From Chloroflexota bacterium (GTDB lineage: Bacteria; Chloroflexota; UBA6077; JACCZL01), in contig JADZEM010000023.1 in NCBI GenBank assembly GCA_020850535.1, positions 26,522-90,521 on the forward strand: a stretch of DNA of 64,000 bases, read 5' to 3'. This document shows, one piece after another, positions 1-64,000 of this stretch (position 1 is its first letter; each line of letters begins with the position of its first letter). The position numbers and the translations under genes are program-made. Below the pieces are notes generated by a model that saw only the letters and a program-made list of their open reading frames with translations, did not search any database and was not told where the DNA came from.

Positions 1-573
1 CTGGGTGGCGCCGGGCGGCAGATTGAAGCGGAGCGTCCGTGCGCTGCCCGTCACCATCGGGTCGGCGGCGAACGTCTTGTCGCCGGGGTTGTTGACGGAG
101 CCCATCTCCATGATCGTCAGCGCCGTGGGGCTGGTGTCGATCAGCAGCAGGTTCAGCCGGTCGTAGAACAGGTTGGAGTCCATCGGGGAGGCGTCGAAGA
201 CGGTGATGGTCGTCTGAACCGCCGGCCCGTCCTGAAAGATGATCGGGCGGTCGGGGAAGTAGACCACGCCCTGATACTCGACCACCGTGAAGTAGATCAT
301 CTCGGGACCGGTCGCCAGCCCGCCCAGCTGAAACTGACCGTTGCCATCCGTCCGGACGACCTTCTCGTCGGTCTTGGCGCGGTTGGTGAGAACGTGGACA
401 GTCACTTCCAGGTCAGCGGGGACCGCGCCGCCGGCCGTGCCGTTCGCTACCGTCCCGCTGATGACGCCATCGCCCGTGGCCGGCGTCTGCGCCTGTGCGG
501 ACAGCGGCCAGATCGCCGCGCCGACCAGCAGGCTGAGCAGGAGCACCAGCCGACGCAGGCCGCCGGCGGTCAT
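1..573 (-). CDS. Secreted protein, partial (runs off window start); signal peptide followed by carboxypeptidase-regulatory-like beta-sandwich region
   Basis: Not in ORF track because no stop in window. Reverse translation from ATG at 573..571 gives MTAGGLRRLVLLLSLLVGAAIWPLSAQAQTPATGDGVISGTVANG...VTVHVLTN. The ATG overlaps the upstream gene stop (ATGA). Confidence 0.5.
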   Translation of the reverse strand, partial: MTAGGLRRLVLLLSLLVGAAIWPLSAQAQTPATGDGVISGTVANGTAGGAVPADLEVTVHVLTNRAKTDEKVVRTDGNGQFQLGGLATGPEMIYFTVVEYQGVVYFPDRPIIFQDGPAVQTTITVFDASPMDSNLFYDRLNLLLIDTSPTALTIMEMGSVNNPGDKTFAADPMVTGSARTLRFNLPPGATQ

Positions 574-932
574 GATGCGCCGTCCCGGGTGACGCTGGAG
601 GATGTCGCCTTCAGCGCTTCACGCATCGAGCTGATCTCACGCTCGATCTGTTCCTCGGCGGTGTGGTTCTCGGCGTCCTCGACCACGATCAGGGCAGCTG
701 CCCGCGCCAGCAGCCCGTCGGCCTGCTCGCGGAAGTCGTCGGCGCTGACCTTGCCGATGCGGTGATCCAGCTCCAACTCGACCAGTTCGCGGTAGATCGA
801 GGCGCGCTGCCGGGCCGGATCAGGCGCGAGCGCCGACGTGACAGCATGGCCGGACTGTCGACGCAGGAGCGGCCACCCGACGAACGCCAGCACCAGGACG
901 ACCAGTACGGACCCAGCGAGGTACTCGATCAC
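570..932 (-). CDS. Small membrane-anchored protein associated with the cytochrome c maturation operon (possible CcmI-like N-terminal module)
   Basis: Probable GTG start at 932 immediately after ccmH stop. One TM helix (VLVVLVLAFVGWPLL) then a helical segment (IYRELVELELDHRIGKVSADDFREQADGLL). Confidence 0.4.
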   Translation of the reverse strand: MIEYLAGSVLVVLVLAFVGWPLLRRQSGHAVTSALAPDPARQRASIYRELVELELDHRIGKVSADDFREQADGLLARAAALIVVEDAENHTAEEQIEREISSMREALKATSSSVTRDGAS

Positions 933-933
933 C

Positions 934-1461
934 TCAGGCCCTCCGCTTGAACTGTTCCAGCTCGGCGCGGGCGCGGTCAGACGCGGAGACCTGTGCTGCT
1001 GCCCCGCCGCCGTGCGCCGTGCCGTTCTGGACCGGCCGGGCAACCGGTCCGGTGGCGACCAGCAAGGCCGCCGTGCGCCGCCGGCGCAGCCAGCCCTGGC
1101 TGACCCGCGCGAGCAAGGCAGCGCTTGCCAGGAGCACGACGATCGGTACTGACCAGACGATCAGGCCGAAGCCGCGCCGAGGCGGCTCCATCAGCACCAT
1201 GTCGCCGTAGCGCTCGACGAAGTAGCCGATGATCTCCTGCTCGGATTCGCCAGCCTGAAGCTTGGCGCGGATAACCGACCGCATCTGCCCGGCCAGGTCG
1301 GACGGCGAGTCCGAGACCGGCGAGCCGTTGCAGACCGGGCACTGCAACTGCTTCCCGATGCGGCGGGTGTCGTCGTCGATCTGGTCGGCCGCCACCACGC
1401 TGACGGTGGCGGTCACGACCAGCAGGGCCAGCAGCGCAGCCGAGAGAAGTTGGCGCCTCAT
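934..1461 (-). CDS. ccmH: Cytochrome c-type biogenesis protein CcmH/NrfF family
   Basis: Signal/TM peptide then the LQCPVCNGSPVSDSPSDLAGQMRSVIRAKLQAGESEQEIIGYFVERYGDMVLMEPP motif (LRCxxC thiol motif typical of CcmH). Confidence 0.85.
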   Translation of the reverse strand: MRRQLLSAALLALLVVTATVSVVAADQIDDDTRRIGKQLQCPVCNGSPVSDSPSDLAGQMRSVIRAKLQAGESEQEIIGYFVERYGDMVLMEPPRRGFGLIVWSVPIVVLLASAALLARVSQGWLRRRRTAALLVATGPVARPVQNGTAHGGGAAAQVSASDRARAELEQFKRRA

Positions 1462-1479
1462 GTCCTGGACCCGCCTCTC

Positions 1480-3474
1480 TCAGGCTCGCCCAACGGCGAG
1501 GCCACGTCCTGGCACGTTTGCCGTGACCACGCGCGGCGTTGCCTGCGGCCAGCCAGCCACGAGCGTCCCGGCGACCGCGACGATGCCGCCCAGCCAGATC
1601 CAGATGACCATCGGGTTGACGAACACCATGAAGCTCGCCGTCGTGTCCGTCTCCCAGCCGGCCAGCACCACGTAGAGATCGTCCACCGCCGTGGTGCGGA
1701 TGCCGACGCTGGTGGATGGCTGGCGCTCGAAGCCTCGGAAAAAGCGCTTGTCGGTGACGATTGCGCCGGCAAGCTGCCCGGAGTCCTCGACTGCCATCTG
1801 CGCCTCGATGATCCGCACGCCCGGTTCCTGACGCTCGCGCATGCCGTTGTAGGTCAGCCGGTACTCGCCGATGGACATCGCCTCGCCGGGCTTGAGGCGG
1901 GCCATCGCCTCAAGTTGATACATCGACGAGGCCGTGACGGCCACCGCGATCATCACCACGCCCAGGTGAACGACGTAGCCGCCGTAGCGACGGTTGTTCC
2001 GCGTGATCAGGTTCCCGAGCGCCGTCAGGTGGCCCTCGCCCGTGGCTTGTCGCCGCGCAAGCGTTCCGCGCACGACCTCGGAGACGATGGTGCCCGTGAC
2101 GAACCCGCACGCCGCGAAGGCGCACAGCGCCTTCGGCTGATCGAACCCCTTCCAGATCCCGACCACCAGCCCGACCAGCACGCCGAACGCCACGGACGGC
2201 CCGAACAGCCGCACCAGTGACGCCTGATTGCCCTTGCGCCACGGCATCAAGGGGCCGATGCCCATCAGCACCAGCAGCCCGATCATGATCGGGCCGGCCA
2301 CCTGATTGAAGAACGGAGGACCGACGGTGATCTTGACGCCCTGCACAGCCTCGGAGACGAGCGGGAAGATGGTGCCCCAGAAGATCGCGAAGACCAGCCC
2401 CAGGAAGAGCAAGTTGTTCAGCAGGAAGCTCGCCTCGCGCGAGAGCATCGAGTCCAACTGGTTGTCAGACCGCAGTTGCGGGAGTCGGTAGAACAGCAGC
2501 CCGAGCGTGCTGGCGATGACGAGCACCAGGAAGCTCAGGAAGTACGGACCGATGGCCGACTGGGCAAACGAGTGGACCGAGGTGATCACGCCGCTCCGCA
2601 CGACAAACGTGCCGAAGATGGCGAGGTAGAACGTCACCAGCACCAGGGCCATGTTCCAGACCTTGAGCATGCCCCGCCGCTCCTGGATCATGACCGAGTG
2701 GATGAAGGCGGTGCCGATCAGCCAGGGCATGATCGCCGAGTTCTCGACGGGATCCCAGCCCCAGTAGCCACCCCAGCCCAGCACCCGGTAGGCCCACCAG
2801 CCGCCGAGCATGTTGCCGATGCCCAGCACGGCCCACGCGACCAGCGCGTAGCGGCGCGTCGTCTGAATCCACCAGGAGTCAAGCCGACCAGTCGCCAGGG
2901 CCGCCACCGCAAAGGCGAACGGCACGGTCCAGCTCATGTAGCCGGCCAGGAGCATCGGCGGGTGGTACAGCATGCCCAGGTCGTAGAGCAGCGGATTGAG
3001 GCCAGCCCCGTTCGGCGGCGTCACCGGCATCTTCTCGAACGGGTTCGCGACAAATCCGAGGATCAGGCCGAAGTAGGCCGCGACGACCATCAGCGTCATG
3101 TGGACGAAGGCCATGAACGCACGGTCGGTACGGCGGTGTTGCCATGCCACGACCGCGCTGAAGATCGAGAGCGTCGTGCCCCAGTACAGGAGCGAGCCGG
3201 CCTGCCCGCCGTAGAACGCAGCGGCGACCAGCGACAACGGCATCTCGCGGCTCGAATGCTCGGCGACGTAGCGGATCGAGAAGTCGTTGGTCAGGAAGGC
3301 CGTCAGCAGCGTGGCGCTGGCGACGATCATCAGGACGGCGACGCCGTACACCGCATGCTGGGCGCTCGCGCCCAGCTCCGGCATCTTGAGCCTGACGCTG
3401 AGGGGTGCGACCACGGCAGCGTACAGCGCCACCACGAACGCCGCGACGATCGCGATGTGGCCAAAGTCAGCCAT
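1480..3474 (-). CDS. ccmF: Cytochrome c-type biogenesis protein CcmF (heme lyase subunit)
   Basis: 664 aa polytopic membrane protein with a WWD domain (GWGGYWGWDPVENSAIMPWL) and conserved His-containing loops. Size and motifs fit CcmF rather than CcsA/ResC. Confidence 0.9.
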   Translation of the reverse strand: MADFGHIAIVAAFVVALYAAVVAPLSVRLKMPELGASAQHAVYGVAVLMIVASATLLTAFLTNDFSIRYVAEHSSREMPLSLVAAAFYGGQAGSLLYWGTTLSIFSAVVAWQHRRTDRAFMAFVHMTLMVVAAYFGLILGFVANPFEKMPVTPPNGAGLNPLLYDLGMLYHPPMLLAGYMSWTVPFAFAVAALATGRLDSWWIQTTRRYALVAWAVLGIGNMLGGWWAYRVLGWGGYWGWDPVENSAIMPWLIGTAFIHSVMIQERRGMLKVWNMALVLVTFYLAIFGTFVVRSGVITSVHSFAQSAIGPYFLSFLVLVIASTLGLLFYRLPQLRSDNQLDSMLSREASFLLNNLLFLGLVFAIFWGTIFPLVSEAVQGVKITVGPPFFNQVAGPIMIGLLVLMGIGPLMPWRKGNQASLVRLFGPSVAFGVLVGLVVGIWKGFDQPKALCAFAACGFVTGTIVSEVVRGTLARRQATGEGHLTALGNLITRNNRRYGGYVVHLGVVMIAVAVTASSMYQLEAMARLKPGEAMSIGEYRLTYNGMRERQEPGVRIIEAQMAVEDSGQLAGAIVTDKRFFRGFERQPSTSVGIRTTAVDDLYVVLAGWETDTTASFMVFVNPMVIWIWLGGIVAVAGTLVAGWPQATPRVVTANVPGRGLAVGRA

Positions 3475-3477
3475 CGA

Positions 3478-3975
3478 TCAGGCTCCCGTGACGCCTTCAG
3501 ACTCGAACTTTGATGGGCACTTGGCGAGCAGCGTCGAGGCCTGGAACGTCCCATCCGGGCCGACCTTGCCCTCGACCACCACCTGGACCTCTTCGCCGAA
3601 GATGTCCGGCACCGGGCCGCCCTTGTAGTAGACCGGCATCTGGCCGCTGCCATCGTGCACCAGGAAGCGAATCGCCAGGCCGGAGTCGATCTTCTCGACC
3701 GAGCCGGGCACCACGTCTCCGGCGACGCGCACCTGCTGGGAGGCGCCGGCCGTGCCGCGCTGCAACAGCTCGCCGACCGTGATGTAGTAGACGGTCGATG
3801 TCTGGAGCGCGGTTACGATCAGGTAAGCAACAGCAATGGCGATAGCACCACCGGCCACGAGGAGCTTGAGGTGACGTCCGTGGGACGCCGGGCCGGCCGT
3901 GGGCCGCGAAAGAGAGGACTGCACGGGGAACCTCCGGGCCGCTGAGGAAGGGGGGCGCGGCCCTGATGAGGGCAT
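3478..3975 (-). CDS. ccmE: Cytochrome c-type biogenesis heme chaperone CcmE, variant with Cys at the heme-binding position
   Basis: N-terminal TM anchor then OB-fold signature (YYKGGPVPDIFGEEVQVVVEGKV...FQASTLLAKCPSKFESEG). The canonical LAKHDExY has His replaced by Cys (LAKCPSKF). Start uncertain. Confidence 0.8.
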   Translation of the reverse strand: MPSSGPRPPSSAARRFPVQSSLSRPTAGPASHGRHLKLLVAGGAIAIAVAYLIVTALQTSTVYYITVGELLQRGTAGASQQVRVAGDVVPGSVEKIDSGLAIRFLVHDGSGQMPVYYKGGPVPDIFGEEVQVVVEGKVGPDGTFQASTLLAKCPSKFESEGVTGA

Positions 3976-4045
3976 TGTACTCCTCGCCGGGCCGCCCGTG
4001 TCTCCGGTTTGGGCGCTCGGCCGGCTGTTTCATCAACCCGACACG

Positions 4046-4495
4046 TTAGGGCAGCAGCGCGCGCTCGTACAGCCATTTCAAAATGGTCGCCAGCAGCACG
4101 ATGACTGCTCCGAGTGCAGCCAGGATCTTCAGTCCGCGCACCCGCTGCGCGCCACGCGCCCGCCGGAACCGGTACCCAACCTGGAACATCACCAGGGAGA
4201 GCACGATTTTCAGACCGAGCGTCACAGTGTAGGCCGTCGTGGCCGCCCCCCGTGAGAGGCGCTCACCGGTCAGGATGCCCCCCGAGATCAGGAACACGAA
4301 GAGCGCCGCCTGGACGATCTCGCGCAGCGACGCGTCGAAGCTCGCCAGCACCTCAGGCGGCGGCTCACGGTCCCAGGCCGGCTGCACCACCAGTAGCTCG
4401 AAAATGACGGTGCCGATCCACACCACGGCGGCCATCGCGTGCAGCCAGCGCATCACGACGAGCAGCAGATCCGTCGCCTCGACGCCCGCGGGCAC
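4046..4495 (-). CDS. Integral membrane protein (about 4 TM; weak CopD-like resemblance) embedded in the ccm operon
   Basis: Hydrophobic helices (MRWLHAMAAVVWIGTVIF..., ALFVFLISGGILTG..., LKIVLSLVMFQVGY..., ILAALGAVIVLLATIL). Same strand and tight spacing with ccmE and ccdA. Confidence 0.5.
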   Translation of the reverse strand: MPAGVEATDLLLVVMRWLHAMAAVVWIGTVIFELLVVQPAWDREPPPEVLASFDASLREIVQAALFVFLISGGILTGERLSRGAATTAYTVTLGLKIVLSLVMFQVGYRFRRARGAQRVRGLKILAALGAVIVLLATILKWLYERALLP

Positions 4496-4502
4496 CGGCA
4501 GG

Positions 4503-5303
4503 CTACCGGAAGATCGGTTCGAGCAGCCGCTGGCTGGCAGCGCTCAAGTACGCGAGCAGGTAGGCCTGATTCAGCAGGAAGAGCAGCCCGATCAGGATCA
4601 GCAGGCCCCCGCTGATAGCGTTGAGAACCGGCAGCCGCCGCCGGACCCAGGCCAGCGCGTTCACCGCCCGGCTCAGCAACAGGCCGGACAGCACGAACGG
4701 GATGCCGAGACCCAGAGAGTAGACCACCAGCAGCAGCGCGCCCTCCTGCGCCGTGTCTGCCGTGCCGGCGTAGAGGAGGATCGAGGCCAGCACCGGCCCG
4801 ATGCAGGGCGTCCAGCCGAATCCGAACGCCATGCCGATCAACACCACGCCAACCGGCCCATACGACCGATCCACGAAGTGAACCCGGTAGTCCCGCGCCA
4901 GCATCGGGATGCGAATGAAGCCCATGACCAGCAGGCCCATGCCGATCATCATCGCCCCGGCCATCCGCGTGAACGTCGGGCGGGAGGTGTCGAGCAGGCC
5001 GCCGAGCAGGCCCGCCGCCGCGCCGAGCGCCACAAACACCAACGTGAAGCCGAGCACGAACAGGATGCTCGCCACCACCACCCGCTCGGTCTGCCGCCGT
5101 GAGGCCGGCTCCGTCCCGATGGCGACGCCGGACACCAGCGACAGGTAGCCCGGCACGATAGGCACGACGCACGGCGAGAAGAACGAGAGCAGGCCCGCGC
5201 CGAATGCCAGCAGCCAGCCGACCGTGGCCAGGGGCGCGTCGGTCACCGGAGCAGCGGGTCCAGGAACTGGCGGATGCGCGCCTCGTCGAGCGGGCCCTGC
5301 CAC
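4503..5303 (-). CDS. ccdA: Cytochrome c biogenesis thiol-disulfide transporter CcdA (DsbD family)
   Basis: Motifs FFSPCVVPIVPGYL and GFGWTPCIGPVL, the two conserved Cys of CcdA/DsbD-beta, within about 6 TM helices. Start may be a GTG near 5246 rather than the ATG at 5303. Confidence 0.85.
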   Translation of the reverse strand: MAGPARRGAHPPVPGPAAPVTDAPLATVGWLLAFGAGLLSFFSPCVVPIVPGYLSLVSGVAIGTEPASRRQTERVVVASILFVLGFTLVFVALGAAAGLLGGLLDTSRPTFTRMAGAMMIGMGLLVMGFIRIPMLARDYRVHFVDRSYGPVGVVLIGMAFGFGWTPCIGPVLASILLYAGTADTAQEGALLLVVYSLGLGIPFVLSGLLLSRAVNALAWVRRRLPVLNAISGGLLILIGLLFLLNQAYLLAYLSAASQRLLEPIFR

Positions 5304-5836
5304 TTGCGGACCAGCATCCCACTCCGGTCCACGAAGTACGTCTCCGGCACGCCACTCATGCCGTACTCGACGGAGATCGAACCGCTCACGTCGCGCCCAT
5401 TGGGATAGGACACGCCGAACCGCTTCAGGAAGCCGCGCGCCAGCGGGTCCGTGTCCTGCACGTTCACGCCGATGAAGACCACCCGGTCCTGGTAGGTCCG
5501 AGACGCCGCCTCAAGCGCGGCTGCTTCGTCCTCGCAGGGGATGCACCACGACGCCCAGAAGTTGATCAGCACCGGCTTGCCACGCTGCGCCCCGAGGCTG
5601 AAGTCGCCGCCCTCAAACAGGGGCAGGCTGAACGTCGGGGCCGGCCGGGTCGTCACGGGAACCGCCCCCGTCGTGCCCTGGGCGCGCTTCCCGATGCCCC
5701 AGACCATCAGGCCGATCAGGGATACGATCGCGACGCCGACGACCAGCGCGATGATCCGCGCCGAACCGGCTCCGACCTCAGGCGCGGGCTGCGCGGCATC
5801 AGTCAGCGGGTCGGTACGCGTCGATGGTGCGGTCAC
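5243..5836 (-). CDS. resA: Thiol-disulfide oxidoreductase ResA/TlpA/CcmG family (membrane-anchored thioredoxin)
   Basis: N-terminal TM anchor then a thioredoxin fold with the WCIPC active site (LINFWASWCIPCEDE) and SGVPETYFVD. Confidence 0.85.
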   Translation of the reverse strand: MTAPSTRTDPLTDAAQPAPEVGAGSARIIALVVGVAIVSLIGLMVWGIGKRAQGTTGAVPVTTRPAPTFSLPLFEGGDFSLGAQRGKPVLINFWASWCIPCEDEAAALEAASRTYQDRVVFIGVNVQDTDPLARGFLKRFGVSYPNGRDVSGSISVEYGMSGVPETYFVDRSGMLVRKWQGPLDEARIRQFLDPLLR

Positions 5837-5929
5837 GGGGCGTTCCTACGCGGCACGGTGTCGCCGCACGGGTGATGCGGCGCACGTCGAACGATACCAC
5901 GCGCGCGGGCCAGCCCGGCAGGGTGTGCG

Positions 5930-6818
5930 TCAGGCGATCATGCCCTGCCGAACGGCCATCACGGCCGCCTGGGTGCGGTCGCTCACGCCCAGCTTCTGGA
6001 TGATGTGCACGACGTGATTCTTCACCGTGTCTGGGCTCAGGCAGAGGCGGCTGGCGATCTCCTTGTTGGTCAGCCCCTCCACGATCAGCCCCAGCACCTC
6101 AAGCTCGCGCGCCGAGAGCCGCTCGGCCGGGTCGTCGGGCATGGCCTCGGGCGTCGAGCGCAACGTCCGCGAGTACGCCTCGACGGTGCTCCGCAGCACG
6201 TCGTTCACGGGCGCCTGGCGCCCCGGCATCGGGGACGCCTGCCGCTGTTCGGACTGGAGGCGCAGGAACCGATCCACGAACAGTTCGAGGCGGCGCTCCT
6301 TCAGCGCAAGATCCTGGTACAGCCGCCCGACCTCGATCATGATGGCCGCCTGGTTCGCCAGGATGCCGAGCAGGCTGACGCGCTCGGCGGGGAGGTCGTC
6401 GCGGTGGACGCTAGTGCTCAGGTTCAGCACGCCCAGCAGACGGGTGGCCACGCGCAACGGCATCACGAGGCCCCAGCCGAGATCACGCGGGTGATCGGAC
6501 TTGACGCCACCCTCGCGCCCGGCCACGCCACGCACCACCATGTGGCTGTTCGACTGGAGCGCCTGCCCCGCGATGCTGGCGCTGGCCGCTTGCCGAGTGC
6601 CGAGGATGATCTGGGCGCGCGGACCGACGGCCGCCGTGACCACCAGCTCGCGACCGTCCTCTGAGAGCAGCATCACCGAGCCACTGTCGCCCCCCGCGAG
6701 GCGCATGCCGGACTCAATGACACTGTCGAGCACAGCTTCGAGACGCAGCGTGGCCGCAAATGTCTCGCCGATCTCCAGTATCGCATTCAAGATCGGCTGT
6801 ACTGAATCTGTTGCGACC
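5930..6818 (-). CDS. GAF-domain sensor fused to LuxR-type HTH transcriptional regulator
   Basis: C-terminal LSARELEVLGLIVEGLTNKEIASRLCLSPDTVKNHVVHIIQKLGV (LuxR/FixJ HTH) and an N-terminal GAF-like region. ATG at 6818 (MVATDSV) preferred over the upstream 6949 start. Confidence 0.75.
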
Positions 6819-7151
6819 ATTGCCCCGGGTCCTCCCGACGTCAGCCTGCCATGGGATCTTCCGGCTGCCGTGGCGTACCGCCCACTGCCCCGAATCCCTG
6901 CGCGGCGGTCCAAGCTCGACCGCTCTTGTGGTGCCTGTGAATCGACCATACCTGTGCCTGCTGCCTCACTATAACGGTGGTTATGCCCATCAGGTGCACG
7001 TATCGGGAGGTCAACGTGCAGATTAGGCCAATCGGCCGACGCGCAACTCCTGTTACAGTTGAGTCGTCCCGAATGGCATGGTGTCGTAGCCCTGTGGAAC
7101 TACAGTGTTTCGCGCAGCACGATTCCGTTCGTTGACTGCCACATTTGATGC

Positions 7152-8261
7152 ATGTTCGAGAGCAACGTGAGCGCAAACCGTGCTAGACCGCGCAGACAGA
7201 AGGCCGGCAAGGGTGGTACCGCCGCGGGCAAGTCGGCAGCGCTGAGTCAATCTCCGCGCGAGCGCCGCACTGGCCATGCCCCGCGACAACTCGTCGCCGT
7301 CACGGCCTGCGCGCTGATCCTGGCACTCGGCATTCTCGGCTGGGACTTGTCCGAGCCGTGGCGCAACGCCCCGCCGAGCGCCACCGGCCAGATCGCCATG
7401 CCGATGTCGGGCGGGGTGAGCCTGATCGACCCGGCGAACGGCCGGGCCACGGAGCTGATCGCGCCGCGTCAGAATGCGAGCGTCACCGCCGTGGCCTGGA
7501 GTCCGGATCGCCAGACGCTGGCGTACACACTGTTTCATCGGCGGCCCGAGGACCGTGTGAGCAGCGCGGAGCTGTTCACGATCTCGGCCAAGGGCGGCGA
7601 TCCGAAGCTGATCGTGCCGCGCCCGCAGCCGGGCACGGTCATCGACGCGCCAGCCTGGGCGCCTGACGGCCAGAGCATCTACTTCGCGTTTCAGGGCGTC
7701 GAGAACGGCCGGCCGGTCGCCCGCATCGAGCGGGTCGAGCTGGCGTCTGGAAACCGGCAGCAGCTCTTCGCCGACGCGTCGTACCCCTCGATCTCCGCTG
7801 ACGGCAAGCTGGTGGCGTACATGTATGACGACGGGACCGGCCAGTCCTTACGGGTCGGTCCGGCCACGGGCGGCGAGGGGCGCGAGCTGGTCAAGGCGAC
7901 GGCGTTCAAGGGGCTGATGGGTCCGCGCTTCTCGCCGGACGGCAGCTGGATCGCCTTCGTGGCGGTGGGTCCAGGGCCGGCCGGCCTGGCTCCGACGCCC
8001 CGGGGCCTCCTGGCCCGGCTGTTCGACGCGCCGGTTGCCTACGCCCACGGCGATCCGTGGAACATCTGGCGGGTGCGGCCGGACGGCTCCGACTTGCAGC
8101 GGGCGACGCAGCTTCAGGAGGACGAGCCACTGGTGGCGTGGTCCCGCGATGGCGCGTGGCTGGCGATACACGGCGCTGGCGGTCTGTGGATCGTGGATGC
8201 GCGCGGGACCAGCGAGCCACGGCGCATCGCAGACGGGACCATCGGCGCAATCGACTGGTAG
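7152..8261 (+). CDS. TolB-like / WD40-like (PD40) beta-propeller repeat protein
   Basis: N-terminal TM segment then repeated PD40-like blades (AWSPDRQTLAY, APAWAPDGQSIYF, YPSISADGKLVAY, GPRFSPDGSWIAF, LVAWSRDGAWLA). Confidence 0.7.
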   Translation: MFESNVSANRARPRRQKAGKGGTAAGKSAALSQSPRERRTGHAPRQLVAVTACALILALGILGWDLSEPWRNAPPSATGQIAMPMSGGVSLIDPANGRATELIAPRQNASVTAVAWSPDRQTLAYTLFHRRPEDRVSSAELFTISAKGGDPKLIVPRPQPGTVIDAPAWAPDGQSIYFAFQGVENGRPVARIERVELASGNRQQLFADASYPSISADGKLVAYMYDDGTGQSLRVGPATGGEGRELVKATAFKGLMGPRFSPDGSWIAFVAVGPGPAGLAPTPRGLLARLFDAPVAYAHGDPWNIWRVRPDGSDLQRATQLQEDEPLVAWSRDGAWLAIHGAGGLWIVDARGTSEPRRIADGTIGAIDW

Positions 8262-8419
8262 CGTGCCCTGGGCCGAATCGCGGGGCGTGCTCGCTGGAAC
8301 ACTCCAGGCGGCAGGTGTGTCCTGACGGGCACACTCCGGGCGTCAAACGAGCCGTTTCGTCCGGTCGCTCGTATCCCAGTAGTGAACCCTTCGGCTCGAA
8401 GACACGCTCGGGGGCATGG

Positions 8420-9346
8420 ATGCGTAGAACGCTTCTGGCGGCGATGACGGCGCTGACGCTGGCGCTCGCGGTGACCACGGCAACGGCGCAGGGTGTCTGG
8501 ACGACTGGCCCGGAGATGCCGTCGCCGCGCTCGGAGGTCGGTGCAGCGGCCATCGACAGCACGATCCTGGTTATTGGCGGCGGCGTCGGTCAAAGCCAGT
8601 CCGCCAACGAGATCCTGGATCTCTCGGCCGGGCAGTGGCGCAAGGGGGCGCCGATGCCGCGCGGCCTCAACCACATGGGCACGGTCTCAGTCAACGGCAA
8701 GCTGTACGCGTTCGGCGGGGCCGACGAGAACGGCCGCCCGACAAACGCCGCCCTGGAGTACGACCCGGCCGTGAACAGTTGGCGGACGCTGGCGGCCCTG
8801 CCGACGCCCCGCAGCTCGCCGGGCGCAGCCGTCCTGAACGGCCAGATCTACGTGGCCGGCGGCATCGCCGCGCGGAACACGCCCGTCGTCGAGATCTACG
8901 ACCCAGCCACGGACGCCTGGACGGCCGGCCCGCCGCTGGCGGTCGCCCGCGACCACTTCGTGCTGGCGCAGGCTGGCGGCAGGCTCTTCGCGATCGGCGG
9001 GCGGATCGGGAACTTCTCGCGGAATGTGGACACGGTTGAGATCCTCGATCCGGCAGGTGGGGCCTGGACCTTCGGTGCGCCGCTGCCCGAGCCCCGCAGC
9101 GGTATCGCTGGCGCAGTCGAGGGTGAGCGGGTGTACGTCTTCGGCGGGGAAGATCCCGGCCAGACGCACGCCGAGGTGTTCGTCTACGATCCGGCTGCCG
9201 ACGTCTGGGCGCAGGCCACGCCGATGCCGACGCCGCGCCACGGTCTGGCAGCCGTCGCCGTGAACGGATCTATCCACGTTCTCGGCGGCGGCCTGTCGCC
9301 GGGCGGCGGCTCGGATACGGCCGTCTACGAGATCCTGACGCCATAG
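8420..9346 (+). CDS. Secreted Kelch-repeat (galactose-oxidase-like beta-propeller) protein
   Basis: Signal peptide MRRTLLAAMTALTLALAVTTATAQG then about 6 Kelch repeats (GKLYAFGG, GQIYVAGG, GRLFAIGG, ERVYVFGG, GSIHVLGG). ATG at 8420 is in frame within the longer track ORF. Confidence 0.75.
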   Translation: MRRTLLAAMTALTLALAVTTATAQGVWTTGPEMPSPRSEVGAAAIDSTILVIGGGVGQSQSANEILDLSAGQWRKGAPMPRGLNHMGTVSVNGKLYAFGGADENGRPTNAALEYDPAVNSWRTLAALPTPRSSPGAAVLNGQIYVAGGIAARNTPVVEIYDPATDAWTAGPPLAVARDHFVLAQAGGRLFAIGGRIGNFSRNVDTVEILDPAGGAWTFGAPLPEPRSGIAGAVEGERVYVFGGEDPGQTHAEVFVYDPAADVWAQATPMPTPRHGLAAVAVNGSIHVLGGGLSPGGGSDTAVYEILTP

Positions 9347-9464
9347 TCTGGCCCGGCCGTCCCCGCCGGCTCGCCACGCATGCTACCCTTCGCGCCGGTG
9401 CGCTTGCGCCCGACCACACGATCCGACCATGACAGCGCCCCGGCCCAGTCTCTGAGCCGGACCT

Positions 9465-10451
9465 GTGGGAGAGGTCACAGTGACGATCCGCGAAGGTGGG
9501 CTGTCCCACATCCTCGACGCCGCGCAGTTCTCGCGGGAGTGGCTCCTCGAAGAGCTGTTCCCGCGCACCGACCTGATGCGTGAGATCCATCGCCTGGGCG
9601 ACTCGCGCCTGCTCACCGGTCGGCGCATGTTCGGCCTCTTCTACCAGCCGTCGACCCGTACGCGGATCTCGTTCGAGAGCGCCATGACCTCGCTCGGAGG
9701 CACCGTCAGCGGCATCGAGGTGCTCCGCGAAACCCGCGAGCGCGACGACGAGCCGCTGGAGGACCGTGTTCGGGTGCTCGGCTCCTACGGCTACGACGTG
9801 CTGCTGATCCGCTACCACGAGGAGGGCGGCGCGGCGCGGGCGGCCTCGGCGTCCAGCGTTCCCGTCATCAACGCTGGCGATGGCGACGGTCAGCACCCCA
9901 CCCAGGCGCTGCTCGACGCCTACACCATCCACCGCGAGGTAGGTCGGCTCCACGACCTCGAGATCGCCGTGGTCGGCGATCTGACCTACGAGCGGTCCGT
10001 CAACTCGCTGGCGGAGCTGCTGGCGAACGCGCCCGGCGTGCGCCTGCGCTTCGTGTCGCCGGACACGCTGCGCCTGCGGCCGGCGATCCGCGACCGCCTC
10101 AGCGCCGCCGGCGCGACCTTCGAGGAGCTGGACGACCTCGAAGCGGTGCTGCCGACCGCCGACGTGGTGTACCTGACGCGCGCCCACTCAGACCGAATGG
10201 TCATGGCGCAGCGGTTCACGACCGAGCGCCGCTCGTATGGCGTGGATGCCGGCGTGCTCTCGCGGATGAAGGAGCGGGCCATCGTGCTGCATCCGCTGCC
10301 CCGTGGACCTGAGCTGCCGCTCAGCCTCGATGGGGATCCGCGCGTCGCCTGCTTCCGGCAGGCGCAGAACGGCCTGTACGTCCGCATGGCGCTGCTCACC
10401 ATGGTGCTCCAGAACGCCAGCGGCTTGAAACCGCCGGAGGGCCGTCAGTAG
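9465..10451 (+). CDS. pyrB: Aspartate/ornithine carbamoyltransferase family protein, most like aspartate carbamoyltransferase catalytic chain
   Basis: Carbamoyl-phosphate binding STRTR (FYQPSTRTRISFE), HPTQ and the C-terminal HPLPR motif characteristic of ATCase rather than OTCase. Confidence 0.6.
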   Translation: MGEVTVTIREGGLSHILDAAQFSREWLLEELFPRTDLMREIHRLGDSRLLTGRRMFGLFYQPSTRTRISFESAMTSLGGTVSGIEVLRETRERDDEPLEDRVRVLGSYGYDVLLIRYHEEGGAARAASASSVPVINAGDGDGQHPTQALLDAYTIHREVGRLHDLEIAVVGDLTYERSVNSLAELLANAPGVRLRFVSPDTLRLRPAIRDRLSAAGATFEELDDLEAVLPTADVVYLTRAHSDRMVMAQRFTTERRSYGVDAGVLSRMKERAIVLHPLPRGPELPLSLDGDPRVACFRQAQNGLYVRMALLTMVLQNASGLKPPEGRQ

Positions 10452-10789
10452 AATCTGCGCTTGCTGATCCCCAGTGCGCTTCTTCGGGGAACCTCATCCC
10501 CCCTGTGCCTCAACTCTTGCGATAGCTCTCGGGCCTTCGTCCTCATCCTTCTTCGTAGGCGCCTCCGGAGCTCCGACCGCACGATGCGGCCAGATGGTGT
10601 GTGGTGTACCGCCGAAGGGACGAGACTGAGGTAGGTTGCTGAGGGGCATGATGGTCGGCTGCCGAGGGGCGCTGCCCCAGCGCGGTCTGGCTGGCTTGAC
10701 CGCGGTAACGATGGTTCGGTCTTCCGCCATGTCGCACGACGCTCGACGCGGTGCTGCGACGGGTGTCGGGCTCCAACGAAGGAGGTTGA

Positions 10790-12982
<2,193 letters not shown>

Positions 12983-13001
12983 GTCGCCTCGCCGATCCAA
13001 G

Positions 13002-13040
13002 GCCCTCACCCGCGGCGCGGGTGAGGGCTTCTTCTTGCCT
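13002..13040 (+). terminator. Putative intrinsic terminator shared by convergent hppA and murG
   Basis: GC-rich inverted repeat GCCCTCACCCG...CGGGTGAGGGC followed by TTCTTCTTG, located between convergent gene ends. Confidence 0.5.
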
Positions 13041-13041
13041 T

Positions 13042-14115
13042 TCAGCGGCCGGGGCGAACCAGCGCCAGCACGTCCTCGGCGATGCGCGCGGCGGCATCGG
13101 CCGGCATCAGCGCCCGCATCGCCGACCCGAGCGCGGCACGGCGCGTCTCATCCGCGGTCATCGCGCGGACCGTCTCGACCAGCACCTCCGGCGTCAGGTC
13201 GGACTGCTCGAAGGCCAGCGCCGCGCCGGCCAGCCCGAAGATCTCGGCGTTCGCCTCCTGGTGCGTGCCTGGCATCGGCACGATGATGGTCGGCTTGCCG
13301 AGCGCCGACAGCTCGGCGAGTGTGCCCATGCCGGCCCGCGACAGCACCACCGAGGCGGCGGCCAGCGCGTGCGGCATCTCCGAGACGATCAGCTCGTGCT
13401 GTTGGTAGCGTCGCCCCAGATCGGCCGTGGGGACGCCGCGGCCCCGGCCCGTCAGATGGAGCACCTGGCAGAACTCGACCAGGCGCGCGGCGGCCTCGGC
13501 CACGATCCGGTTCAGCCCGAGCGCACCGGTCCCGCCGCCCGTGACCAGCAGCAGCGGCACGCCCGCCTCAAAGCCGAACAGGCGCAGCCCCTCGGAAGCG
13601 TCGCCGCTCAAGATGCGCGGACGGACCGGATTGCCGCGCAGCGTCGTGCGGTTGCTCGGGAACGCGCCGACGGTGGCCGGCAGCGCGACGGTGATCTTCC
13701 GGGCGAACGGCACGAGCAGCTTGTTGGCGAGGCCGGGGATCGCGTCCTGCTGGTGGATCAGCACTGGCACCCGCAGCAGTCCGGCCGCCGCCAGCGGCGG
13801 TACGCTGGCGAACCCACCCGCGCCGCAGGCCACATCGGGCTTGAAGCGGCGGACGTGCCCGAGTGACTGGCCGACGCCCCAGGCGATCCGCCCCAGGTCG
13901 GTGACGTTCTGGGTGTCCCAGTAGCGCCGCAGCTTGCCCGTCGCGATGCCGACGTAGGGGATGCCCTCTTCGACCACGAGGGCGGCCTCCGGGCCGTCCT
14001 GAGTGGCGATGTACAGCAGCTCGATCTCTGGCGCCCGCGCCCGCAGCTCGCTTGCGACCGCCAGAATCGGCGTCGCCGAGCCGCCCGAGCCGCCGCCGGC
14101 AAGCAGAACGCGCAT
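13042..14115 (-). CDS. murG: Undecaprenyldiphospho-muramoylpentapeptide beta-N-acetylglucosaminyltransferase MurG
   Basis: MRVLLAGGGSGGSATPILAVA N-terminal G-loop, GT28 family order, and C-terminal EANAEI / GKPTIIVP motifs. The track ORF extends to 14850, but the in-frame ATG at 14115 matches the MurG N-terminus. Confidence 0.85.
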   Translation of the reverse strand: MRVLLAGGGSGGSATPILAVASELRARAPEIELLYIATQDGPEAALVVEEGIPYVGIATGKLRRYWDTQNVTDLGRIAWGVGQSLGHVRRFKPDVACGAGGFASVPPLAAAGLLRVPVLIHQQDAIPGLANKLLVPFARKITVALPATVGAFPSNRTTLRGNPVRPRILSGDASEGLRLFGFEAGVPLLLVTGGGTGALGLNRIVAEAAARLVEFCQVLHLTGRGRGVPTADLGRRYQQHELIVSEMPHALAAASVVLSRAGMGTLAELSALGKPTIIVPMPGTHQEANAEIFGLAGAALAFEQSDLTPEVLVETVRAMTADETRRAALGSAMRALMPADAAARIAEDVLALVRPGR

Positions 14116-14295
14116 CCGTCCTCCGAGCCAGCGAGTATACCGCCCGTCACGGTCGTGCCCGGCGTCCCGGTGTGCCGTGCCGCCTTGACACCCGCCGGAG
14201 GCCGTCGATACCCTTCGAGCAGGGATCACCAGCGGCGCAGGCTGTCTGCGAATCCGCTCAGTCTCCGCTGGAGCCGCCGCGTGAGCACAGACGGA

Positions 14296-14958
14296 ATGCC
14301 GGTCCTCGCCGCCTCGCCAGAGGACGGACCGTGGATCGGCATGCGCCGAGCATGCGAAATACTCGGAGTCAACCAGTCGACGCTGCGCGCCTGGACTGAC
14401 AGCGGACGCGTGCCTGTCTTCCTGACGCCCGGCGGGCACCGCCGCTATCGCGAGGCCGACTTGCGCGCCCTGGTTGAATCGAGCGGCGGCCAGCACACCG
14501 AGCCGCTCGCGACGGCGCTGCTCGCCAGCCACGAACGCTACGAGCAGGTCGCGCGGACCGCCCTGTCCAGCCCGTGGTTTCAGCGCTTCGATGCGCCAGC
14601 ACGCCGCCAGTTCCGGCTGCTGGGCGTCTCGATGCTCAATCTGCTGACGACCCACCTCGTTGCCACGACCTCGCCCGAGCGCGACGACGCCCTGGTGCGA
14701 GGCCGCGAGCTGGCAGCCGAGTACGGTGAGATGGCCAATCGGCTCGGGCTGACGCTGGCCGAGGCGACCGAGGCGTTCCTGCTGTTCAGGAACCCGGTCC
14801 TGGAGACGGTCCACCAGTGGCTCGGGGCGCAGACGAACCCGACGCGGCACGCCAGTGATATGCTCTCACGGGTCAACCATTTCATGGATCAGGTGCTGGT
14901 GGTGATGACCGCCGCCCACGAACGTGGCGCGCAGCCCGGAGCGAACGCCGCCCGATGA
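14296..14958 (+). CDS. HTH (excisionase/MerR-like) DNA-binding protein with C-terminal domain of unknown function
   Basis: MRRACEILGVNQSTLRAWTDSGRVPVFLTPGGHRRY resembles the excisionase-family HTH. Lies upstream of the tetrapyrrole genes. Start chosen at an internal ATG. Confidence 0.5.
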   Translation: MPVLAASPEDGPWIGMRRACEILGVNQSTLRAWTDSGRVPVFLTPGGHRRYREADLRALVESSGGQHTEPLATALLASHERYEQVARTALSSPWFQRFDAPARRQFRLLGVSMLNLLTTHLVATTSPERDDALVRGRELAAEYGEMANRLGLTLAEATEAFLLFRNPVLETVHQWLGAQTNPTRHASDMLSRVNHFMDQVLVVMTAAHERGAQPGANAAR

Positions 14959-15590
14959 CCGCTGCAGGCTATCCCGTCGTCCTGCGGATCTTCGGGAAAC
15001 GGTGCGTGGTGGTCGGCGGCGGGCAGGTGGCCACGCGCAAGGTCGGGGCGCTCGCGCGGGATGGGGCCGATCTGCTGGTCGTCGCGCCAGAGGTCTCCGA
15101 GGAGATCGCGGCCCAGGAGGCGGCCGGCAGCCTGATTGTCGAGCGGCGCCCGTTCGAGCCGTCTGACCTGGACGGCGCGCTGCTGGCCATCGCTGCGACC
15201 GACAGCCAGGCTGTCAATCAGCAGGTGACCGAGGCCGCCCGGGCGCGCGGCGTGCTGGTCAACGTGGCCGACGACCCTGGCGCATGCGATTTCACGCTGC
15301 CGGCCCTTGTGCGGCGCAAGGACATCACGCTGGCGATCTCCACGGGCGGCCGCAGCCCGGCCTTCGCACGCTACCTCCGCGAGCAGCTCTCCGACTGGCT
15401 CGTGGACTCGCGCCTGCTGCTGCTGGAGATCATGGCCGAGTTGCGGCGCGACCTGCGAGCGGCGGGGAAGTCAGTCGGGTCTGACGGGTGGCGTCGAGCG
15501 GTCGCCGATCCGCTGGTCGCGGCTGCTGTCGCCCGGGGAGATCGCGAGGCGGCGCGCCGTCGTCTGTTCGAGACCCTGATGGCCGGCTAG
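14955..15590 (+). CDS. sirC: Precorrin-2 dehydrogenase / sirohydrochlorin ferrochelatase (siroheme synthase N-terminal-domain-like)
   Basis: Rossmann motif VVVGGGQVATRKV with CysG-N/SirC-like architecture of about 210 aa. Overlaps the upstream gene stop. Confidence 0.7.
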   Translation: MTAAGYPVVLRIFGKRCVVVGGGQVATRKVGALARDGADLLVVAPEVSEEIAAQEAAGSLIVERRPFEPSDLDGALLAIAATDSQAVNQQVTEAARARGVLVNVADDPGACDFTLPALVRRKDITLAISTGGRSPAFARYLREQLSDWLVDSRLLLLEIMAELRRDLRAAGKSVGSDGWRRAVADPLVAAAVARGDREAARRRLFETLMAG

Positions 15591-15617
15591 CCGCGCTGAG
15601 TTCGTACAATTCACGTC

Positions 15618-16559
15618 GTGTCAACTCCTTCAGCGGCTCCGAAGACGCTCCGCGTCGTGACGCGAGGCAGTCAGCTCGCGTTGATCCAGACCCGTCAGGT
15701 CGTCGATCTCCTGGCGCAGCGCTGGCCCGGCTTGCAGTTCGAGATCGTCACGGCCAGCACGCCCGGCGACCGAGACAAGCACACGCCGCTGACGACGCTG
15801 GGACAGGGCGTCTTCGTCAAGGGCGTCGAGGAGCAACTGCTTCACGGACGCGTGGACCTCGCCGTGCACAGCCTCAAGGACGTGCCGACCGACGAGACGC
15901 CTGGGTTGCGGCTGGGGGCGTTCCCGCTGCGGGCCGATGCTCGCGATGGTCTGGTCTGCCGGGTCGGGCGAAACCTCGCCAGCCTCCCGTCTGGCGCTCG
16001 CGTCGGCACCGGCAGTCCGCGCCGGGCGGCCCAGCTGCTGGCCCTGCGCGGCGATCTCCAGATCACGCCGATTCGCGGCAACCTCGACACCCGCCTGAGA
16101 AAGCTGCGCGAGGGCGAGATCGACGCGCTGACGGTCGCCGTGGCCGGCCTGGAGCGGCTGGGACGGCTCCCGGAGCTGGATCAGGCGCTCGAAGTCGATG
16201 AATGTACGCCGGCGGCCGGTCAGGGGACGCTCGTCGTGCAGTGCCGCGCCGACGACGAGCAGGCCCTCGCCGTGCTGGCTGCCATTGACCGGCCGACCAT
16301 CCGTGCCGAGGCGCTGGCCGAGCGGGCGTTCCTGGCCCGCCTGGGTGGCGGCTGCGAGCTGCCGGCCGGGGCCGTGGCCCGCGTCTTCGACGGTGGGTCC
16401 ATCGAGCTGGTTGGCGTCGTCGCATCCCAGGATGGGAAGCGACTGGCCCGCGAGCACAGCTCCGGGCCGGCCGATGATCCCGTCGTGGCCGGCGTTGCGC
16501 TGGCCGAGGCGCTGCTGCCGCTCGCCAAACAGCTCATTCCGGACGTGCCCGATGCCTGA
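15618..16559 (+). CDS. hemC: Hydroxymethylbilane synthase (porphobilinogen deaminase)
   Basis: LRVVTRGSQLALIQT, GTGSPRRAAQL, and dipyrromethane cofactor Cys region GGGCELPAGA. Confidence 0.9.
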   Translation: MSTPSAAPKTLRVVTRGSQLALIQTRQVVDLLAQRWPGLQFEIVTASTPGDRDKHTPLTTLGQGVFVKGVEEQLLHGRVDLAVHSLKDVPTDETPGLRLGAFPLRADARDGLVCRVGRNLASLPSGARVGTGSPRRAAQLLALRGDLQITPIRGNLDTRLRKLREGEIDALTVAVAGLERLGRLPELDQALEVDECTPAAGQGTLVVQCRADDEQALAVLAAIDRPTIRAEALAERAFLARLGGGCELPAGAVARVFDGGSIELVGVVASQDGKRLAREHSSGPADDPVVAGVALAEALLPLAKQLIPDVPDA

Positions 16560-18102
16560 CGCTCCCGTGTCGTCGTCCGTTGGCAAGGCCTACCTCGTCG
16601 GCGCTGGCCCCGGCGATCCCCGTCTGATCACCGTGCGCGGCGTCGAGTGCCTCAAGCAGGCCGAGGTCGTGGTCTACGACCGGCTGGCCTCGCCCGAGCT
16701 GCTGGGCTACGTCCCCGAGTCCGCCGAGCGGGTCTTCGTCGGGAAGGGGCCGCGCCAGCACACGATGTCGCAGGACGAGATCAACGAGCTGCTGGTCGAG
16801 CGTGGACTGGCCGGCAAGGTCGTGGTGCGCCTGAAGGGCGGCGACCCGTACGTCTTCGGGCGGGGCGGCGAGGAGGTCATCGCTCTGCGCGAGGCCGGCA
16901 TCCCGTTCGAGGTGGTCCCGGGCATCACGTCGAGCATCGCCGGTCCGAGCTTTGCCGGCATCCCGGTGACGCATCGGCAGGTGGCCTCGTCGTTCGCGGT
17001 GATCACCGGCCACGAAGATCCGACCAAGGGCGGCAGCTCGATCCGCTGGGAAGGGCTGGCAAACGGGCCAGACACGCTGATCTTCCTGATGGGGGTCGAG
17101 CACCTGGAGTCGATTGTCGAGAACCTGCTGCGCCACGGACGGCCGTCTTCGGAGCCCGCCGGCCTGGTGCGCTGGGCGACGACCCCCGAGCAGGAGGTCC
17201 TGACGGGCACGCTGGGCGATATCGTGGCCCGTGTGAAGGCGGCCGGCCTGAAGCCGCCGGCCGTGCTGGTCGTCGGCTCCGTGGTGAGCCTGCGCGAGCA
17301 ACTGGACTGGCGCTCGCAGCTGCCGCTGGCGGGCCTCCGCGTCCTGGTGACCCGCGCCCGCCAGCAGGCGAGCGCTCTCTCGGCGCGGCTGGTGGAGCTG
17401 GGGGCCGCCCCGCTCGAATACCCGACCATCGAGATCCGTCCGGTCGAGGATCCGGCCCCGTTCGACGCGGCGCTCGCCGACCTGGGCCGGTTCGGCTGGA
17501 TCGTCTTTACCAGCACGAACGGCGTCGAGGCGTTCTGGCAGCGGCTGCTGGCGGCTGACAAGGACGGCCGGTCGCTGGCCGGCGTGCGGGTCTGCGCTAT
17601 CGGGCCGAGCACGGCGGCGGCCCTGCGCGAGCGCTCGATCCTGGCCGACTGGATGCCCCAGGAGTTCGTGACGGACAGCGTTCTGGACGGCTTCAATGCG
17701 TATGACCTGCGAGGCGTCGAGGTGCTGCTCGCCCGCGCCGACATCGCGCCGCCACTCCTGGCCGACGGGCTGCGCGAGCGGGGCGCAACGGTGACGGAGG
17801 TGACGGCCTACCGCACCATCCCCTCGGACGAGAGCCGCGAGCGTCTGCTCAGCGTCCTCGAGCGTCGGGGCATCGACGTGGTCACACTGACCAGCTCGTC
17901 CACCGCGCGCAATCTGGTGGCTGGCATTGGCGGGCGCCTGGAGCTGCTGGCCGGCCTGACCATTGCCAGCATCGGGCCGGTCACCAGCAAGACGGCCCGC
18001 GAACTGGGGCTGACCGTCGATGTCGAAGCGGCGGTTCACACGATCCCAGGGCTGGTGGATGCCCTGGTCGTCCGAGCCGCCGAGCGCCGCCGCACCCGGT
18101 AA
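16552..18102 (+). CDS. cobA: Bifunctional uroporphyrinogen-III C-methyltransferase / uroporphyrinogen-III synthase (CobA-HemD fusion)
   Basis: N-terminal SUMT motifs (GKAYLVGAGPGDPRLITVRG, VVRLKGGDPYVFGRGGEE) then a C-terminal HemD-like domain (LAGLRVLVTRARQQA...). ATG at 16552 overlaps the hemC end by 8 nt. Confidence 0.9.
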   Translation: MPDAPVSSSVGKAYLVGAGPGDPRLITVRGVECLKQAEVVVYDRLASPELLGYVPESAERVFVGKGPRQHTMSQDEINELLVERGLAGKVVVRLKGGDPYVFGRGGEEVIALREAGIPFEVVPGITSSIAGPSFAGIPVTHRQVASSFAVITGHEDPTKGGSSIRWEGLANGPDTLIFLMGVEHLESIVENLLRHGRPSSEPAGLVRWATTPEQEVLTGTLGDIVARVKAAGLKPPAVLVVGSVVSLREQLDWRSQLPLAGLRVLVTRARQQASALSARLVELGAAPLEYPTIEIRPVEDPAPFDAALADLGRFGWIVFTSTNGVEAFWQRLLAADKDGRSLAGVRVCAIGPSTAAALRERSILADWMPQEFVTDSVLDGFNAYDLRGVEVLLARADIAPPLLADGLRERGATVTEVTAYRTIPSDESRERLLSVLERRGIDVVTLTSSSTARNLVAGIGGRLELLAGLTIASIGPVTSKTARELGLTVDVEAAVHTIPGLVDALVVRAAERRRTR

Positions 18103-18113
18103 CCCGCCCGGCG

Positions 18114-18142
18114 GGCATCAGGTGGCCTCTCCACCTGATGCC
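18114..18142 (+). terminator. Perfect 12-bp GC-rich hairpin after hemD, between convergent genes
   Basis: GGCATCAGGTGG-CCTCT-CCACCTGATGCC stem-loop about 10 nt downstream of the cobA/hemD stop. Confidence 0.5.
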
Positions 18143-18209
18143 ACCCGCTGTGTGCCGGATCTGCGTGAGACACTGGACGTGCGCGTGCTGGCGGGCGCTC
18201 GCCGGCGGC

Positions 18210-18476
18210 TCAGGCGGGGTCTGGCTCCACCAGTTTCGTGACCGAGTCGACGTAATGGTAGGCGCGCTTGAACCGTGCGAGCGCGGCTTCCAGCGTATCG
18301 TCGCCGGACGGCGCGAACTGCTCGGCCCAGCGGGCAGCCAACTGAAGCTTCGCCACGTTCTCATCGCCGCTGCCCACGCCGATGCGCTCGGGCCGGGCCG
18401 CCGCCACGATAGCCTCAGCCTCGCTGCCGCGCGGCGTCTTCTCGACCGCTGTCTCGTCTGCCGTTCGCTCGTCCAT
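18210..18476 (-). CDS. Hypothetical small protein
   Basis: ORF with internal ATG (MDERTADETAVEKTPRG...). No recognisable motifs. Convergent with hemD. Confidence 0.3.
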   Translation of the reverse strand: MDERTADETAVEKTPRGSEAEAIVAAARPERIGVGSGDENVAKLQLAARWAEQFAPSGDDTLEAALARFKRAYHYVDSVTKLVEPDPA

Positions 18477-18616
18477 CACCGATGTGTGCTCCTTCGTCGC
18501 GCGGCTTGGGCTGCGCCGACGATATTTCCCGGCCCATGCGTTCGGATGTTCTTCGTCTGTGAAGGGTATACGCTCGACCGACCAGGGGCGCATCGTTTTG
18601 GGCGGCCGATCCGGGG

Positions 18617-20611
18617 TTACTGCTTGACCACGGTGACGCGGGACAGCTCTCGGAAGCCGGGCGGCTGCCCGCCGACGAACGGCTCATCCTGCTCGGTGCG
18701 GATCTGGGTCAGGATCGCCTGGTGCGTCTGCTCGTCGACGACCCCGATGGCCAGCACGTGCTGCGATCCCGGCGGGCCGCCGATCTCGACATCCGTAAGC
18801 TGCCAGCTGCCATCGCGTTCGGTCAGCACCTCGCCCTTGTACGGCCACCAGTTGTCGGCGCTGCCTTCGGGGTGAATCAGCAACCACAGGTGCTCGTCAG
18901 GTGACTGTGCGCCAGCCTTCCGCCCGATGATGGGCGGGCGGGCAGGCACCTGCTCGCCATCGGCCGGCGACACGATCTGCACGGCCAGAGGGCCTCGGAT
19001 CGGGTCCGGGGTCGGCGTGGCCGTGGGCGGCTCCGGGGTGGCGGATGGCGTCGGGGACGGCTCAGCGGTCACCGTCGGCGTGCTGGTCGGCTCGGTCGCC
19101 GGCGGACTCGGCGATGGCGGCGGCGCCTGCGCGTTCACCGTCGGAGAGGCCGCCGGTGAGGGCGACCCACCCACAGCGGGCGCGCCCGGCCCGCCCGGAC
19201 CCACGACTGAGCCGACCGGGGTAGGCGTCGCCGTCACCACCGTCGGCGTGGCCGGCGTCCGCGCCGGGGGGAGGCTTGGGAGATCCGGCATCGAAAATGG
19301 AAGCTCGTAGCCGCGCGAACGGGCGACGTACGCTCCCACCGTGGCGGCCACCCCGATCAGCAGTACGATGATGAGCGCCAGCGGCCAGACCCGGCGCGGC
19401 TGCTCTGGCCGCGCTGTGACCTGACGCCAACGCTCGGTGTCGCTGACCTGATTCGACCAGGCGTCAGCGGGCGGACCTGGGATGACCTCGCCGTAGTCGG
19501 GATGCGGGGTTGCTTGACCGTGCCACCGGCCAGCATCGCTTCCTGGGCCTGGCTGATACGGACCGGATCCGGTTGGATAGTGCGGCGGCGGCCCCGGGGC
19601 GCTTGACCCGGGCGGGTAGCCGCCGCCCGGTCCGCTCACGCCTCCGTACGTTTCGCGCCTGTAGCCCGGATTGACGGCGCCAGGCGGCGGTGTCCCGCTC
19701 CAGGTGTCCCCAGGTCCGGGGGCCGGGCGAGGCGTGGTCGGGCGGATCGGGGCGATGGTCCCGGGGCGCGGCGTCGGCGGATCGTCTCCCAGGAGCGCAT
19801 CCTCGAAAGCTGTTGCCAGCGCAACGCCGCTCCGGCAGCGCTGGCGTGGCTCCTTGGCGAGCGCCTGCGCCACGACCCTGTCCACAGCCGCCGTGGTCCG
19901 TCGGACCTTTCCCGAGACCGGCGGGGCTGGCTCGTGGATGTGGGCGCGGATGGTCGCGAGCGGCGTGTCACGCTGAAACGGCAACTCGCCCGTCAGCATC
20001 TCGTACAGCACGACGCCGAGCGAATAGAGGTCGCTGAACGGCCCGATCTCATCGCCGGTCGCCAGCTCCGGGGCCATGTAGTGCGGCGTGCCGATCATCG
20101 TGCCGCTGACGGTGAGGTTCTGCTCCTCCGTCTCCAGCAGCCGGGCGATGCCGAAGTCGGCCAGGACTGGCTCGCCGTCGCGCGTGAAGAGGATGTTGGA
20201 CGGCTTCACGTCGCGGTGGATCAGCCCGGCCCGGTGGGCCACGTCGAGAGCCGACCCGATGCCGCGCAGAACACGCAGGATCTCGGTGTATGGCAGGGGA
20301 TGTCCGAGCCGCTCGGCCAGCGACCCGCCCGGCAACAGCTCCGTGACCATGTAGGCGATGCCATCATGCTCGCCGAAGTCGTAGACGGTCAGGATGTGCG
20401 GATGGCGCAGCCGCGATGCAGCACGGGCCTCACGGCGGAAGCGCTCCAGGAAGCCGGGCGTCTCGGCGAGCGTCGGCCACAGGACTTTGATCGCGACATT
20501 GCGATCCAGCGCCGGGTGATGTGCCTGGTACACGGTCGCCATGCCACCGCGCCCGAGGCGAGCGGTGATGACGTACGCGCCGAGTGTTGTACCGGGGGCC
20601 AACTCCAGCAT
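18617..20611 (-). CDS. Ser/Thr protein kinase with TM helix, Pro-rich linker and C-terminal extracytoplasmic domain
   Basis: Hanks kinase motifs GRGGMATVY, AIK, HRDVKPSNIL, DFG, GTPHYMAPE. A long P/G/T-rich region, one TM (VWPLALIIVLLIGVAATVGAYV) and a C-terminal domain follow. Confidence 0.85.
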   Translation of the reverse strand: MLELAPGTTLGAYVITARLGRGGMATVYQAHHPALDRNVAIKVLWPTLAETPGFLERFRREARAASRLRHPHILTVYDFGEHDGIAYMVTELLPGGSLAERLGHPLPYTEILRVLRGIGSALDVAHRAGLIHRDVKPSNILFTRDGEPVLADFGIARLLETEEQNLTVSGTMIGTPHYMAPELATGDEIGPFSDLYSLGVVLYEMLTGELPFQRDTPLATIRAHIHEPAPPVSGKVRRTTAAVDRVVAQALAKEPRQRCRSGVALATAFEDALLGDDPPTPRPGTIAPIRPTTPRPAPGPGDTWSGTPPPGAVNPGYRRETYGGVSGPGGGYPPGSSAPGPPPHYPTGSGPYQPGPGSDAGRWHGQATPHPDYGEVIPGPPADAWSNQVSDTERWRQVTARPEQPRRVWPLALIIVLLIGVAATVGAYVARSRGYELPFSMPDLPSLPPARTPATPTVVTATPTPVGSVVGPGGPGAPAVGGSPSPAASPTVNAQAPPPSPSPPATEPTSTPTVTAEPSPTPSATPEPPTATPTPDPIRGPLAVQIVSPADGEQVPARPPIIGRKAGAQSPDEHLWLLIHPEGSADNWWPYKGEVLTERDGSWQLTDVEIGGPPGSQHVLAIGVVDEQTHQAILTQIRTEQDEPFVGGQPPGFRELSRVTVVKQ

Positions 20612-20728
20612 GATGGTAGACCCATCATAGCACCGTGTGGCGGCGGCTCGAACCATTCGAGGTACGGAGAGTCCTACGGAGCGTGCCTCAGGGTTTGGCC
20701 CCGATAGCTGTGGACGCGACGCCTGACG

Positions 20729-21547
20729 TCAGCGCCGGCGGTCTCGCTCTTCGATCTCGCGCAGCAGGTCGTCGGCATCGAGGTCTGGCTGCGCGTTGTC
20801 CGCCTGGATATAGGCGTCAGATGGATCGACGCCGATGCTCTCCAGGCGCGAACGCAGCATCAGGGCGCGGTCCCGCAGGCCGTCCCAATCGGCCGGCCGG
20901 TCGCCAAGCTCGAACGGCAGATCGAGGTACTGAAGCGCCCGCTCGTCACCGGAGGTGCGGAACCCCTCGCGCATCTGCATCACTCGATACGGCGCGACGC
21001 CGTAGCACAGCACGTCGGAGACGATGTACCGTTCGATCTCACGGCGAGACAGCGGATCCAGATCCGTCAGGTTCGGGTCGCGATCCTCCATGCGGGTGGT
21101 GTCGTAGGCCTCGTCAAGCTCGTCGTCGTCGGGGTCATCGAAGATCGAGCGGCCTGCCGTGAGGCGCACGTTGTGCTCGCGAACACGCGTCAGCAGGGCA
21201 TCGGCGGAGGAGTTCGGGCGGCCGTCGAGGTAGGCGGAGGACAACTCGTCCTGGAATGCGCGCCAGTCGGCCGGCACCTCGCCGTGGACGAAGCGGCGGT
21301 CGAGATAGGCTGTCGCTTCGGCATCGTCCACGATCTCTTGCGACGTGTAGAGGTCGGCAACGTCGCCGGGCCGGACGCCGCCACGAACGGTAGACTCAGC
21401 CATGAACCGTCGAATGCGGTCGCTCGCGGCAGGGCTGAGATCGTCCAGGCCCCGCAAATGCGATGACGTGCCTTCGACATAGCCGCCGAAGACGGCGTCG
21501 TCGCCGTCACGCATGTCCGCTCGAATCTCGTGCTCGCTGTCGTTCAC
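20729..21547 (-). CDS. Hypothetical highly acidic protein
   Basis: 272 aa Asp/Glu-rich ORF with consistent codon usage. No recognisable motifs. Confidence 0.45.
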   Translation of the reverse strand: MNDSEHEIRADMRDGDDAVFGGYVEGTSSHLRGLDDLSPAASDRIRRFMAESTVRGGVRPGDVADLYTSQEIVDDAEATAYLDRRFVHGEVPADWRAFQDELSSAYLDGRPNSSADALLTRVREHNVRLTAGRSIFDDPDDDELDEAYDTTRMEDRDPNLTDLDPLSRREIERYIVSDVLCYGVAPYRVMQMREGFRTSGDERALQYLDLPFELGDRPADWDGLRDRALMLRSRLESIGVDPSDAYIQADNAQPDLDADDLLREIEERDRRR

Positions 21548-21709
21548 GCTGGTTCCGATGTCCGTTCTGCCGTGGTGGCGTTGGTCGAGTCCGCCTGATG
21601 CTCAAAACGGCTGCATTGGGCGCCGTATTCCCGTCTGCGAGCCGCCCGCTTCATTGAAGTTTAACGCGCGTGGGGACGGCAAGGGGTTCAGAGAGGGTTG
21701 TGAAGGCAT

Positions 21710-22774
21710 ATGGTACCCTCCGGCATGATGGACGAAACCCCGGTGGACGTGCTCGACCTCGCGGCGGTGGAGGCGGCGGCCTGCGACATTGTGATGCTGG
21801 CCGCCGCGACGTTGCGCGAGCGTTTCGCCGGGGGCATTCGGGCCGAGCAGGTCGAGTTCAAGGACAAGCAGCAGCGCGACCCCGTTACCGCTGTCGATCG
21901 GGCGATGGAAGCGCTGGTGCGGGGCGAGCTTCGACGCCGTTACCCAGCGCACGGGATCCTCGGCGAAGAGGGCACCGGCGACGCCATCACCAGCGAGTTG
22001 CTCTGGGTACTCGATCCGATTGATGGCACCGCGAACTTCGCGGCAGGTCTGCCCATGTACGGGCTGTCGCTCGGGCTGCTCCGCAACGGTGCGCCGATTG
22101 TCGGGGCCGTCTACGTGCCGTTCTGGCCGGTGGACGGCGGGGCGGTCCTGAGCGCATCGCTGGGGAACGGCGCGCGGATCGCCGGCAAGCGCATCATGCT
22201 CGACGCCGCCAGCTTCCGACCGGGTGGGCCGGTCGCGGTGCCGCCGGGCCTACGCGCCATGTTCTCGGTGACCGGCGAGCTGGCGAAGCGGCCCGGCGAG
22301 GCCAGAAACCTCGGGAGCATCGTCGCTGAGCTGGCGATGGTGGCGACCGGCGGCTTCCAGTACGCTGTCTTCGGCGGGCCGAAACTCTGGGATGTGGCCG
22401 CCGGCGCGCTGATCGTGCGGGAGGCCGGCGGCGTCTCGCTGACCTGGGAGGGCGGGCGCTGGCGACCGATTCAGCGTTTCCGCGTGCCGCGTGGCCGCCC
22501 TGGCAAGCCGCCGCCGACCCTGCGCGACTGGGTCCAGCCGGTCCTGGTGGCCGGGCCGGGCGCGGCGAGCCACGTCGGCGCTGGCCTCCGACCGCATCCG
22601 CGCCCCACGAAGGCCGTCCGCTGGCTGCTGAAGCAGCGCAAGACGGCGCTCGAGCTCGCAAAGAAGACCCGGGCGCGTTTGACAGGGAAGCCGTTGCCGG
22701 CGGCGGAAGCGAAGCCAGCCGGTCCAACATCCGCGCTGCCCCAGGACTCCTCAAGCGACTCGTCTGCTCGCTGA
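21710..22774 (+). CDS. Inositol monophosphatase family protein (SuhB/IMPase-like) with C-terminal basic extension
   Basis: IMPase motifs WVLDPIDGTANF and metal-binding EEG. The C-terminal 80 aa are Arg/Pro/Lys-rich. Confidence 0.75.
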   Translation: MVPSGMMDETPVDVLDLAAVEAAACDIVMLAAATLRERFAGGIRAEQVEFKDKQQRDPVTAVDRAMEALVRGELRRRYPAHGILGEEGTGDAITSELLWVLDPIDGTANFAAGLPMYGLSLGLLRNGAPIVGAVYVPFWPVDGGAVLSASLGNGARIAGKRIMLDAASFRPGGPVAVPPGLRAMFSVTGELAKRPGEARNLGSIVAELAMVATGGFQYAVFGGPKLWDVAAGALIVREAGGVSLTWEGGRWRPIQRFRVPRGRPGKPPPTLRDWVQPVLVAGPGAASHVGAGLRPHPRPTKAVRWLLKQRKTALELAKKTRARLTGKPLPAAEAKPAGPTSALPQDSSSDSSAR

Positions 22775-22795
22775 TCGGCTGCTACCCTTTCGCTT

Positions 22796-24016
22796 GTGCG
22801 GGATTGGCGTGCTGTCAACGGTCTGTTTCTCGTCTCCACCTTCCTCGAAGGGCTGGCATTCGGGCACACCACCGCCTACATGCCGCTCTTCCTGGCCGAG
22901 CTGGGCCTGACGCCAGCCGAGATCAGCGCCTGGACCGGCCTGCTCTACGCCGCGATGACGGCGGTGGCGTTCCCGCTCGCGCCGTTTTGGGGGGCCGTTG
23001 CGGAGCGCTACTCGCGGCGGCTGGTCATCGTGCGGAGCCAGTATCTCGCAGCGCTGGCCTACCTGCTGCTGTCGTTTGCGCCCAACGTCTGGGTGGTGCT
23101 GGTCGCCAGGATCCTGCTCGGATTGACCTTTGGAAACATCGCCGTCGTGATCGCGACCCAGGCCGCCTTCACGCCGAAGCACCACCTGGGGATGTCCATC
23201 GCCACCATCCAGGCCGCGATGCCGGTGGCCGCCAGCATCGGGCCGCCGGTCGGCGCGGTGCTGATCGAGGCGATCGGGCTGCGCGGCCTGTTTCTGGTCG
23301 ATACGTCGCTGGCGCTGATCGCCGCGTTGCTGGTGACGTTCCTGATGCCAGAGCCGGAGCGGCACAGTCGAACGACCTCGATCCTGGCGCGGACCGGCCA
23401 GACGCTGTCGCTGGTCTGGCGGCAGCGGGGCCTGCGCTGGAACTTCCTGTGCTGGCTGTTGAGCGTCGGGGCGCGAGCAGTCGTCGAAGTCTACCTGCCG
23501 GTCCGCATCACCGAGATCGCCGAGAACCCCGCGCCGGCTATCGGCTTCATCCTCGGCGTGAGCGGCATCGTGACGGCCGTCTCCACGCTCGCGACCTCGC
23601 GGCTGGTGGACGACCACGGCGGCATCCGCTGGTTCGTGCCATCGATGCTCCTGGCCACGGTCGTGACCTGCGGCATCGCCGTCGCACCGAACCTGTGGGT
23701 GCTGGCCGCGCTGACCTGGATCCGGGCGTTGCCGTTCGCCGCCGCCAATACGATCCTGTATGCCCACTTGACGCGGGTGGTGCCGCCAGTCGATCAGACG
23801 GCGGTGCTTTCGCTGACGCCGATGCCCCGCAACACGGCGATGTTCCTGTTCCCGATTGCTGCCGCCGCCATCGCGCCATTCGGGGTGTCGCTGGCCATCG
23901 GCGTGGGTGCGGCGGCCTACCTCGGCGCGGTCGTCGTCGGTTGGCTCACCGCCCGTGTGACGCCGGCCGAGATCGCCGCGCGGCAGCGCGCCCACGAGGC
24001 CGAGGTGGGCGCGTAA
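22796..24016 (+). CDS. MFS transporter
   Basis: 12 predicted TM helices and the MFS loop motif (ERYSRRLVIVRSQ). Confidence 0.8.
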   Translation: MRDWRAVNGLFLVSTFLEGLAFGHTTAYMPLFLAELGLTPAEISAWTGLLYAAMTAVAFPLAPFWGAVAERYSRRLVIVRSQYLAALAYLLLSFAPNVWVVLVARILLGLTFGNIAVVIATQAAFTPKHHLGMSIATIQAAMPVAASIGPPVGAVLIEAIGLRGLFLVDTSLALIAALLVTFLMPEPERHSRTTSILARTGQTLSLVWRQRGLRWNFLCWLLSVGARAVVEVYLPVRITEIAENPAPAIGFILGVSGIVTAVSTLATSRLVDDHGGIRWFVPSMLLATVVTCGIAVAPNLWVLAALTWIRALPFAAANTILYAHLTRVVPPVDQTAVLSLTPMPRNTAMFLFPIAAAAIAPFGVSLAIGVGAAAYLGAVVVGWLTARVTPAEIAARQRAHEAEVGA

Positions 24017-24040
24017 GCGCGCGGCACCGTGGCAGCATGC

Positions 24041-25663
24041 TCAGCCGGCCCTCCGCCGCACGATGCCGACGGCGAACGCCCTGAGCTCTGCCAGCTCAGA
24101 CGGCGACATGATGCGAATGGCGGCCAGCACGATCAGGTACGTCAGGCCGCCCGCCGCGATGCTCAAGGGCAGCGCGTACCACCCGCCGAGCGCCAGCACG
24201 GCGCGGACGAGCACCACCATCGCGCCGGCCGCCACCAGCGACTTCGCGACCACGATCCACGACGACCGCTCGACGGTGCCACGCGGCAACAACCGCAGCG
24301 CACCGACGATCATCAGCATTTCGATCAGCAGTTTGGCGACGGCGGCCCCGATCCCGCCCGCGCCCCAGGCCAGGTTGAACCCGACGATCAGCGCCGGCGT
24401 GACGATCAGGTGCAGGCTGCTGGCGACGACACTCGTCACAAACCACCGTCGTTCGTCCGCCAGCGCGATGAGCGCCGTCCCCAGGATCATCCCAACGGAC
24501 ACCAGGGGCGTGACCATCGAGATCAGCTCGATGAACGGGATCGCGGCCACGAAATCAGGAGTCCAGCCGAACGCCGACGGCACGGCCGGCGCGATGGCGG
24601 TGACGCCCGCGCTCGCGCCGAGCGTCACGACGACCGTAAGGTCGAGGCTACGGCGCAACGTGCTGCGAAAGGCGGCCACGTCATGCGCGACGCTGCTGAG
24701 GGCCGGCAGGAGCGGCGTGATCAGCAGCGTTGGAACGAAGAGGGCGATGTAGGCGATGCGCTCGGCGGCCGACCACCAGCCCAGCACCTCGACGCTCAGG
24801 CCCAGCCCGAGCAGCATGACCTCGGCGTCGCCACGCAGCCTCAAGACAAGCGCCATGCCGGCGAACGGCAGTCCCATGACCGCCAGCTTGTGCAGCTCAG
24901 GCAGCGAGACGCTGCTCCAGTCGAACTGAAGGTGGAGGCCGCGCCAGCCAATCGTCGTAACCACGGCGTTAACAACCAGCATGACCGTCAGCATTCCGAT
25001 CAGCCCAAACCCCCCCATCAGCGCGGCGATCAGCCCGACGGATGAGACAATGGCGCTGACGGCGGACAGCTGGGCGAACCGACCGAGCCGGTGCTGCCCG
25101 TTGAGGATCGAGAGCAGCAGGTTCTGCACGACCGTGACGACGACCCCCGCCAGCATCACTTCGAGCGTGTACGGCGGTAGATCGATCATCCCGAAGCCGT
25201 GAATCGCCAGTGCGACCGCCGCGCCGCCGCCGACCGCCAGGCCCAGGCTCAGGATCAGCGCTGCCGCCGATGCCTGGGTGATTCGGGCCGGCTCGGCGGC
25301 GATCTGGCGGGTCAGGACCGTTGGAACGCCGAAGCCGAAGATCGTGGCGCAGAGGCCGGACAGGGCCATGAGAATCGCCCACTGGCCCATCGTCACGCTG
25401 CCCATGTACTGGGGCATGTAGACGATCATCAGGAGCGACGACGCCCAGGTGAGCGGCTGAATCGTGAAGAGGGCCAGCGCGCCGCCCATCACCCGGCGGG
25501 TGGACGCCGACGCCGTGGCTGCTGACGCGGTGACGGCCGCCGGCCGCGTGTCTGACGGCTCGCCGCGGCGGTCCGCTAGCGACACGATGCTGCCCGAGGG
25601 CGGCGCGCCACGGGCCTCGCGGCGCGACTTACCATCTGAAAGTTCCCTGCGACTGGCGCTCAT
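24041..25663 (-). CDS. Polysaccharide biosynthesis protein / MOP-superfamily flippase (Wzx/MurJ-like)
   Basis: About 14 TM helices with Wzx-like organisation. N-terminal low-complexity segment makes the start uncertain. Confidence 0.7.
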   Translation of the reverse strand: MSASRRELSDGKSRREARGAPPSGSIVSLADRRGEPSDTRPAAVTASAATASASTRRVMGGALALFTIQPLTWASSLLMIVYMPQYMGSVTMGQWAILMALSGLCATIFGFGVPTVLTRQIAAEPARITQASAAALILSLGLAVGGGAAVALAIHGFGMIDLPPYTLEVMLAGVVVTVVQNLLLSILNGQHRLGRFAQLSAVSAIVSSVGLIAALMGGFGLIGMLTVMLVVNAVVTTIGWRGLHLQFDWSSVSLPELHKLAVMGLPFAGMALVLRLRGDAEVMLLGLGLSVEVLGWWSAAERIAYIALFVPTLLITPLLPALSSVAHDVAAFRSTLRRSLDLTVVVTLGASAGVTAIAPAVPSAFGWTPDFVAAIPFIELISMVTPLVSVGMILGTALIALADERRWFVTSVVASSLHLIVTPALIVGFNLAWGAGGIGAAVAKLLIEMLMIVGALRLLPRGTVERSSWIVVAKSLVAAGAMVVLVRAVLALGGWYALPLSIAAGGLTYLIVLAAIRIMSPSELAELRAFAVGIVRRRAG

Positions 25664-25855
25664 ATCCCGTCCGGCGAAGGCCGGCCTCGCCACGCTTCAC
25701 AACGAACGACGCGTGCTGGACGGGACTTCTCTCGGTCAGGGCCACGACACCTCCGGCATCGGAGCGGTGCGCTGGAATCGCACCTCGCTACTGTACCGCT
25801 CCGAGACGCTGGTACACTCCCGTTTTATGCGACGCCCGTACCGACTGCTGGCACG

Positions 25856-27394
25856 ATGACAGCCGACGCTGCCGCCGAACGTCTCACGCGCCGATTGCCG
25901 ACCCCTCCCGTCTGGCTGGTGCTGGCCGTCGTCGGGGTGGCGGCGCTCGGCATGCGGCTGGCATTCCTCCTGCGCGCGCCGGTGTTCATCATCGGCGACA
26001 GCGAGAACTATTTCTGGCCCGGTTACCAGCTTGCCCGCGAGATCGGATTCGATCTCGAACTGCGGCGAACGCCGGGCTACCCGCTGTTCATCGCGCTGGT
26101 GGTGCGGAGCGTCGGGGAAGACCTGGCGGCGCTGGCGTTGGTGCAGCACCTCCTGGGCGTCCTGCTCTGCCTGATCGTGGCGACGCTGGCGGTGCGCTAC
26201 TGGGGCCGCTGGACTGGTCTGCTCGCGGGGCTCCTGGTTGGCTTGAGCGGGCCGCTGCTGGTGGCCGAGCAGTACGTGATGGCCGAGACCCTGTTCATCC
26301 CGTTGGCGAGCGTCGCCGTCGGGTGGCTGGCGCTCACGCTTGAGCGTCCACGCTGGTGGAGCCTGTTCGCAGGCGGGCTGCTGATCGGCGCGGCGGCGCT
26401 GACCCGGCCGGTGGGGCTGGTGCTGGCCGTCGCCGTCGTCCTGACCGTTCCGGTCGCCGTCTGGCTGCGTCAGCGGGCCAGTGCGCCGTCCTCGTCGCTC
26501 GGGCGGCAGGTGCGGGCCGTCATGCCGCCATGCGTGGGGCTGATCGCCGCGCTCATCGGCGGGGTTGCGCTGGTGTGGGTGCCCTGGATGCTCCGAAACG
26601 CCGCCGTTCACGGCAGCTTCAGCGCCGAGGGCAACGCCGGCCAGACGCTGGTCGGGCGGGCCATGCGCCACGACAAGGGGTTCGCCTTCGAGAATCCGTC
26701 CGATCCGGACCCGGCCCGGCAGCGGGCGCGCGAGATCATGCGCGGTGGTCGCGGCGGCTTCGTCTCGCCAGTCCGCGACCGCATCAAGCGCGACCTCGGC
26801 CTGAACGACGCCGAGGCCAATAGGCTGATGCGCGATCTCGCGCTGGAGGCGATCCTGCGGCAGCCCGACTACTATCTGCTCGGGACCGTGCGTTGGTTCG
26901 CACAACTGGCCCAGGGATCTCCTGAGCGCTACCGCGACCACTGGCAGACCCGCAAGGACAGTGGCAGCCGCGAGGAGTGGGAATCGTTCAAGGATATCCG
27001 CCACCTGCTCGGACCGCCGTCGCCGCTCCAGGAACGCCAGTACGGCGAGGCCGAGGTGCTGATCTCCGTCTTCCAGTCATCGCGATACGGTCCACTGATT
27101 CCCCTGCTGGCGGCGGTCGGTGCATTGGGCTTGGCGCTCGGGGTCGGGGCGCGCGAGCGGCGGGTCGGCGTGGCGCTGTTCCTCGCGCTGGTGGTGGTCG
27201 GGCTGTTGGCGGCTGCCGTCGCGATGGTCGCGCCGCTGCCGCGCTACCGCTACCCGATTGAGCCGCTGCTCGGGCTGCTGGCGGCCGGTGGCGCGGCGAC
27301 CGTGGTCGGCGCCGCCCGGGCGGCTATCGGGCGCACACAGGCGGGCGGGGCCGGGCGTCGTCACACGGTCAGCACCGACGCCTCGCCGGCCTGA
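25856..27394 (+). CDS. Membrane glycosyltransferase, GT39/ArnT/PMT-like (dolichyl-phosphate-mannose-protein mannosyltransferase family)
   Basis: Multiple N-terminal TM helices with the family-typical RTPGYPLF loop motif, then a large soluble C-terminal region. Confidence 0.65.
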   Translation: MTADAAAERLTRRLPTPPVWLVLAVVGVAALGMRLAFLLRAPVFIIGDSENYFWPGYQLAREIGFDLELRRTPGYPLFIALVVRSVGEDLAALALVQHLLGVLLCLIVATLAVRYWGRWTGLLAGLLVGLSGPLLVAEQYVMAETLFIPLASVAVGWLALTLERPRWWSLFAGGLLIGAAALTRPVGLVLAVAVVLTVPVAVWLRQRASAPSSSLGRQVRAVMPPCVGLIAALIGGVALVWVPWMLRNAAVHGSFSAEGNAGQTLVGRAMRHDKGFAFENPSDPDPARQRAREIMRGGRGGFVSPVRDRIKRDLGLNDAEANRLMRDLALEAILRQPDYYLLGTVRWFAQLAQGSPERYRDHWQTRKDSGSREEWESFKDIRHLLGPPSPLQERQYGEAEVLISVFQSSRYGPLIPLLAAVGALGLALGVGARERRVGVALFLALVVVGLLAAAVAMVAPLPRYRYPIEPLLGLLAAGGAATVVGAARAAIGRTQAGGAGRRHTVSTDASPA

Positions 27395-27435
27395 CGGCCA
27401 GCGTTGCCCGACTCCTGACGCCTGACTCCTGGCTG

Positions 27436-28563
27436 CTACCCCTGCCTCATCCGCAGCTCGCTCCGGATCTGCAAGAACCGCATCACGTCGCTTCGACTCA
27501 AGATCCCGAGCAGCGTGCCGTCCCGATCCACCACCAGCAACTGGTTGATATCGCGCTGTACGATGCGCTCCAGCGCCTTGGTGACCGGCTCACCAGGACC
27601 AACAGCCTCAATCGGCGCTCGCGTCATGATTGCGCCAACCGAGTTGCGACCCCACTCGGCCTCGTCAAGCTTCTTGATGTCGGTGAGCGTGACGAGGCCG
27701 ACGATCTGTCCGTCCTGGGCCACCGGCAGCGCTCGCAGACCGCGTCGCAGGATGTACTCGTCCACCAGCTCGCGGACCGACAGCGCCGGCGCGATGAACG
27801 GCGGATCAGGAGCCATCACTCGAGCGACCGTGATGCCTCGGAAGCCCTCCTCCATCTGAACGTGGCGGCGGGTCGCCTCGGCGGCGCTGTTGAGGAACCA
27901 GCCGATGAACCCGATCCAGAGGCCGCTCAGGGCCGAGCCCTCGAAGATCAGCAGCAGCCCGTATCCGATGAACCCGAACGCGAGGATCTGGCCGACTACC
28001 GTGGCGATGGTCGTGCCACGGACCACGCTCCGGGTCGCGCCCCAGAGGATCGCGCGGAGCACCCGGCCGCCGTCGAGCGGGAAGCCGGGCAGGATGTTGA
28101 AGATCGCCAGCATCAGGTTGACGGTGGCAAGGTAGGAGACCAGCGCCCCGAGCGGCGACGTGGCGCTTGGGAGCGCCTGGAGCGCCAGCCAGCAAACGCC
28201 AGAGATCGCCAGGCTCGACACCGGTCCGACCACCGCCACCAGGAACTCGTCCTGGGGATCGTCAGACTCGCTGGCGATGTTGGACACGCCGCCGAAGATG
28301 AACAGGGTGATGCTGCTCACCACCAGCCCACGTGCCTGCGCCACTACGGAGTGGCACAGCTCGTGGAGCAGCACCGAGATGAACAGCAGCACTGCTGACG
28401 CCGCGCCGACCAGCCAGTAGGCCTCTCGGGACCAGCCAGGGTAGGTCATCGGGAAGTACCCGGCGGCCAGCGACCACGTCATCAGGACGACGGCGATGCC
28501 CCAGGTGTAGTGAACGCCAATCGGTATCCCACGAATCCGCGCGACGGTGAACGAGCTTTCCAT
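27436..28563 (-). CDS. Site-2 protease (peptidase M50) with tandem CBS domains
   Basis: HELCHS zinc-binding motif and NLMLAIFNILPGFPLDGGRVLRAIL (LDG motif), then two C-terminal CBS domains. In-frame ATG at 28563 (MESSFTV). The longer track ORF is rejected. Confidence 0.85.
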   Translation of the reverse strand: MESSFTVARIRGIPIGVHYTWGIAVVLMTWSLAAGYFPMTYPGWSREAYWLVGAASAVLLFISVLLHELCHSVVAQARGLVVSSITLFIFGGVSNIASESDDPQDEFLVAVVGPVSSLAISGVCWLALQALPSATSPLGALVSYLATVNLMLAIFNILPGFPLDGGRVLRAILWGATRSVVRGTTIATVVGQILAFGFIGYGLLLIFEGSALSGLWIGFIGWFLNSAAEATRRHVQMEEGFRGITVARVMAPDPPFIAPALSVRELVDEYILRRGLRALPVAQDGQIVGLVTLTDIKKLDEAEWGRNSVGAIMTRAPIEAVGPGEPVTKALERIVQRDINQLLVVDRDGTLLGILSRSDVMRFLQIRSELRMRQG

Positions 28564-28749
28564 GGCAAAGCTCCGCCGGCACGGCCCGTCCGCCCCAGGC
28601 GGCGCGCCTGCCTCCGAGTGCATTGTCGCACGGGGCAGGCCAGCCCAGGCAGCGTGCGCGCGAACCGGGCCGGCCGCCGTTCGGGCGGGGTATGGTGACG
28701 GCAACGCCGCGCCTCGGCCAGCCGCCGCGCGGCCCCTCGTGGGGAGACG

Positions 28750-29265
28750 GTGACCATGGACGTGCGAGCGCTTCAACGACCGCTCAAAGAGCAGTATCGG
28801 GCAGACCCGACCACGTCGCAGATCACGCTGACCGCGCGCGGCAGCCAGACGGACGCGCCGATCTCGTGCTCGGTCGATATCGGCCGGGCGATCTACGATG
28901 CCCAGGCCCACGCTGGCGTCGGCGGCGCAGGGACGGGCGCCTGCTCGGGTGACTTGCTCCTGGGCGCCCTGGCGGCCTGCGCTCAGATCACCTGCCAGAT
29001 GGTGGCGACGGCGATGGGCGTGCCGACGCGCCGGATTGAGGTGATCGTCGAGGGCGATCTCGATCTGCGCGGCACACTGGGCATCGCGCGGGATGTGCCG
29101 ATTGGCTTCTCCGAGATCCGCACCCGCTTCGAGGTCGATGCGCCCGACGCCACGCCCGAACAGCTGGCCGCGCTCGAGGAGAAGACCGAGCAGTACTGTG
29201 TGGTCATGCGGACGCTGCAGGAGACACCACGCCTGACCACCACCTGGACGGCGCCGCCCTCCTGA
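28750..29265 (+). CDS. OsmC/Ohr family peroxiredoxin-like protein
   Basis: OsmC-like conserved Cys pair (GACSGDLLLGALAACAQIT) and overall size. Confidence 0.7.
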   Translation: MTMDVRALQRPLKEQYRADPTTSQITLTARGSQTDAPISCSVDIGRAIYDAQAHAGVGGAGTGACSGDLLLGALAACAQITCQMVATAMGVPTRRIEVIVEGDLDLRGTLGIARDVPIGFSEIRTRFEVDAPDATPEQLAALEEKTEQYCVVMRTLQETPRLTTTWTAPPS

Positions 29266-29411
29266 TCGACGCCTGGGCCCAACGGTGGCATGGGGAATGC
29301 GTTCGACGTACGGCAGATGCGGTGGGAGAGGCGCCGCTCCCACCTTATTCACGTCGCACAGACCGCGTGTTCCGGTGCGCGTACGTCGCGCCATGCCTCT
29401 GGAGGCACCTC

Positions 29412-30008
29412 ATGGACAATCCTCTGGTCATCGTGCTGCTCGTGGCACTGGTGGCCGCCGTCGCGGTTGCTGCATGGCTCTTCATGCAGAAGAGACGGAC
29501 CGAACACTTGCAAGAGCAGTTTGGTCCCGAGTACCGGCGAACGGTCGCCGAGTCGCACGATCAGCGTGCCGCCGAGCGGGAGCTTGCACAGCGCGCCGAG
29601 CGTGTCGAGCATCTCCAGATTCGGGCACTGTCCCCGCGGGAGCGCGAGCAGTTCGAGAACCGCTGGCGCTCGGTGCAGGCCCAGTTCGTGGACGACCCGA
29701 GCGGCGCGACCAACGAGGCCGACGAGCTGGTCGGGCAGGTGATGGCGACGCGCGGCTATCCCGTGGGCGACTTCGAGCAGCGGGCCGCCGACGTCTCGGT
29801 GAATCATCCACATGTCGTGGAGCACTACCGCGCGGGTCACGCCCTGGCGCTGCGGAGCGCTCGCGGCGACGCCGACACTGAGGACCTGCGTCGGGCCTTC
29901 GTGCACTTCCGTGCGCTGTTCGAAGATCTGCTCGATATCTCAGCCGACGAGCACGATGTCCGGGCTGACGCCCGCCGTCGTGACACGCACATGGAGGTAC
30001 GATCGTGA
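29412..30008 (+). CDS. Hypothetical membrane-anchored protein; paralog A of a tandem pair
   Basis: N-terminal TM (LVIVLLVALVAAVAVAAWLF) then a coiled region. The C-terminal block FENRWRSVQAQFVDDPSGATNEADELV...TEDLRRAFVHFRALFEDLL is shared with the next gene. Confidence 0.5.
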   Translation: MDNPLVIVLLVALVAAVAVAAWLFMQKRRTEHLQEQFGPEYRRTVAESHDQRAAERELAQRAERVEHLQIRALSPREREQFENRWRSVQAQFVDDPSGATNEADELVGQVMATRGYPVGDFEQRAADVSVNHPHVVEHYRAGHALALRSARGDADTEDLRRAFVHFRALFEDLLDISADEHDVRADARRRDTHMEVRS

Positions 30009-30526
30009 CCGAGCTTTCCACTGCCGATCTCGCCGGCGGCATGCGGCCTCGCCCCCAGCAGACCGTGCCGGCAGACCGCCCCGACCTGGACGACGACCGC
30101 TCCGATCTGGGAATGCAGCCGGGCATGCGCGAGCCTCGCCACGACGCGGCGACGGACGGCGCATCCGGGACGGCGAGCACCCGAAGCCAGTCGATGCCGA
30201 CGCGGTCGTCAACGCTCGCCAACCCGGCCGCTACGGATGGCGCCGACACCGACGGGGCGGAGCCGCTCTTCCCGACCGGCGAGGCGGAGGGATTCCGCAG
30301 CCGTTGGACCGAGGTGCAGACCGGCTTCGTGGACGAGCCGCGCCACGCGGTGGAGCAGGCGGACTCGATGGTCGCCGAGATGATGCAGCGGCTTGCGCAC
30401 GTGTTCGCCGAAGAGCGCGCGAAGCTCGAAGAGCAGTGGAGTCGCGGCGACGACATCTCGACCGAGGATCTGCGGCAGGCCCTGCGGCGCTACCGCTCGT
30501 TCTTCGACCGCCTGCTGCAGGTCTAG
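30005..30526 (+). CDS. Hypothetical protein; paralog B of a tandem pair
   Basis: C-terminal block FRSRWTEVQTGFVDEPRHAVEQADSMV...TEDLRQALRRYRSFFDRLL aligns with the upstream gene. 4-nt overlap suggests co-translation. Confidence 0.5.
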   Translation: MTELSTADLAGGMRPRPQQTVPADRPDLDDDRSDLGMQPGMREPRHDAATDGASGTASTRSQSMPTRSSTLANPAATDGADTDGAEPLFPTGEAEGFRSRWTEVQTGFVDEPRHAVEQADSMVAEMMQRLAHVFAEERAKLEEQWSRGDDISTEDLRQALRRYRSFFDRLLQV

Positions 30527-30741
30527 ATCCTCGGAAGCGCCATCGTGGCGCAGGGCAACCCTGGCGAGGCTCTGAGGCGCGACGTTCCCACCAGGGAGCG
30601 TCGCGCCTGTCGATGGCCGCTGTTTGACGCACTGATCTCCCGCCATGCGCGCTGGCACGCCGTCCGCACTCCTCGCAGGCGATCGGCTATCGTGCTGGGT
30701 ACTGGGCAACGGTCTGCCCACGCTCCAGAGGGGGGAGTCGC

Positions 30742-31635
30742 ATGAAGGTCGGTGTCTGGATCCCGAGCGTCCGTCGCATGGCGAGCCGCGACACGATTCG
30801 CCAGAGCATCCTGCAGGCCGAGCGGCTCGGCTACGACTCGCTCTGGACCATCGATCATGTCATCTCGCCCGTCGCCAACGCGGCGCAGTTTGGATTGCTC
30901 TACGATCCACTGGTCGTGATGGGGTACGCCGCTGCCATCACGGAGCGCATCCAGATCGGCGTCAGCGTGCTGGTGCTGCCGTACCGCCACGGCGTCCTGA
31001 CCGCCAAGATGGTGGCCTCGCTGGACGACCTCAGCAACGGTCGGATCGTCCTGGGCGTCGGCGCAGGCTGGAACGCCGAGGAGTCGCGCATCCTGGGGCT
31101 GCCGTTCGACGAGCGCGGCCCGATGACCGACGAGTACATCGCGATCATGCGCGAGCTGTGGGCAAACCCGGCCGCGAAGTTTGACGGCCGCTACACCCGG
31201 TTTTCGGACGTGGAGTTCCGGCCGAGGCCGGCCCAGGCCGGCGGCCCGCCGATCTGGGTCGGGGGGAGCAGCCGGGCGGCGCTCAGGCGAACGGTCGAGC
31301 ACGGCGACGCCTGGCACCCGATCAACCGTACCCCGGCGCAGCTCCGCGAGGGCAAGGCCGACATCCTGAAGCTGTGCGAGCGCTTCGGGCGGGCCACGCC
31401 GCCAACGCTGACCCTCCGCATCGACGCGCGCGTGGTGCTGGACGACCAGCCGTATCCGAAGCCGGCCCATGCTGGACACGTGCTGGCCGGGACGCCGTCC
31501 GAGCTGGTCGATCAGATCGCCGAGCTGCGCGAGATCGGTATCGAGCACCTGTCGCTGGAGTTCGTCGGGCGCGACTTCGCGGACTTCACGGCCCAGGTGG
31601 ACGCGTTCGCGGAGAAGGTCCGCCCGCACCTGTAG
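30742..31635 (+). CDS. LLM-class (luciferase-like) F420/flavin-dependent oxidoreductase
   Basis: TIM-barrel LLM features (GYDSLWTIDH, GRIVLGVGAGW, PPIWVGG). Confidence 0.75.
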   Translation: MKVGVWIPSVRRMASRDTIRQSILQAERLGYDSLWTIDHVISPVANAAQFGLLYDPLVVMGYAAAITERIQIGVSVLVLPYRHGVLTAKMVASLDDLSNGRIVLGVGAGWNAEESRILGLPFDERGPMTDEYIAIMRELWANPAAKFDGRYTRFSDVEFRPRPAQAGGPPIWVGGSSRAALRRTVEHGDAWHPINRTPAQLREGKADILKLCERFGRATPPTLTLRIDARVVLDDQPYPKPAHAGHVLAGTPSELVDQIAELREIGIEHLSLEFVGRDFADFTAQVDAFAEKVRPHL

Positions 31636-31662
31636 ACGGGGAGCGGCCTGCCGCCGCCTGCG

Positions 31663-32451
31663 CTACGCCAGCAGCGGCAGCACCGCCAGCAGCCCGGCGA
31701 GGTTCCGGTCGAACTCGATGGCCGTCGGCGTCGCCAGCTCGATGAACAGCGTGCTCAAGCCCACCGTGCGCGCCCAGACGTTCAGGCTGCCGGTCGCACG
31801 GTAGGGGAGCGGGCTGCTCCCGCTGCCGGGCGTCGGCGAGTAGTAGCCGCTGGCCGCCACGTACGCCTCGGTGATCGGCGCGTTCGGGCCGTCCCGCGAG
31901 CCGAACATGAAACCGCCGGCGCTGTGGTAGTTCACGGTCAGCACCGGCCGCTTCGCCAACATGAAATCGCCGAGGGCGCGGGTCTCCTGCTCGGAGAACG
32001 GCTCCGACCCGCCAAGACCGCGCTTGAACGCGCCGTTCGAGTCATAGGCGTCGCTGGCCCAGTCCCCGCCGCCCCAGTTCCGGTTCGGATCGACGCCGCT
32101 CAAGTACTGGCGCATGCCGGCCGTCGCGCCATCCGGGTTGGTGACGGCCAGGATGTCGAGCCCGATGGTCTTCGGCACGGCCTCAGGATGGGCGATGAAG
32201 TGGGCCGTCAACCGGTTGACCAGCTCGATGGTGTTCGCCTCGGGGGCGCCGTGCTGGCCCCCGAGGATCAGCACGCGCTTCTGCGCGTCGCCGTAGTGCC
32301 GCATCACCAGCGGCTGCCCACCCTGCGAGAAGCCAATGGGCGTCCAGGGCAGCTCGTCGGCTGCGCTGGCCGGGACGGCGATCCCACCCAGCGTGAGCGC
32401 CCCCGCCGCCACGCCAACTGCCCGAAGTGCTGTCCGCCGACTCACCCGCAC
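31663..32451 (-). CDS. Secreted M14-family zinc carboxypeptidase (gamma-D-glutamyl-meso-DAP peptidase-like)
   Basis: Tat-like signal (SRRTALRAVGVAAGALTLGG) then M14 motifs (HGAPEANT, NPDG, NRNW...). Start taken at an internal GTG. Confidence 0.65.
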   Translation of the reverse strand: MRVSRRTALRAVGVAAGALTLGGIAVPASAADELPWTPIGFSQGGQPLVMRHYGDAQKRVLILGGQHGAPEANTIELVNRLTAHFIAHPEAVPKTIGLDILAVTNPDGATAGMRQYLSGVDPNRNWGGGDWASDAYDSNGAFKRGLGGSEPFSEQETRALGDFMLAKRPVLTVNYHSAGGFMFGSRDGPNAPITEAYVAASGYYSPTPGSGSSPLPYRATGSLNVWARTVGLSTLFIELATPTAIEFDRNLAGLLAVLPLLA

Positions 32452-32629
32452 GTTCCTGCTCCCGCTACACTGACGATGCGCTTCTCTCGGCCACTGCGTA
32501 CTATCGTATCGTTGCCGCACGCACACTGCATACCCTTTGTGTCGGGTGCTGTGCGAACGAATCCCCTTCCCCCTCATTTCTTGCGCGCGCATGCTGGCCG
32601 GGCGTCCGATCGGTTGGAGGCCTTCTGAT

Positions 32630-33490
32630 ATGGTGGCGAGCCTTCTCGCCCTCGTTCTTGCAATCTCGATACTGCTGCCGCTTCCGCTTCAGACTCATCG
32701 CAACGATCTGGTGGCCGCGCCACTCGCGCCGAATCCGGGCGCGGGGAGCGTCCCACCGTTGTCCCAGCTTGCCCTCAGATTGCAGGTCGAGCGGAACGCC
32801 GTCATCCGCGACGCGTCCGGGCAGGTCACCAGCGTGTTCGGGCTGCCGGCGAACGAGGCGCGGCTGCTCCTCCTGCCAGTCACCCGGCAGCGCGGCCTGC
32901 CGGACGGCTACGAGCCGCCGGACCTGACGTACTACGGCGGGCGACTGGTTCGCGCGCTGATCAAACCCGACCTGGTCGCGATGGTCGAGGCGGCCGGCCG
33001 CGACAACGTCGAGCTGGCGGCGATCTCCGCCTACCGCTCGCCCGACGAGCAGGCCCTGGCGTTTGAGTCGGCGGTCTGGCGGGCGGTCGCCCGCGAGCGG
33101 ACCCCGGAGGGTACACCCATCGACCGCGCCGAGGCCGAGAGCCGTTCTGCGCGCTTCGTTGCGCCGCCCGGCCACTCGCAGCACCAGCTTGGAACGGCGG
33201 TCGACTTCTCAAGCTGGGAGAACAACTACGCGCTCAACCCGCGCTTTGCCGAGACGCAGGCCGGCCTGTGGCTCGAACAGCACGCCTGGGAGTACGGGTT
33301 CGTGCTGCCCTACCCGCGCGACGGCGAGGCACGTTCAGGCTACGCCTACGAAGCGTGGCACTATCGGTGGATCGGGCGCGACCTCGCAGCTGTTCTCCAA
33401 CGGGACGGGTACCTCGGGTCGTCAAGCGCGATCGTCGACGACTACCTTCGGGCCGTCGAGGAGCTGCTGGCGTTCGAGGCCGTGCCCTGA
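32630..33490 (+). CDS. D-alanyl-D-alanine carboxypeptidase, VanY/peptidase M15B family
   Basis: TM anchor then M15 motifs (SAYRSPDEQ, PPGHSQHQLGTAVDF, EAWHYRW). Confidence 0.75.
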   Translation: MVASLLALVLAISILLPLPLQTHRNDLVAAPLAPNPGAGSVPPLSQLALRLQVERNAVIRDASGQVTSVFGLPANEARLLLLPVTRQRGLPDGYEPPDLTYYGGRLVRALIKPDLVAMVEAAGRDNVELAAISAYRSPDEQALAFESAVWRAVARERTPEGTPIDRAEAESRSARFVAPPGHSQHQLGTAVDFSSWENNYALNPRFAETQAGLWLEQHAWEYGFVLPYPRDGEARSGYAYEAWHYRWIGRDLAAVLQRDGYLGSSSAIVDDYLRAVEELLAFEAVP

Positions 33491-33515
33491 CCGAGAATCC
33501 TCCTGGAGCAGTGAC

Positions 33516-34883
33516 ATGCAGCAGGCCCGGAGCAGCACTGCTCCACCGCCGATGACGGCCACGGGAACCGGCCGCATCGCCGACAGCACGACCTTTCGGC
33601 CGTTTCACGCCTGGATCACCCTGCTGGCGGGGCTGGCGTTCATGGGGAACGGCCTCGATCTGAGCGTGGTGAGCTTCGCGCTGCCCGGCATGCGCGCCGA
33701 GCTTGGCCTGTCGCCAGCCGACGTGGGCTTCGTGCTGCCGATGGCAGGCATCGGCCAGTTGATCGGCTCGATCACGATGGGATCGCTGGCGGACCGCATC
33801 GGGCGTCGCCTCACCTTCGTGCTGACCGGCTGTCTGGCGGGCCTGGGCGTCGGGCTGGCGTCACTCGCGCCGAGCGCGCTGGCGTTCGGCTGTCTGCTGC
33901 TGGTCGCTGGCGTGGGCGTGGGCGGCGTGGCGCCCGCCGCCAGCGCGCTCCTGAGCGAGCTGGCGCCGCCGGCCTATCGTGGCCGCATGATGGCCTGGAC
34001 GCAGGTCTTCTGGGTGGCCGGCTGGTCGATTGCCGCCACGCTCGGCGGCTGGTTCGAGGCGTCGCTCGGCTGGCGCGGCATCCTGGCCGTCGGCGGCCTG
34101 CCGATCATCCTGGCCCTGATCTGCTGGTTCGTCGTGCCGGAGTCGCCGCGCTTCCTGATGGCCAGCGGTCATCCTGAGAAGGCGCACGCGCTGGCGAAGC
34201 GGCTGGCGGAGCGTCACGGCATCCTGGTGCCGGTCGTCGCGCCGCACGCCTCGGCGACCCGTCTCTCGGTGATCGGCCAGCTTGCCATCATCTGGGGGCC
34301 GCGGTTCCGGCGGCGGACGTTCGCCCTGTGGACGACCTGGATGGCGATGAACGCCGTCTTCTCCGGGCCGGTCTACATGCTGCCGGTCGTGCTCGAAGGG
34401 ATGGGCGCACCGAACCCGCTGCAACTGAGCGCCTACGTCGGCTACGCGATGATCCCGGCCGGCTTCGTGTCGGTCTGGGCGATCGACCGCTCCGGACGCC
34501 GCCCGCTGATGATCGTCTCGCTGGCGCTGGCCGCGTTCGGTGCGCTGGGCGTCGCGCTCGGGATGACGCCGCTGGTGGTTGTGCTCGGCGGGGCCGCCCT
34601 CTCCGCGGGCGCGCTGGCGGCGTGGCCCGTGGCGCTGGCGTGGGCCTCGGAGCAGTACCCGACGCAGCTACGGGGCGCGGCAGCCGGCTGGGCGGCCGGG
34701 GTCTCGCGCATCGGCTCGACGTCCGCGCCGCTGATCATCGGGCAGCTGCTGACACTGACGGGCGGCCACACCTGGGCCATCCTGCCGTTCTCGGTGGCGC
34801 TGTTCCTGGCGGTCTTGAGCGTCAGCATCTTCGCCGGGGAGACGGCGAACCGCACGCTGGAAGAGCTGACGCGGGAGAAGTGA
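33516..34883 (+). CDS. MFS transporter
   Basis: 12 TM helices and MFS signature (GSLADRIGRR). ATG at 33516 is in frame within the longer track ORF. Confidence 0.8.
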   Translation: MQQARSSTAPPPMTATGTGRIADSTTFRPFHAWITLLAGLAFMGNGLDLSVVSFALPGMRAELGLSPADVGFVLPMAGIGQLIGSITMGSLADRIGRRLTFVLTGCLAGLGVGLASLAPSALAFGCLLLVAGVGVGGVAPAASALLSELAPPAYRGRMMAWTQVFWVAGWSIAATLGGWFEASLGWRGILAVGGLPIILALICWFVVPESPRFLMASGHPEKAHALAKRLAERHGILVPVVAPHASATRLSVIGQLAIIWGPRFRRRTFALWTTWMAMNAVFSGPVYMLPVVLEGMGAPNPLQLSAYVGYAMIPAGFVSVWAIDRSGRRPLMIVSLALAAFGALGVALGMTPLVVVLGGAALSAGALAAWPVALAWASEQYPTQLRGAAAGWAAGVSRIGSTSAPLIIGQLLTLTGGHTWAILPFSVALFLAVLSVSIFAGETANRTLEELTREK

Positions 34884-34923
34884 GGGCGGTCGGGGTTTGA
34901 AAGCCCCGACGAAGCCCGCTCGT

Positions 34924-36303
34924 TCAGCCCTTGATCTGGCCCAGCTCAGCCGATGGGTAATAGTGGCCCAGGATGCCGTCGAATGGCACGCCGCGCGCCG
35001 CCAGCCCCTTGGTGCCCCACTGGCACATGCCGGCCCCGTGGCCCCAGCCCGCGCCGAACGCTGTGAGCTTCGTCAGCTTCTTGTCGGGGCCGCGTTCGAT
35101 CTCGAAGCCGACCGCCGAGCTGGGCAGCAGATCGCCCTCTGGCGTCCGCAGGAAGTTGCGGATGCCCCAATCCCGCTTGACGGTCCAGCTGACGCCGGGT
35201 GCTTCGAATCGGACGCTCAGGGCGCGGCCCGAAGCGCCGCGCTCCGGCACGCTGACGTTCTCCAACTGCTCGACCCGGGCATCGCCCTCGCCGGCCACGG
35301 TGGCCGTGCCCTGGAAGCGTGCGATCCCGCCGTTAACGATTGACTTCAACTGGTCGGCGTCCCAGGTGTACGACCAGCGGTACCGGTTGGAGCCGGAACA
35401 GTTGCTGTCCCAGCCGTTCTTGAAGAACTTGAGCGCACCGTCGTCCGAGGCCAGCTTGACGCCGGCCGGCAGTTCGCCGTCTTCTACCGCGTCAGCATCC
35501 TGCGGGCCGCCCCCGCCGAAGATCGACGCCGCGGCCTCGGTGTGGCCGCCGCAGGCCGACGAGTAGAACGGCTGGAAGTACGCGCCGCCGACGTACATCA
35601 CGACGCCGCGCGTAGCGTCCACTGCCTGGCGCCCGAGCGGATGCTCGCCCTGGAGCGCGCCGAACGCCTGGCAGTGCTGGGTGTCGCAGATGTCGGCGTT
35701 CTGGGCCTTGTGCGCGCCGGTCAGCCGGCGGGCCAGGGTGTAGGTCCGGGCGGCGACCGCCTGGGCCTTGAGCGGCTCCTGCCCGAAGAAGGCTGGCAGC
35801 TCCTTGGTGACCACGCCGTACAGGTACTCTTCGATGCCGAGCACGTTCAGCAGGGCCACGCCGCCCGGGGACGCCGTCACTTCGAGCGTCCCACGGAAGG
35901 CAGTCGGCTCGGGACCGCTGGTCGCCTGATTGCGAAGCGGTGCGCCGTCGCCGGTGCCGTTGAACTTGAGCGGCCCGGTCAGATTGGCGATCTTGTTCTC
36001 GCCCTCCTGCACCCAGAAGGCGTCGCCCTCGCGCCCGACCGTCACCTGCTTGCGGGCCGACCACCTGGCGACCCGCTCACCCTTGCCATCGGTGGCGGCG
36101 AACTCGCCGTCGCCCGTGATGACGAGCGTCGCGGCGTCCACGCTGCTGTCGGCCCGTCGGATCAGGACGCGGGCAAGGATCGACTTCTCGGTGGTTTGGG
36201 CGTGCGCCGACCGAGCCGAATCGAGCCAGGACGGCAGCAGCAGGGCGGCCGCGCCGCCCGAGCTGGCGAGCAGAAACGAGCGCCGTCCAAGGCGCGCCGA
36301 CAT
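34924..36303 (-). CDS. SpoIID/LytB-domain protein (peptidoglycan amidase enhancer) with Tat signal
   Basis: Tat motif GRRSFLLASSG then SpoIID-like motifs (GVVTKELPAFF, EALKAQAVAARTY, CDTQHCQAF, YSSACGGHTE). Confidence 0.75.
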   Translation of the reverse strand: MSARLGRRSFLLASSGGAAALLLPSWLDSARSAHAQTTEKSILARVLIRRADSSVDAATLVITGDGEFAATDGKGERVARWSARKQVTVGREGDAFWVQEGENKIANLTGPLKFNGTGDGAPLRNQATSGPEPTAFRGTLEVTASPGGVALLNVLGIEEYLYGVVTKELPAFFGQEPLKAQAVAARTYTLARRLTGAHKAQNADICDTQHCQAFGALQGEHPLGRQAVDATRGVVMYVGGAYFQPFYSSACGGHTEAAASIFGGGGPQDADAVEDGELPAGVKLASDDGALKFFKNGWDSNCSGSNRYRWSYTWDADQLKSIVNGGIARFQGTATVAGEGDARVEQLENVSVPERGASGRALSVRFEAPGVSWTVKRDWGIRNFLRTPEGDLLPSSAVGFEIERGPDKKLTKLTAFGAGWGHGAGMCQWGTKGLAARGVPFDGILGHYYPSAELGQIKG

Positions 36304-36445
36304 GACCACGGTCCTCAGCACCTCCGCGCGGGGTTGACCGTTGACGACGGTTGGCACCGCGACATGATAGTGGAGAACGAGTCACGCCGCCGAAGACGTG
36401 ACGCCGCCGGTGCCAGAGTGTGCGCAATCTGTGCCCAATTGGTGC

Positions 36446-37123
36446 TCAACCAGTCGACGGAATCTCCGCGAGCACCTTCGTTCCCAGGAACGTCTCAACC
36501 TGACGTCGGTCGCGCAGGCGGTCGTCGACGTACTCGAGCAGGAACGCGAGGCCGACCGCACCGACCAGCCCGGCCATCGTTCGCAGCCCGATCTCGGCGG
36601 CCGTCAGCGGCAGCGAGTTCGTCCTGGCCACCTTCGGACGGTTGATGATGCGGACATAGCCGTTGTTCGCCTGCATGAACGCCAGGTAGTTGACGAGCTT
36701 GGTGTCGACCACCTTCTCGAACGCCTGCGCGATCTCCAGCGCCATCTGCGGGTCGTTGGCTGCAAGCTGGATGTCCAGCAGGCGGTGCGTCTTCTTGGTC
36801 CGGGTCAGGTTGACGATGGCGTCAGGCTCGATCTTCTGACCCATCTCGGCGCTCACGTCGGCCGCGAACGCCTCGCTTCGCAGCAGCTCGCTGAGGTCGT
36901 CGGCCAGGTACTCGGATGTCAGCACCGAGTAGTACGAGTCGAACTTGAAGAAGTCGCCGACGCGTGGGTCAGGCACGACGCTCACGGCCAGCCGCATCGT
37001 GGCGGTGTACGCGGTTGGCCCGCGAAAGGCCAGCACAATCGACACCAGCAGCGTGGCGAGCGTGATCAGGCCGATCAGGCGCGCATGCCGCTTGAGGACC
37101 GCGCCGTACGCCCGTAGCTCCAT
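36446..37123 (-). CDS. Wzz/chain-length-determinant-like polysaccharide co-polymerase protein
   Basis: N-terminal TM, periplasmic helical region, and C-terminal TM (AGLVGAVGLAFLLEY). Resembles the YveK/CapA/Wzz N-terminal module. Confidence 0.55.
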   Translation of the reverse strand: MELRAYGAVLKRHARLIGLITLATLLVSIVLAFRGPTAYTATMRLAVSVVPDPRVGDFFKFDSYYSVLTSEYLADDLSELLRSEAFAADVSAEMGQKIEPDAIVNLTRTKKTHRLLDIQLAANDPQMALEIAQAFEKVVDTKLVNYLAFMQANNGYVRIINRPKVARTNSLPLTAAEIGLRTMAGLVGAVGLAFLLEYVDDRLRDRRQVETFLGTKVLAEIPSTG

Positions 37124-37340
37124 GAGTACTCCCGGGGAATCTGAGCGGCCCGGACTGGCTGGCCGGGCAGTGCCGAACTCTACGGGAACATCGGCGCGCG
37201 GCACAAGCGGCGCGGCGGAAGATTTGTCGAGCCGCCAGGACCCCAGGAGTTGAAGTGCGAGAGGAGCGCTCGTATACTGCCGGCACGCCCGAGGCCGCCA
37301 CTCTGCCGGCGGCAGCGGACCCCCTTCGGAGGAGGTCGGA

Positions 37341-38978
37341 ATGGGTACTCAGCAGTCGTCGCGGCGCGGGGCCGTGACTCGCCGAGGTTTCCTGGGACGT
37401 GCAGCGCTCGCGCTCGCTGGTGCGGTCGCATTGCCTGCCGTGGTCGGGGAGCATGCCGCGCACGCGAGCGCGCTGACCGGGCAGCAGGCGCCAGCGTTGC
37501 GGGCGGCCCAGGCCGCCAACGTCCTCCAGGTGAGCCAGTCGGTCGATCTGAACACGCTCCACCCGTGGCTCGGCACCCTGAACGTCTGGAAGGTGATCAA
37601 AGAGAACATCTACGACCAGCTGGTCTACCAGGATCCGCAGACGTACGAGTTCAAGGCCAAACTCGGTCGCACCTTCGAGTGGGTAGACGGCAACACGGCG
37701 CTCCAGATCACGCTGCCGCCCGGCGTCACGTTCCATAGCGGCGATCCGCTCACTGCCGACGACGTCAAGTTCACGATCGAGAGCATCATCGACCCAACGC
37801 TCGGGTCGTGGCTGCGCGGCAACCTTGTCCAGGCCGGTGTCACGGGTGTCACCGTCGTGGACGCGACCACGCTGAAGATCAACACCGGCGGGTTCCACAA
37901 CTTGCTGATCCCGGCGCTGACCTACGTGGACATCGCGCCGCGCAGCATGGGCACCGACCTTGCGAAGACGAACCCGGTCGGCTCGGGACCGTTCAAGTTC
38001 GTAGACTGGGTGCCGAACGACCGCATCACGCTGGCCCGCAACGACAGCTACTGGGACCAGTCGCGGTTCCCGACGCTGGATGGCATCGTCTTCAAGCCGG
38101 TGACCGAGCTTCAGACACGCCTTTCGCAGCTGCTGGCCGGCAACGTAGACCTGGTCTACGACTTCAGTCTGCAGGAAGCGCCGCGCATGCAGGCCGACAG
38201 TCGGGTAGTCGTCACCGTCGTCCCGCCGGCCGACCAGATGTTCGTGGCGTATCTGAACATGCGGAAGCCGCCATTCGACAACGTTTACGCACGGCAGGCC
38301 ATTGGCTGGGCGCTCGACCGGCAGGGTTTCATCGACGGGTTCCTGTCTGGCCTGGGCCGAGTCAGCATGAGCCCGTTCACGCCGGCGCACTGGGCCTACG
38401 ATCCGGCCATCGAGGGCACCTACGGCTACAACCCCGACACCGTGGCGCAGTTGCTGGAGAAGGCGGGCTACGCTGGCGGCAAGGGCTTCGACTTCACCAT
38501 GCTGGTGCCGAATGGGTATCCGGAGTTCAAGCAGATCTCGACGCTGATCCAGGCGACCTTCGCCTCGCTCGGGACGCAGCCGCGCATCGAAGAGGTCGAG
38601 ATCGCGCAGTGGGCCTCGCGGATCAACCAGAGCCGCGAGTTCGACATGGCGGTGGACTACCCGCCGCGTGGCACTGCCGATCCGTCGCTGACCTACGGCG
38701 CTGGCAACCTGTTCCCGCCGACTGCATTCAACGCCACCGGCCTCACCGACCAGACGATCCCGGGCTACGTCGATAACCTGCGGGCCGGGGCCACCTCGAA
38801 CGACCTCAACACCCGCAAGGGCATCTACAGCCAGGTCCAGCAGCTTTGGAACCAGTACCTGCCCGGGCCAGTCTTCGCCCATCGCGCGACGGTTCACGCT
38901 TCCACACCGGGAGTCGGCGGCTTCATTCCGCACCCGGCGTTCCAGCAGGATTTCGCCGGAGTGACGCTGAAGCGGTGA
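37341..38978 (+). CDS. ABC transporter substrate-binding protein, family 5 (peptide/nickel/oligosaccharide type)
   Basis: Tat signal (RRGFLGRAALALAGA) and SBP_bac_5 architecture of about 545 aa. Strong RBS GGAGGAGG upstream. Confidence 0.85.
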   Translation: MGTQQSSRRGAVTRRGFLGRAALALAGAVALPAVVGEHAAHASALTGQQAPALRAAQAANVLQVSQSVDLNTLHPWLGTLNVWKVIKENIYDQLVYQDPQTYEFKAKLGRTFEWVDGNTALQITLPPGVTFHSGDPLTADDVKFTIESIIDPTLGSWLRGNLVQAGVTGVTVVDATTLKINTGGFHNLLIPALTYVDIAPRSMGTDLAKTNPVGSGPFKFVDWVPNDRITLARNDSYWDQSRFPTLDGIVFKPVTELQTRLSQLLAGNVDLVYDFSLQEAPRMQADSRVVVTVVPPADQMFVAYLNMRKPPFDNVYARQAIGWALDRQGFIDGFLSGLGRVSMSPFTPAHWAYDPAIEGTYGYNPDTVAQLLEKAGYAGGKGFDFTMLVPNGYPEFKQISTLIQATFASLGTQPRIEEVEIAQWASRINQSREFDMAVDYPPRGTADPSLTYGAGNLFPPTAFNATGLTDQTIPGYVDNLRAGATSNDLNTRKGIYSQVQQLWNQYLPGPVFAHRATVHASTPGVGGFIPHPAFQQDFAGVTLKR

Positions 38979-38985
38979 GCCGAGA

Positions 38986-39942
38986 GTGAGCCGATACCTG
39001 CTGCTTCGCATACTCAGCGCCGTGCCGACCCTGATCGGCGTGTCGCTGCTGGTCTTCGGGGTGACCTACCTGATCCCCGGCGATCCCGCGCAGATCATGG
39101 CCGGCAACGATGCATCCCCCGACGCGGTGGAGGCCCTCCGCCGCCGTTGGGGGCTGGATCAGCCGTTCATCGTCCGGTACGGGGTCTGGGCTGGCAACAT
39201 GGTCCAGGGCAACCTGGGCGACTCCTATTTCAGCAAGCAGACCGTCGCTCAGCTGGTGCTCGGGGCGCTCCCGGTCACGGCTGAGCTGGCGATTCTGGCG
39301 CTGCTGGTGGCGATCCTGATCTCGGTGCCGACGGCCATCCTCTCGGCGGTCAAGGCCGGCTCGTGGATCGACGTGAGTGCTGCCGCCGTCAGCTTCGTCG
39401 GGCTGGCGGTGCCGGGGTTCTGGCTCGGCATCATGCTGATCTACGTCTTCGCCGTGCAGCTCCAATGGTTGCCGGCCGGCGGGTTCAAGCCGCTCTCGGC
39501 GGGCCTCTGGCCGAACCTCCAGAGCATGATCCTGCCGGCCATCGCGCTGGGGACGTTCGCATCCACGCAGTTGATGCGCTACCTCCGCGCCAGCCTGCTC
39601 GACGTGCTCCATGCTGACTACGTCCGCACGGCGCGGGCGAAGGGCGTCAGCGAGCGGCTGGTGCTGATTCGACATGCTGTGCGGAACGCCCTGATCCCCT
39701 TCACGACGGTGCTCGGCGTGCAGATGGGCTACCTGCTCGGCGGCACCGTCATCACCGAGTCGGTCTTCGCGCTGCCGGGGATGGGCCAGCTGGTGCTGAA
39801 GGCCGTCTCGAACCGCGACTATCAGGTGGCGACGGGGATCATCTTCCTGATCGCCGCGACGTTCGTCCTGATCAACCTGCTGGTGGACCTGCTCTACCCG
39901 GTGCTGGACCCGCGCGTCCGATTGGGGCGGTCCGGTGGCTGA
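38986..39942 (+). CDS. ABC transporter permease (DppB/OppB-like)
   Basis: 6 TM with the EAA-like loop motif of BPD transporters. Confidence 0.85.
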   Translation: MSRYLLLRILSAVPTLIGVSLLVFGVTYLIPGDPAQIMAGNDASPDAVEALRRRWGLDQPFIVRYGVWAGNMVQGNLGDSYFSKQTVAQLVLGALPVTAELAILALLVAILISVPTAILSAVKAGSWIDVSAAAVSFVGLAVPGFWLGIMLIYVFAVQLQWLPAGGFKPLSAGLWPNLQSMILPAIALGTFASTQLMRYLRASLLDVLHADYVRTARAKGVSERLVLIRHAVRNALIPFTTVLGVQMGYLLGGTVITESVFALPGMGQLVLKAVSNRDYQVATGIIFLIAATFVLINLLVDLLYPVLDPRVRLGRSGG

Positions 39943-40843
39943 GACGACGACCACTCAGGCAACCGCCGCCCCACCGGCCGGCGTGCAGTTCGCGCAGCGC
40001 GCCCGGCCGAGGCGGAATCTCCTGCGCACGCTCCGCAAGCGCTGGCCGCTGACCATCGGCTGTGCCATCGTGCTGCTGCTCCTGCTCGCTGCTATCCTGG
40101 CGCCGCTGGTATCACCGGCGAATCCGGATCTCCAGAACCTGGCCCAGCGGCTCCGGCCGCCGTCGGGCGCGCACCCGTTCGGCACGGACGAGTTCGGGCG
40201 GGACATCCTGAGCCGCATCCTCTGGGGTGGGCGGGTCACGATGCTGGCCAGCACGATGGCGGTGGTGCTGGCCGCCGTGATCGGATGCGGGCTTGGCCTG
40301 ACGGCCGGCTACTTCGGCGGCCTGTACGATGCGCTGGTCGGGCGGCTGGTCGACATCCTGTTCGCCTTTCCGGTCATCCTGCTCGGCATCGCGATTGTGG
40401 CGATCATAGGGGCAGGCGTTCAGGCGGTGACTATCGCCATCGCCGTCGCGTCGCTCCCGAACTTCGCACGCGTGTCGCGGTCGGCCATCGTGCCGGAGAA
40501 GGAGCGCGAGTACGTGCTGGCGGCGCACGTCGTCGGAGCGTCCACGACGCACCTGATCCTCCGCACGCTGCTGCCGAACCTGATCGGGCCGCTGATGGTG
40601 CTCATCTCGCTCGGGTTCGCCTACGCCGTCCTCTACGAGGCGTCGCTCAGCTTCCTGGGCCTGGGAGCGCAGCCGCCGACGCCCGAGTGGGGCACGATGC
40701 TCTCGACGGCGCGGGACTTCCTCTTTCAAGCCCCGTGGTATGCGTTCTTTCCTGGCATGTCGATCGTGCTGATGGTGTTCTCGCTCAACCTCGTCGGCGA
40801 CGGCCTCCGAGACGCCATCGACCCGTATCGATCACGAAGATAA
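39935..40843 (+). CDS. ABC transporter permease (DppC/OppC-like)
   Basis: N-terminal OppC-type extension and permease TM bundle. 8-nt overlap with the upstream permease gene. Confidence 0.85.
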   Translation: MAETTTTQATAAPPAGVQFAQRARPRRNLLRTLRKRWPLTIGCAIVLLLLLAAILAPLVSPANPDLQNLAQRLRPPSGAHPFGTDEFGRDILSRILWGGRVTMLASTMAVVLAAVIGCGLGLTAGYFGGLYDALVGRLVDILFAFPVILLGIAIVAIIGAGVQAVTIAIAVASLPNFARVSRSAIVPEKEREYVLAAHVVGASTTHLILRTLLPNLIGPLMVLISLGFAYAVLYEASLSFLGLGAQPPTPEWGTMLSTARDFLFQAPWYAFFPGMSIVLMVFSLNLVGDGLRDAIDPYRSRR

Positions 40844-40867
40844 GGTCGGAGATCGGGGACGCCACGC

Positions 40868-41398
40868 ATGCACCTGGTCTACATCTACGGTCCGCCGGGC
40901 GTGGGCAAGCTCACGGTCGGCCGCGCACTGGTGGAGTTGACCGGGTATCGACTCTTTCACAACCACCTGATGGTCGACCTGGCCGCCTCGCTGTTCGCGC
41001 GTGAGACGCCCGAGTACTTCGACTACATCCGGGTGATCCGCGGCGCAGGCTTCGAAGCGGCGGCGCGCAACGGTGTCAGCCTGGTGGCGACGGGCGTCTA
41101 CCGTGGCACCGAGGTCCAGAACGAGGCGATGCGCTGGATGCTCGGGCCGGTGCTGGAGCACGGCGGGAGGCCGCTGTTCGTGCAGCTCACCTGCGAGCGC
41201 GAGGAGTGGCTGCGCCGGGTCCAGTCTGCCTCGCGGGCCGCGCTCAACAAGATCACCGATCCGGCCTTCGCCGTCAGCTTCCTGGAGCAGCACAACCTCC
41301 ACGCCACGATGCCGTTCGAGCCGCACCTCGCCATCGACACCTCGGGCCGCGAGCCAGACGACGTGGCCCGCGAGATCGTCAGGCGGCTGGACTCGTGA
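40868..41398 (+). CDS. P-loop kinase / AAA-family ATP-binding protein
   Basis: Walker A (YIYGPPGVGKLTVGRAL) in a small 176 aa kinase-like fold. Sits where ABC ATPase genes would be expected. Confidence 0.55.
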   Translation: MHLVYIYGPPGVGKLTVGRALVELTGYRLFHNHLMVDLAASLFARETPEYFDYIRVIRGAGFEAAARNGVSLVATGVYRGTEVQNEAMRWMLGPVLEHGGRPLFVQLTCEREEWLRRVQSASRAALNKITDPAFAVSFLEQHNLHATMPFEPHLAIDTSGREPDDVAREIVRRLDS

Positions 41399-41421
41399 GG
41401 AGCTGCCCGAAGGAATCGGGA

Positions 41422-43668
41422 TCAGTACGGTTCGGGTTCGACGGGCGTCGTGCGGATGGTGACGGACTGCGAGCCGAGATGCTCGGTCGTGGCAGTCACG
41501 GCGATCGTGCCGGCCTGTTCGGTTGACCTGATCCAGACGGCGCCGACGCCACCGGACAGGCTCAGCAGCCGGTCCCCGATCGACTCGCCGGGGCCGTCCA
41601 CCTCCAGCACCACGGCGACGGTCGAGAACGGCCGGCGGTTACCATCGGCATCGACCACGCGAAACACCACCCGCGTAGCATCGCTGCCATCGGCATGCAG
41701 CACACGGTCGTCCGGCTCCACCAGCAGGTGGGCGTCGGTGGCTCGCGCGGCGAACCGCCGGGTCGCCACGAGCCGCTCGCCGATGTACCCCTCGATCCGC
41801 AGATCCTGCAGCCTCTGACCCCACGAGGCCTGCAACGCCTGGGTGAAGAAGGGCGCGTGCGGCAGATATCCGAGGTCGCCACGGTCGGGCAGCACCTCGT
41901 CCACCAGCCGGTCGCCCACGTACAGCTTCAGCCGCTCGACGTTCGAGAGGATCATGCCCAGCCCGGGGCCGCCGGCCGCGCAATCACCCATGGCCCAGGG
42001 GAAGGTCGGCTCGAGGACGATCTCCTCGGCAGGGTCGCACTGGGAGCGGTAGAGCGCGGCGGCCGGCTTCCCTATTCGGAAGATGTCCGAGACGCCGTGG
42101 TAGCAGACACGGTCGCCCGAGCCGAAATCGGCGTGGGTGTTGTAGTCGAAGGCGCACCAGCCGATGCCGCCGGCGTAACCGTCGTGGCTCGCGAGCTGGG
42201 CGTGCATCCTGGCGTGCCAGAGCACGTGCTGCTGGACCCGCTCCACGCCGTCCCACGGCTTGGTCGGGTACATGTGGCCGCCAAACTCAGTCACGAGGTA
42301 GTGCGGATGGTTCGGCGGGCGGATGTCGCTGGACGGGTCGAGGAACTCGTTGAAGGTGAACACGTCTTCGAGTCGCTCGGAGCCGTACCGGTTGCGGACG
42401 CCGCCGGTCTGGCGCGAGTCGTCCAGCTGGTGTGCGATGCGGTTGGTCTGCTCGTAGAAGGCGTGGTTGTCTGGCGACTCGTTGATGCGGACGCCCCACA
42501 GCACGATGCTCGGGTGATTCCAGTCCCGCTCGATCATCTCGCGCACATCGCGGCAGGCCAACTGCTGCCATTCGTCGTCGCCGATGTGCTGCCAGCCAGG
42601 GATCTCCTCGAGCACCAGCAGCCCAAGCTCGTCGCAGGCGTCCAGGAAGGCCGTCGACTGTGGATAGTGGGACGTCCTGACGATGTTCAGCTTCAGCTCG
42701 CGCTTGAGGATGACGGCGTCCCGGCGCTGCACCCGGGCCGGCATCGCGCCGCCGACGTACGGATAGGTCTGGTGACGATTGAGGCCCCGCAGCTTGATCC
42801 GCCGTCCGTTCAGGAAGAAGCCGTCGGGCGTGAAGCGTGCCTCACGGAACCCAAGGCGGGTCCGATACTCGTCAATCGGCTGGCCGTCTTCTGCGAGCGT
42901 CACGGCCGCCGTGTAGAGCTGGGGCGCGTCGAGATCCCAGAGGCGCACGTCTGGGCTGGGAGCAACTGTCAGACGTACTTCCGCTCGTCCCGCCGCAGCG
43001 ACAGTGAGGGGTGCCGAGGCTGTACCGACCTGGCGTCCATCGGGATCGAGCAGCCGGACGCCCACCGCGCGTGAGCGGGCCGCGAAGTCGCTGCCAGCGT
43101 CGAGGGTCACCTGGACGTCAACGCGCCGTTGCCCAGGATCAAGCACAGCGACCGGCTTCACGAACGCGTTGCTGATGGACACGGTCGGCACGACCAGCAG
43201 GCGCGCCTCGCGGTAGATGCCGCCGAACGTCAGATAGTCGATGCGACCGCCGAACGGGGGGATGTGAGGCAGCTCGCGGGAGTCCACCACCGCCGCCAGC
43301 GTGTTCGACTCCCCCCAGCGAAGGTGCTCGGTCAACTCGAACAGCGACGGCAGGTAGCCGCCATCGTATGAGCCGATGGCCTCGCCGTTCAGGAACGTTC
43401 GCGTCGCCGTCATGATGCCGTCGAACTGGACGAAGACGCGTCGTCCCCGTAGTGTCTCGGGCAGGGTGATCTGGCGACGGTAGATCGACTCGAACTGGAA
43501 CGCGCTCTCGTCGAACCCGTGCCAGGGCAGCCGCACGTTCGCATGGGGCAGCGTCACGCGGTCGAACGCCGCATCGTCGAAGGCGGGCTGCTCGGACCCG
43601 GGGACGTAAGCGCCGCCGAACCGCCAGTCACGGTTCAGCGGCGCCACGATGCGCTGGATGGTGCTCAC
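41422..43668 (-). CDS. Glycoside hydrolase family 2 (beta-galactosidase/beta-glucuronidase/beta-mannosidase-like)
   Basis: GH2 sugar-binding, Ig-like and TIM-barrel order. WNHPSIVLWGVRINESP motif has the catalytic acid/base region. Confidence 0.8.
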   Translation of the reverse strand: MSTIQRIVAPLNRDWRFGGAYVPGSEQPAFDDAAFDRVTLPHANVRLPWHGFDESAFQFESIYRRQITLPETLRGRRVFVQFDGIMTATRTFLNGEAIGSYDGGYLPSLFELTEHLRWGESNTLAAVVDSRELPHIPPFGGRIDYLTFGGIYREARLLVVPTVSISNAFVKPVAVLDPGQRRVDVQVTLDAGSDFAARSRAVGVRLLDPDGRQVGTASAPLTVAAAGRAEVRLTVAPSPDVRLWDLDAPQLYTAAVTLAEDGQPIDEYRTRLGFREARFTPDGFFLNGRRIKLRGLNRHQTYPYVGGAMPARVQRRDAVILKRELKLNIVRTSHYPQSTAFLDACDELGLLVLEEIPGWQHIGDDEWQQLACRDVREMIERDWNHPSIVLWGVRINESPDNHAFYEQTNRIAHQLDDSRQTGGVRNRYGSERLEDVFTFNEFLDPSSDIRPPNHPHYLVTEFGGHMYPTKPWDGVERVQQHVLWHARMHAQLASHDGYAGGIGWCAFDYNTHADFGSGDRVCYHGVSDIFRIGKPAAALYRSQCDPAEEIVLEPTFPWAMGDCAAGGPGLGMILSNVERLKLYVGDRLVDEVLPDRGDLGYLPHAPFFTQALQASWGQRLQDLRIEGYIGERLVATRRFAARATDAHLLVEPDDRVLHADGSDATRVVFRVVDADGNRRPFSTVAVVLEVDGPGESIGDRLLSLSGGVGAVWIRSTEQAGTIAVTATTEHLGSQSVTIRTTPVEPEPY

Positions 43669-43689
43669 GTGGTCACCTCTCAGCCTGCC

Positions 43690-44868
43690 TCAGACGGCGC
43701 GCGCTTCGAGCCACTCCTTCGTGATCTCCAGCCCGAAGCCCGGCGCATCGGTCGGGCGGACCCGGCCGTTCTTGATCGCGACGGTGCCCGGCAGCGAGAT
43801 CGTCTCTTCGAGCGGCACGCCTGGAGGCGCGACCCCCTCCGACCGCTCGCCCATCGGGATGGCCGGCATCGCCAGGGCCAGGTGCTGGCCGTACGGGTAG
43901 TTCATGCCGGCGTGCCCGATGACGGTCAGGCCGTGCGCCTCGGCGATGTGGCAGATCCTGACCGACGCCGTCATGCCGCCGACCCACGAGATATCCGGCT
44001 GGAGGATGTCCACGAGGCCCTGGCTGGCCGCCAGCGCGAACGGATGAATGGTGTACCAGTGCTCGCCCGAGGCGAGGGTCGTGCCGGGCAGCCGCTGGCG
44101 AACCTTCATGTAGCTGTCGGTGTCCTCTGGCAGCAGATAGTCTTCGAGCCACTTCACGCGGTAGGGGCGCAACGCGTCCATCAACCGCACGATGTACTCG
44201 ACGTTCAGCGAAAGCCAGGCGTCCACCATCAGCTCGACATCCGGGCCGACCTGCTCGCGGGTCTTTGCGACAAGCTCCTCGCTCTTGCGGATGCCCTCGA
44301 TGCCGTCCTCCGGTCCCCAGGTCAGAAACAGCTTGACGGCCGTGAACCCGAGTTCCAGGAACCACTCAATCGCCGGCTCGACGCCGTACGACAGGTCAGT
44401 GTTGCTGGCGTAGCAGGGGATGCTCTCCTTCTGCGGGCCGCCGAGCAGCTCGTAGACGGGCCGCTTGAGCAGTTTCCCCTTGAGGTCCCAGATGGCGTTG
44501 TCCACGGCGCTGATGGCGTAGCTGGCGAGGCCGGCGGTGCCGTACTGCGCCGAGATCCGCCGCATGATGTCCCAGCACTTCTCGGTCGCCATGGCGTCCT
44601 GGCCCACCAGGGCCGGCGCGAAGTGGCTGTTGATGATCTCCTTGACGGGGCCGCCGTGCGTCGTGATGCCCACGCCGAACGTGCCGTCGTCCGCCGTGAC
44701 CACGCAGGCGACGCGGTGCCAGGGGTTGCCCCAGGTCGACCGCTTGATGTCGGGGTAGCGGGCCATGATCGAGCCGATGCCCTCGTTCGGAAGCTTCGGC
44801 GCGCGCGGCGTGGTCTTGAGCGTCGGCGAGATGTTGACGAACGCGGCGCGGATCTCCTTGATCTTCAT
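43690..44868 (-). CDS. Enolase-superfamily enzyme (mandelate racemase/muconate lactonizing family; sugar-acid dehydratase-like)
   Basis: MR/MLE N-terminal capping domain and barrel with metal ligands (DAWLSLN..., KWLEDY). ATG at 44868 (MKIKEIR). The longer track ORF is rejected. Confidence 0.8.
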   Translation of the reverse strand: MKIKEIRAAFVNISPTLKTTPRAPKLPNEGIGSIMARYPDIKRSTWGNPWHRVACVVTADDGTFGVGITTHGGPVKEIINSHFAPALVGQDAMATEKCWDIMRRISAQYGTAGLASYAISAVDNAIWDLKGKLLKRPVYELLGGPQKESIPCYASNTDLSYGVEPAIEWFLELGFTAVKLFLTWGPEDGIEGIRKSEELVAKTREQVGPDVELMVDAWLSLNVEYIVRLMDALRPYRVKWLEDYLLPEDTDSYMKVRQRLPGTTLASGEHWYTIHPFALAASQGLVDILQPDISWVGGMTASVRICHIAEAHGLTVIGHAGMNYPYGQHLALAMPAIPMGERSEGVAPPGVPLEETISLPGTVAIKNGRVRPTDAPGFGLEITKEWLEARAV

Positions 44869-45193
44869 GGGGATCCCCTTCGTGCGTGAAGATGCAGGGG
44901 CATCATACGCCGGCCGCCGCCGTTGAGCGCTGCCGGCTGCGGCGCTCCCATCGCTCGAGTTGCCAGTTCGCTTACCGGCGGTCGAGCCACTTGCCGTGTT
45001 CTGGCCATCGACAGACGCACAACGTGGACGTGGCGGGCAAGAGCGGGCCCTCTGAGACAGCATCGCACTGAGGCGCAACGTCCGTCTCACCGCTCAACTC
45101 ACGCGCGCGACCGTTCCTGGCGCTAACATAATGCTCGCATCAGGACACGGCGCTCTGGCACGATACGAACATTTGTCCTAGTGGGGGTGGGCG
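44869..45193. promoter_or_regulatory. Divergent intergenic region with locally AT-richer stretch upstream of the cas island
   Basis: 325 bp non-coding gap between divergent genes. Contains CTAACATAATGCTCGCATCAGGACACGG...ACATTTGTCCTAGTGGGGG, which contrasts with the 68% GC background. Confidence 0.3.
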
Positions 45194-45613
45194 ATGGAGC
45201 CTGGCTTAGGGCAGCGAGTGCACGGCGTGAGCGACGATGCGGGACGATCCCTCCACGCCCGGCTGCTAGCTCGCGATCCGACGGCGCCTTCTGATCTGGT
45301 GAGCAGCTACCTGCAGCCGCTCGTCGAATGGCTACTCCGCACGTATGCTCGTCACGATCCAGCCATGTTGGAGTCGATCGCCACGGACCTGCTCCTCGAC
45401 GTTGGTACGCGGCCAGAGCAATACGACCACGACCGCCTCTCCCTGTTCGCTTACCTCCGGATGGCGGCACGTGGAGACGTGAGCAATGCGCTGGAGAAGG
45501 AGCAGCGGCACACAGCTCATCACGTCTCCTGGGCGAACGTCGAGATTGGGCTGCAGGCTCGGAACAGTATGTGGACGAGCGCAGCCGACAAGTGGTCGGT
45601 CGCGACGCGGTGA
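45194..45613 (+). CDS. Hypothetical helical protein with weak sigma-70 region-2-like segment; may be the N-terminal part of a frameshifted longer gene
   Basis: SLFAYLRMAARGDVSNALEKEQR resembles the ECF sigma region 2.2 DNA-melting helix, but no region 4 follows. Reading frame changes near 45540-45560. Confidence 0.3.
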   Translation: MEPGLGQRVHGVSDDAGRSLHARLLARDPTAPSDLVSSYLQPLVEWLLRTYARHDPAMLESIATDLLLDVGTRPEQYDHDRLSLFAYLRMAARGDVSNALEKEQRHTAHHVSWANVEIGLQARNSMWTSAADKWSVATR

Positions 45614-46130
45614 CGGTGGCGGTCCCCTCGGATCGGAAGGACGTCCTGCCGCGCCACACCGCGATCCTCGGGACGACGGGCAGCGGCAAATCGACGTCCG
45701 TGGCGCGACTGATCCAGCAGGCGCAGACCGCCGGCTGCGCCGTGATCTTGCTCGACGTCGAGGGTGAGTACAGCTTCTTGCATGAGCCGACCGAGGCCCC
45801 AGGAATGAGAGCGGCGCTGGAGCGGCGCGGGCTCACCCCTGCCGGCCTGAGCCGGATGTGGCTGTGTCACCTGGTGGGGCGGGAGACGGCCAATCCGGAT
45901 CATCCAACGCGGGCGGCGTTCTCGTTGCGCTTCGAACGGCTCTCGCCGTACGCGATCGTCGAGCTGCTCGACCTGAGCGAGGCGCAGCGGCATCGGTTCC
46001 TGCAAGCGTACGACGCGGCCACGGCGCTGCTGCGCGACCTCCAGATCTTCCCTCAGCCTGGCCAGCCGGAGGATGAGCAGCAGGCGATGGAGTGGGACGA
46101 GCTGGAGGCCGGCTATCCGCGCATGGAGCT
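45560..46130 (+). pseudogene. HerA/DUF87-like P-loop ATPase fragment, out of frame with both neighbours (frameshifted fusion partner of cas10, or decayed gene)
   Basis: RHTAILGTTGSGKSTSVARLIQQAQTAGCAVILLDVEGEYSFLHE matches HerA/DUF87 Walker A (ILGxTGSGKS) and Walker B (iiDpHGEY) spacing. No start or stop of its own in this frame; the frame changes about 46080-46130 into cas10. Confidence 0.35.
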
Positions 46131-47447
46131 GCGGCCCTGGTACCGCTCGGCCGTTTTCTCGACGCGCTCGACGTGCTTCACAGTCGCAGGTCTGCGCTTG
46201 GCGCCACGATCCGAGTGGGGAGAGTCACGCTGCCGGGCGAAGGCTGGACACTCGACGGTGTGTCCGACGAGCGACGTGACCTGGCCGACCGCGCCTGCCG
46301 ATTCGACGGCGAATGGCTGCTCTCCGAGACCTACGAGCGCCGACGCGCCGAGCTCAACCGGCGTGGTGGTGATGCGTCCGCCGTGGCCGCGCTCGACGCC
46401 GCCAGTATCGCGCTTCGTCAGTTTCTGGGCGTCACGAGCCGAATGGGGCTCCGCCAGCCGACGGCCTACTATGCGATCCTGGTGCTCGACGGAGACCGGA
46501 TGGGACGTTGGGTCAGCGGCGACCAGCATCGCGTCACGCTCGGCGAGGCACTTCATCCTGACGCTCGGGCGATGGTGACCGGCGATGCCGATTGGGACTC
46601 GGCACTTGGAGACCGGCGCCTGTTCGGCCCACCCACGCACGCGGCGCTGGGTGCGATACTGCGAGACTTTGCGCTATGGGTCGTCCCGTACGTTGTGGAG
46701 CGCGAACACGGCGGGCGGGTCGTGTACGCGGGCGGGGACGACGTGCTGGCGCTCCTGCCCGCCCACTGTGCGCTCGACGCTGTTGAGGGGCTCCGCGCAC
46801 GGTACACGAGCGCCTTCCTCACGCGTGATGCGCTGGGCGACCTTCACGAGCTGCCCCAGGCGGCTGATCCGGATCTGGTGGTCTTTCGCGGCATGGGGCC
46901 GGATGCTACGGTGAGCGCGGGGCTACTGTTCGCGCATCATCTGTTGCCGCTCGGCCTGGCGCTGGACGAAGCGCGCCGACTTGAGCACCAGTCGAAGGGC
47001 GGCGGTCGCGATGCCGTCGCCGTCGGCGTCGCCCGACGCTCCGGCCCGGATGACGAGCTCGTCGTCGTCAGCAGGCACAGTCGAGGTGGCACACCAATCA
47101 CCAGTCTGGTCGCGACTGCTCGTGCGCTGCTGAGTGGGCCAACCGATTCTGGGGGGCGAGAGCGGGGCGCGGCGTCGAGCCGCCTGCCCTACCTGCTACG
47201 CGAGGCCGCCCCGGTCCTAGATCAGCTGACGGACCCGGCCGCCCGCCGACGTGCAATCATGGCGGTGGCCAACCGCCATGTCGCGGGAGAGGACGGCCGG
47301 CGTCGCCTGCTTGGCCTCTACGACGCCCTCGCCACGCTGCCCCCAGCGTCTTCCGAACGCGCCGCCCCGCTGGCGCCGCCGTCCCGGCCGGTGGACGAGC
47401 TGGCGCGTCTGCTGTGTCTGGCGCGCTTCCTGGAGGCTGGCACATGA
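46092..47447 (+). CDS. cas10: Cas10/Cmr2 (type III-B), minimal form lacking HD nuclease and treble-clef Zn finger
   Basis: Palm-1-like AYYAILVLDGDRMGRWVSG and the cyclase GGDD motif (VVYAGGDDVLALLP), then a C-terminal helical D4. Only about 450 aa and no Cys4 cluster. ATGA overlap with cmr3. 5' boundary uncertain. Confidence 0.8.
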   Translation: MGRAGGRLSAHGAAALVPLGRFLDALDVLHSRRSALGATIRVGRVTLPGEGWTLDGVSDERRDLADRACRFDGEWLLSETYERRRAELNRRGGDASAVAALDAASIALRQFLGVTSRMGLRQPTAYYAILVLDGDRMGRWVSGDQHRVTLGEALHPDARAMVTGDADWDSALGDRRLFGPPTHAALGAILRDFALWVVPYVVEREHGGRVVYAGGDDVLALLPAHCALDAVEGLRARYTSAFLTRDALGDLHELPQAADPDLVVFRGMGPDATVSAGLLFAHHLLPLGLALDEARRLEHQSKGGGRDAVAVGVARRSGPDDELVVVSRHSRGGTPITSLVATARALLSGPTDSGGRERGAASSRLPYLLREAAPVLDQLTDPAARRRAIMAVANRHVAGEDGRRRLLGLYDALATLPPASSERAAPLAPPSRPVDELARLLCLARFLEAGT

Positions 47448-48577
47448 TCCGCCTGTTCGTCGAGCCGCTGGACGTCTGGCTTTTTCGAGACGGTCGCCCG
47501 TTCACGGCCGGCGCCGACCATCACGCGCGTTCGGTCTTCCCGCCGAGCCCGCGCACGCTCTACGGCGCGTTGCGCACGAAGCTGCTATTCGACGCGGTCG
47601 AGCGGGGCGAAGGGAGTCTGAACGACCCCGGATTCGTCGAGCGAACGGTGGGACGGCCGGATGATCTGGAGCGTTTGACGCTGCGTGGGCCGCTGCTCGG
47701 ACGGAGACGCGCGGACAGCCAGGTCGAGCGATTCTTCCCGGCCCCGCTCGACCTGGCCCGAACCGACGACGCCGCCACCTCGACCCTTTCGTGGCGGATA
47801 CTGACGCCACGAGCCGATGTCCCGGGCCTCATCACCGACATCGGGCTCGCGGTGCCGTGGGCGGACACCGACGCGCGGCCCGCGTCTGCCGAGGGCCAGT
47901 GGCTGCCCGAAGGTGACTTCTTCGTCACGCTGTTGGGCGAGCGGCGCCAGCCAACGCCGGCAAGCGACCTGTACGAGACGGAGCGGCGGAGCGGCATCGA
48001 GCTGGACGCCGGCGCCGAGGGAGGTCGCACCCGCGGCGTGGTGCGTGAGGGACGGCTGTACTCGATAGCATTCGTCCGTCCGTCGGATGGCGTTGGGCTC
48101 TGCCTCGACGTGGACGGGCTCGACGATCTTGGAGAGGTTGGTCTCATCGGGCTCGGTGGCGAGGGCCGGGCCAGTCGCTATCAGACGACAACGGTGCCGA
48201 CGTTCGACCGGTCGGCCGTACGTGAGCGGGTCTTCCGAGACGGCCGGTTCAAGCTGGTGCTCGTGACGCCGGCCCTGTTCGATGGCGGCTGGCTCCCGTC
48301 CTGGATCGACCCGGCGACCATGACGACGTCTGGCAACGCCGCGGGGCTACGACTGGTCGGAGCGGCGGTTGGACGATCCGCCCCGGTCGGCGGATTCGAC
48401 GTGCGCGCCGGGCGCCCACACGTGACTCGTCCGGCCGTGCCGGCCGGCAGCGTCTACTGGTTCGAGGAGATCGCGCGGGGAGCCGCCGGTCGGGCGTTCG
48501 ACGCGCTGGACGGACGGACCATCGCCGACGAGGCCGCGACGATCGGCTTCGGGCTGTGCTACCTGGGGGTTTGGTGA
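47444..48577 (+). CDS. cmr3: Cmr3 (type III-B Cas5-group RAMP)
   Basis: N-terminus MIRLFVEPLDVWLFRDGRPF is the canonical Cmr3 start. Gly-rich segments follow. Position after cas10. Confidence 0.8.
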   Translation: MIRLFVEPLDVWLFRDGRPFTAGADHHARSVFPPSPRTLYGALRTKLLFDAVERGEGSLNDPGFVERTVGRPDDLERLTLRGPLLGRRRADSQVERFFPAPLDLARTDDAATSTLSWRILTPRADVPGLITDIGLAVPWADTDARPASAEGQWLPEGDFFVTLLGERRQPTPASDLYETERRSGIELDAGAEGGRTRGVVREGRLYSIAFVRPSDGVGLCLDVDGLDDLGEVGLIGLGGEGRASRYQTTTVPTFDRSAVRERVFRDGRFKLVLVTPALFDGGWLPSWIDPATMTTSGNAAGLRLVGAAVGRSAPVGGFDVRAGRPHVTRPAVPAGSVYWFEEIARGAAGRAFDALDGRTIADEAATIGFGLCYLGVW

Positions 48578-48579
48578 CG

Positions 48580-49515
48580 ATGTACGAACGAGCGGCCGTG
48601 ATCGGTTTCTACGCTGAGACGCCGATGCATCCGGGACGCGGAGCCTCGGTGGGGGCGATCGACCTGCCGGTTCAACGGGAGCGGCACCTCGACTACCCGA
48701 TGATCCCCGGCAGCAGCCTGAAGGGGGCGCTGCGTGCGCGTGCGCGGGGACGGCCGGGCTGGTCGTCCGCGGCAGGCAGCCTGAGCAAGCTGACCACGGT
48801 GTTCGGGCCAGAGACGGACCATGCCAGCGATCATGCCGGCGCGCTCGCGCTCACCGATGCCCGCCTGCTGCTGTTCCCGGTGCGGTCGCTGCACGGCGTG
48901 TTCGCCTGGACGACGAGCCCGCTGGCGCTGACGCGCTATCAGCGCGACCTCGTGGCTGCCGGCGCGATCGTCCCCTGGCAGCCGCCGGTCGTTCAGGGAG
49001 GTCACGCCCTGGTCGCGCCCGGAGCGGAGGTGGCGGCGAACGGCGCCGTCACACTGGAGGAGTTCTCGTACGCGGCCGGCGACAGTCCGGCAGTCCGTGC
49101 CATCGCAGACGACCTGGCTGCGACGCTGTTGCCGGACTCGGCCGAGTACGCGCCGTGGCAGGAGCGGCTGCCGCGCCAGTTGGTGGTACTGCCAGATGAC
49201 GACTTTCGGGACTTCGTGAGGACGGCGACCGAGATTGTCGCACGCATCCGGATCGACGACGAAACCGGCACCGTCGCGGATGGCGGGCTCTGGTACGAGG
49301 AGCAGATCCCGCCCGAGTCGCTCTTCTACGCGCTGGCGCTGGCGACGCCGCCGCGCACTCGCAACGGCGGGACCGGGCTCCCGCGCAGCGCGGCCGAGGT
49401 GTTGGCGACGCTCGACGACCTGGGGCTGGACCGGCTCCAGCTCGGCGGGGACGAGACCGTCGGGCGCGGGATCGTCAAGGTACGGGTCCGACGGACCGAC
49501 GGAGTGGGGCGATGA
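48580..49515 (+). CDS. cmr4: Cmr4 (type III-B Cas7-family backbone RAMP)
   Basis: ETPMHPGRGASVGAIDLPV (the catalytic Asp loop is conserved) and IPGSSLKGALRA RAMP motif. C-terminal G-rich LGGDETVGRGIVKV. Confidence 0.85.
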   Translation: MYERAAVIGFYAETPMHPGRGASVGAIDLPVQRERHLDYPMIPGSSLKGALRARARGRPGWSSAAGSLSKLTTVFGPETDHASDHAGALALTDARLLLFPVRSLHGVFAWTTSPLALTRYQRDLVAAGAIVPWQPPVVQGGHALVAPGAEVAANGAVTLEEFSYAAGDSPAVRAIADDLAATLLPDSAEYAPWQERLPRQLVVLPDDDFRDFVRTATEIVARIRIDDETGTVADGGLWYEEQIPPESLFYALALATPPRTRNGGTGLPRSAAEVLATLDDLGLDRLQLGGDETVGRGIVKVRVRRTDGVGR

Positions 49516-49913
49516 GCGAGCCAGGTATCCCCCGTCGCCAGACCGTCGAGCAGGAACGGGCGAAGTTCGCGCTCGGCCGCGTGCACGACGTGAAGGGCCA
49601 TCACCAGTGGATGGCCAGGGCGTACCGGCGGGAGGTGATGGGTCTACCGGCGATGATCCTGGTCAACGGCCTGGGCCAGACGCTCGCGTTCCTCAAGGCG
49701 AAGGGTGCCGGCAGCCTGAACGAGCACGCCGTGGCGTATCGACATTTGAGCGATTGGGTCGGAAAGCAGTTGAGCCTGCCGGGTGACCTGCTGGAGGAGA
49801 TCACGCGCATGGACGTCGGTCGGTACCGGCTGGCCCAGGCCGAGGCATTGGCCGTGCTGACATGGCTGAAGCGGTTCGCGGAGTCCGAGATCGACGAGGA
49901 GCGTCGATCGTGA
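49512..49913 (+). CDS. cmr5: Cmr5 (type III-B small subunit, Cas11 family)
   Basis: 133 aa all-helical protein with GLGQTLAFLKAKG resembling the Cmr5 signature. Position between cmr4 and cmr6. Confidence 0.7.
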   Translation: MSEPGIPRRQTVEQERAKFALGRVHDVKGHHQWMARAYRREVMGLPAMILVNGLGQTLAFLKAKGAGSLNEHAVAYRHLSDWVGKQLSLPGDLLEEITRMDVGRYRLAQAEALAVLTWLKRFAESEIDEERRS

Positions 49914-50821
49914 GCGTGCCGCGCGGACCTCAAGCAGGGCGCGGGGCGCCGTCCGGTGGCGGCGGGGCTCGACGGGGTCAGAACGGCCCACCGGCGGGGC
50001 ATGGCGGAGTGCCGGGCGGGCACGGCGCGCTCCCGCTGCCATCCGCGACTGTCCAGGCGATTCAGGCGGCCGGCGGGGTTGGACGGTGCAGCAATCTGTC
50101 GCTGGCGCTGAACCGCTTCGTCGATGCCTGGCGTCCGGGCTTCGCGGGAGTTGACGATGCCCGGCGCCGGCAGTTCCTGGCGGCCTGCATCGGCATCTTG
50201 CAGGACGCCCGAGTCGGCGTCCTGCTCGACCAGTATCAGGCCCGGCAGGCGGCGCTGCTGGAGAGCTATCGTCGCGATGGCTGGCAGCGCCAGATCGTGC
50301 GCGGCCGGTTGACGCGCCGACTGGTGATCGGGCTGGGGATCGCCCACCCGCTGGAGACGAATCTGGCGCTGCACCGGATCGGCGGGTTCCCCTACCTGCC
50401 GGGCAGCACGGTCAAGGGAGGCGTTCGAGCCGCTGCCGAGGAGCTCGACGGGGCCGACAGTGACGTGGTCCGCCGCGCGTTCGGCCCGGCCTCGGACGAG
50501 GATGCGCATGCACGGGGGGTGCTGGTCTTCCTGGATGCATTCCCAGAGCCCGGCTTCCGACTCGCCGTTGATGTGATGACGCCACACCACCGCGCGTACT
50601 ACACCGGGTCGGAACCGCCGGCCGACTGGCAGAGCCCGAACCCGATCCTGTTCCCGTGTGTGGAGCGAGGGTCCGTGTTCAGGTTCGCGGTCGCCTGCCG
50701 CGATTCCGACACGGCGACGTCAGGGTGGGGGCAAATCATGGATTGGTTGAATGAGGCTCTGCGAGACGGCCTGGGCGGAAAGCGGAGCGCGGGGTACGGG
50801 GCATTTGAGGTGATCGGATGA
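49910..50821 (+). CDS. cmr6: Cmr6 (type III-B Cas7-family RAMP)
   Basis: GFPYLPGSTVKGGVRAA RAMP motif and terminal G-rich loop GGKRSAGYGAF. GTG start overlapping the cmr5 stop. Confidence 0.8.
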   Translation: MSVPRGPQAGRGAPSGGGGARRGQNGPPAGHGGVPGGHGALPLPSATVQAIQAAGGVGRCSNLSLALNRFVDAWRPGFAGVDDARRRQFLAACIGILQDARVGVLLDQYQARQAALLESYRRDGWQRQIVRGRLTRRLVIGLGIAHPLETNLALHRIGGFPYLPGSTVKGGVRAAAEELDGADSDVVRRAFGPASDEDAHARGVLVFLDAFPEPGFRLAVDVMTPHHRAYYTGSEPPADWQSPNPILFPCVERGSVFRFAVACRDSDTATSGWGQIMDWLNEALRDGLGGKRSAGYGAFEVIG

Positions 50822-52128
50822 AGAGTGCGCTCATCGTGACCGTGGGGACGGCCGATCCGACGCAGCCGGACCGTGTCACGAGTCTCGTCGATTCAATAAA
50901 GAGCGCAATACAGAAGGCACGATCAGAGCGCGTTGTGCTCCTGGCAAGTGACGGAAGCATGGCCCTCGCCGAGCGGGTTCGGGCTGAGTTGGACCGGGGT
51001 GAGCAGGTGCAGATCTCACGGGTCTCGGACTCGGACCACTATGAGCGCGTGTTTCAGGATGCGCTGGTTGTATTCCGCACACTGCGGGAGACCTGTGAGC
51101 CGGCTGAGATCGAGCTCGACTTCACCAGTGGTACGAAGGCCATGTCGGTGGGAGCAGCGCTGGCTGCGGCGGTCGTCGGCAGCGGCGAGTGGCGCTACAC
51201 CGCCGGCGACCGACCGACCGGGACCGTGGCGGCTGGTACGGAAGAGATCCTCAGCCGGAGCCCTATGCGTGTGCGGGCACACTTCGACCTACAGGCTGCC
51301 GTGCGGCTGTTCGAAGCGCTCCAGTTCGCGGCGGCGCGGACGCTCCTCAGCGAGATCAATCCGGGCCTGCTCGACGACCACGGGCGCCGGCTCCACGCGA
51401 GCCTGATGGTTCTGGTCGATGCCTACGACGCGTGGGACAAGTTTGACCATGCAGGCTTCAAGGACCGCTATCGCAAGCCTGATGCCGACCTGCATGATCT
51501 TGGCGCGTTCGCCGTCGCCGACAAGGTGCGGGGCTCAATCGGGCAGATGGCTTCAGCGAACAGTAGACCGCCATCCGGAGGCCGGAAGACGACGACGACC
51601 GCGGACCACCTGGCCGACCTTTGGAATAACGCCCAGCGACGGTTGGCCGAGGGCAAGCTCGACGACGCGGTCGCGCGTCTCTATCGCCTGACCGAGATGA
51701 TCGCGCAGTACGTCCTGGATTCGACGTACGGCATCGAGACCTCCAATGTCGAACTTTCTGCGCTACCGGCGGAACTGACAGATAACGCTCGCACGTGGCT
51801 GGAGGCGATAGCTGTAGTGGTCGATGCCCAGGGCAACGAATCGAGGCAACCGGTCAAGCTCGGGCTGCGAGATGACTTCAGGCTGTTGGCCGGTCTGGGT
51901 CACGCCATTGGGCCGCTGGTGTCGCCCTTCGGCGCGAAGCCGACGCGGCTGAACCACTTCCTGGATACGCGGAACGCGAGCATCCTCGCGCACGGTACGA
52001 CACCCATCAGCGCCGATGACGCGCACGCACTGGCAGAGGAGGTCCGCGAGCTGGCGGTGCTCGCTGTCCCGGACTTCGAGGCGCGCGCCGCCCGGCTCCA
52101 GTTCCCGTGGCTGGCGACGAAAGAGTAG
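50818..52128 (+). CDS. csx1: CARF-HEPN ancillary RNase (Csx1/Csm6 family, TIGR02710-like)
   Basis: N-terminal CARF Rossmann fold (LIVTVGTADPT ... LDFTSGTKAMS). C-terminal HEPN R-X6-H motif (RNASILAHG). Confidence 0.75.
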   Translation: MKSALIVTVGTADPTQPDRVTSLVDSIKSAIQKARSERVVLLASDGSMALAERVRAELDRGEQVQISRVSDSDHYERVFQDALVVFRTLRETCEPAEIELDFTSGTKAMSVGAALAAAVVGSGEWRYTAGDRPTGTVAAGTEEILSRSPMRVRAHFDLQAAVRLFEALQFAAARTLLSEINPGLLDDHGRRLHASLMVLVDAYDAWDKFDHAGFKDRYRKPDADLHDLGAFAVADKVRGSIGQMASANSRPPSGGRKTTTTADHLADLWNNAQRRLAEGKLDDAVARLYRLTEMIAQYVLDSTYGIETSNVELSALPAELTDNARTWLEAIAVVVDAQGNESRQPVKLGLRDDFRLLAGLGHAIGPLVSPFGAKPTRLNHFLDTRNASILAHGTTPISADDAHALAEEVRELAVLAVPDFEARAARLQFPWLATKE

Positions 52129-52134
52129 CGGGTA

Positions 52135-53208
52135 ATGGCTGAGGAGGCTGCGCCGTTGGCGCCGAGGTTCCAGGTTCATCTGTTGCGGTTTCGGGCCGAG
52201 GTGACGGCGCCGCTGCTGCTCCCGCCGGCTGCCGGCGCCGCGCTACGCGGAGCACTCTTCGGGGCGCTGCGCCAGCAGTTCTGCCTGGCCGGACGCGGTC
52301 CGCGTTGCGGCCGGCCGGAGCTAGCGGCGAGCTGCCCGGTCTGCTTCCTGTTGGCCCCGGTGGACGAGCAGGATCGCCGTGGCCGCGACGTCCCCAGGCC
52401 GTACGTGCTCCGCGCCCCGATGCTCGACGTCCCGGAGGTGGTCCGTCCGCTCACCTATGCACCGGGACAGCACCTGGAGTTCGAGCTGGCGACGTTCGGG
52501 CGGGCGCTGGGGCAGTTCCCGTACGCGCTGCTGGGAGTTGAGGAGATGGGCCGGCAAGGACTCGGGGCACGGCGGCAGGGGCAGTTCCGACTGGACGAGG
52601 TCTGGGCGGTGAATCCGCTGGCCGGGCGGCAGGAGGCGATCTACCGGCGGTCCCGAGACAGCGTCGTGCGTGCCCCGAGCCTGCCGGTCGACGGCGAGCA
52701 GGTGGCGGAGGAGGCGGCCGTGCTCGCGCGGCGCGGAGGCGACCATCGACTGCGGCTGACGCTGGTCACGCCGACGCGGCTGATCGAACGGGATCGGCTG
52801 GTCAAGCAGGACGCGTTCGAGTTTGGGCCGTTCCTGGCCCGGTTGCTGGAGCGGCTGAGCGCGCTGTTCGGCCGGTACGGCGACGAGATCAGCCGTGAGG
52901 AGGGAGCCGGCCGCGACGACAGGGCTGGTGCCGGTCACGGTGTGGCCGCTCGGCCGTTCGAAGCGTCTGCGCTGCTGAGCGCGGCCGGCGGGGTCCGGAT
53001 CGCCGAGCGACGGCTGGTCTGGCGCGAGCTGTTCCGAGCCTCGGGGCGACACGGTCGGATGGTGCCGATGGGCGGCCTGATGGGCGAGGTGGTCCTGGAG
53101 GGCGACCTCGGCCCGTACCTGCCCTGGCTGGTCTGGGGCAGCCTGGTGCACGTGGGGAAGGACGCGGCGATGGGGAACGGCCAGTTCAGGCTGGAGGCGG
53201 CGGGGTGA
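52135..53208 (+). CDS. cas6: Cas6-like RAMP endoribonuclease with Cys4 insertion (alternative: divergent Cmr1)
   Basis: N-terminal LLLPPAAGAALRGALFGALR resembles the Cas6 ferredoxin-fold start. CX8CX8CX2C insertion. C-terminal Gly-rich loop GKDAAMGNGQF. Sits immediately upstream of cas1. Confidence 0.5.
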   Translation: MAEEAAPLAPRFQVHLLRFRAEVTAPLLLPPAAGAALRGALFGALRQQFCLAGRGPRCGRPELAASCPVCFLLAPVDEQDRRGRDVPRPYVLRAPMLDVPEVVRPLTYAPGQHLEFELATFGRALGQFPYALLGVEEMGRQGLGARRQGQFRLDEVWAVNPLAGRQEAIYRRSRDSVVRAPSLPVDGEQVAEEAAVLARRGGDHRLRLTLVTPTRLIERDRLVKQDAFEFGPFLARLLERLSALFGRYGDEISREEGAGRDDRAGAGHGVAARPFEASALLSAAGGVRIAERRLVWRELFRASGRHGRMVPMGGLMGEVVLEGDLGPYLPWLVWGSLVHVGKDAAMGNGQFRLEAAG

Positions 53209-54353
53209 GCGAGACCATGGGGACTGAGGCGATGCCCGAGCAGCCGACCGAGCCTGCGCCGACGATCGTGGCACCATCATCGATACGGGGGCGTGCGCGG
53301 ATCGCGACGATCGAGGATGCGGCCGGGCGGCCGGACGAGTATCTGATCGTGGATCAGTATGGGGCGTTCCTGGGCCGGCACAGCGAGCGCCTGAAGCTGA
53401 CGGTGAAGGGCGAGCTGGTAGAGGAACGTCCGCTGCTGGGGCTGGAGCACGTGCTGGTGCTGGCCGGCGGGGTGAGCCTGAGCGCGGACGCGATCCGAGG
53501 GTGCGCGGAGCGGGGCATCCAGATCAGCTTCGTCTCACGGAGCGGGGCGCCGTACGCAAAGCTGATCGCGCCTGAGCTGACGGGGACGGTCCAGACGCGT
53601 CGGCAGCAGCTGCTGGCGTTCGGGGACGAGCGTGGGGTCCACCTGGTCCGGGCGTTCGCGGTGGGCAAGCTTCAGAACCAGGCGACGCTGTTGAAGTACA
53701 TCGCGAAGTATCGCCAGACGGCGGCTCCCGAGTCGTATGAGATGGCTCGCGAGGCGGCGTTCCGGATCGAGCACCTGGCCCGGCGGATCACGGAGGTGGC
53801 TGGCGAGACAGCGGACGAGATTCGGATGCCGGTGATGAACCTGGAAGCTCAGGCGGCGCGCCACTACTGGGAAGCGGCCCGCCACCTGGTTGCATTGCCA
53901 GCCGGCGTGGAGTGGCCGGGGCGCGAGACGCGCGGGGCGGCGGACCTGGTGAACCAGTGCCTGAACTACGGCTACGGCATCCTGTACGCCCAGGTGGAGC
54001 GGTCGGTGCTGCTGGCCGGTCTGGATCCGTACGCCGGGTTCCTGCACGAGGACCGGCCCGGCAAGCCAAGCCTGGTACTGGACCTGATCGAGGAGTTCAG
54101 GTCGTACGCGGTGGACCGGTGCGTCTTCGCGTTGCTGAATCAGCGGGTCCAGCTTGCGCAGGACGACCGTGGCCGTCTTGACGACTCTACTCGGACGACG
54201 CTGGCGAAGCGGGTGAACGAGCGGCTGGAAGGTGAGGAGCAGCATGAGGGGCGGAAGCGGCGGCTGCGCACGATCATCCAGTCGCAAGCCCGGCGGGTGG
54301 CGACGTTCGTGCGCGGCGAGGCGGTCTACAAGGCGTGGGCCGGCCGGTGGTGA
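53205..54353 (+). CDS. cas1: Cas1 integrase
   Basis: Cas1 fold motifs (LKLTVKGELVE..., GVSLSADAIRGCAERGIQISFVS, catalytic region NYGYGIL...HEDRPGKPSLVLDLIEEFR). N-terminal roughly 40 aa extension makes the start uncertain. Confidence 0.85.
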   Translation: MSETMGTEAMPEQPTEPAPTIVAPSSIRGRARIATIEDAAGRPDEYLIVDQYGAFLGRHSERLKLTVKGELVEERPLLGLEHVLVLAGGVSLSADAIRGCAERGIQISFVSRSGAPYAKLIAPELTGTVQTRRQQLLAFGDERGVHLVRAFAVGKLQNQATLLKYIAKYRQTAAPESYEMAREAAFRIEHLARRITEVAGETADEIRMPVMNLEAQAARHYWEAARHLVALPAGVEWPGRETRGAADLVNQCLNYGYGILYAQVERSVLLAGLDPYAGFLHEDRPGKPSLVLDLIEEFRSYAVDRCVFALLNQRVQLAQDDRGRLDDSTRTTLAKRVNERLEGEEQHEGRKRRLRTIIQSQARRVATFVRGEAVYKAWAGRW

Positions 54354-54358
54354 CGAGC

Positions 54359-54841
54359 CTACGGTGTGCCACGGGGCGTCAGACTCTCCAGGAGCTGGTG
54401 AATGACGGCGTTGCTCAGGCGCATACCATCGGCTTGCAGCCGGCGCAGCAGCGGCTGGACCGCGTCTCTGGGGATCACGCCATCGCGGCCTGCCTGGACG
54501 AGGATACCGGCTGTGCCGATATGCAAGATGTCGCGCTCTCGGGCGATCCGTCGGGCCTGACGGTCGTCGACGAGCAAGAGCGCACTGCGCTCCGCTGCGA
54601 GCGCCAAAGCCCAGGACTCGCCCTTGTTGACGCCGGTCGCCATCTGCGCGACCAATGCTTCGGACTGTGGATCCACGATGCGCAGCCAGGTGACCCGTGC
54701 GAGCTCGGCTGCCCCCGCCCCGCCTGCTGTGATTTCCTGAAAGACAAGCGATGGGACCAGGATGTGGCCAAACAGTTGAGGCAGGAGTTCGTGCGCACCG
54801 ATGCGGGCCAGCGAGATCAGCGGGCCCGCGTCGGAGATGAC
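54359..54841 (-). CDS. PIN-like nuclease toxin, DUF3368 family
   Basis: VISDAGPLISLARIGAHELLPQLFGHILVPSLVFQEI resembles the DUF3368/PIN N-terminus. Pairs with an upstream UPF0175 gene. Start codon not resolved. Confidence 0.5.
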   Translation of the reverse strand, partial: VISDAGPLISLARIGAHELLPQLFGHILVPSLVFQEITAGGAGAAELARVTWLRIVDPQSEALVAQMATGVNKGESWALALAAERSALLLVDDRQARRIARERDILHIGTAGILVQAGRDGVIPRDAVQPLLRRLQADGMRLSNAVIHQLLESLTPRGTP

Positions 54842-55149
54842 CTCTGGGGCCGACTCTTCCAGGCGGCCAGCGTCTGCAGGTCGTGCTCCAGGCTCTCCTC
54901 GGTCACTTCGGTGTGCGGGACGCCGTGGCGCGCCAGCAGATCGAGCCACGACGCCCTCGTCAGGCCGAGCAGCTCGGCGGCCTTCCCCCCGGATAGGTCC
55001 CCACGGCGGAAGAGTTCGACGACTGCCAGCTCCATGAGGTGCCTGGCTGCTCCCTCGGGCGACGTGCCCAGCAGCCGAGCCACGCTCTCCGGCAGTTCGA
55101 TGGTGACTTGCTGCATCTTCGGCCGCGCGGGCACGGATGAGGTGCTCAT
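54817..55149 (-). CDS. UPF0175-family antitoxin (partner of DUF3368 toxin)
   Basis: Small helical protein (VTIELPESVARLLGTSPEGAARHLMELAVVELFRRGDLSGGKAAELLGLTRASWLDLLARHGV) typical of UPF0175. Overlaps the toxin start. Confidence 0.5.
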   Translation of the reverse strand: MSTSSVPARPKMQQVTIELPESVARLLGTSPEGAARHLMELAVVELFRRGDLSGGKAAELLGLTRASWLDLLARHGVPHTEVTEESLEHDLQTLAAWKSRPQRSSPTRAR

Positions 55150-55532
55150 GACTAGAGTGTACACGCAGCACGGACGCCATCACACGCTGAGCGTAGCACA
55201 TCGTCGGCGGGTCTTGCGGCCTATGGAGCAGTCTGGTACAACGAGATGAATTCTGAAGCGGTTCGGACCGGAGGGACTCGATCCGCCTCAGGGATACTGA
55301 AAAATGGACCAGTCCGGTCAATTCAGCCAAGCCCTCCGGTCTACACCGACCATCGCCCGCCCGTGCAGAGCTACCTCCCTGTATCGCCAGATCGCGATTT
55401 CCGTCAATGGCGTCGAGCTTCAGGGCGCCGGCGCGGAACACGGTGTTGGGTCGGCAGAGCACGATGCGTGTGGCATCAGTACGTAACAATCGAGTGCGCG
55501 CCGTACCTCCTACCGTAGCTGGAGGTCTCGCT

Positions 55533-55760
55533 ATGAGAAGGCCCGCCACCGATCGGCCTCGTCTGTTGAACAATCCAGGTGAACGACTTATCGCTGACGT
55601 GTTCGCACAGCGAAGCCGGAAGCACGCCTCTTGGGGCGACTGCGCCGAGCTCGTCGTCCTGACGCTGGAAGCGACAGGAGTACTCCGTCACTACGTAGAG
55701 CCGGGTATCGATCCGCTGGAGAGGATCCAGGCGTTCAACACCGACGCGGATCGCGAATGA
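55533..55760 (+). CDS. Small ORF (75 aa) translationally coupled to cas3; unknown function
   Basis: ATG at 55533 preceded by GGAGGT at optimal spacing. Stop overlaps the cas3 ATG (ATGA). No recognisable motifs. Confidence 0.4.
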   Translation: MRRPATDRPRLLNNPGERLIADVFAQRSRKHASWGDCAELVVLTLEATGVLRHYVEPGIDPLERIQAFNTDADRE

Positions 55761-58186
55761 GTGCCGAAGACCCGGCATTCGATGCCTTCTTTGCTCGCTG
55801 TAGCGGCGGTCACCGGCCGTACGCGTACCAGCGGGAAATTGCCGTGCGCCTCTTCGGATGCGCGCATCTTGACGTCTGGGCGCCCACGGGTGCCGGCAAG
55901 ACTCTGGCCGTGGTCACGCCATTCCTGTACGAGCTCCTGCGCAGCGAGCGGCCACGTTGGGACCGCCTGATCTACGTGCTGCCGCTACGGTCGCTCGTGG
56001 AGAGCATCGCCGGCGAGATTCAGCGCGTCGCCGGGCGGCTCGGGTGGTGTGCGTTGGACGTCAGGATGCAGACGGGCGAGCGCCCGGATGATGCATTCTT
56101 CTCGAAGGGACGGATCATCGTCACGACGTATGACCAGTTGCTGAGCGGGGCACTCGAAAGCCCGTACGGTCTTCCGGAGATGCTCCACAATGTCAACGCG
56201 GCGGCCGTGGCCGGGGCACTGATCGTGTTCGACGAGTACCACCTCATGCACCCGCAGCAGGCGTTCTTGACTGCCGTCGCCCACGTCAGCCAGTACAGGA
56301 CGTTCTGCCGATCGGTTTGGATGACGGCGACGGCCACCTCGCCGTTGCGGGCGATGCTCGGCACGGCGCTCGAAGCAGAGAGGATCTGCGTGCAGCCCGA
56401 CGAGCTCAACCGGATGCCGGCCGTCGCGGAGGTGGAGCGATACATCCAGGTGCAGGCGACGCCGCTGACCGCAGCCGACGTCCTCGCGGCGCACCAGGAG
56501 CGGTCGATCGTGCTGGTCAACACCGTCGCCCGTGCGAACGACCTGTTCGATGAGATCAAGGCAGAGCTGAAGCAGCGCAAGCAGCGCGAGCCGGTCGTGC
56601 TGCTCCACTCCCGGTTTTTCCCGACCGACCGTCAGGACATTGAGAAGCAGGTTCGGGAGATCTTCGGCGAGAAGAGTACGGCCTCAGCCATCCTGGTCTG
56701 CACCCAGGTGATCGAGGCCGGCATGAACATCAGCGCCCAGGTGCTGCACACCGAGGTGGCGCCGATGAGCGCGCTGGTGCAGCGGGCCGGGCGCTGCGCT
56801 CGCTTCCCGAAGCAACGAGGCGAGGTGCGGGTCTATCCGCTGCCAGCAGGCGAAGCTGGCTCCCGGCCGTGGCTGCCCTACGAGCGGGACGACGTCGAGC
56901 ACAGCCAGGCAGCACTTTCGGCTCTCAGAGAAGACGACAGCACCACCGGCATTCGTCTGGATCCGACGACGATGCAGCGACTCGTCGATGATGCGCACGC
57001 CGCAACGAACGCCCAGCAGATCAGGCGAGGCTGGCGCGACCGCCAGGACGAGATCCAGCATCGCGCCCGACTTTGCGCAGTGGGACGCCAGTCGATCACG
57101 GTCAGCGACCTGATCCGCCAGACGGACGGCCAGACAATCCGCGTCGTCATCGCATACGACCCGATCGCAACCCGGCTAAACCCGTACACTGTCGAGGGGT
57201 TCGGCCTGCGCCGCTGGGGGCTCGCCCGGCTGTTCGAGCTGGAACATCGGCCGGTCGGCTGGCGCTGGGTGCCCGACAACGTGGAAGAATGGGTGCTGCT
57301 CGAAGACCCGGGCGACCTGGACCGGGCGTTTGCCGTCTGCTTGCACCCTGGCGTCACGGCGTACTCGCGCACGGCCGGGCTGCGACTGGGGCAGGTCGGC
57401 GACGGCGAGAGCCCGGTGCGCCGGCCTCGCGGCAAGGATGCCCGCCGCCCGTACTATCGAGAGCCCTGGGCCCGCCACGCGCGGGAAGTAGGCCAGGAGG
57501 CGGCTGCGCTGGTGGCCGCCTCCGGCACCGTCCTGCTGGAAGGGCTCCGGGACGAGCGATGGCAGATCGATCTGGCACAACTGACGGTGGCTGCCCGCAC
57601 GGTCGGCCTGCTCCACGACGTCGGCAAGCTCCAGCAGCCCTGGCAAGCCTGGGCCAAACGGGCGCAACGCGAGCTTAACTCAAAGTATGTCCACGTCGAG
57701 CCGCTGGCTCACACCGACTTTGACCGCGAGAAGTCAGAGGATCGGGCGCGCGAGCAGAAGGTCAATGCTCAGGGGCGGCGGGGGCCACACGCGGCGGCGA
57801 GCGCCTGGTACAGCGCGTCGGTCGTCGTTCGCTTGCTGCGCGAGGCGCCTGCTCCAGTATCCAGGCAGTTACGCGCGGCGTGCCTGGCGGCGATCCTCGG
57901 CCACCACGGCGGCTGGATTCCAAGCACCGGCAGCGAGATCCCCGCGTTGAAGCCGCTGGTGAAGGAAGCGGACGAAGCCCTGGCCGAAGCGACCGGGCGC
58001 CAGGATCTGCCGGCGCTGGATGGACCGTCCGGCACGCTGACGGCGCGCCATCGGCTGCAACGGCTCCTCGACCCGGCCACTCGCGCAGACGTGTGGACCG
58101 ACTGGTGGCCCATTGTCGCGTATCTCACGCGCATCCTGAGACTGGCCGATCAACGCGCGACCTCGCTGTATGGAGGGGAGAGCTAG
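55757..58186 (+). CDS. cas3: Cas3 helicase with C-terminal HD nuclease domain (type I-G/I-U-like architecture)
   Basis: SF2 helicase motifs I (APTGAGKT), II (DEYH), VI (QRAGRCARF). C-terminal HD motifs (GLLHDVGKL, ILGHHGG). HD after the helicase is the I-G arrangement. Confidence 0.85.
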   Translation: MSAEDPAFDAFFARCSGGHRPYAYQREIAVRLFGCAHLDVWAPTGAGKTLAVVTPFLYELLRSERPRWDRLIYVLPLRSLVESIAGEIQRVAGRLGWCALDVRMQTGERPDDAFFSKGRIIVTTYDQLLSGALESPYGLPEMLHNVNAAAVAGALIVFDEYHLMHPQQAFLTAVAHVSQYRTFCRSVWMTATATSPLRAMLGTALEAERICVQPDELNRMPAVAEVERYIQVQATPLTAADVLAAHQERSIVLVNTVARANDLFDEIKAELKQRKQREPVVLLHSRFFPTDRQDIEKQVREIFGEKSTASAILVCTQVIEAGMNISAQVLHTEVAPMSALVQRAGRCARFPKQRGEVRVYPLPAGEAGSRPWLPYERDDVEHSQAALSALREDDSTTGIRLDPTTMQRLVDDAHAATNAQQIRRGWRDRQDEIQHRARLCAVGRQSITVSDLIRQTDGQTIRVVIAYDPIATRLNPYTVEGFGLRRWGLARLFELEHRPVGWRWVPDNVEEWVLLEDPGDLDRAFAVCLHPGVTAYSRTAGLRLGQVGDGESPVRRPRGKDARRPYYREPWARHAREVGQEAAALVAASGTVLLEGLRDERWQIDLAQLTVAARTVGLLHDVGKLQQPWQAWAKRAQRELNSKYVHVEPLAHTDFDREKSEDRAREQKVNAQGRRGPHAAASAWYSASVVVRLLREAPAPVSRQLRAACLAAILGHHGGWIPSTGSEIPALKPLVKEADEALAEATGRQDLPALDGPSGTLTARHRLQRLLDPATRADVWTDWWPIVAYLTRILRLADQRATSLYGGES

Positions 58187-58189
58187 ACC

Positions 58190-60238
58190 ATGCCGAGAAA
58201 CGCGGCACCCGCCACCGCGCCGCCACCGCTGCTTGATGACCCGATCGATAAGATCGTGCTGCCGCGCGAGACCGGGTCACATGGGGATGTCCTGGCCGTT
58301 GTCGGGCTTGCCGACTTCCTCCGCAACGCCACTGGAGATCGCCAGGTCAGCCTGAAGCAACTTGAGACCGCCTTTGCCGTCACACTCGCGCAGCCACGGC
58401 GCCCGTCCGAGATCGCCGCCAGCCCGATTCACCCAGGCTACAGATACGTGCAACCGAAGTCCGGATCAGCGAAACCCGAGAAGATGATCGACGAGGCGGA
58501 AGCCAACGAAGCAGAGGCCGCCGAGGCACAGGTCTCCGACGAACAGCCAAAGGCATCCGGGGCGAAGCGCAGAACGTCGAAGTCTGCGAAGACGCTGCCA
58601 GCATCGGTGCTACCCGGCGACGTGGTGGACTACCAGGCCGACCGTACCGCCATCAACGAGTTCCGGGTCCGCGAGACCGAGCTCCGCAAGACCCTCGTGG
58701 CGGCGAAGACGGACGAGCAGAAGCAGGCGATCCGCGAGCAGATCAACGCGCTCGGGCAGGAGTGGCCGGCCAGTGTCTCACGTCAGGATTGGCGGCGCTA
58801 TCCCCCGTATCTGATGCTCCAGGGACACGAGACTGCCAACAAGCTGTTCAGCGACCTCGTCGAGCCGGAGAACGAGGCCACCGTGCGAGCGACGGTGCAA
58901 GCTGCGCTCGTGGCACTGGCGCAGGGACGCCCGAGCGAGGCGGACTGGAAGGTGAGCACGGTTCAGGTGTTCTCGCCGAACGCGGCGAAGGGGTACGCGC
59001 GCCTCAAGCCGGATAGCACCGCGCGTGGGGACAAGACCAAGGATGCTTGGGCCGATCCGTTCCTGGAGTGGATGCGCTATCGGGGCTACTTTTCCGCCAC
59101 GATACCAGTCTTCCATGGAAGCAAGGGCGAGCACATCCGCGTGCTGACGCCGATCCCCCAGGACATCTCGCTGACCGCGTACCAACAGATTGTCGGGGAG
59201 ATCCCGACGCCGCCGCGCGGGACGAGCGCCGCCAAGATCGACATCCAGGCCACGCTCAAGATCGCCGAGATCCTGATCCAGCACTCAGAGATGTATCGGC
59301 AGGCGCGCGCCGAGGATGAGGTCGAGGACGATGACGATCTGATCGACCTTCACGAGAGGGCGCCGAGCGATCTCATCAGCGCGCTAGCCGTCACCAACTA
59401 TCAATCACTCGGGTCCGCGCGGGCCGTCTCGTTGATGAGCGAGTTGGCCGTGCCGGGCTGGTTCAAGATCCGCGAGTCACAGGACGTGCGTGATTGGCTG
59501 GCGATCCTTGGCGAGCACCTGAGCATCGTCCGTGGCCTGATGGACGATCATTCGGACGAACTGACGCTGCTCCTGACCTATCGGCGATTCCTGGGGCGGC
59601 GCGGCGACGAGGAGGGCAACGAGCCGGCGCTGGATGCTTTCCTCGACTTCGCCGGAGCGTATGGCAACCACGTTCTGCGCGCACGGGGGGCCGGTCGATC
59701 GGTCCGACAGTTCAGGGCCGATCTCTTTGTGAAGGTGGTGGAGTCTATGAGCAAGCCATACTCGGACATCCTCAAGAACGATGGGTTCCGAGCCATCGCA
59801 GCGGCAGTGCGCCGTGCGACGGTGGCCGCGCAGAGCCTCGATGCTCAGGGTCGCGAGCATCGCACCATTCGGTATGGACTATTGCCAGACCTTCGCCGCG
59901 CGAGTCAACAGTCCAATAGTCGCGAACTTCTCGTCACGGTGGCCGAGTTTGTTGAGCTCTACAACTCGGAGAATGCACGCCGCGAGGAGACATCGCACGA
60001 TAACAAGCCCTGGCATCGGCGGGTAAGCATGAGTCAGTTCGACGACTTCGTCAGGCTCGTCGATGATGCCGATTACGGAGCCGGCGTCGTCGGGGCGCTA
60101 CTGTGCGCGTACGGCACTTGCACCGAGCGCCGACCGGCCGACCAGGACGGATCTGGCACGGCAACCGACGAAGGCGGGCCTGTGGACGGGGGTGAGCCAG
60201 CCGCAGGCGATCCGCACGAATCGGTCGAGGAAGAGTAG
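58190..60238 (+). CDS. Type I large subunit, Cas8u2/Csx17-like (type I-G)
   Basis: 682 aa protein immediately after cas3 and before cas7, with an acidic C-terminal tail. No motif-level confirmation possible by eye. Confidence 0.5.
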   Translation: MPRNAAPATAPPPLLDDPIDKIVLPRETGSHGDVLAVVGLADFLRNATGDRQVSLKQLETAFAVTLAQPRRPSEIAASPIHPGYRYVQPKSGSAKPEKMIDEAEANEAEAAEAQVSDEQPKASGAKRRTSKSAKTLPASVLPGDVVDYQADRTAINEFRVRETELRKTLVAAKTDEQKQAIREQINALGQEWPASVSRQDWRRYPPYLMLQGHETANKLFSDLVEPENEATVRATVQAALVALAQGRPSEADWKVSTVQVFSPNAAKGYARLKPDSTARGDKTKDAWADPFLEWMRYRGYFSATIPVFHGSKGEHIRVLTPIPQDISLTAYQQIVGEIPTPPRGTSAAKIDIQATLKIAEILIQHSEMYRQARAEDEVEDDDDLIDLHERAPSDLISALAVTNYQSLGSARAVSLMSELAVPGWFKIRESQDVRDWLAILGEHLSIVRGLMDDHSDELTLLLTYRRFLGRRGDEEGNEPALDAFLDFAGAYGNHVLRARGAGRSVRQFRADLFVKVVESMSKPYSDILKNDGFRAIAAAVRRATVAAQSLDAQGREHRTIRYGLLPDLRRASQQSNSRELLVTVAEFVELYNSENARREETSHDNKPWHRRVSMSQFDDFVRLVDDADYGAGVVGALLCAYGTCTERRPADQDGSGTATDEGGPVDGGEPAAGDPHESVEEE

Positions 60239-60250
60239 GGGAGGGGCACC

Positions 60251-61240
60251 GTGGCAGCAACGTATTCTGTGGCGATCTCTGCGCGCCTGACGATGAACCT
60301 GCACAACCTCAACAGCGAGGGGACGGAGGGGAACCAGCAGCAAACCCGCATGGTCCACGTGGTGAATGCCGGCGGAAATCGGCAGTCGGTCAACGCCGTG
60401 AGCGGCGACATGTTCAAGCGGATTCTGGTCGATCACTTGATCCCGTTGCTGGCCGAGGCCGGCCAGCCGCTCTCGCCGGCAGCACAGCAGCACAGCCCAG
60501 ATCGGATCGTGGCCGGCTATGAACCGCTCCAAAAGCTGGCGGCGGACAAGAAGAACAACCCGGACAGCGCAGTCATGGCGATGATGGTTCGGGACTGCGC
60601 GGCGACGGACATTGCAGGTGCCTTGCTCACCGACAACCGGGCGGTGGGGCGGAAGTCGGTGGTAGAGTTCGGTTGGGTGGTCGGGCTACCGGAATTCACG
60701 CGCACCGAGCAGTATCTGCATGTCAAATACGCGCCTGAGGGACGGGGATCCTCGACAGGCCGTGATGATGCAACGCAAGAAGCGATTACGTCCGTGGCGG
60801 GACGGCAGGCGCTGTTCCACCGGCCGGCCTCGTCCGGGATCTACGCGCTGGTCTGCAATCTGGACCTCTACCGCATCGGCCTGAACGACATCACGCGAGA
60901 GTACGCGGTAGGAGCGGAAGCGCGGCAGGCCCGAGCGCGGGCGCTCCTCCAGGCGCTAGCGGCGACGTTGGTCAAGCCGGCCGGCGCTCAACGCAACACC
61001 CAGAACCCGCACATCGTGGGGTGCGAGGGGATCGTGGCCGTCTCGCGCTCCAGCCTGCCAGCGCCGATGTTGAGCCCGCTGGACGATGCGTATCAGGCCG
61101 AAGTTGAAGGGTGCGCTCGGGCGTTGAACAAGATCCAGGCGGATGGCATCTGGACGCAGCGGTTCGCATCGACGTCCGAGGCGCTTGACCTGCTGGCGTC
61201 GCTCTCCGCCGAGCTCGACTTGCCCGCCGCGGCGAGGTAA
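60251..61240 (+). CDS. cas7: Cas7 backbone RAMP (Csb1-like, type I-G)
   Basis: N-terminal AISARLTMNLHNLNSEGTEG matches the Cas7 start and SVNAVSGDMFKR matches the thumb/G-loop. 329 aa. Confidence 0.7.
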   Translation: MAATYSVAISARLTMNLHNLNSEGTEGNQQQTRMVHVVNAGGNRQSVNAVSGDMFKRILVDHLIPLLAEAGQPLSPAAQQHSPDRIVAGYEPLQKLAADKKNNPDSAVMAMMVRDCAATDIAGALLTDNRAVGRKSVVEFGWVVGLPEFTRTEQYLHVKYAPEGRGSSTGRDDATQEAITSVAGRQALFHRPASSGIYALVCNLDLYRIGLNDITREYAVGAEARQARARALLQALAATLVKPAGAQRNTQNPHIVGCEGIVAVSRSSLPAPMLSPLDDAYQAEVEGCARALNKIQADGIWTQRFASTSEALDLLASLSAELDLPAAAR

Positions 61241-61242
61241 CC

Positions 61243-62055
61243 ATGCCACCTCGAAAAACGCAGGCGAATTCACCGGATCGTGCTGTCGTCCGGGCTGCCC
61301 GCGCCAATTCCCTGGCCGACCCGGCACCGATTGCGGGAGTGCCAGGGCCGGGGCGCTGGCTGCTGGCTGAGCTCGCGCCGGTCAGCTTGTTCTCCCTGAA
61401 GACCAGTCAGGCAACCAGTGGTGTCGGCCGGACGCTGGTCGTGCCGACCCCCTACGCGATCAAAATGGCGTGCGTCGATGCGGCGTTTCGGGTCGGGTGG
61501 CCCGATTCGGACTGCGCCGAGTTGCTCGACACCCTTGTCGGCGTCGAGGTTCGTATCCGGCCGCCGGGTGCAGCGGTGGTGACGCACACGATCGTCAAAA
61601 TCCGTCAGGAGCCGAAGAAGCCGAGCCCGGAGCAGCCATACCTTTCTAGTGTGGCGTACCGCGAGGTCGTGTACCACGCGGGGCGGTGGCTCTGGGCGTT
61701 TGATCTGGCCGGCGGCGACGACCTGTTGGCTGGGCGCCTGGTTACGGCGCTGCCGCACGTGCGCTCTATTGGCAAGCGCGGGTCGTTCGTACAGTTCCTG
61801 GGATTTCAGCGAGCTGACGATCTGGGTGAAGGGTTCACGGCGCCGATCGTGACGGGCGACGATTTCAGGATCGGTGCGGCCTGGCACGTTCAGCAGCTCG
61901 ACGACTTCGGGCCGGAGGCGACGTTCGCTCGCTTGAGCACGTTCAGCGCGGAACGGGCGAGGCGAGACCGAGATCGTACCTTTACGACCACCATCATTCC
62001 GCTTGGCCTGGTGCGGTCAGGTCCGGGCTTCAGCGAGTACCGCGACAGGCCGTGA
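61243..62055 (+). CDS. cas5: Cas5-group RAMP (Csb2-like N-terminal module, not fused to Cas6)
   Basis: 270 aa RAMP-like protein with a Gly-rich segment (SIGKRGSFVQFLGF) directly after cas7. The canonical I-G Csb2 is a longer Cas5-Cas6 fusion. Confidence 0.55.
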   Translation: MPPRKTQANSPDRAVVRAARANSLADPAPIAGVPGPGRWLLAELAPVSLFSLKTSQATSGVGRTLVVPTPYAIKMACVDAAFRVGWPDSDCAELLDTLVGVEVRIRPPGAAVVTHTIVKIRQEPKKPSPEQPYLSSVAYREVVYHAGRWLWAFDLAGGDDLLAGRLVTALPHVRSIGKRGSFVQFLGFQRADDLGEGFTAPIVTGDDFRIGAAWHVQQLDDFGPEATFARLSTFSAERARRDRDRTFTTTIIPLGLVRSGPGFSEYRDRP

Positions 62056-62153
62056 ACGGTTCTGAGGCGACTTAGAGGGCGGCGCGTCGTACTTCGGGGT
62101 GATGGGGCGGAACTGAAGGAGGGGACTGAACGGAACAAGAGACGCGGAGGCGG

Positions 62154-62402
62154 GTGATGCGGTGCCTGGTGGTCTACGACATCTCGGATGGTCGCGCGCG
62201 GGCGAAGGTGGCGGACTACTGCCAGGACTACGGCCTCAGCCGCATCCAGTATTCCGCGTTTCTCGGCGACATCTCGCGCGCGCACCAGAACGAGCTGCTC
62301 CAGAAGATCCGCCGCCGGCTCGCTCGGCTGGAATCGAGAGTCGTCCTGCTCCCACTCTGCGAGACTGACTTCCGCGCTCGGCGGGAGGTGGTGATCTCAT
62401 GA
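62154..62402 (+). CDS. cas2: Cas2 endoribonuclease
   Basis: MRCLVVYDISDGRARAKVADYCQDYGLSRIQYSAFLGDIS is the canonical Cas2 N-terminus with catalytic Asp. About 82 aa. Confidence 0.8.
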   Translation: MMRCLVVYDISDGRARAKVADYCQDYGLSRIQYSAFLGDISRAHQNELLQKIRRRLARLESRVVLLPLCETDFRARREVVIS

Positions 62403-63046
62403 TCCCCACGCCTCCTGCGGGCACCGTTCCCGGCAATGCGTCGGGCGGTGCGAGCGCCGATCGCCTCCTCCTCGACCTGGCGGTGAGCGACGTCCGTCAG
62501 CACGTCTACTGCCCGCGTATCCCGTACTTTCGGCTGGGGGCACGTCTGCCGCACCGTTACGTGACCGGCGCGATGCAGGAGGGCATCCTGGAGCACCAGC
62601 GGACCGAAGCGCTCGAACAGCGACGGGGTCTGCGCGCATACGGGCTGTCAGACGGGGAGCGTTCCTTCGACGTACGGCTGCGCTCGGAGCGGCTGGCGTT
62701 GGGCGGCCGGCTCGACATGCTGATCAGCCGTTCATCTGAGGCGATCCCGGTTGAGTTCAAGAACACTCGAGCGGCGTTGGGGCTTCATCACAAATACCAG
62801 CTGGCGGCGTACGCGCTGCTCGCCGAGGAGCAGTTGGCGCGGCCGGCGCGACGAGCGTTCGTCTACTTCATCCCGTTGAAGCACGCGCAGGTGGTCGAGA
62901 TCACCTCGGCCGTGCGCGCATACACGAAGCGGGTGTTGAACGCGATCCGTGCCAGTGTGGCCGGCGAGCAGATGCCAGACGGTACACGGATACTCGAACG
63001 CTGCCGAGTGTGCGAGTTTCTGCCGTACTGCAACGACCGATGGTGA
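62399..63046 (+). CDS. cas4: Cas4 (RecB-like PD-(D/E)xK nuclease with Fe-S cysteines)
   Basis: N-terminal Cys (YCPRIPYF), nuclease motifs GRLDML / EFKNTR / QLAAYALL, and C-terminal CRVCEFLPYC cluster. Confidence 0.85.
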   Translation: MIPTPPAGTVPGNASGGASADRLLLDLAVSDVRQHVYCPRIPYFRLGARLPHRYVTGAMQEGILEHQRTEALEQRRGLRAYGLSDGERSFDVRLRSERLALGGRLDMLISRSSEAIPVEFKNTRAALGLHHKYQLAAYALLAEEQLARPARRAFVYFIPLKHAQVVEITSAVRAYTKRVLNAIRASVAGEQMPDGTRILERCRVCEFLPYCNDRW

Positions 63047-63081
63047 CGGGCTCGGCCGCATCGGCCGGCAGGGAGGGTGGG

Positions 63082-63960
63082 ATGTACTTCGCATCGACCG
63101 AGGAGCAGCGCTGGGTCCAGCGCGGGCTGTTGCCGGATCTGCGCCGACAGCCAGTTGCCGAGGAGCTGCGCGGCTGGAATTGGGACCGGCCGCCGCTGAG
63201 GTCGATCTACGACCGGCCCCTCGGCGTGTACGAGGTGGCCGGGAAGTACTGCCCGACGGGACGTGACGTCTTCTTGCGCCGTGTTCAGCAGTTGAAAACC
63301 GTTCCGAACGTGGGGATGCGCGAAGGGCAACGACTGCATCGAGTGGTGGCCGACGTGCTGACCGAAGCGAAGCGGCTCATCTACGTGCACGGTCAGGCCA
63401 GCGTCCCGTTCCTCGAGGCTCTCGCGAGTGGCGTGCGATCCCGTGATGAAGACGACGCCAGGCCAACCGAGGAAGATGACCTTTCGGCCACGAAGGTCCG
63501 AGCGGTTCGGGCGTTCGAGTCGCGCCGGATCGTCGAGCGCGTCGAGGCGGTACTGGCGCGCCAGCCGCACATCCAGGCCGACGGACTGGCGATGCTGGCG
63601 CTGCCGGTGAGCGTCGAGATGAAGCTCGACGGGCGGTTCCTCGGCCTGAGTGAGCACCTTGCGGCGGACGGCATCTCGTTTCCGGATACGGCCGTGCTGG
63701 ATCTGAAGTTTGGGCTGAGGGAGCCGTTCCACCGTTTGACGACGACTGGGTACGCGTTGGTGCTGGAGAGCCTGTTCGAGCGGCCGGTCGATGTCGGGTG
63801 TGTAGTGTACGCCAGATTCATGAACGGACGTATCGTAGTCGAGCGAGATTTCCATCTCATCGGGGACGAGCTGCGCCAGATGTTCGTCGAGGAGCGTGAC
63901 GAGAAGGTCCGACTGGTGGCTGAGGAGCTAGATCCGGGTCTGCCGGCCGTCTGTCCCCGG
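63082..63960 (+). CDS. Second Cas4-like PD-(D/E)xK protein, partial (no stop in window); possibly the N-terminal part of a Cas4-Cas1 fusion
   Basis: Not in ORF track (open to window end). ATG at 63082 preceded by GGGAGGG. N-terminal YCPTGRDVF, nuclease-like LDLKFG...TTGYALVLE, and late Cys cluster CPRSCPYLRTC. Confidence 0.5.
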
Positions 63961-64000
63961 TCCTGCCCGTATCTGCGGACGTGCCGGCCGGCCGATCAGG

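Follow-up and report, generated by a model that had tools for sequence, protein, structure and literature searches.

Organization of the three segments

The window analyzed here (the whole 64-kb stretch of DNA) contains three protein-like segments resembling a sigma factor, a HerA/DUF87-type ATPase and Cas10. An earlier note had proposed that they might represent a single gene of ~750 codons broken by two frameshifts, a decaying fusion, or a Cas10 in which a P-loop ATPase domain has taken the place of the HD domain. The question raised by this locus is whether it encodes a novel form of Cas10 or the debris of separate genes. The results presented below favor, with a probability of about 85%, the view that the segments are remnants of three separate genes joined by two deletions at the margin of a CRISPR locus.

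Homology searches supported the head-to-tail arrangement of the segments on the plus strand in three different frames, essentially at the coordinates proposed previously, and both profile and homolog matches agreed with the families to which they had been assigned. The breakpoints were placed to within ~20 nt, and each fragment was identified and delimited as follows.

45194..45568, plus strand: 5′ remnant of a sigma-like gene (weak Sigma70_r2 and TIGR02937 matches, alignment of relatives, family profile versus PDB)
45569..45588, no strand assigned: junction 1, 20 nt assignable to neither side (sigma homology ends at ~45568; DNA identity to herA of loci L003/L004 starts at 45589)
45589..46133, plus strand: internal fragment of a HerA-like ATPase gene (blastn versus L003/L004, alignment with HerA of L059, DUF87)
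46134..46151, no strand assigned: junction 2 (identity to L003 herA ends at 46133–46137; homology to Cas10 of L052/L059 starts at residue 7–9 counted from 46134, at 46152–46158)
46152..47447, plus strand: 3′ fragment of cas10/cmr2 (PF22335, TIGR02577, alignments to homologs and to Cas10 of L052/L059)

The G+C content of the region of overlapping ORFs is 69%. Frame 1 is open from 45328 to 46578 and frame 0 from 46092 to 47447, while the frame-2 ORF ends at a TGA (45611–45613); contrary to the earlier note, the segments are thus not devoid of stops between them, and the ORFs overlap. GC3 frame plots favored frame 1 for the HerA piece. In cas10, frames 0 and 1 could not be separated in this way, because G+C is equally high at the first and third codon positions, and the choice of frame there rests on homology. 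Both frames had been considered plausible protein at 46080–46130, but homology in this stretch is confined to frame 1 (HerA), that of Cas10 beginning only beyond it.

The sigma-like fragment (frame 2) corresponds to residues 1–125 of about 217 and comprises a sigma-2-like domain only, sigma-2 being the domain that contacts core polymerase and the −10 element; its ORF runs on to the TGA through out-of-frame herA sequence. Taken alone, the matches to Sigma70_r2 of Pfam (E = 0.018; 15.3 bits, cutoff 24) and TIGR02937 (E = 0.0033) are below curated thresholds. The sigma-like gene of relatives matched the segment in tblastn with an E value of 1e-16, the family profile matches ECF sigma factors in the PDB (E = 3e-4 to 4e-3), and the homolog in L059 matches PRK12519 (E = 2e-5). 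The fragment aligns to the first gene of a five-gene module (described below) in loci L001, L002, L007–L018, L052 and L059, and the homology ends at about residue 125–128. As judged from the alignment, the sigma-4 helix-turn-helix domain, which recognizes the −35 element, is absent, the window copy ending before the conserved C-terminal block of ~85 residues found in the relatives (consensus ...LELMLxGERxT...EVKRxKDRxKKRL).

The HerA-like fragment (frame 1) corresponds to residues 192–372 of the 635-residue HerA of L059. It matches DUF87 (E = 6.8e-17) and is 60–89% identical to HerA-like proteins; the PADLOC and NCBIfam HerA models are covered in part, with scores far under the NCBIfam cutoffs. 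Of the two Walker motifs reported previously, GTTGSGKS is indeed the Walker A P-loop, but LLDVEGEY is a conserved D-x-EGEY motif located downstream of it. Inspection by eye placed the hhhhEEAH stretch of the relatives (LIIIEEAHEF in L002, VLIVVEEAHEF in L003) in the part that is missing: the fragment lacks the C-terminal half of the ATPase core, and with it Walker B and the catalytic glutamate. The N-terminal barrel, which occupies ~190 residues before Walker A in homologs, is represented in none of the window's frames.

Comparison with herA of L003/L004 (blastn) revealed 83% DNA identity over exactly 45589–46133, with an abrupt stop at both ends. Beyond the match, L003 herA continues for 2 kb on the upstream side and for 0.75 kb on the downstream side, and the window is unmatched there. 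The closest HerA relatives diverge fully from the window after ...GYPRMELR, and in the nearest of them (P0081; 89% identical) normal HerA sequence persists past this point. Several apparent extensions were rejected. The similarity reaching upstream to 45574 (“DERSR” versus “DIRLG”) is no better than chance when the DNA is compared (7/18 nt), and BLAST extensions past 46134 (to 46188–46377) are of low identity and compositional. The GTGA overlap (TGA at 45611–45613, GTG at 45610) was also considered as a translationally coupled gene junction; GTGACGGTGGC proved to be internal, in-frame herA sequence in L003, and the GTG an internal herA valine codon conserved in that locus.

The Cas10/Cmr2 fragment (frame 0) begins near residue 517 of the 940–946-residue reference proteins of L052/L059 and reaches their C-terminus; it contains a linker, palm2 with the GGDD motif, and the C-terminal helical domain. 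PF22335 (Cas10-Cmr2_palm2) matches residues 126–310 (E = 4.6e-22), and YAGGDDVLAL is invariant in the alignment of Cas10 homologs. Every Cas10 profile matches the window by its C-terminal part only; TIGR02577 (E = 7e-37) does so by model positions 332–509 of 510. The alignment with the L052/L059 proteins extends to residue 939–944 of 940–946, demonstrating that the C-terminal domain is present, and the fragment also aligns to residues 604–717 of P. furiosus Cmr2 (4w8y_A). In the reference proteins Cmr2_N lies at 185–302 and palm2 at 616–809. The N-terminal part of a Cas10/Cmr2 protein comprises Cmr2_N (the first palm domain), a zinc-finger region and, in long forms, an HD domain. Some 510 residues, from the HD-motif region at the N-terminus through Cmr2_N and the middle region, are absent from both the fragment and the 64-kb window. 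What had been termed a minimal Cas10 is a truncated copy: all 79 homologs (with the window's own entry left out; 540–770 aa or partial) align to it from their residue about 260–390 or later.

The annotated Cas10 ORF (451 aa) begins at GTG 46092, inside the herA fragment. Its product is identical to a MAG protein in NCBI, from a Chloroflexi bacterium, that carries the name Cas10/Cmr2, and is a singleton; exact-sequence look-up of this protein and of P0107 returned no contig.

Intact relatives and the missing DNA

Two metagenomic contigs, L052 (488 kb) and L059, are collinear with the window from the sigma gene through csx1. All genes are intact in these loci, in the order sigma (217 aa), p125 (the small protein), M78, NurA-like (442 aa), HerA (635 aa), Cmr1 (386 aa; TIGR01894), Cas10 (940 and 946 aa), Cmr3, Cmr4, Cmr5, Cmr6 and Csx1. 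Sigma, herA and cas10 are separate here, with four genes counted between the first two and cmr1 between herA and cas10, so the sequences for which a decaying fusion had been considered were never fused. With a separate, intact herA in the homologs, the window copy is a decayed remnant, an outcome that the earlier note had itself foreseen.

Relative to L059, ~3.35 kb is missing at junction 1 (the 3′ portion of the sigma gene, the genes for the small protein, the M78 peptidase and the NurA-like protein, and herA codons 1–191) and ~3.56 kb at junction 2 (the last 263 herA codons, all of cmr1 and the first 510–520 cas10 codons). The missing parts (Cas10 N-terminus, Cmr1, M78, NurA-like protein, HerA termini) left no tblastn trace anywhere in the 64-kb window, and the searches found no relative with an intact locus at >90% DNA identity.

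These comparisons leave almost no probability for a single long sigma/HerA/Cas10 gene with sequencing errors or programmed frameshifts and a HerA P-loop in place of HD. Such a gene would be in keeping with segments that abut without intergenic space and with the two ORF overlaps. However, the pieces belong to different genes: repair of the frames would yield a protein made of half of a sigma factor, half of Cas10 and, between them, a HerA core lacking Walker B, and cannot restore the ~6.9 kb that is missing. In addition, no slippery heptamer was seen by eye at 45569–45613 or 46092–46151, and the GTG overlapping the TGA is the herA valine codon mentioned above. HerA and Cas10 are not carried in one polypeptide in any of the 80 Cas10 homologs (for which the only domains listed are PF22335, PF12469 and PF18182) or the 104 HerA homologs. 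Nor is this a P-loop substituted for the HD domain of Cas10, since Cmr2_N and the middle region are gone as well, the HerA piece is without Walker B, and the two frames differ.

The arrangement most probably arose from an ancestor, whose gene order is preserved in L052 and L059, in which a five-gene module immediately preceded a type III-B operon (cmr1, cas10, cmr3–6, csx1). In the lineage of the window, one deletion of ~3.35 kb would have removed the DNA from mid-sigma to mid-herA and another, of ~3.56 kb, that from mid-herA to mid-cas10, which would leave three fragments abutting, each in a different frame. Judging from their sequences, the fragments would do nothing as a unit: there is no sigma-4 domain, no Walker B and only half of Cas10, and Cmr1 is gone.

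An artefact of assembly could produce a similar picture: the real genome would carry the intact module, cmr1 and a full-length cas10, and two blocks would have been skipped, or strain variants mixed, during metagenome assembly. The sequence is indeed a MAG contig (Chloroflexi bacterium), the only one of its kind in the collection. The stretches joined at either junction are collinear in the intact relatives, where 3.3–3.6 kb separates them, and collapse across shared k-mers could yield such joins. This explanation is nevertheless unlikely. It requires two independent skips within 550 bp, a search for repeats in and around the region detected none, and the flanks are contiguous over 64 kb with coherent genes; true deletions, which are common in defense islands, give the same pattern. 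We infer that the deletions are biological rather than the result of an assembly skip.

Less probable again, and by our estimate very improbable, is the entry of a CRISPR-cas island, or part of one, into herA, with the 3′ half of that gene lying beyond the window. Defense islands are recombination hot spots, and the window covers only 64 kb of a 92.6-kb contig. Such an insertion, however, does not fit a junction at which cas10 is truncated and cmr1 is missing, and in the intact relatives herA is already located immediately upstream of cmr1-cas10. Moreover, no herA 3′ sequence was found in the 17 kb downstream, and a simple deletion within the module accounts for junction 1.

Remnants of three genes joined by two deletions thus remain the preferred reading, and the pattern is one of ordinary gene decay, with deletion scars and nothing new as a Cas10 type.

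Downstream type III-B genes

The fragments are followed by genes of a type III-B (Cmr) system.

47414..48577, plus strand: cmr3 (PF09700, E = 5.5e-61, positions 3–367 of 367, full length; TIGR01888)
48556..49515, plus strand: cmr4 (TIGR02580, E = 3.5e-70, positions 3–283 of 283, full length)
49512..49913, plus strand: cmr5 (PF09701, E = 3.5e-33)
49862..50821, plus strand: cmr6 (TIGR01898, E = 5.6e-34, ORF residues 151–316)
50818..52128, plus strand: CARF-HEPN effector of the TIGR02710 / Csm6-Csx1 type (TIGR02710, E = 2.9e-49; Csm6 HEPN, E = 1.1e-29)

The true start of cmr6 is probably later than the listed one, given the 52-nt overlap of its ORF with cmr5 and a family match restricted to residues 151–316. 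Neither cmr1 (tblastn) nor a CRISPR array was found in the 64-kb window. The cmr3–6 and csx1 genes look intact, so either the event was recent or the remaining genes are still used.

The cyclase active pocket of Cas10 is composite and lies between two palm domains. Because it spans both of them, the type III-B effector encoded here should no longer be able to make cyclic oligoadenylate; in this system cyclic-oligoadenylate signaling was probably lost and the CARF-HEPN effector retained.

The state of these genes also bears on whether a truncated Cas10 (palm2 and the C-terminal domain, ~430 residues) might be made from an internal start and work with Cmr3–6 and crRNA in the absence of Cmr1, which, if true, would represent a naturally minimized type III-B complex. 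Full-length family matches without frameshifts in cmr3–6 and the CARF-HEPN gene are the only hint in this direction; the frame-0 ORF is open from GTG 46092. Against it, half of Cas10 and all of Cmr1 are lost, the exact protein is a singleton, no homolog shares the length and boundary of the fragment, and no convincing ribosome-binding site precedes GTG 46092 (by eye, a GGAGGA is situated 18 nt upstream). The probability of such a complex is very small, slightly below that of an insertion into herA. Locus L005 was inspected as a possible natural split Cas10 (392 + 542 aa) and rejected: its two parts are separated by a frameshift within a continuous conserved stretch, and neither split nor minimal Cas10 forms find support in it.

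The five-gene module

The module from which the first two fragments are derived consists of genes encoding an ECF-like sigma factor, a small helix-turn-helix-like protein, an M78 peptidase, a NurA-like nuclease and a HerA-like ATPase. Twelve GTDB genomes representing four phyla share this gene order; herA was checked in 11 of them and is one intact ORF in each. The module is complete in 30 of the 31 metagenome loci with room for it, and intact copies are carried, for example, by Myxococcus xanthus AM003 and Corallococcus coralloides KYC2213 (loci L012 and L013). The intact module repeatedly adjoins CRISPR adaptation genes (cas4/cas1-cas2) or a type III-B operon, with herA directly upstream; it is widespread and often found beside cas genes.

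The M78 peptidase matches the PADLOC capP model (E = 3e-8). The NurA-like protein has no match by sequence in Pfam, NCBIfam, PADLOC or the PDB, and its modeled fold best matches NurA. No description of the module was found in the limited set of literature searched. It is of more value than the scar itself and merits its own study.

Comparison with known systems

Pseudogene remnants and deletion scars are a general and well-known phenomenon in bacterial genomes. The window likewise contains fragments of neighboring genes in different frames and long spurious ORFs at high G+C, its only peculiarity being that a pipeline named the remnant ORF Cas10/Cmr2. This calls for caution: where genomic G+C is high, deletion fragments read as long overlapping ORFs, and catalogues of “minimal” Cas10 proteins or new fusions can absorb such scars; a public record already names one of those ORFs a 451-aa “Cas10/Cmr2”.

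With type III-B (Cmr) systems, such as those of L052/L059 (Cmr2 structures 3ung and 4w8y), the window shares cmr3–6 and the TIGR02710 effector in canonical order, and its Cas10 piece keeps the palm2 GGDD motif and the C-terminal domain. It differs from them in having no cmr1, no CRISPR array and none of the first ~510 residues of Cas10.

In Myxococcus xanthus, control of a CBASS / type III-B island is ascribed to the ECF sigma factor DdvS and the anti-sigma factor DdvA (PMC11506125). CapH/CapP of CBASS are described as a helix-turn-helix repressor and an M78 peptidase (bioRxiv 10.1101/2022.04.27.489752). As far as these descriptions go, the intact module may be analogous, since it opens with an ECF-like sigma factor, a small helix-turn-helix-like protein and an M78 peptidase. 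Any regulatory role of the sigma remnant in the window is lost, as only the sigma-2-like half is left.

HerA-NurA pairs beside type III CRISPR-cas cassettes have been reported as clusters 57 and 58 (“Type III coevolved”; PMC6546367). The intact relatives likewise pair a HerA-like ATPase with a protein of predicted NurA fold, next to cmr1 or cas4/cas1-cas2. The bacterial module differs by its sigma factor, small protein and M78 peptidase, which do not figure in the lists for those clusters. The window retains of such a pair only HerA residues 192–372, the NurA-like gene having been deleted.

Probable gene remnants at positions 45194–47447 and their surroundings

Three ORFs with real family signals occupy three different reading frames in this region, as described in the earlier note. 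Since the G+C content of the window is 66–72%, long overlapping ORFs are to be expected.

45194–45613, + strand, frame 2: weak sigma-70 region 2/ECF signal (Pfam, E 0.018; TIGR02937, E 0.0033)
45328–46578, + strand, frame 1: clear HerA/DUF87 signal around GTTGSGKS (E 6.8e-17)
46092–47447, + strand, frame 0: clear Cas10/Cmr2 palm2 signal (PF22335, E 4.6e-22; TIGR02577, E 7e-37)

The segments are not free of intervening stops as first read: the frame-2 ORF ends at its own stop codon (45611–45613). The LLDVEGEY stretch, taken for Walker B, corresponds to the D-x-EGEY motif that follows Walker A, and at 46080–46130, where two frames had appeared plausible, homology supports only that of HerA. A GTGA stop-start overlap (45610–45613) was considered as a gene junction and rejected, because it lies inside herA sequence that the related locus L003 shares.

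Upstream of the remnants, on the opposite strand, lie an enolase-superfamily gene and a family-2 glycoside hydrolase gene. The following features were identified downstream:

47414–48577: cmr3
48556–49515: cmr4
49512–49913: cmr5
to 50821: cmr6
50818–52128: CARF-HEPN gene (TIGR02710), followed by cas6
53205–54353: cas1, after cas6
further downstream: type I set of cas3, cas8, cas7, probable cas5 (no family match, assigned from its position), cas2 and cas4
62166–62360, + strand: the cas2 of this set, a cas2-like sequence (tblastn with Cas2 of locus L002, E 2e-8)

Neither cmr1 nor a CRISPR array was found anywhere in the 64-kb window. The cas2-like sequence sits between the probable cas5 and cas4, away from cas1, which stands apart after cas6. 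Between cas1 and cas3, two minus-strand ORFs within 54359–55573 resemble, by eye, a toxin-antitoxin pair: a UPF0175-like antitoxin (54817–55164) and a PIN/DUF3368-like protein within the long ORF 54359–55573. The 304-aa plus-strand ORF at 54335–55249 has no family match and is probably spurious.

Each segment is part of a longer gene

Proteins of the sigma-like family have an N-terminal half resembling sigma-2, and their C-terminal block is conserved and helix-turn-helix-like; the family profile matches ECF sigma factors in PDB (E 3e-4). The window copy aligns through ...VEIGLQARNS (approximately residue 125) and then stops; it represents the 5′ half of the gene that opens the conserved module described below.

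HerA homologs carry approximately 190 residues ahead of the Walker A region as well as a long C-terminal half. The herA genes of Logan contigs L003 and L004 share 83% DNA identity with the window over exactly 45589–46133, the similarity ending abruptly on both sides, and in L003 the gene runs on for 570 bp (190 codons) upstream and ~750 bp downstream of the matching part. By eye, Walker B of L003 was placed in the stretch VSVIDLSD... and VLIVVEEAHEF, within the continuing gene. The closest HerA protein (P0081, 89% identity) has a normal ...ELRLLMDVVGG... where the window reads ...ELRPWYRSAV. Judged from these sequences, the window HerA piece is an internal fragment, the DNA comparison with L003 and L004 being decisive.

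The herA genes of several relatives are themselves interrupted. In the closest herA relative, gaps totaling 11 nt relative to the window, with a shift of frame, occur at ~2290–2310 of L003 and ~2311–2331 of L004 (window 45797–45822) and are common to these two independent assemblies; in contigs L001 and L002 herA is split into two or three ORFs, possibly through long-read errors. The breaks reflect either repeated decay in this clade or assembly errors.

The Cas10 segment, previously regarded as minimal, proved to be truncated. Its homologs are mostly 540–770 aa or partial, and most contain Cmr2_N (PF12469) together with palm2. When all of them were compared with 43001–48000 by tblastn, matches were found only from 46200 on, starting at homolog residue ~260–390, and every Cas10 profile was matched by its C-terminal part only. 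The alignment showed that the N-terminal conserved blocks (LGPVQxFIAxARR..., the CxxC zinc-finger region and FPSTS) are missing, and residues 106–229 of the fragment (numbered from 46134) align with 604–717 of full-length P. furiosus Cmr2 (4w8y_A). A public protein from a 92.6-kb contig, [quoted passage not shown], has exactly the sequence of the 451-aa frame-0 product and is a singleton in the collection; the ORF begins with 14 codons of herA read out of frame.

The nearest Cas10 relatives apart from L052 and L059 are also interrupted: L005 by a frameshift within a conserved stretch (~7240–7260; gene called as 392 + 542 aa), and L006 by an apparent in-frame stop right after GGDDVLA (3871–3873), as judged from one tblastn alignment that continues past the called end of the gene. 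Sequencing errors or continuing decay of this Cas10 lineage could account for both.

Intact counterparts and two missing blocks

A metagenome scan with the ~420-aa protein of the module yielded 80 loci. In two of these, L052 (a 488-kb contig) and L059, the whole stretch between the sigma gene and csx1 is intact and collinear with the window; it encodes, in order, sigma (217 aa), p125, M78 peptidase, NurA-like ~420-aa protein (442 aa), HerA (635 aa), Cmr1 (386 aa; TIGR01894), Cas10 (940 and 946 aa; Cmr2_N at 184–302, palm2 at 616–809), Cmr3, Cmr4, Cmr5, Cmr6 and Csx1. In pairwise alignments the window pieces correspond to sigma residues 1–125, HerA residues 192–372 and Cas10 from residue 517–520 to the end. 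Two blocks of L059, 4927–8272 (~3.35 kb) and 8816–12405 (~3.56 kb), are thus absent, being matched in the window by gaps of 20 nt and ~24 nt; the missing parts were not found elsewhere in the 64 kb.

The three segments are best explained, with a probability of approximately 0.85, as remnants of three separate genes in an ordinary deletion scar, in which two deletions of ~3.35 and ~3.56 kb would have placed the sigma, herA and cas10 remnants side by side. An assembler that skipped both blocks would leave the same picture in what is a MAG sequence, but this is improbable, since the assembler would have had to skip twice, independently, at points 545 bp apart, and repeats were not detected around the junctions. 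A single gene broken by frameshifts finds no support, because frame correction cannot restore 6.9 kb; nor does a former fusion, because the genes are separate in all relatives (sigma and herA four genes apart, herA and cas10 one gene apart). The view that a HerA domain replaces HD is likewise unsupported, as none of 80 Cas10 and 104 HerA homologs combines the two domains. Of the earlier reading, the three segments and their frames hold, some details do not, and the novel architecture finds no support.

If the deletions are genuine, functional consequences would be expected from the loss of sigma-4 in the first remnant and of Walker B and both flanking domains in the HerA remnant. The Cas10 remnant lacks ~510 residues. 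The cyclase pocket of Cas10 is formed jointly by two palm domains, so signaling to the CARF-HEPN effector has probably been lost. The genes cmr3–6 and csx1 still look intact, which points to an event of recent date or to a problem in the assembly.

A conserved five-gene module and its linkage to cas genes

Contigs L001 and L002, which carry HerA homologs, encode in fixed order a sigma-like protein (~216 aa), a 125-aa protein (p125), an M78/ImmA-IrrE peptidase, a ~420-aa protein and HerA. A scan using one genome per species found all five genes, arranged in this way, in 12 genomes, of Chloroflexota, Planctomycetota, Myxococcota (Myxococcus xanthus AM003, Corallococcus coralloides KYC2213) and Flavobacteriales (Bacteroidota). 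herA is a single ORF in all 11 genomes checked (most ~610–680 aa, with uncertain ORF starts). Of 31 metagenome loci long enough to hold the module, 30 have it complete. Its remnants in the window span 45194–46133.

Loci with the intact module
L007–L018
L028–L107, for example L059 (4549–9607) and L052 (8134–13164)
L001, 4595–9631
L002, 4918–9922

The HerA-like ATPase of the module is ~620–635 aa long, p125 is small and helix-turn-helix-like, with an AARD[RK]E motif conserved at its C terminus, and the M78 peptidase is CapP-like. The ~420-aa protein has no sequence match in Pfam, NCBIfam, PADLOC or PDB; it has >1,300 homologs, every source name shown being “hypothetical protein”. A Foldseek search of PDB with its AlphaFold2 model (mean pLDDT 73.6, pTM 0.72) returned NurA nucleases as the top eleven matches (best 2ygk_A, E 3e-6; modest TM-scores of 0.3–0.5), and the matches also include nuclease subunits of TdpAB and of the T. 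kodakarensis HerA-NurA complex. The predicted fold thus fits NurA best, and because of this the module may be described as a putative bacterial HerA-NurA-like pair preceded by an ECF-like sigma factor, p125 and a CapP-like M78 peptidase.

cas genes occur within 10 kb of the module in 7 of 18 loci having at least 5 kb on each side (a raw count), and also in 5 of the first 14 loci. The neighbors are either a type III-B operon or cas4/cas1-cas2, the latter often right after herA; commonest is a cas4/cas1 fusion with cas2, in places starting ~30–90 nt after the herA stop codon.

Arrangement of cas genes near the module
L002 (9951–12003), L010 (12375–14405), L011 (3340–5147), L065, L077, L106: cas4/cas1-cas2 just downstream of herA
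L001, L008, L075: divergent, upstream of the module
L052, L059: cmr1-cas10... directly downstream
L053, L087: cas6-cas1...

This frequent linkage to CRISPR-cas genes suggests an accessory, regulatory or prespacer-processing role. No description of the five-gene bacterial module was found in the literature searched, where absence is not proof. For archaea, HerA/NurA pairs are listed among type III-associated accessory genes (PMC6546367).
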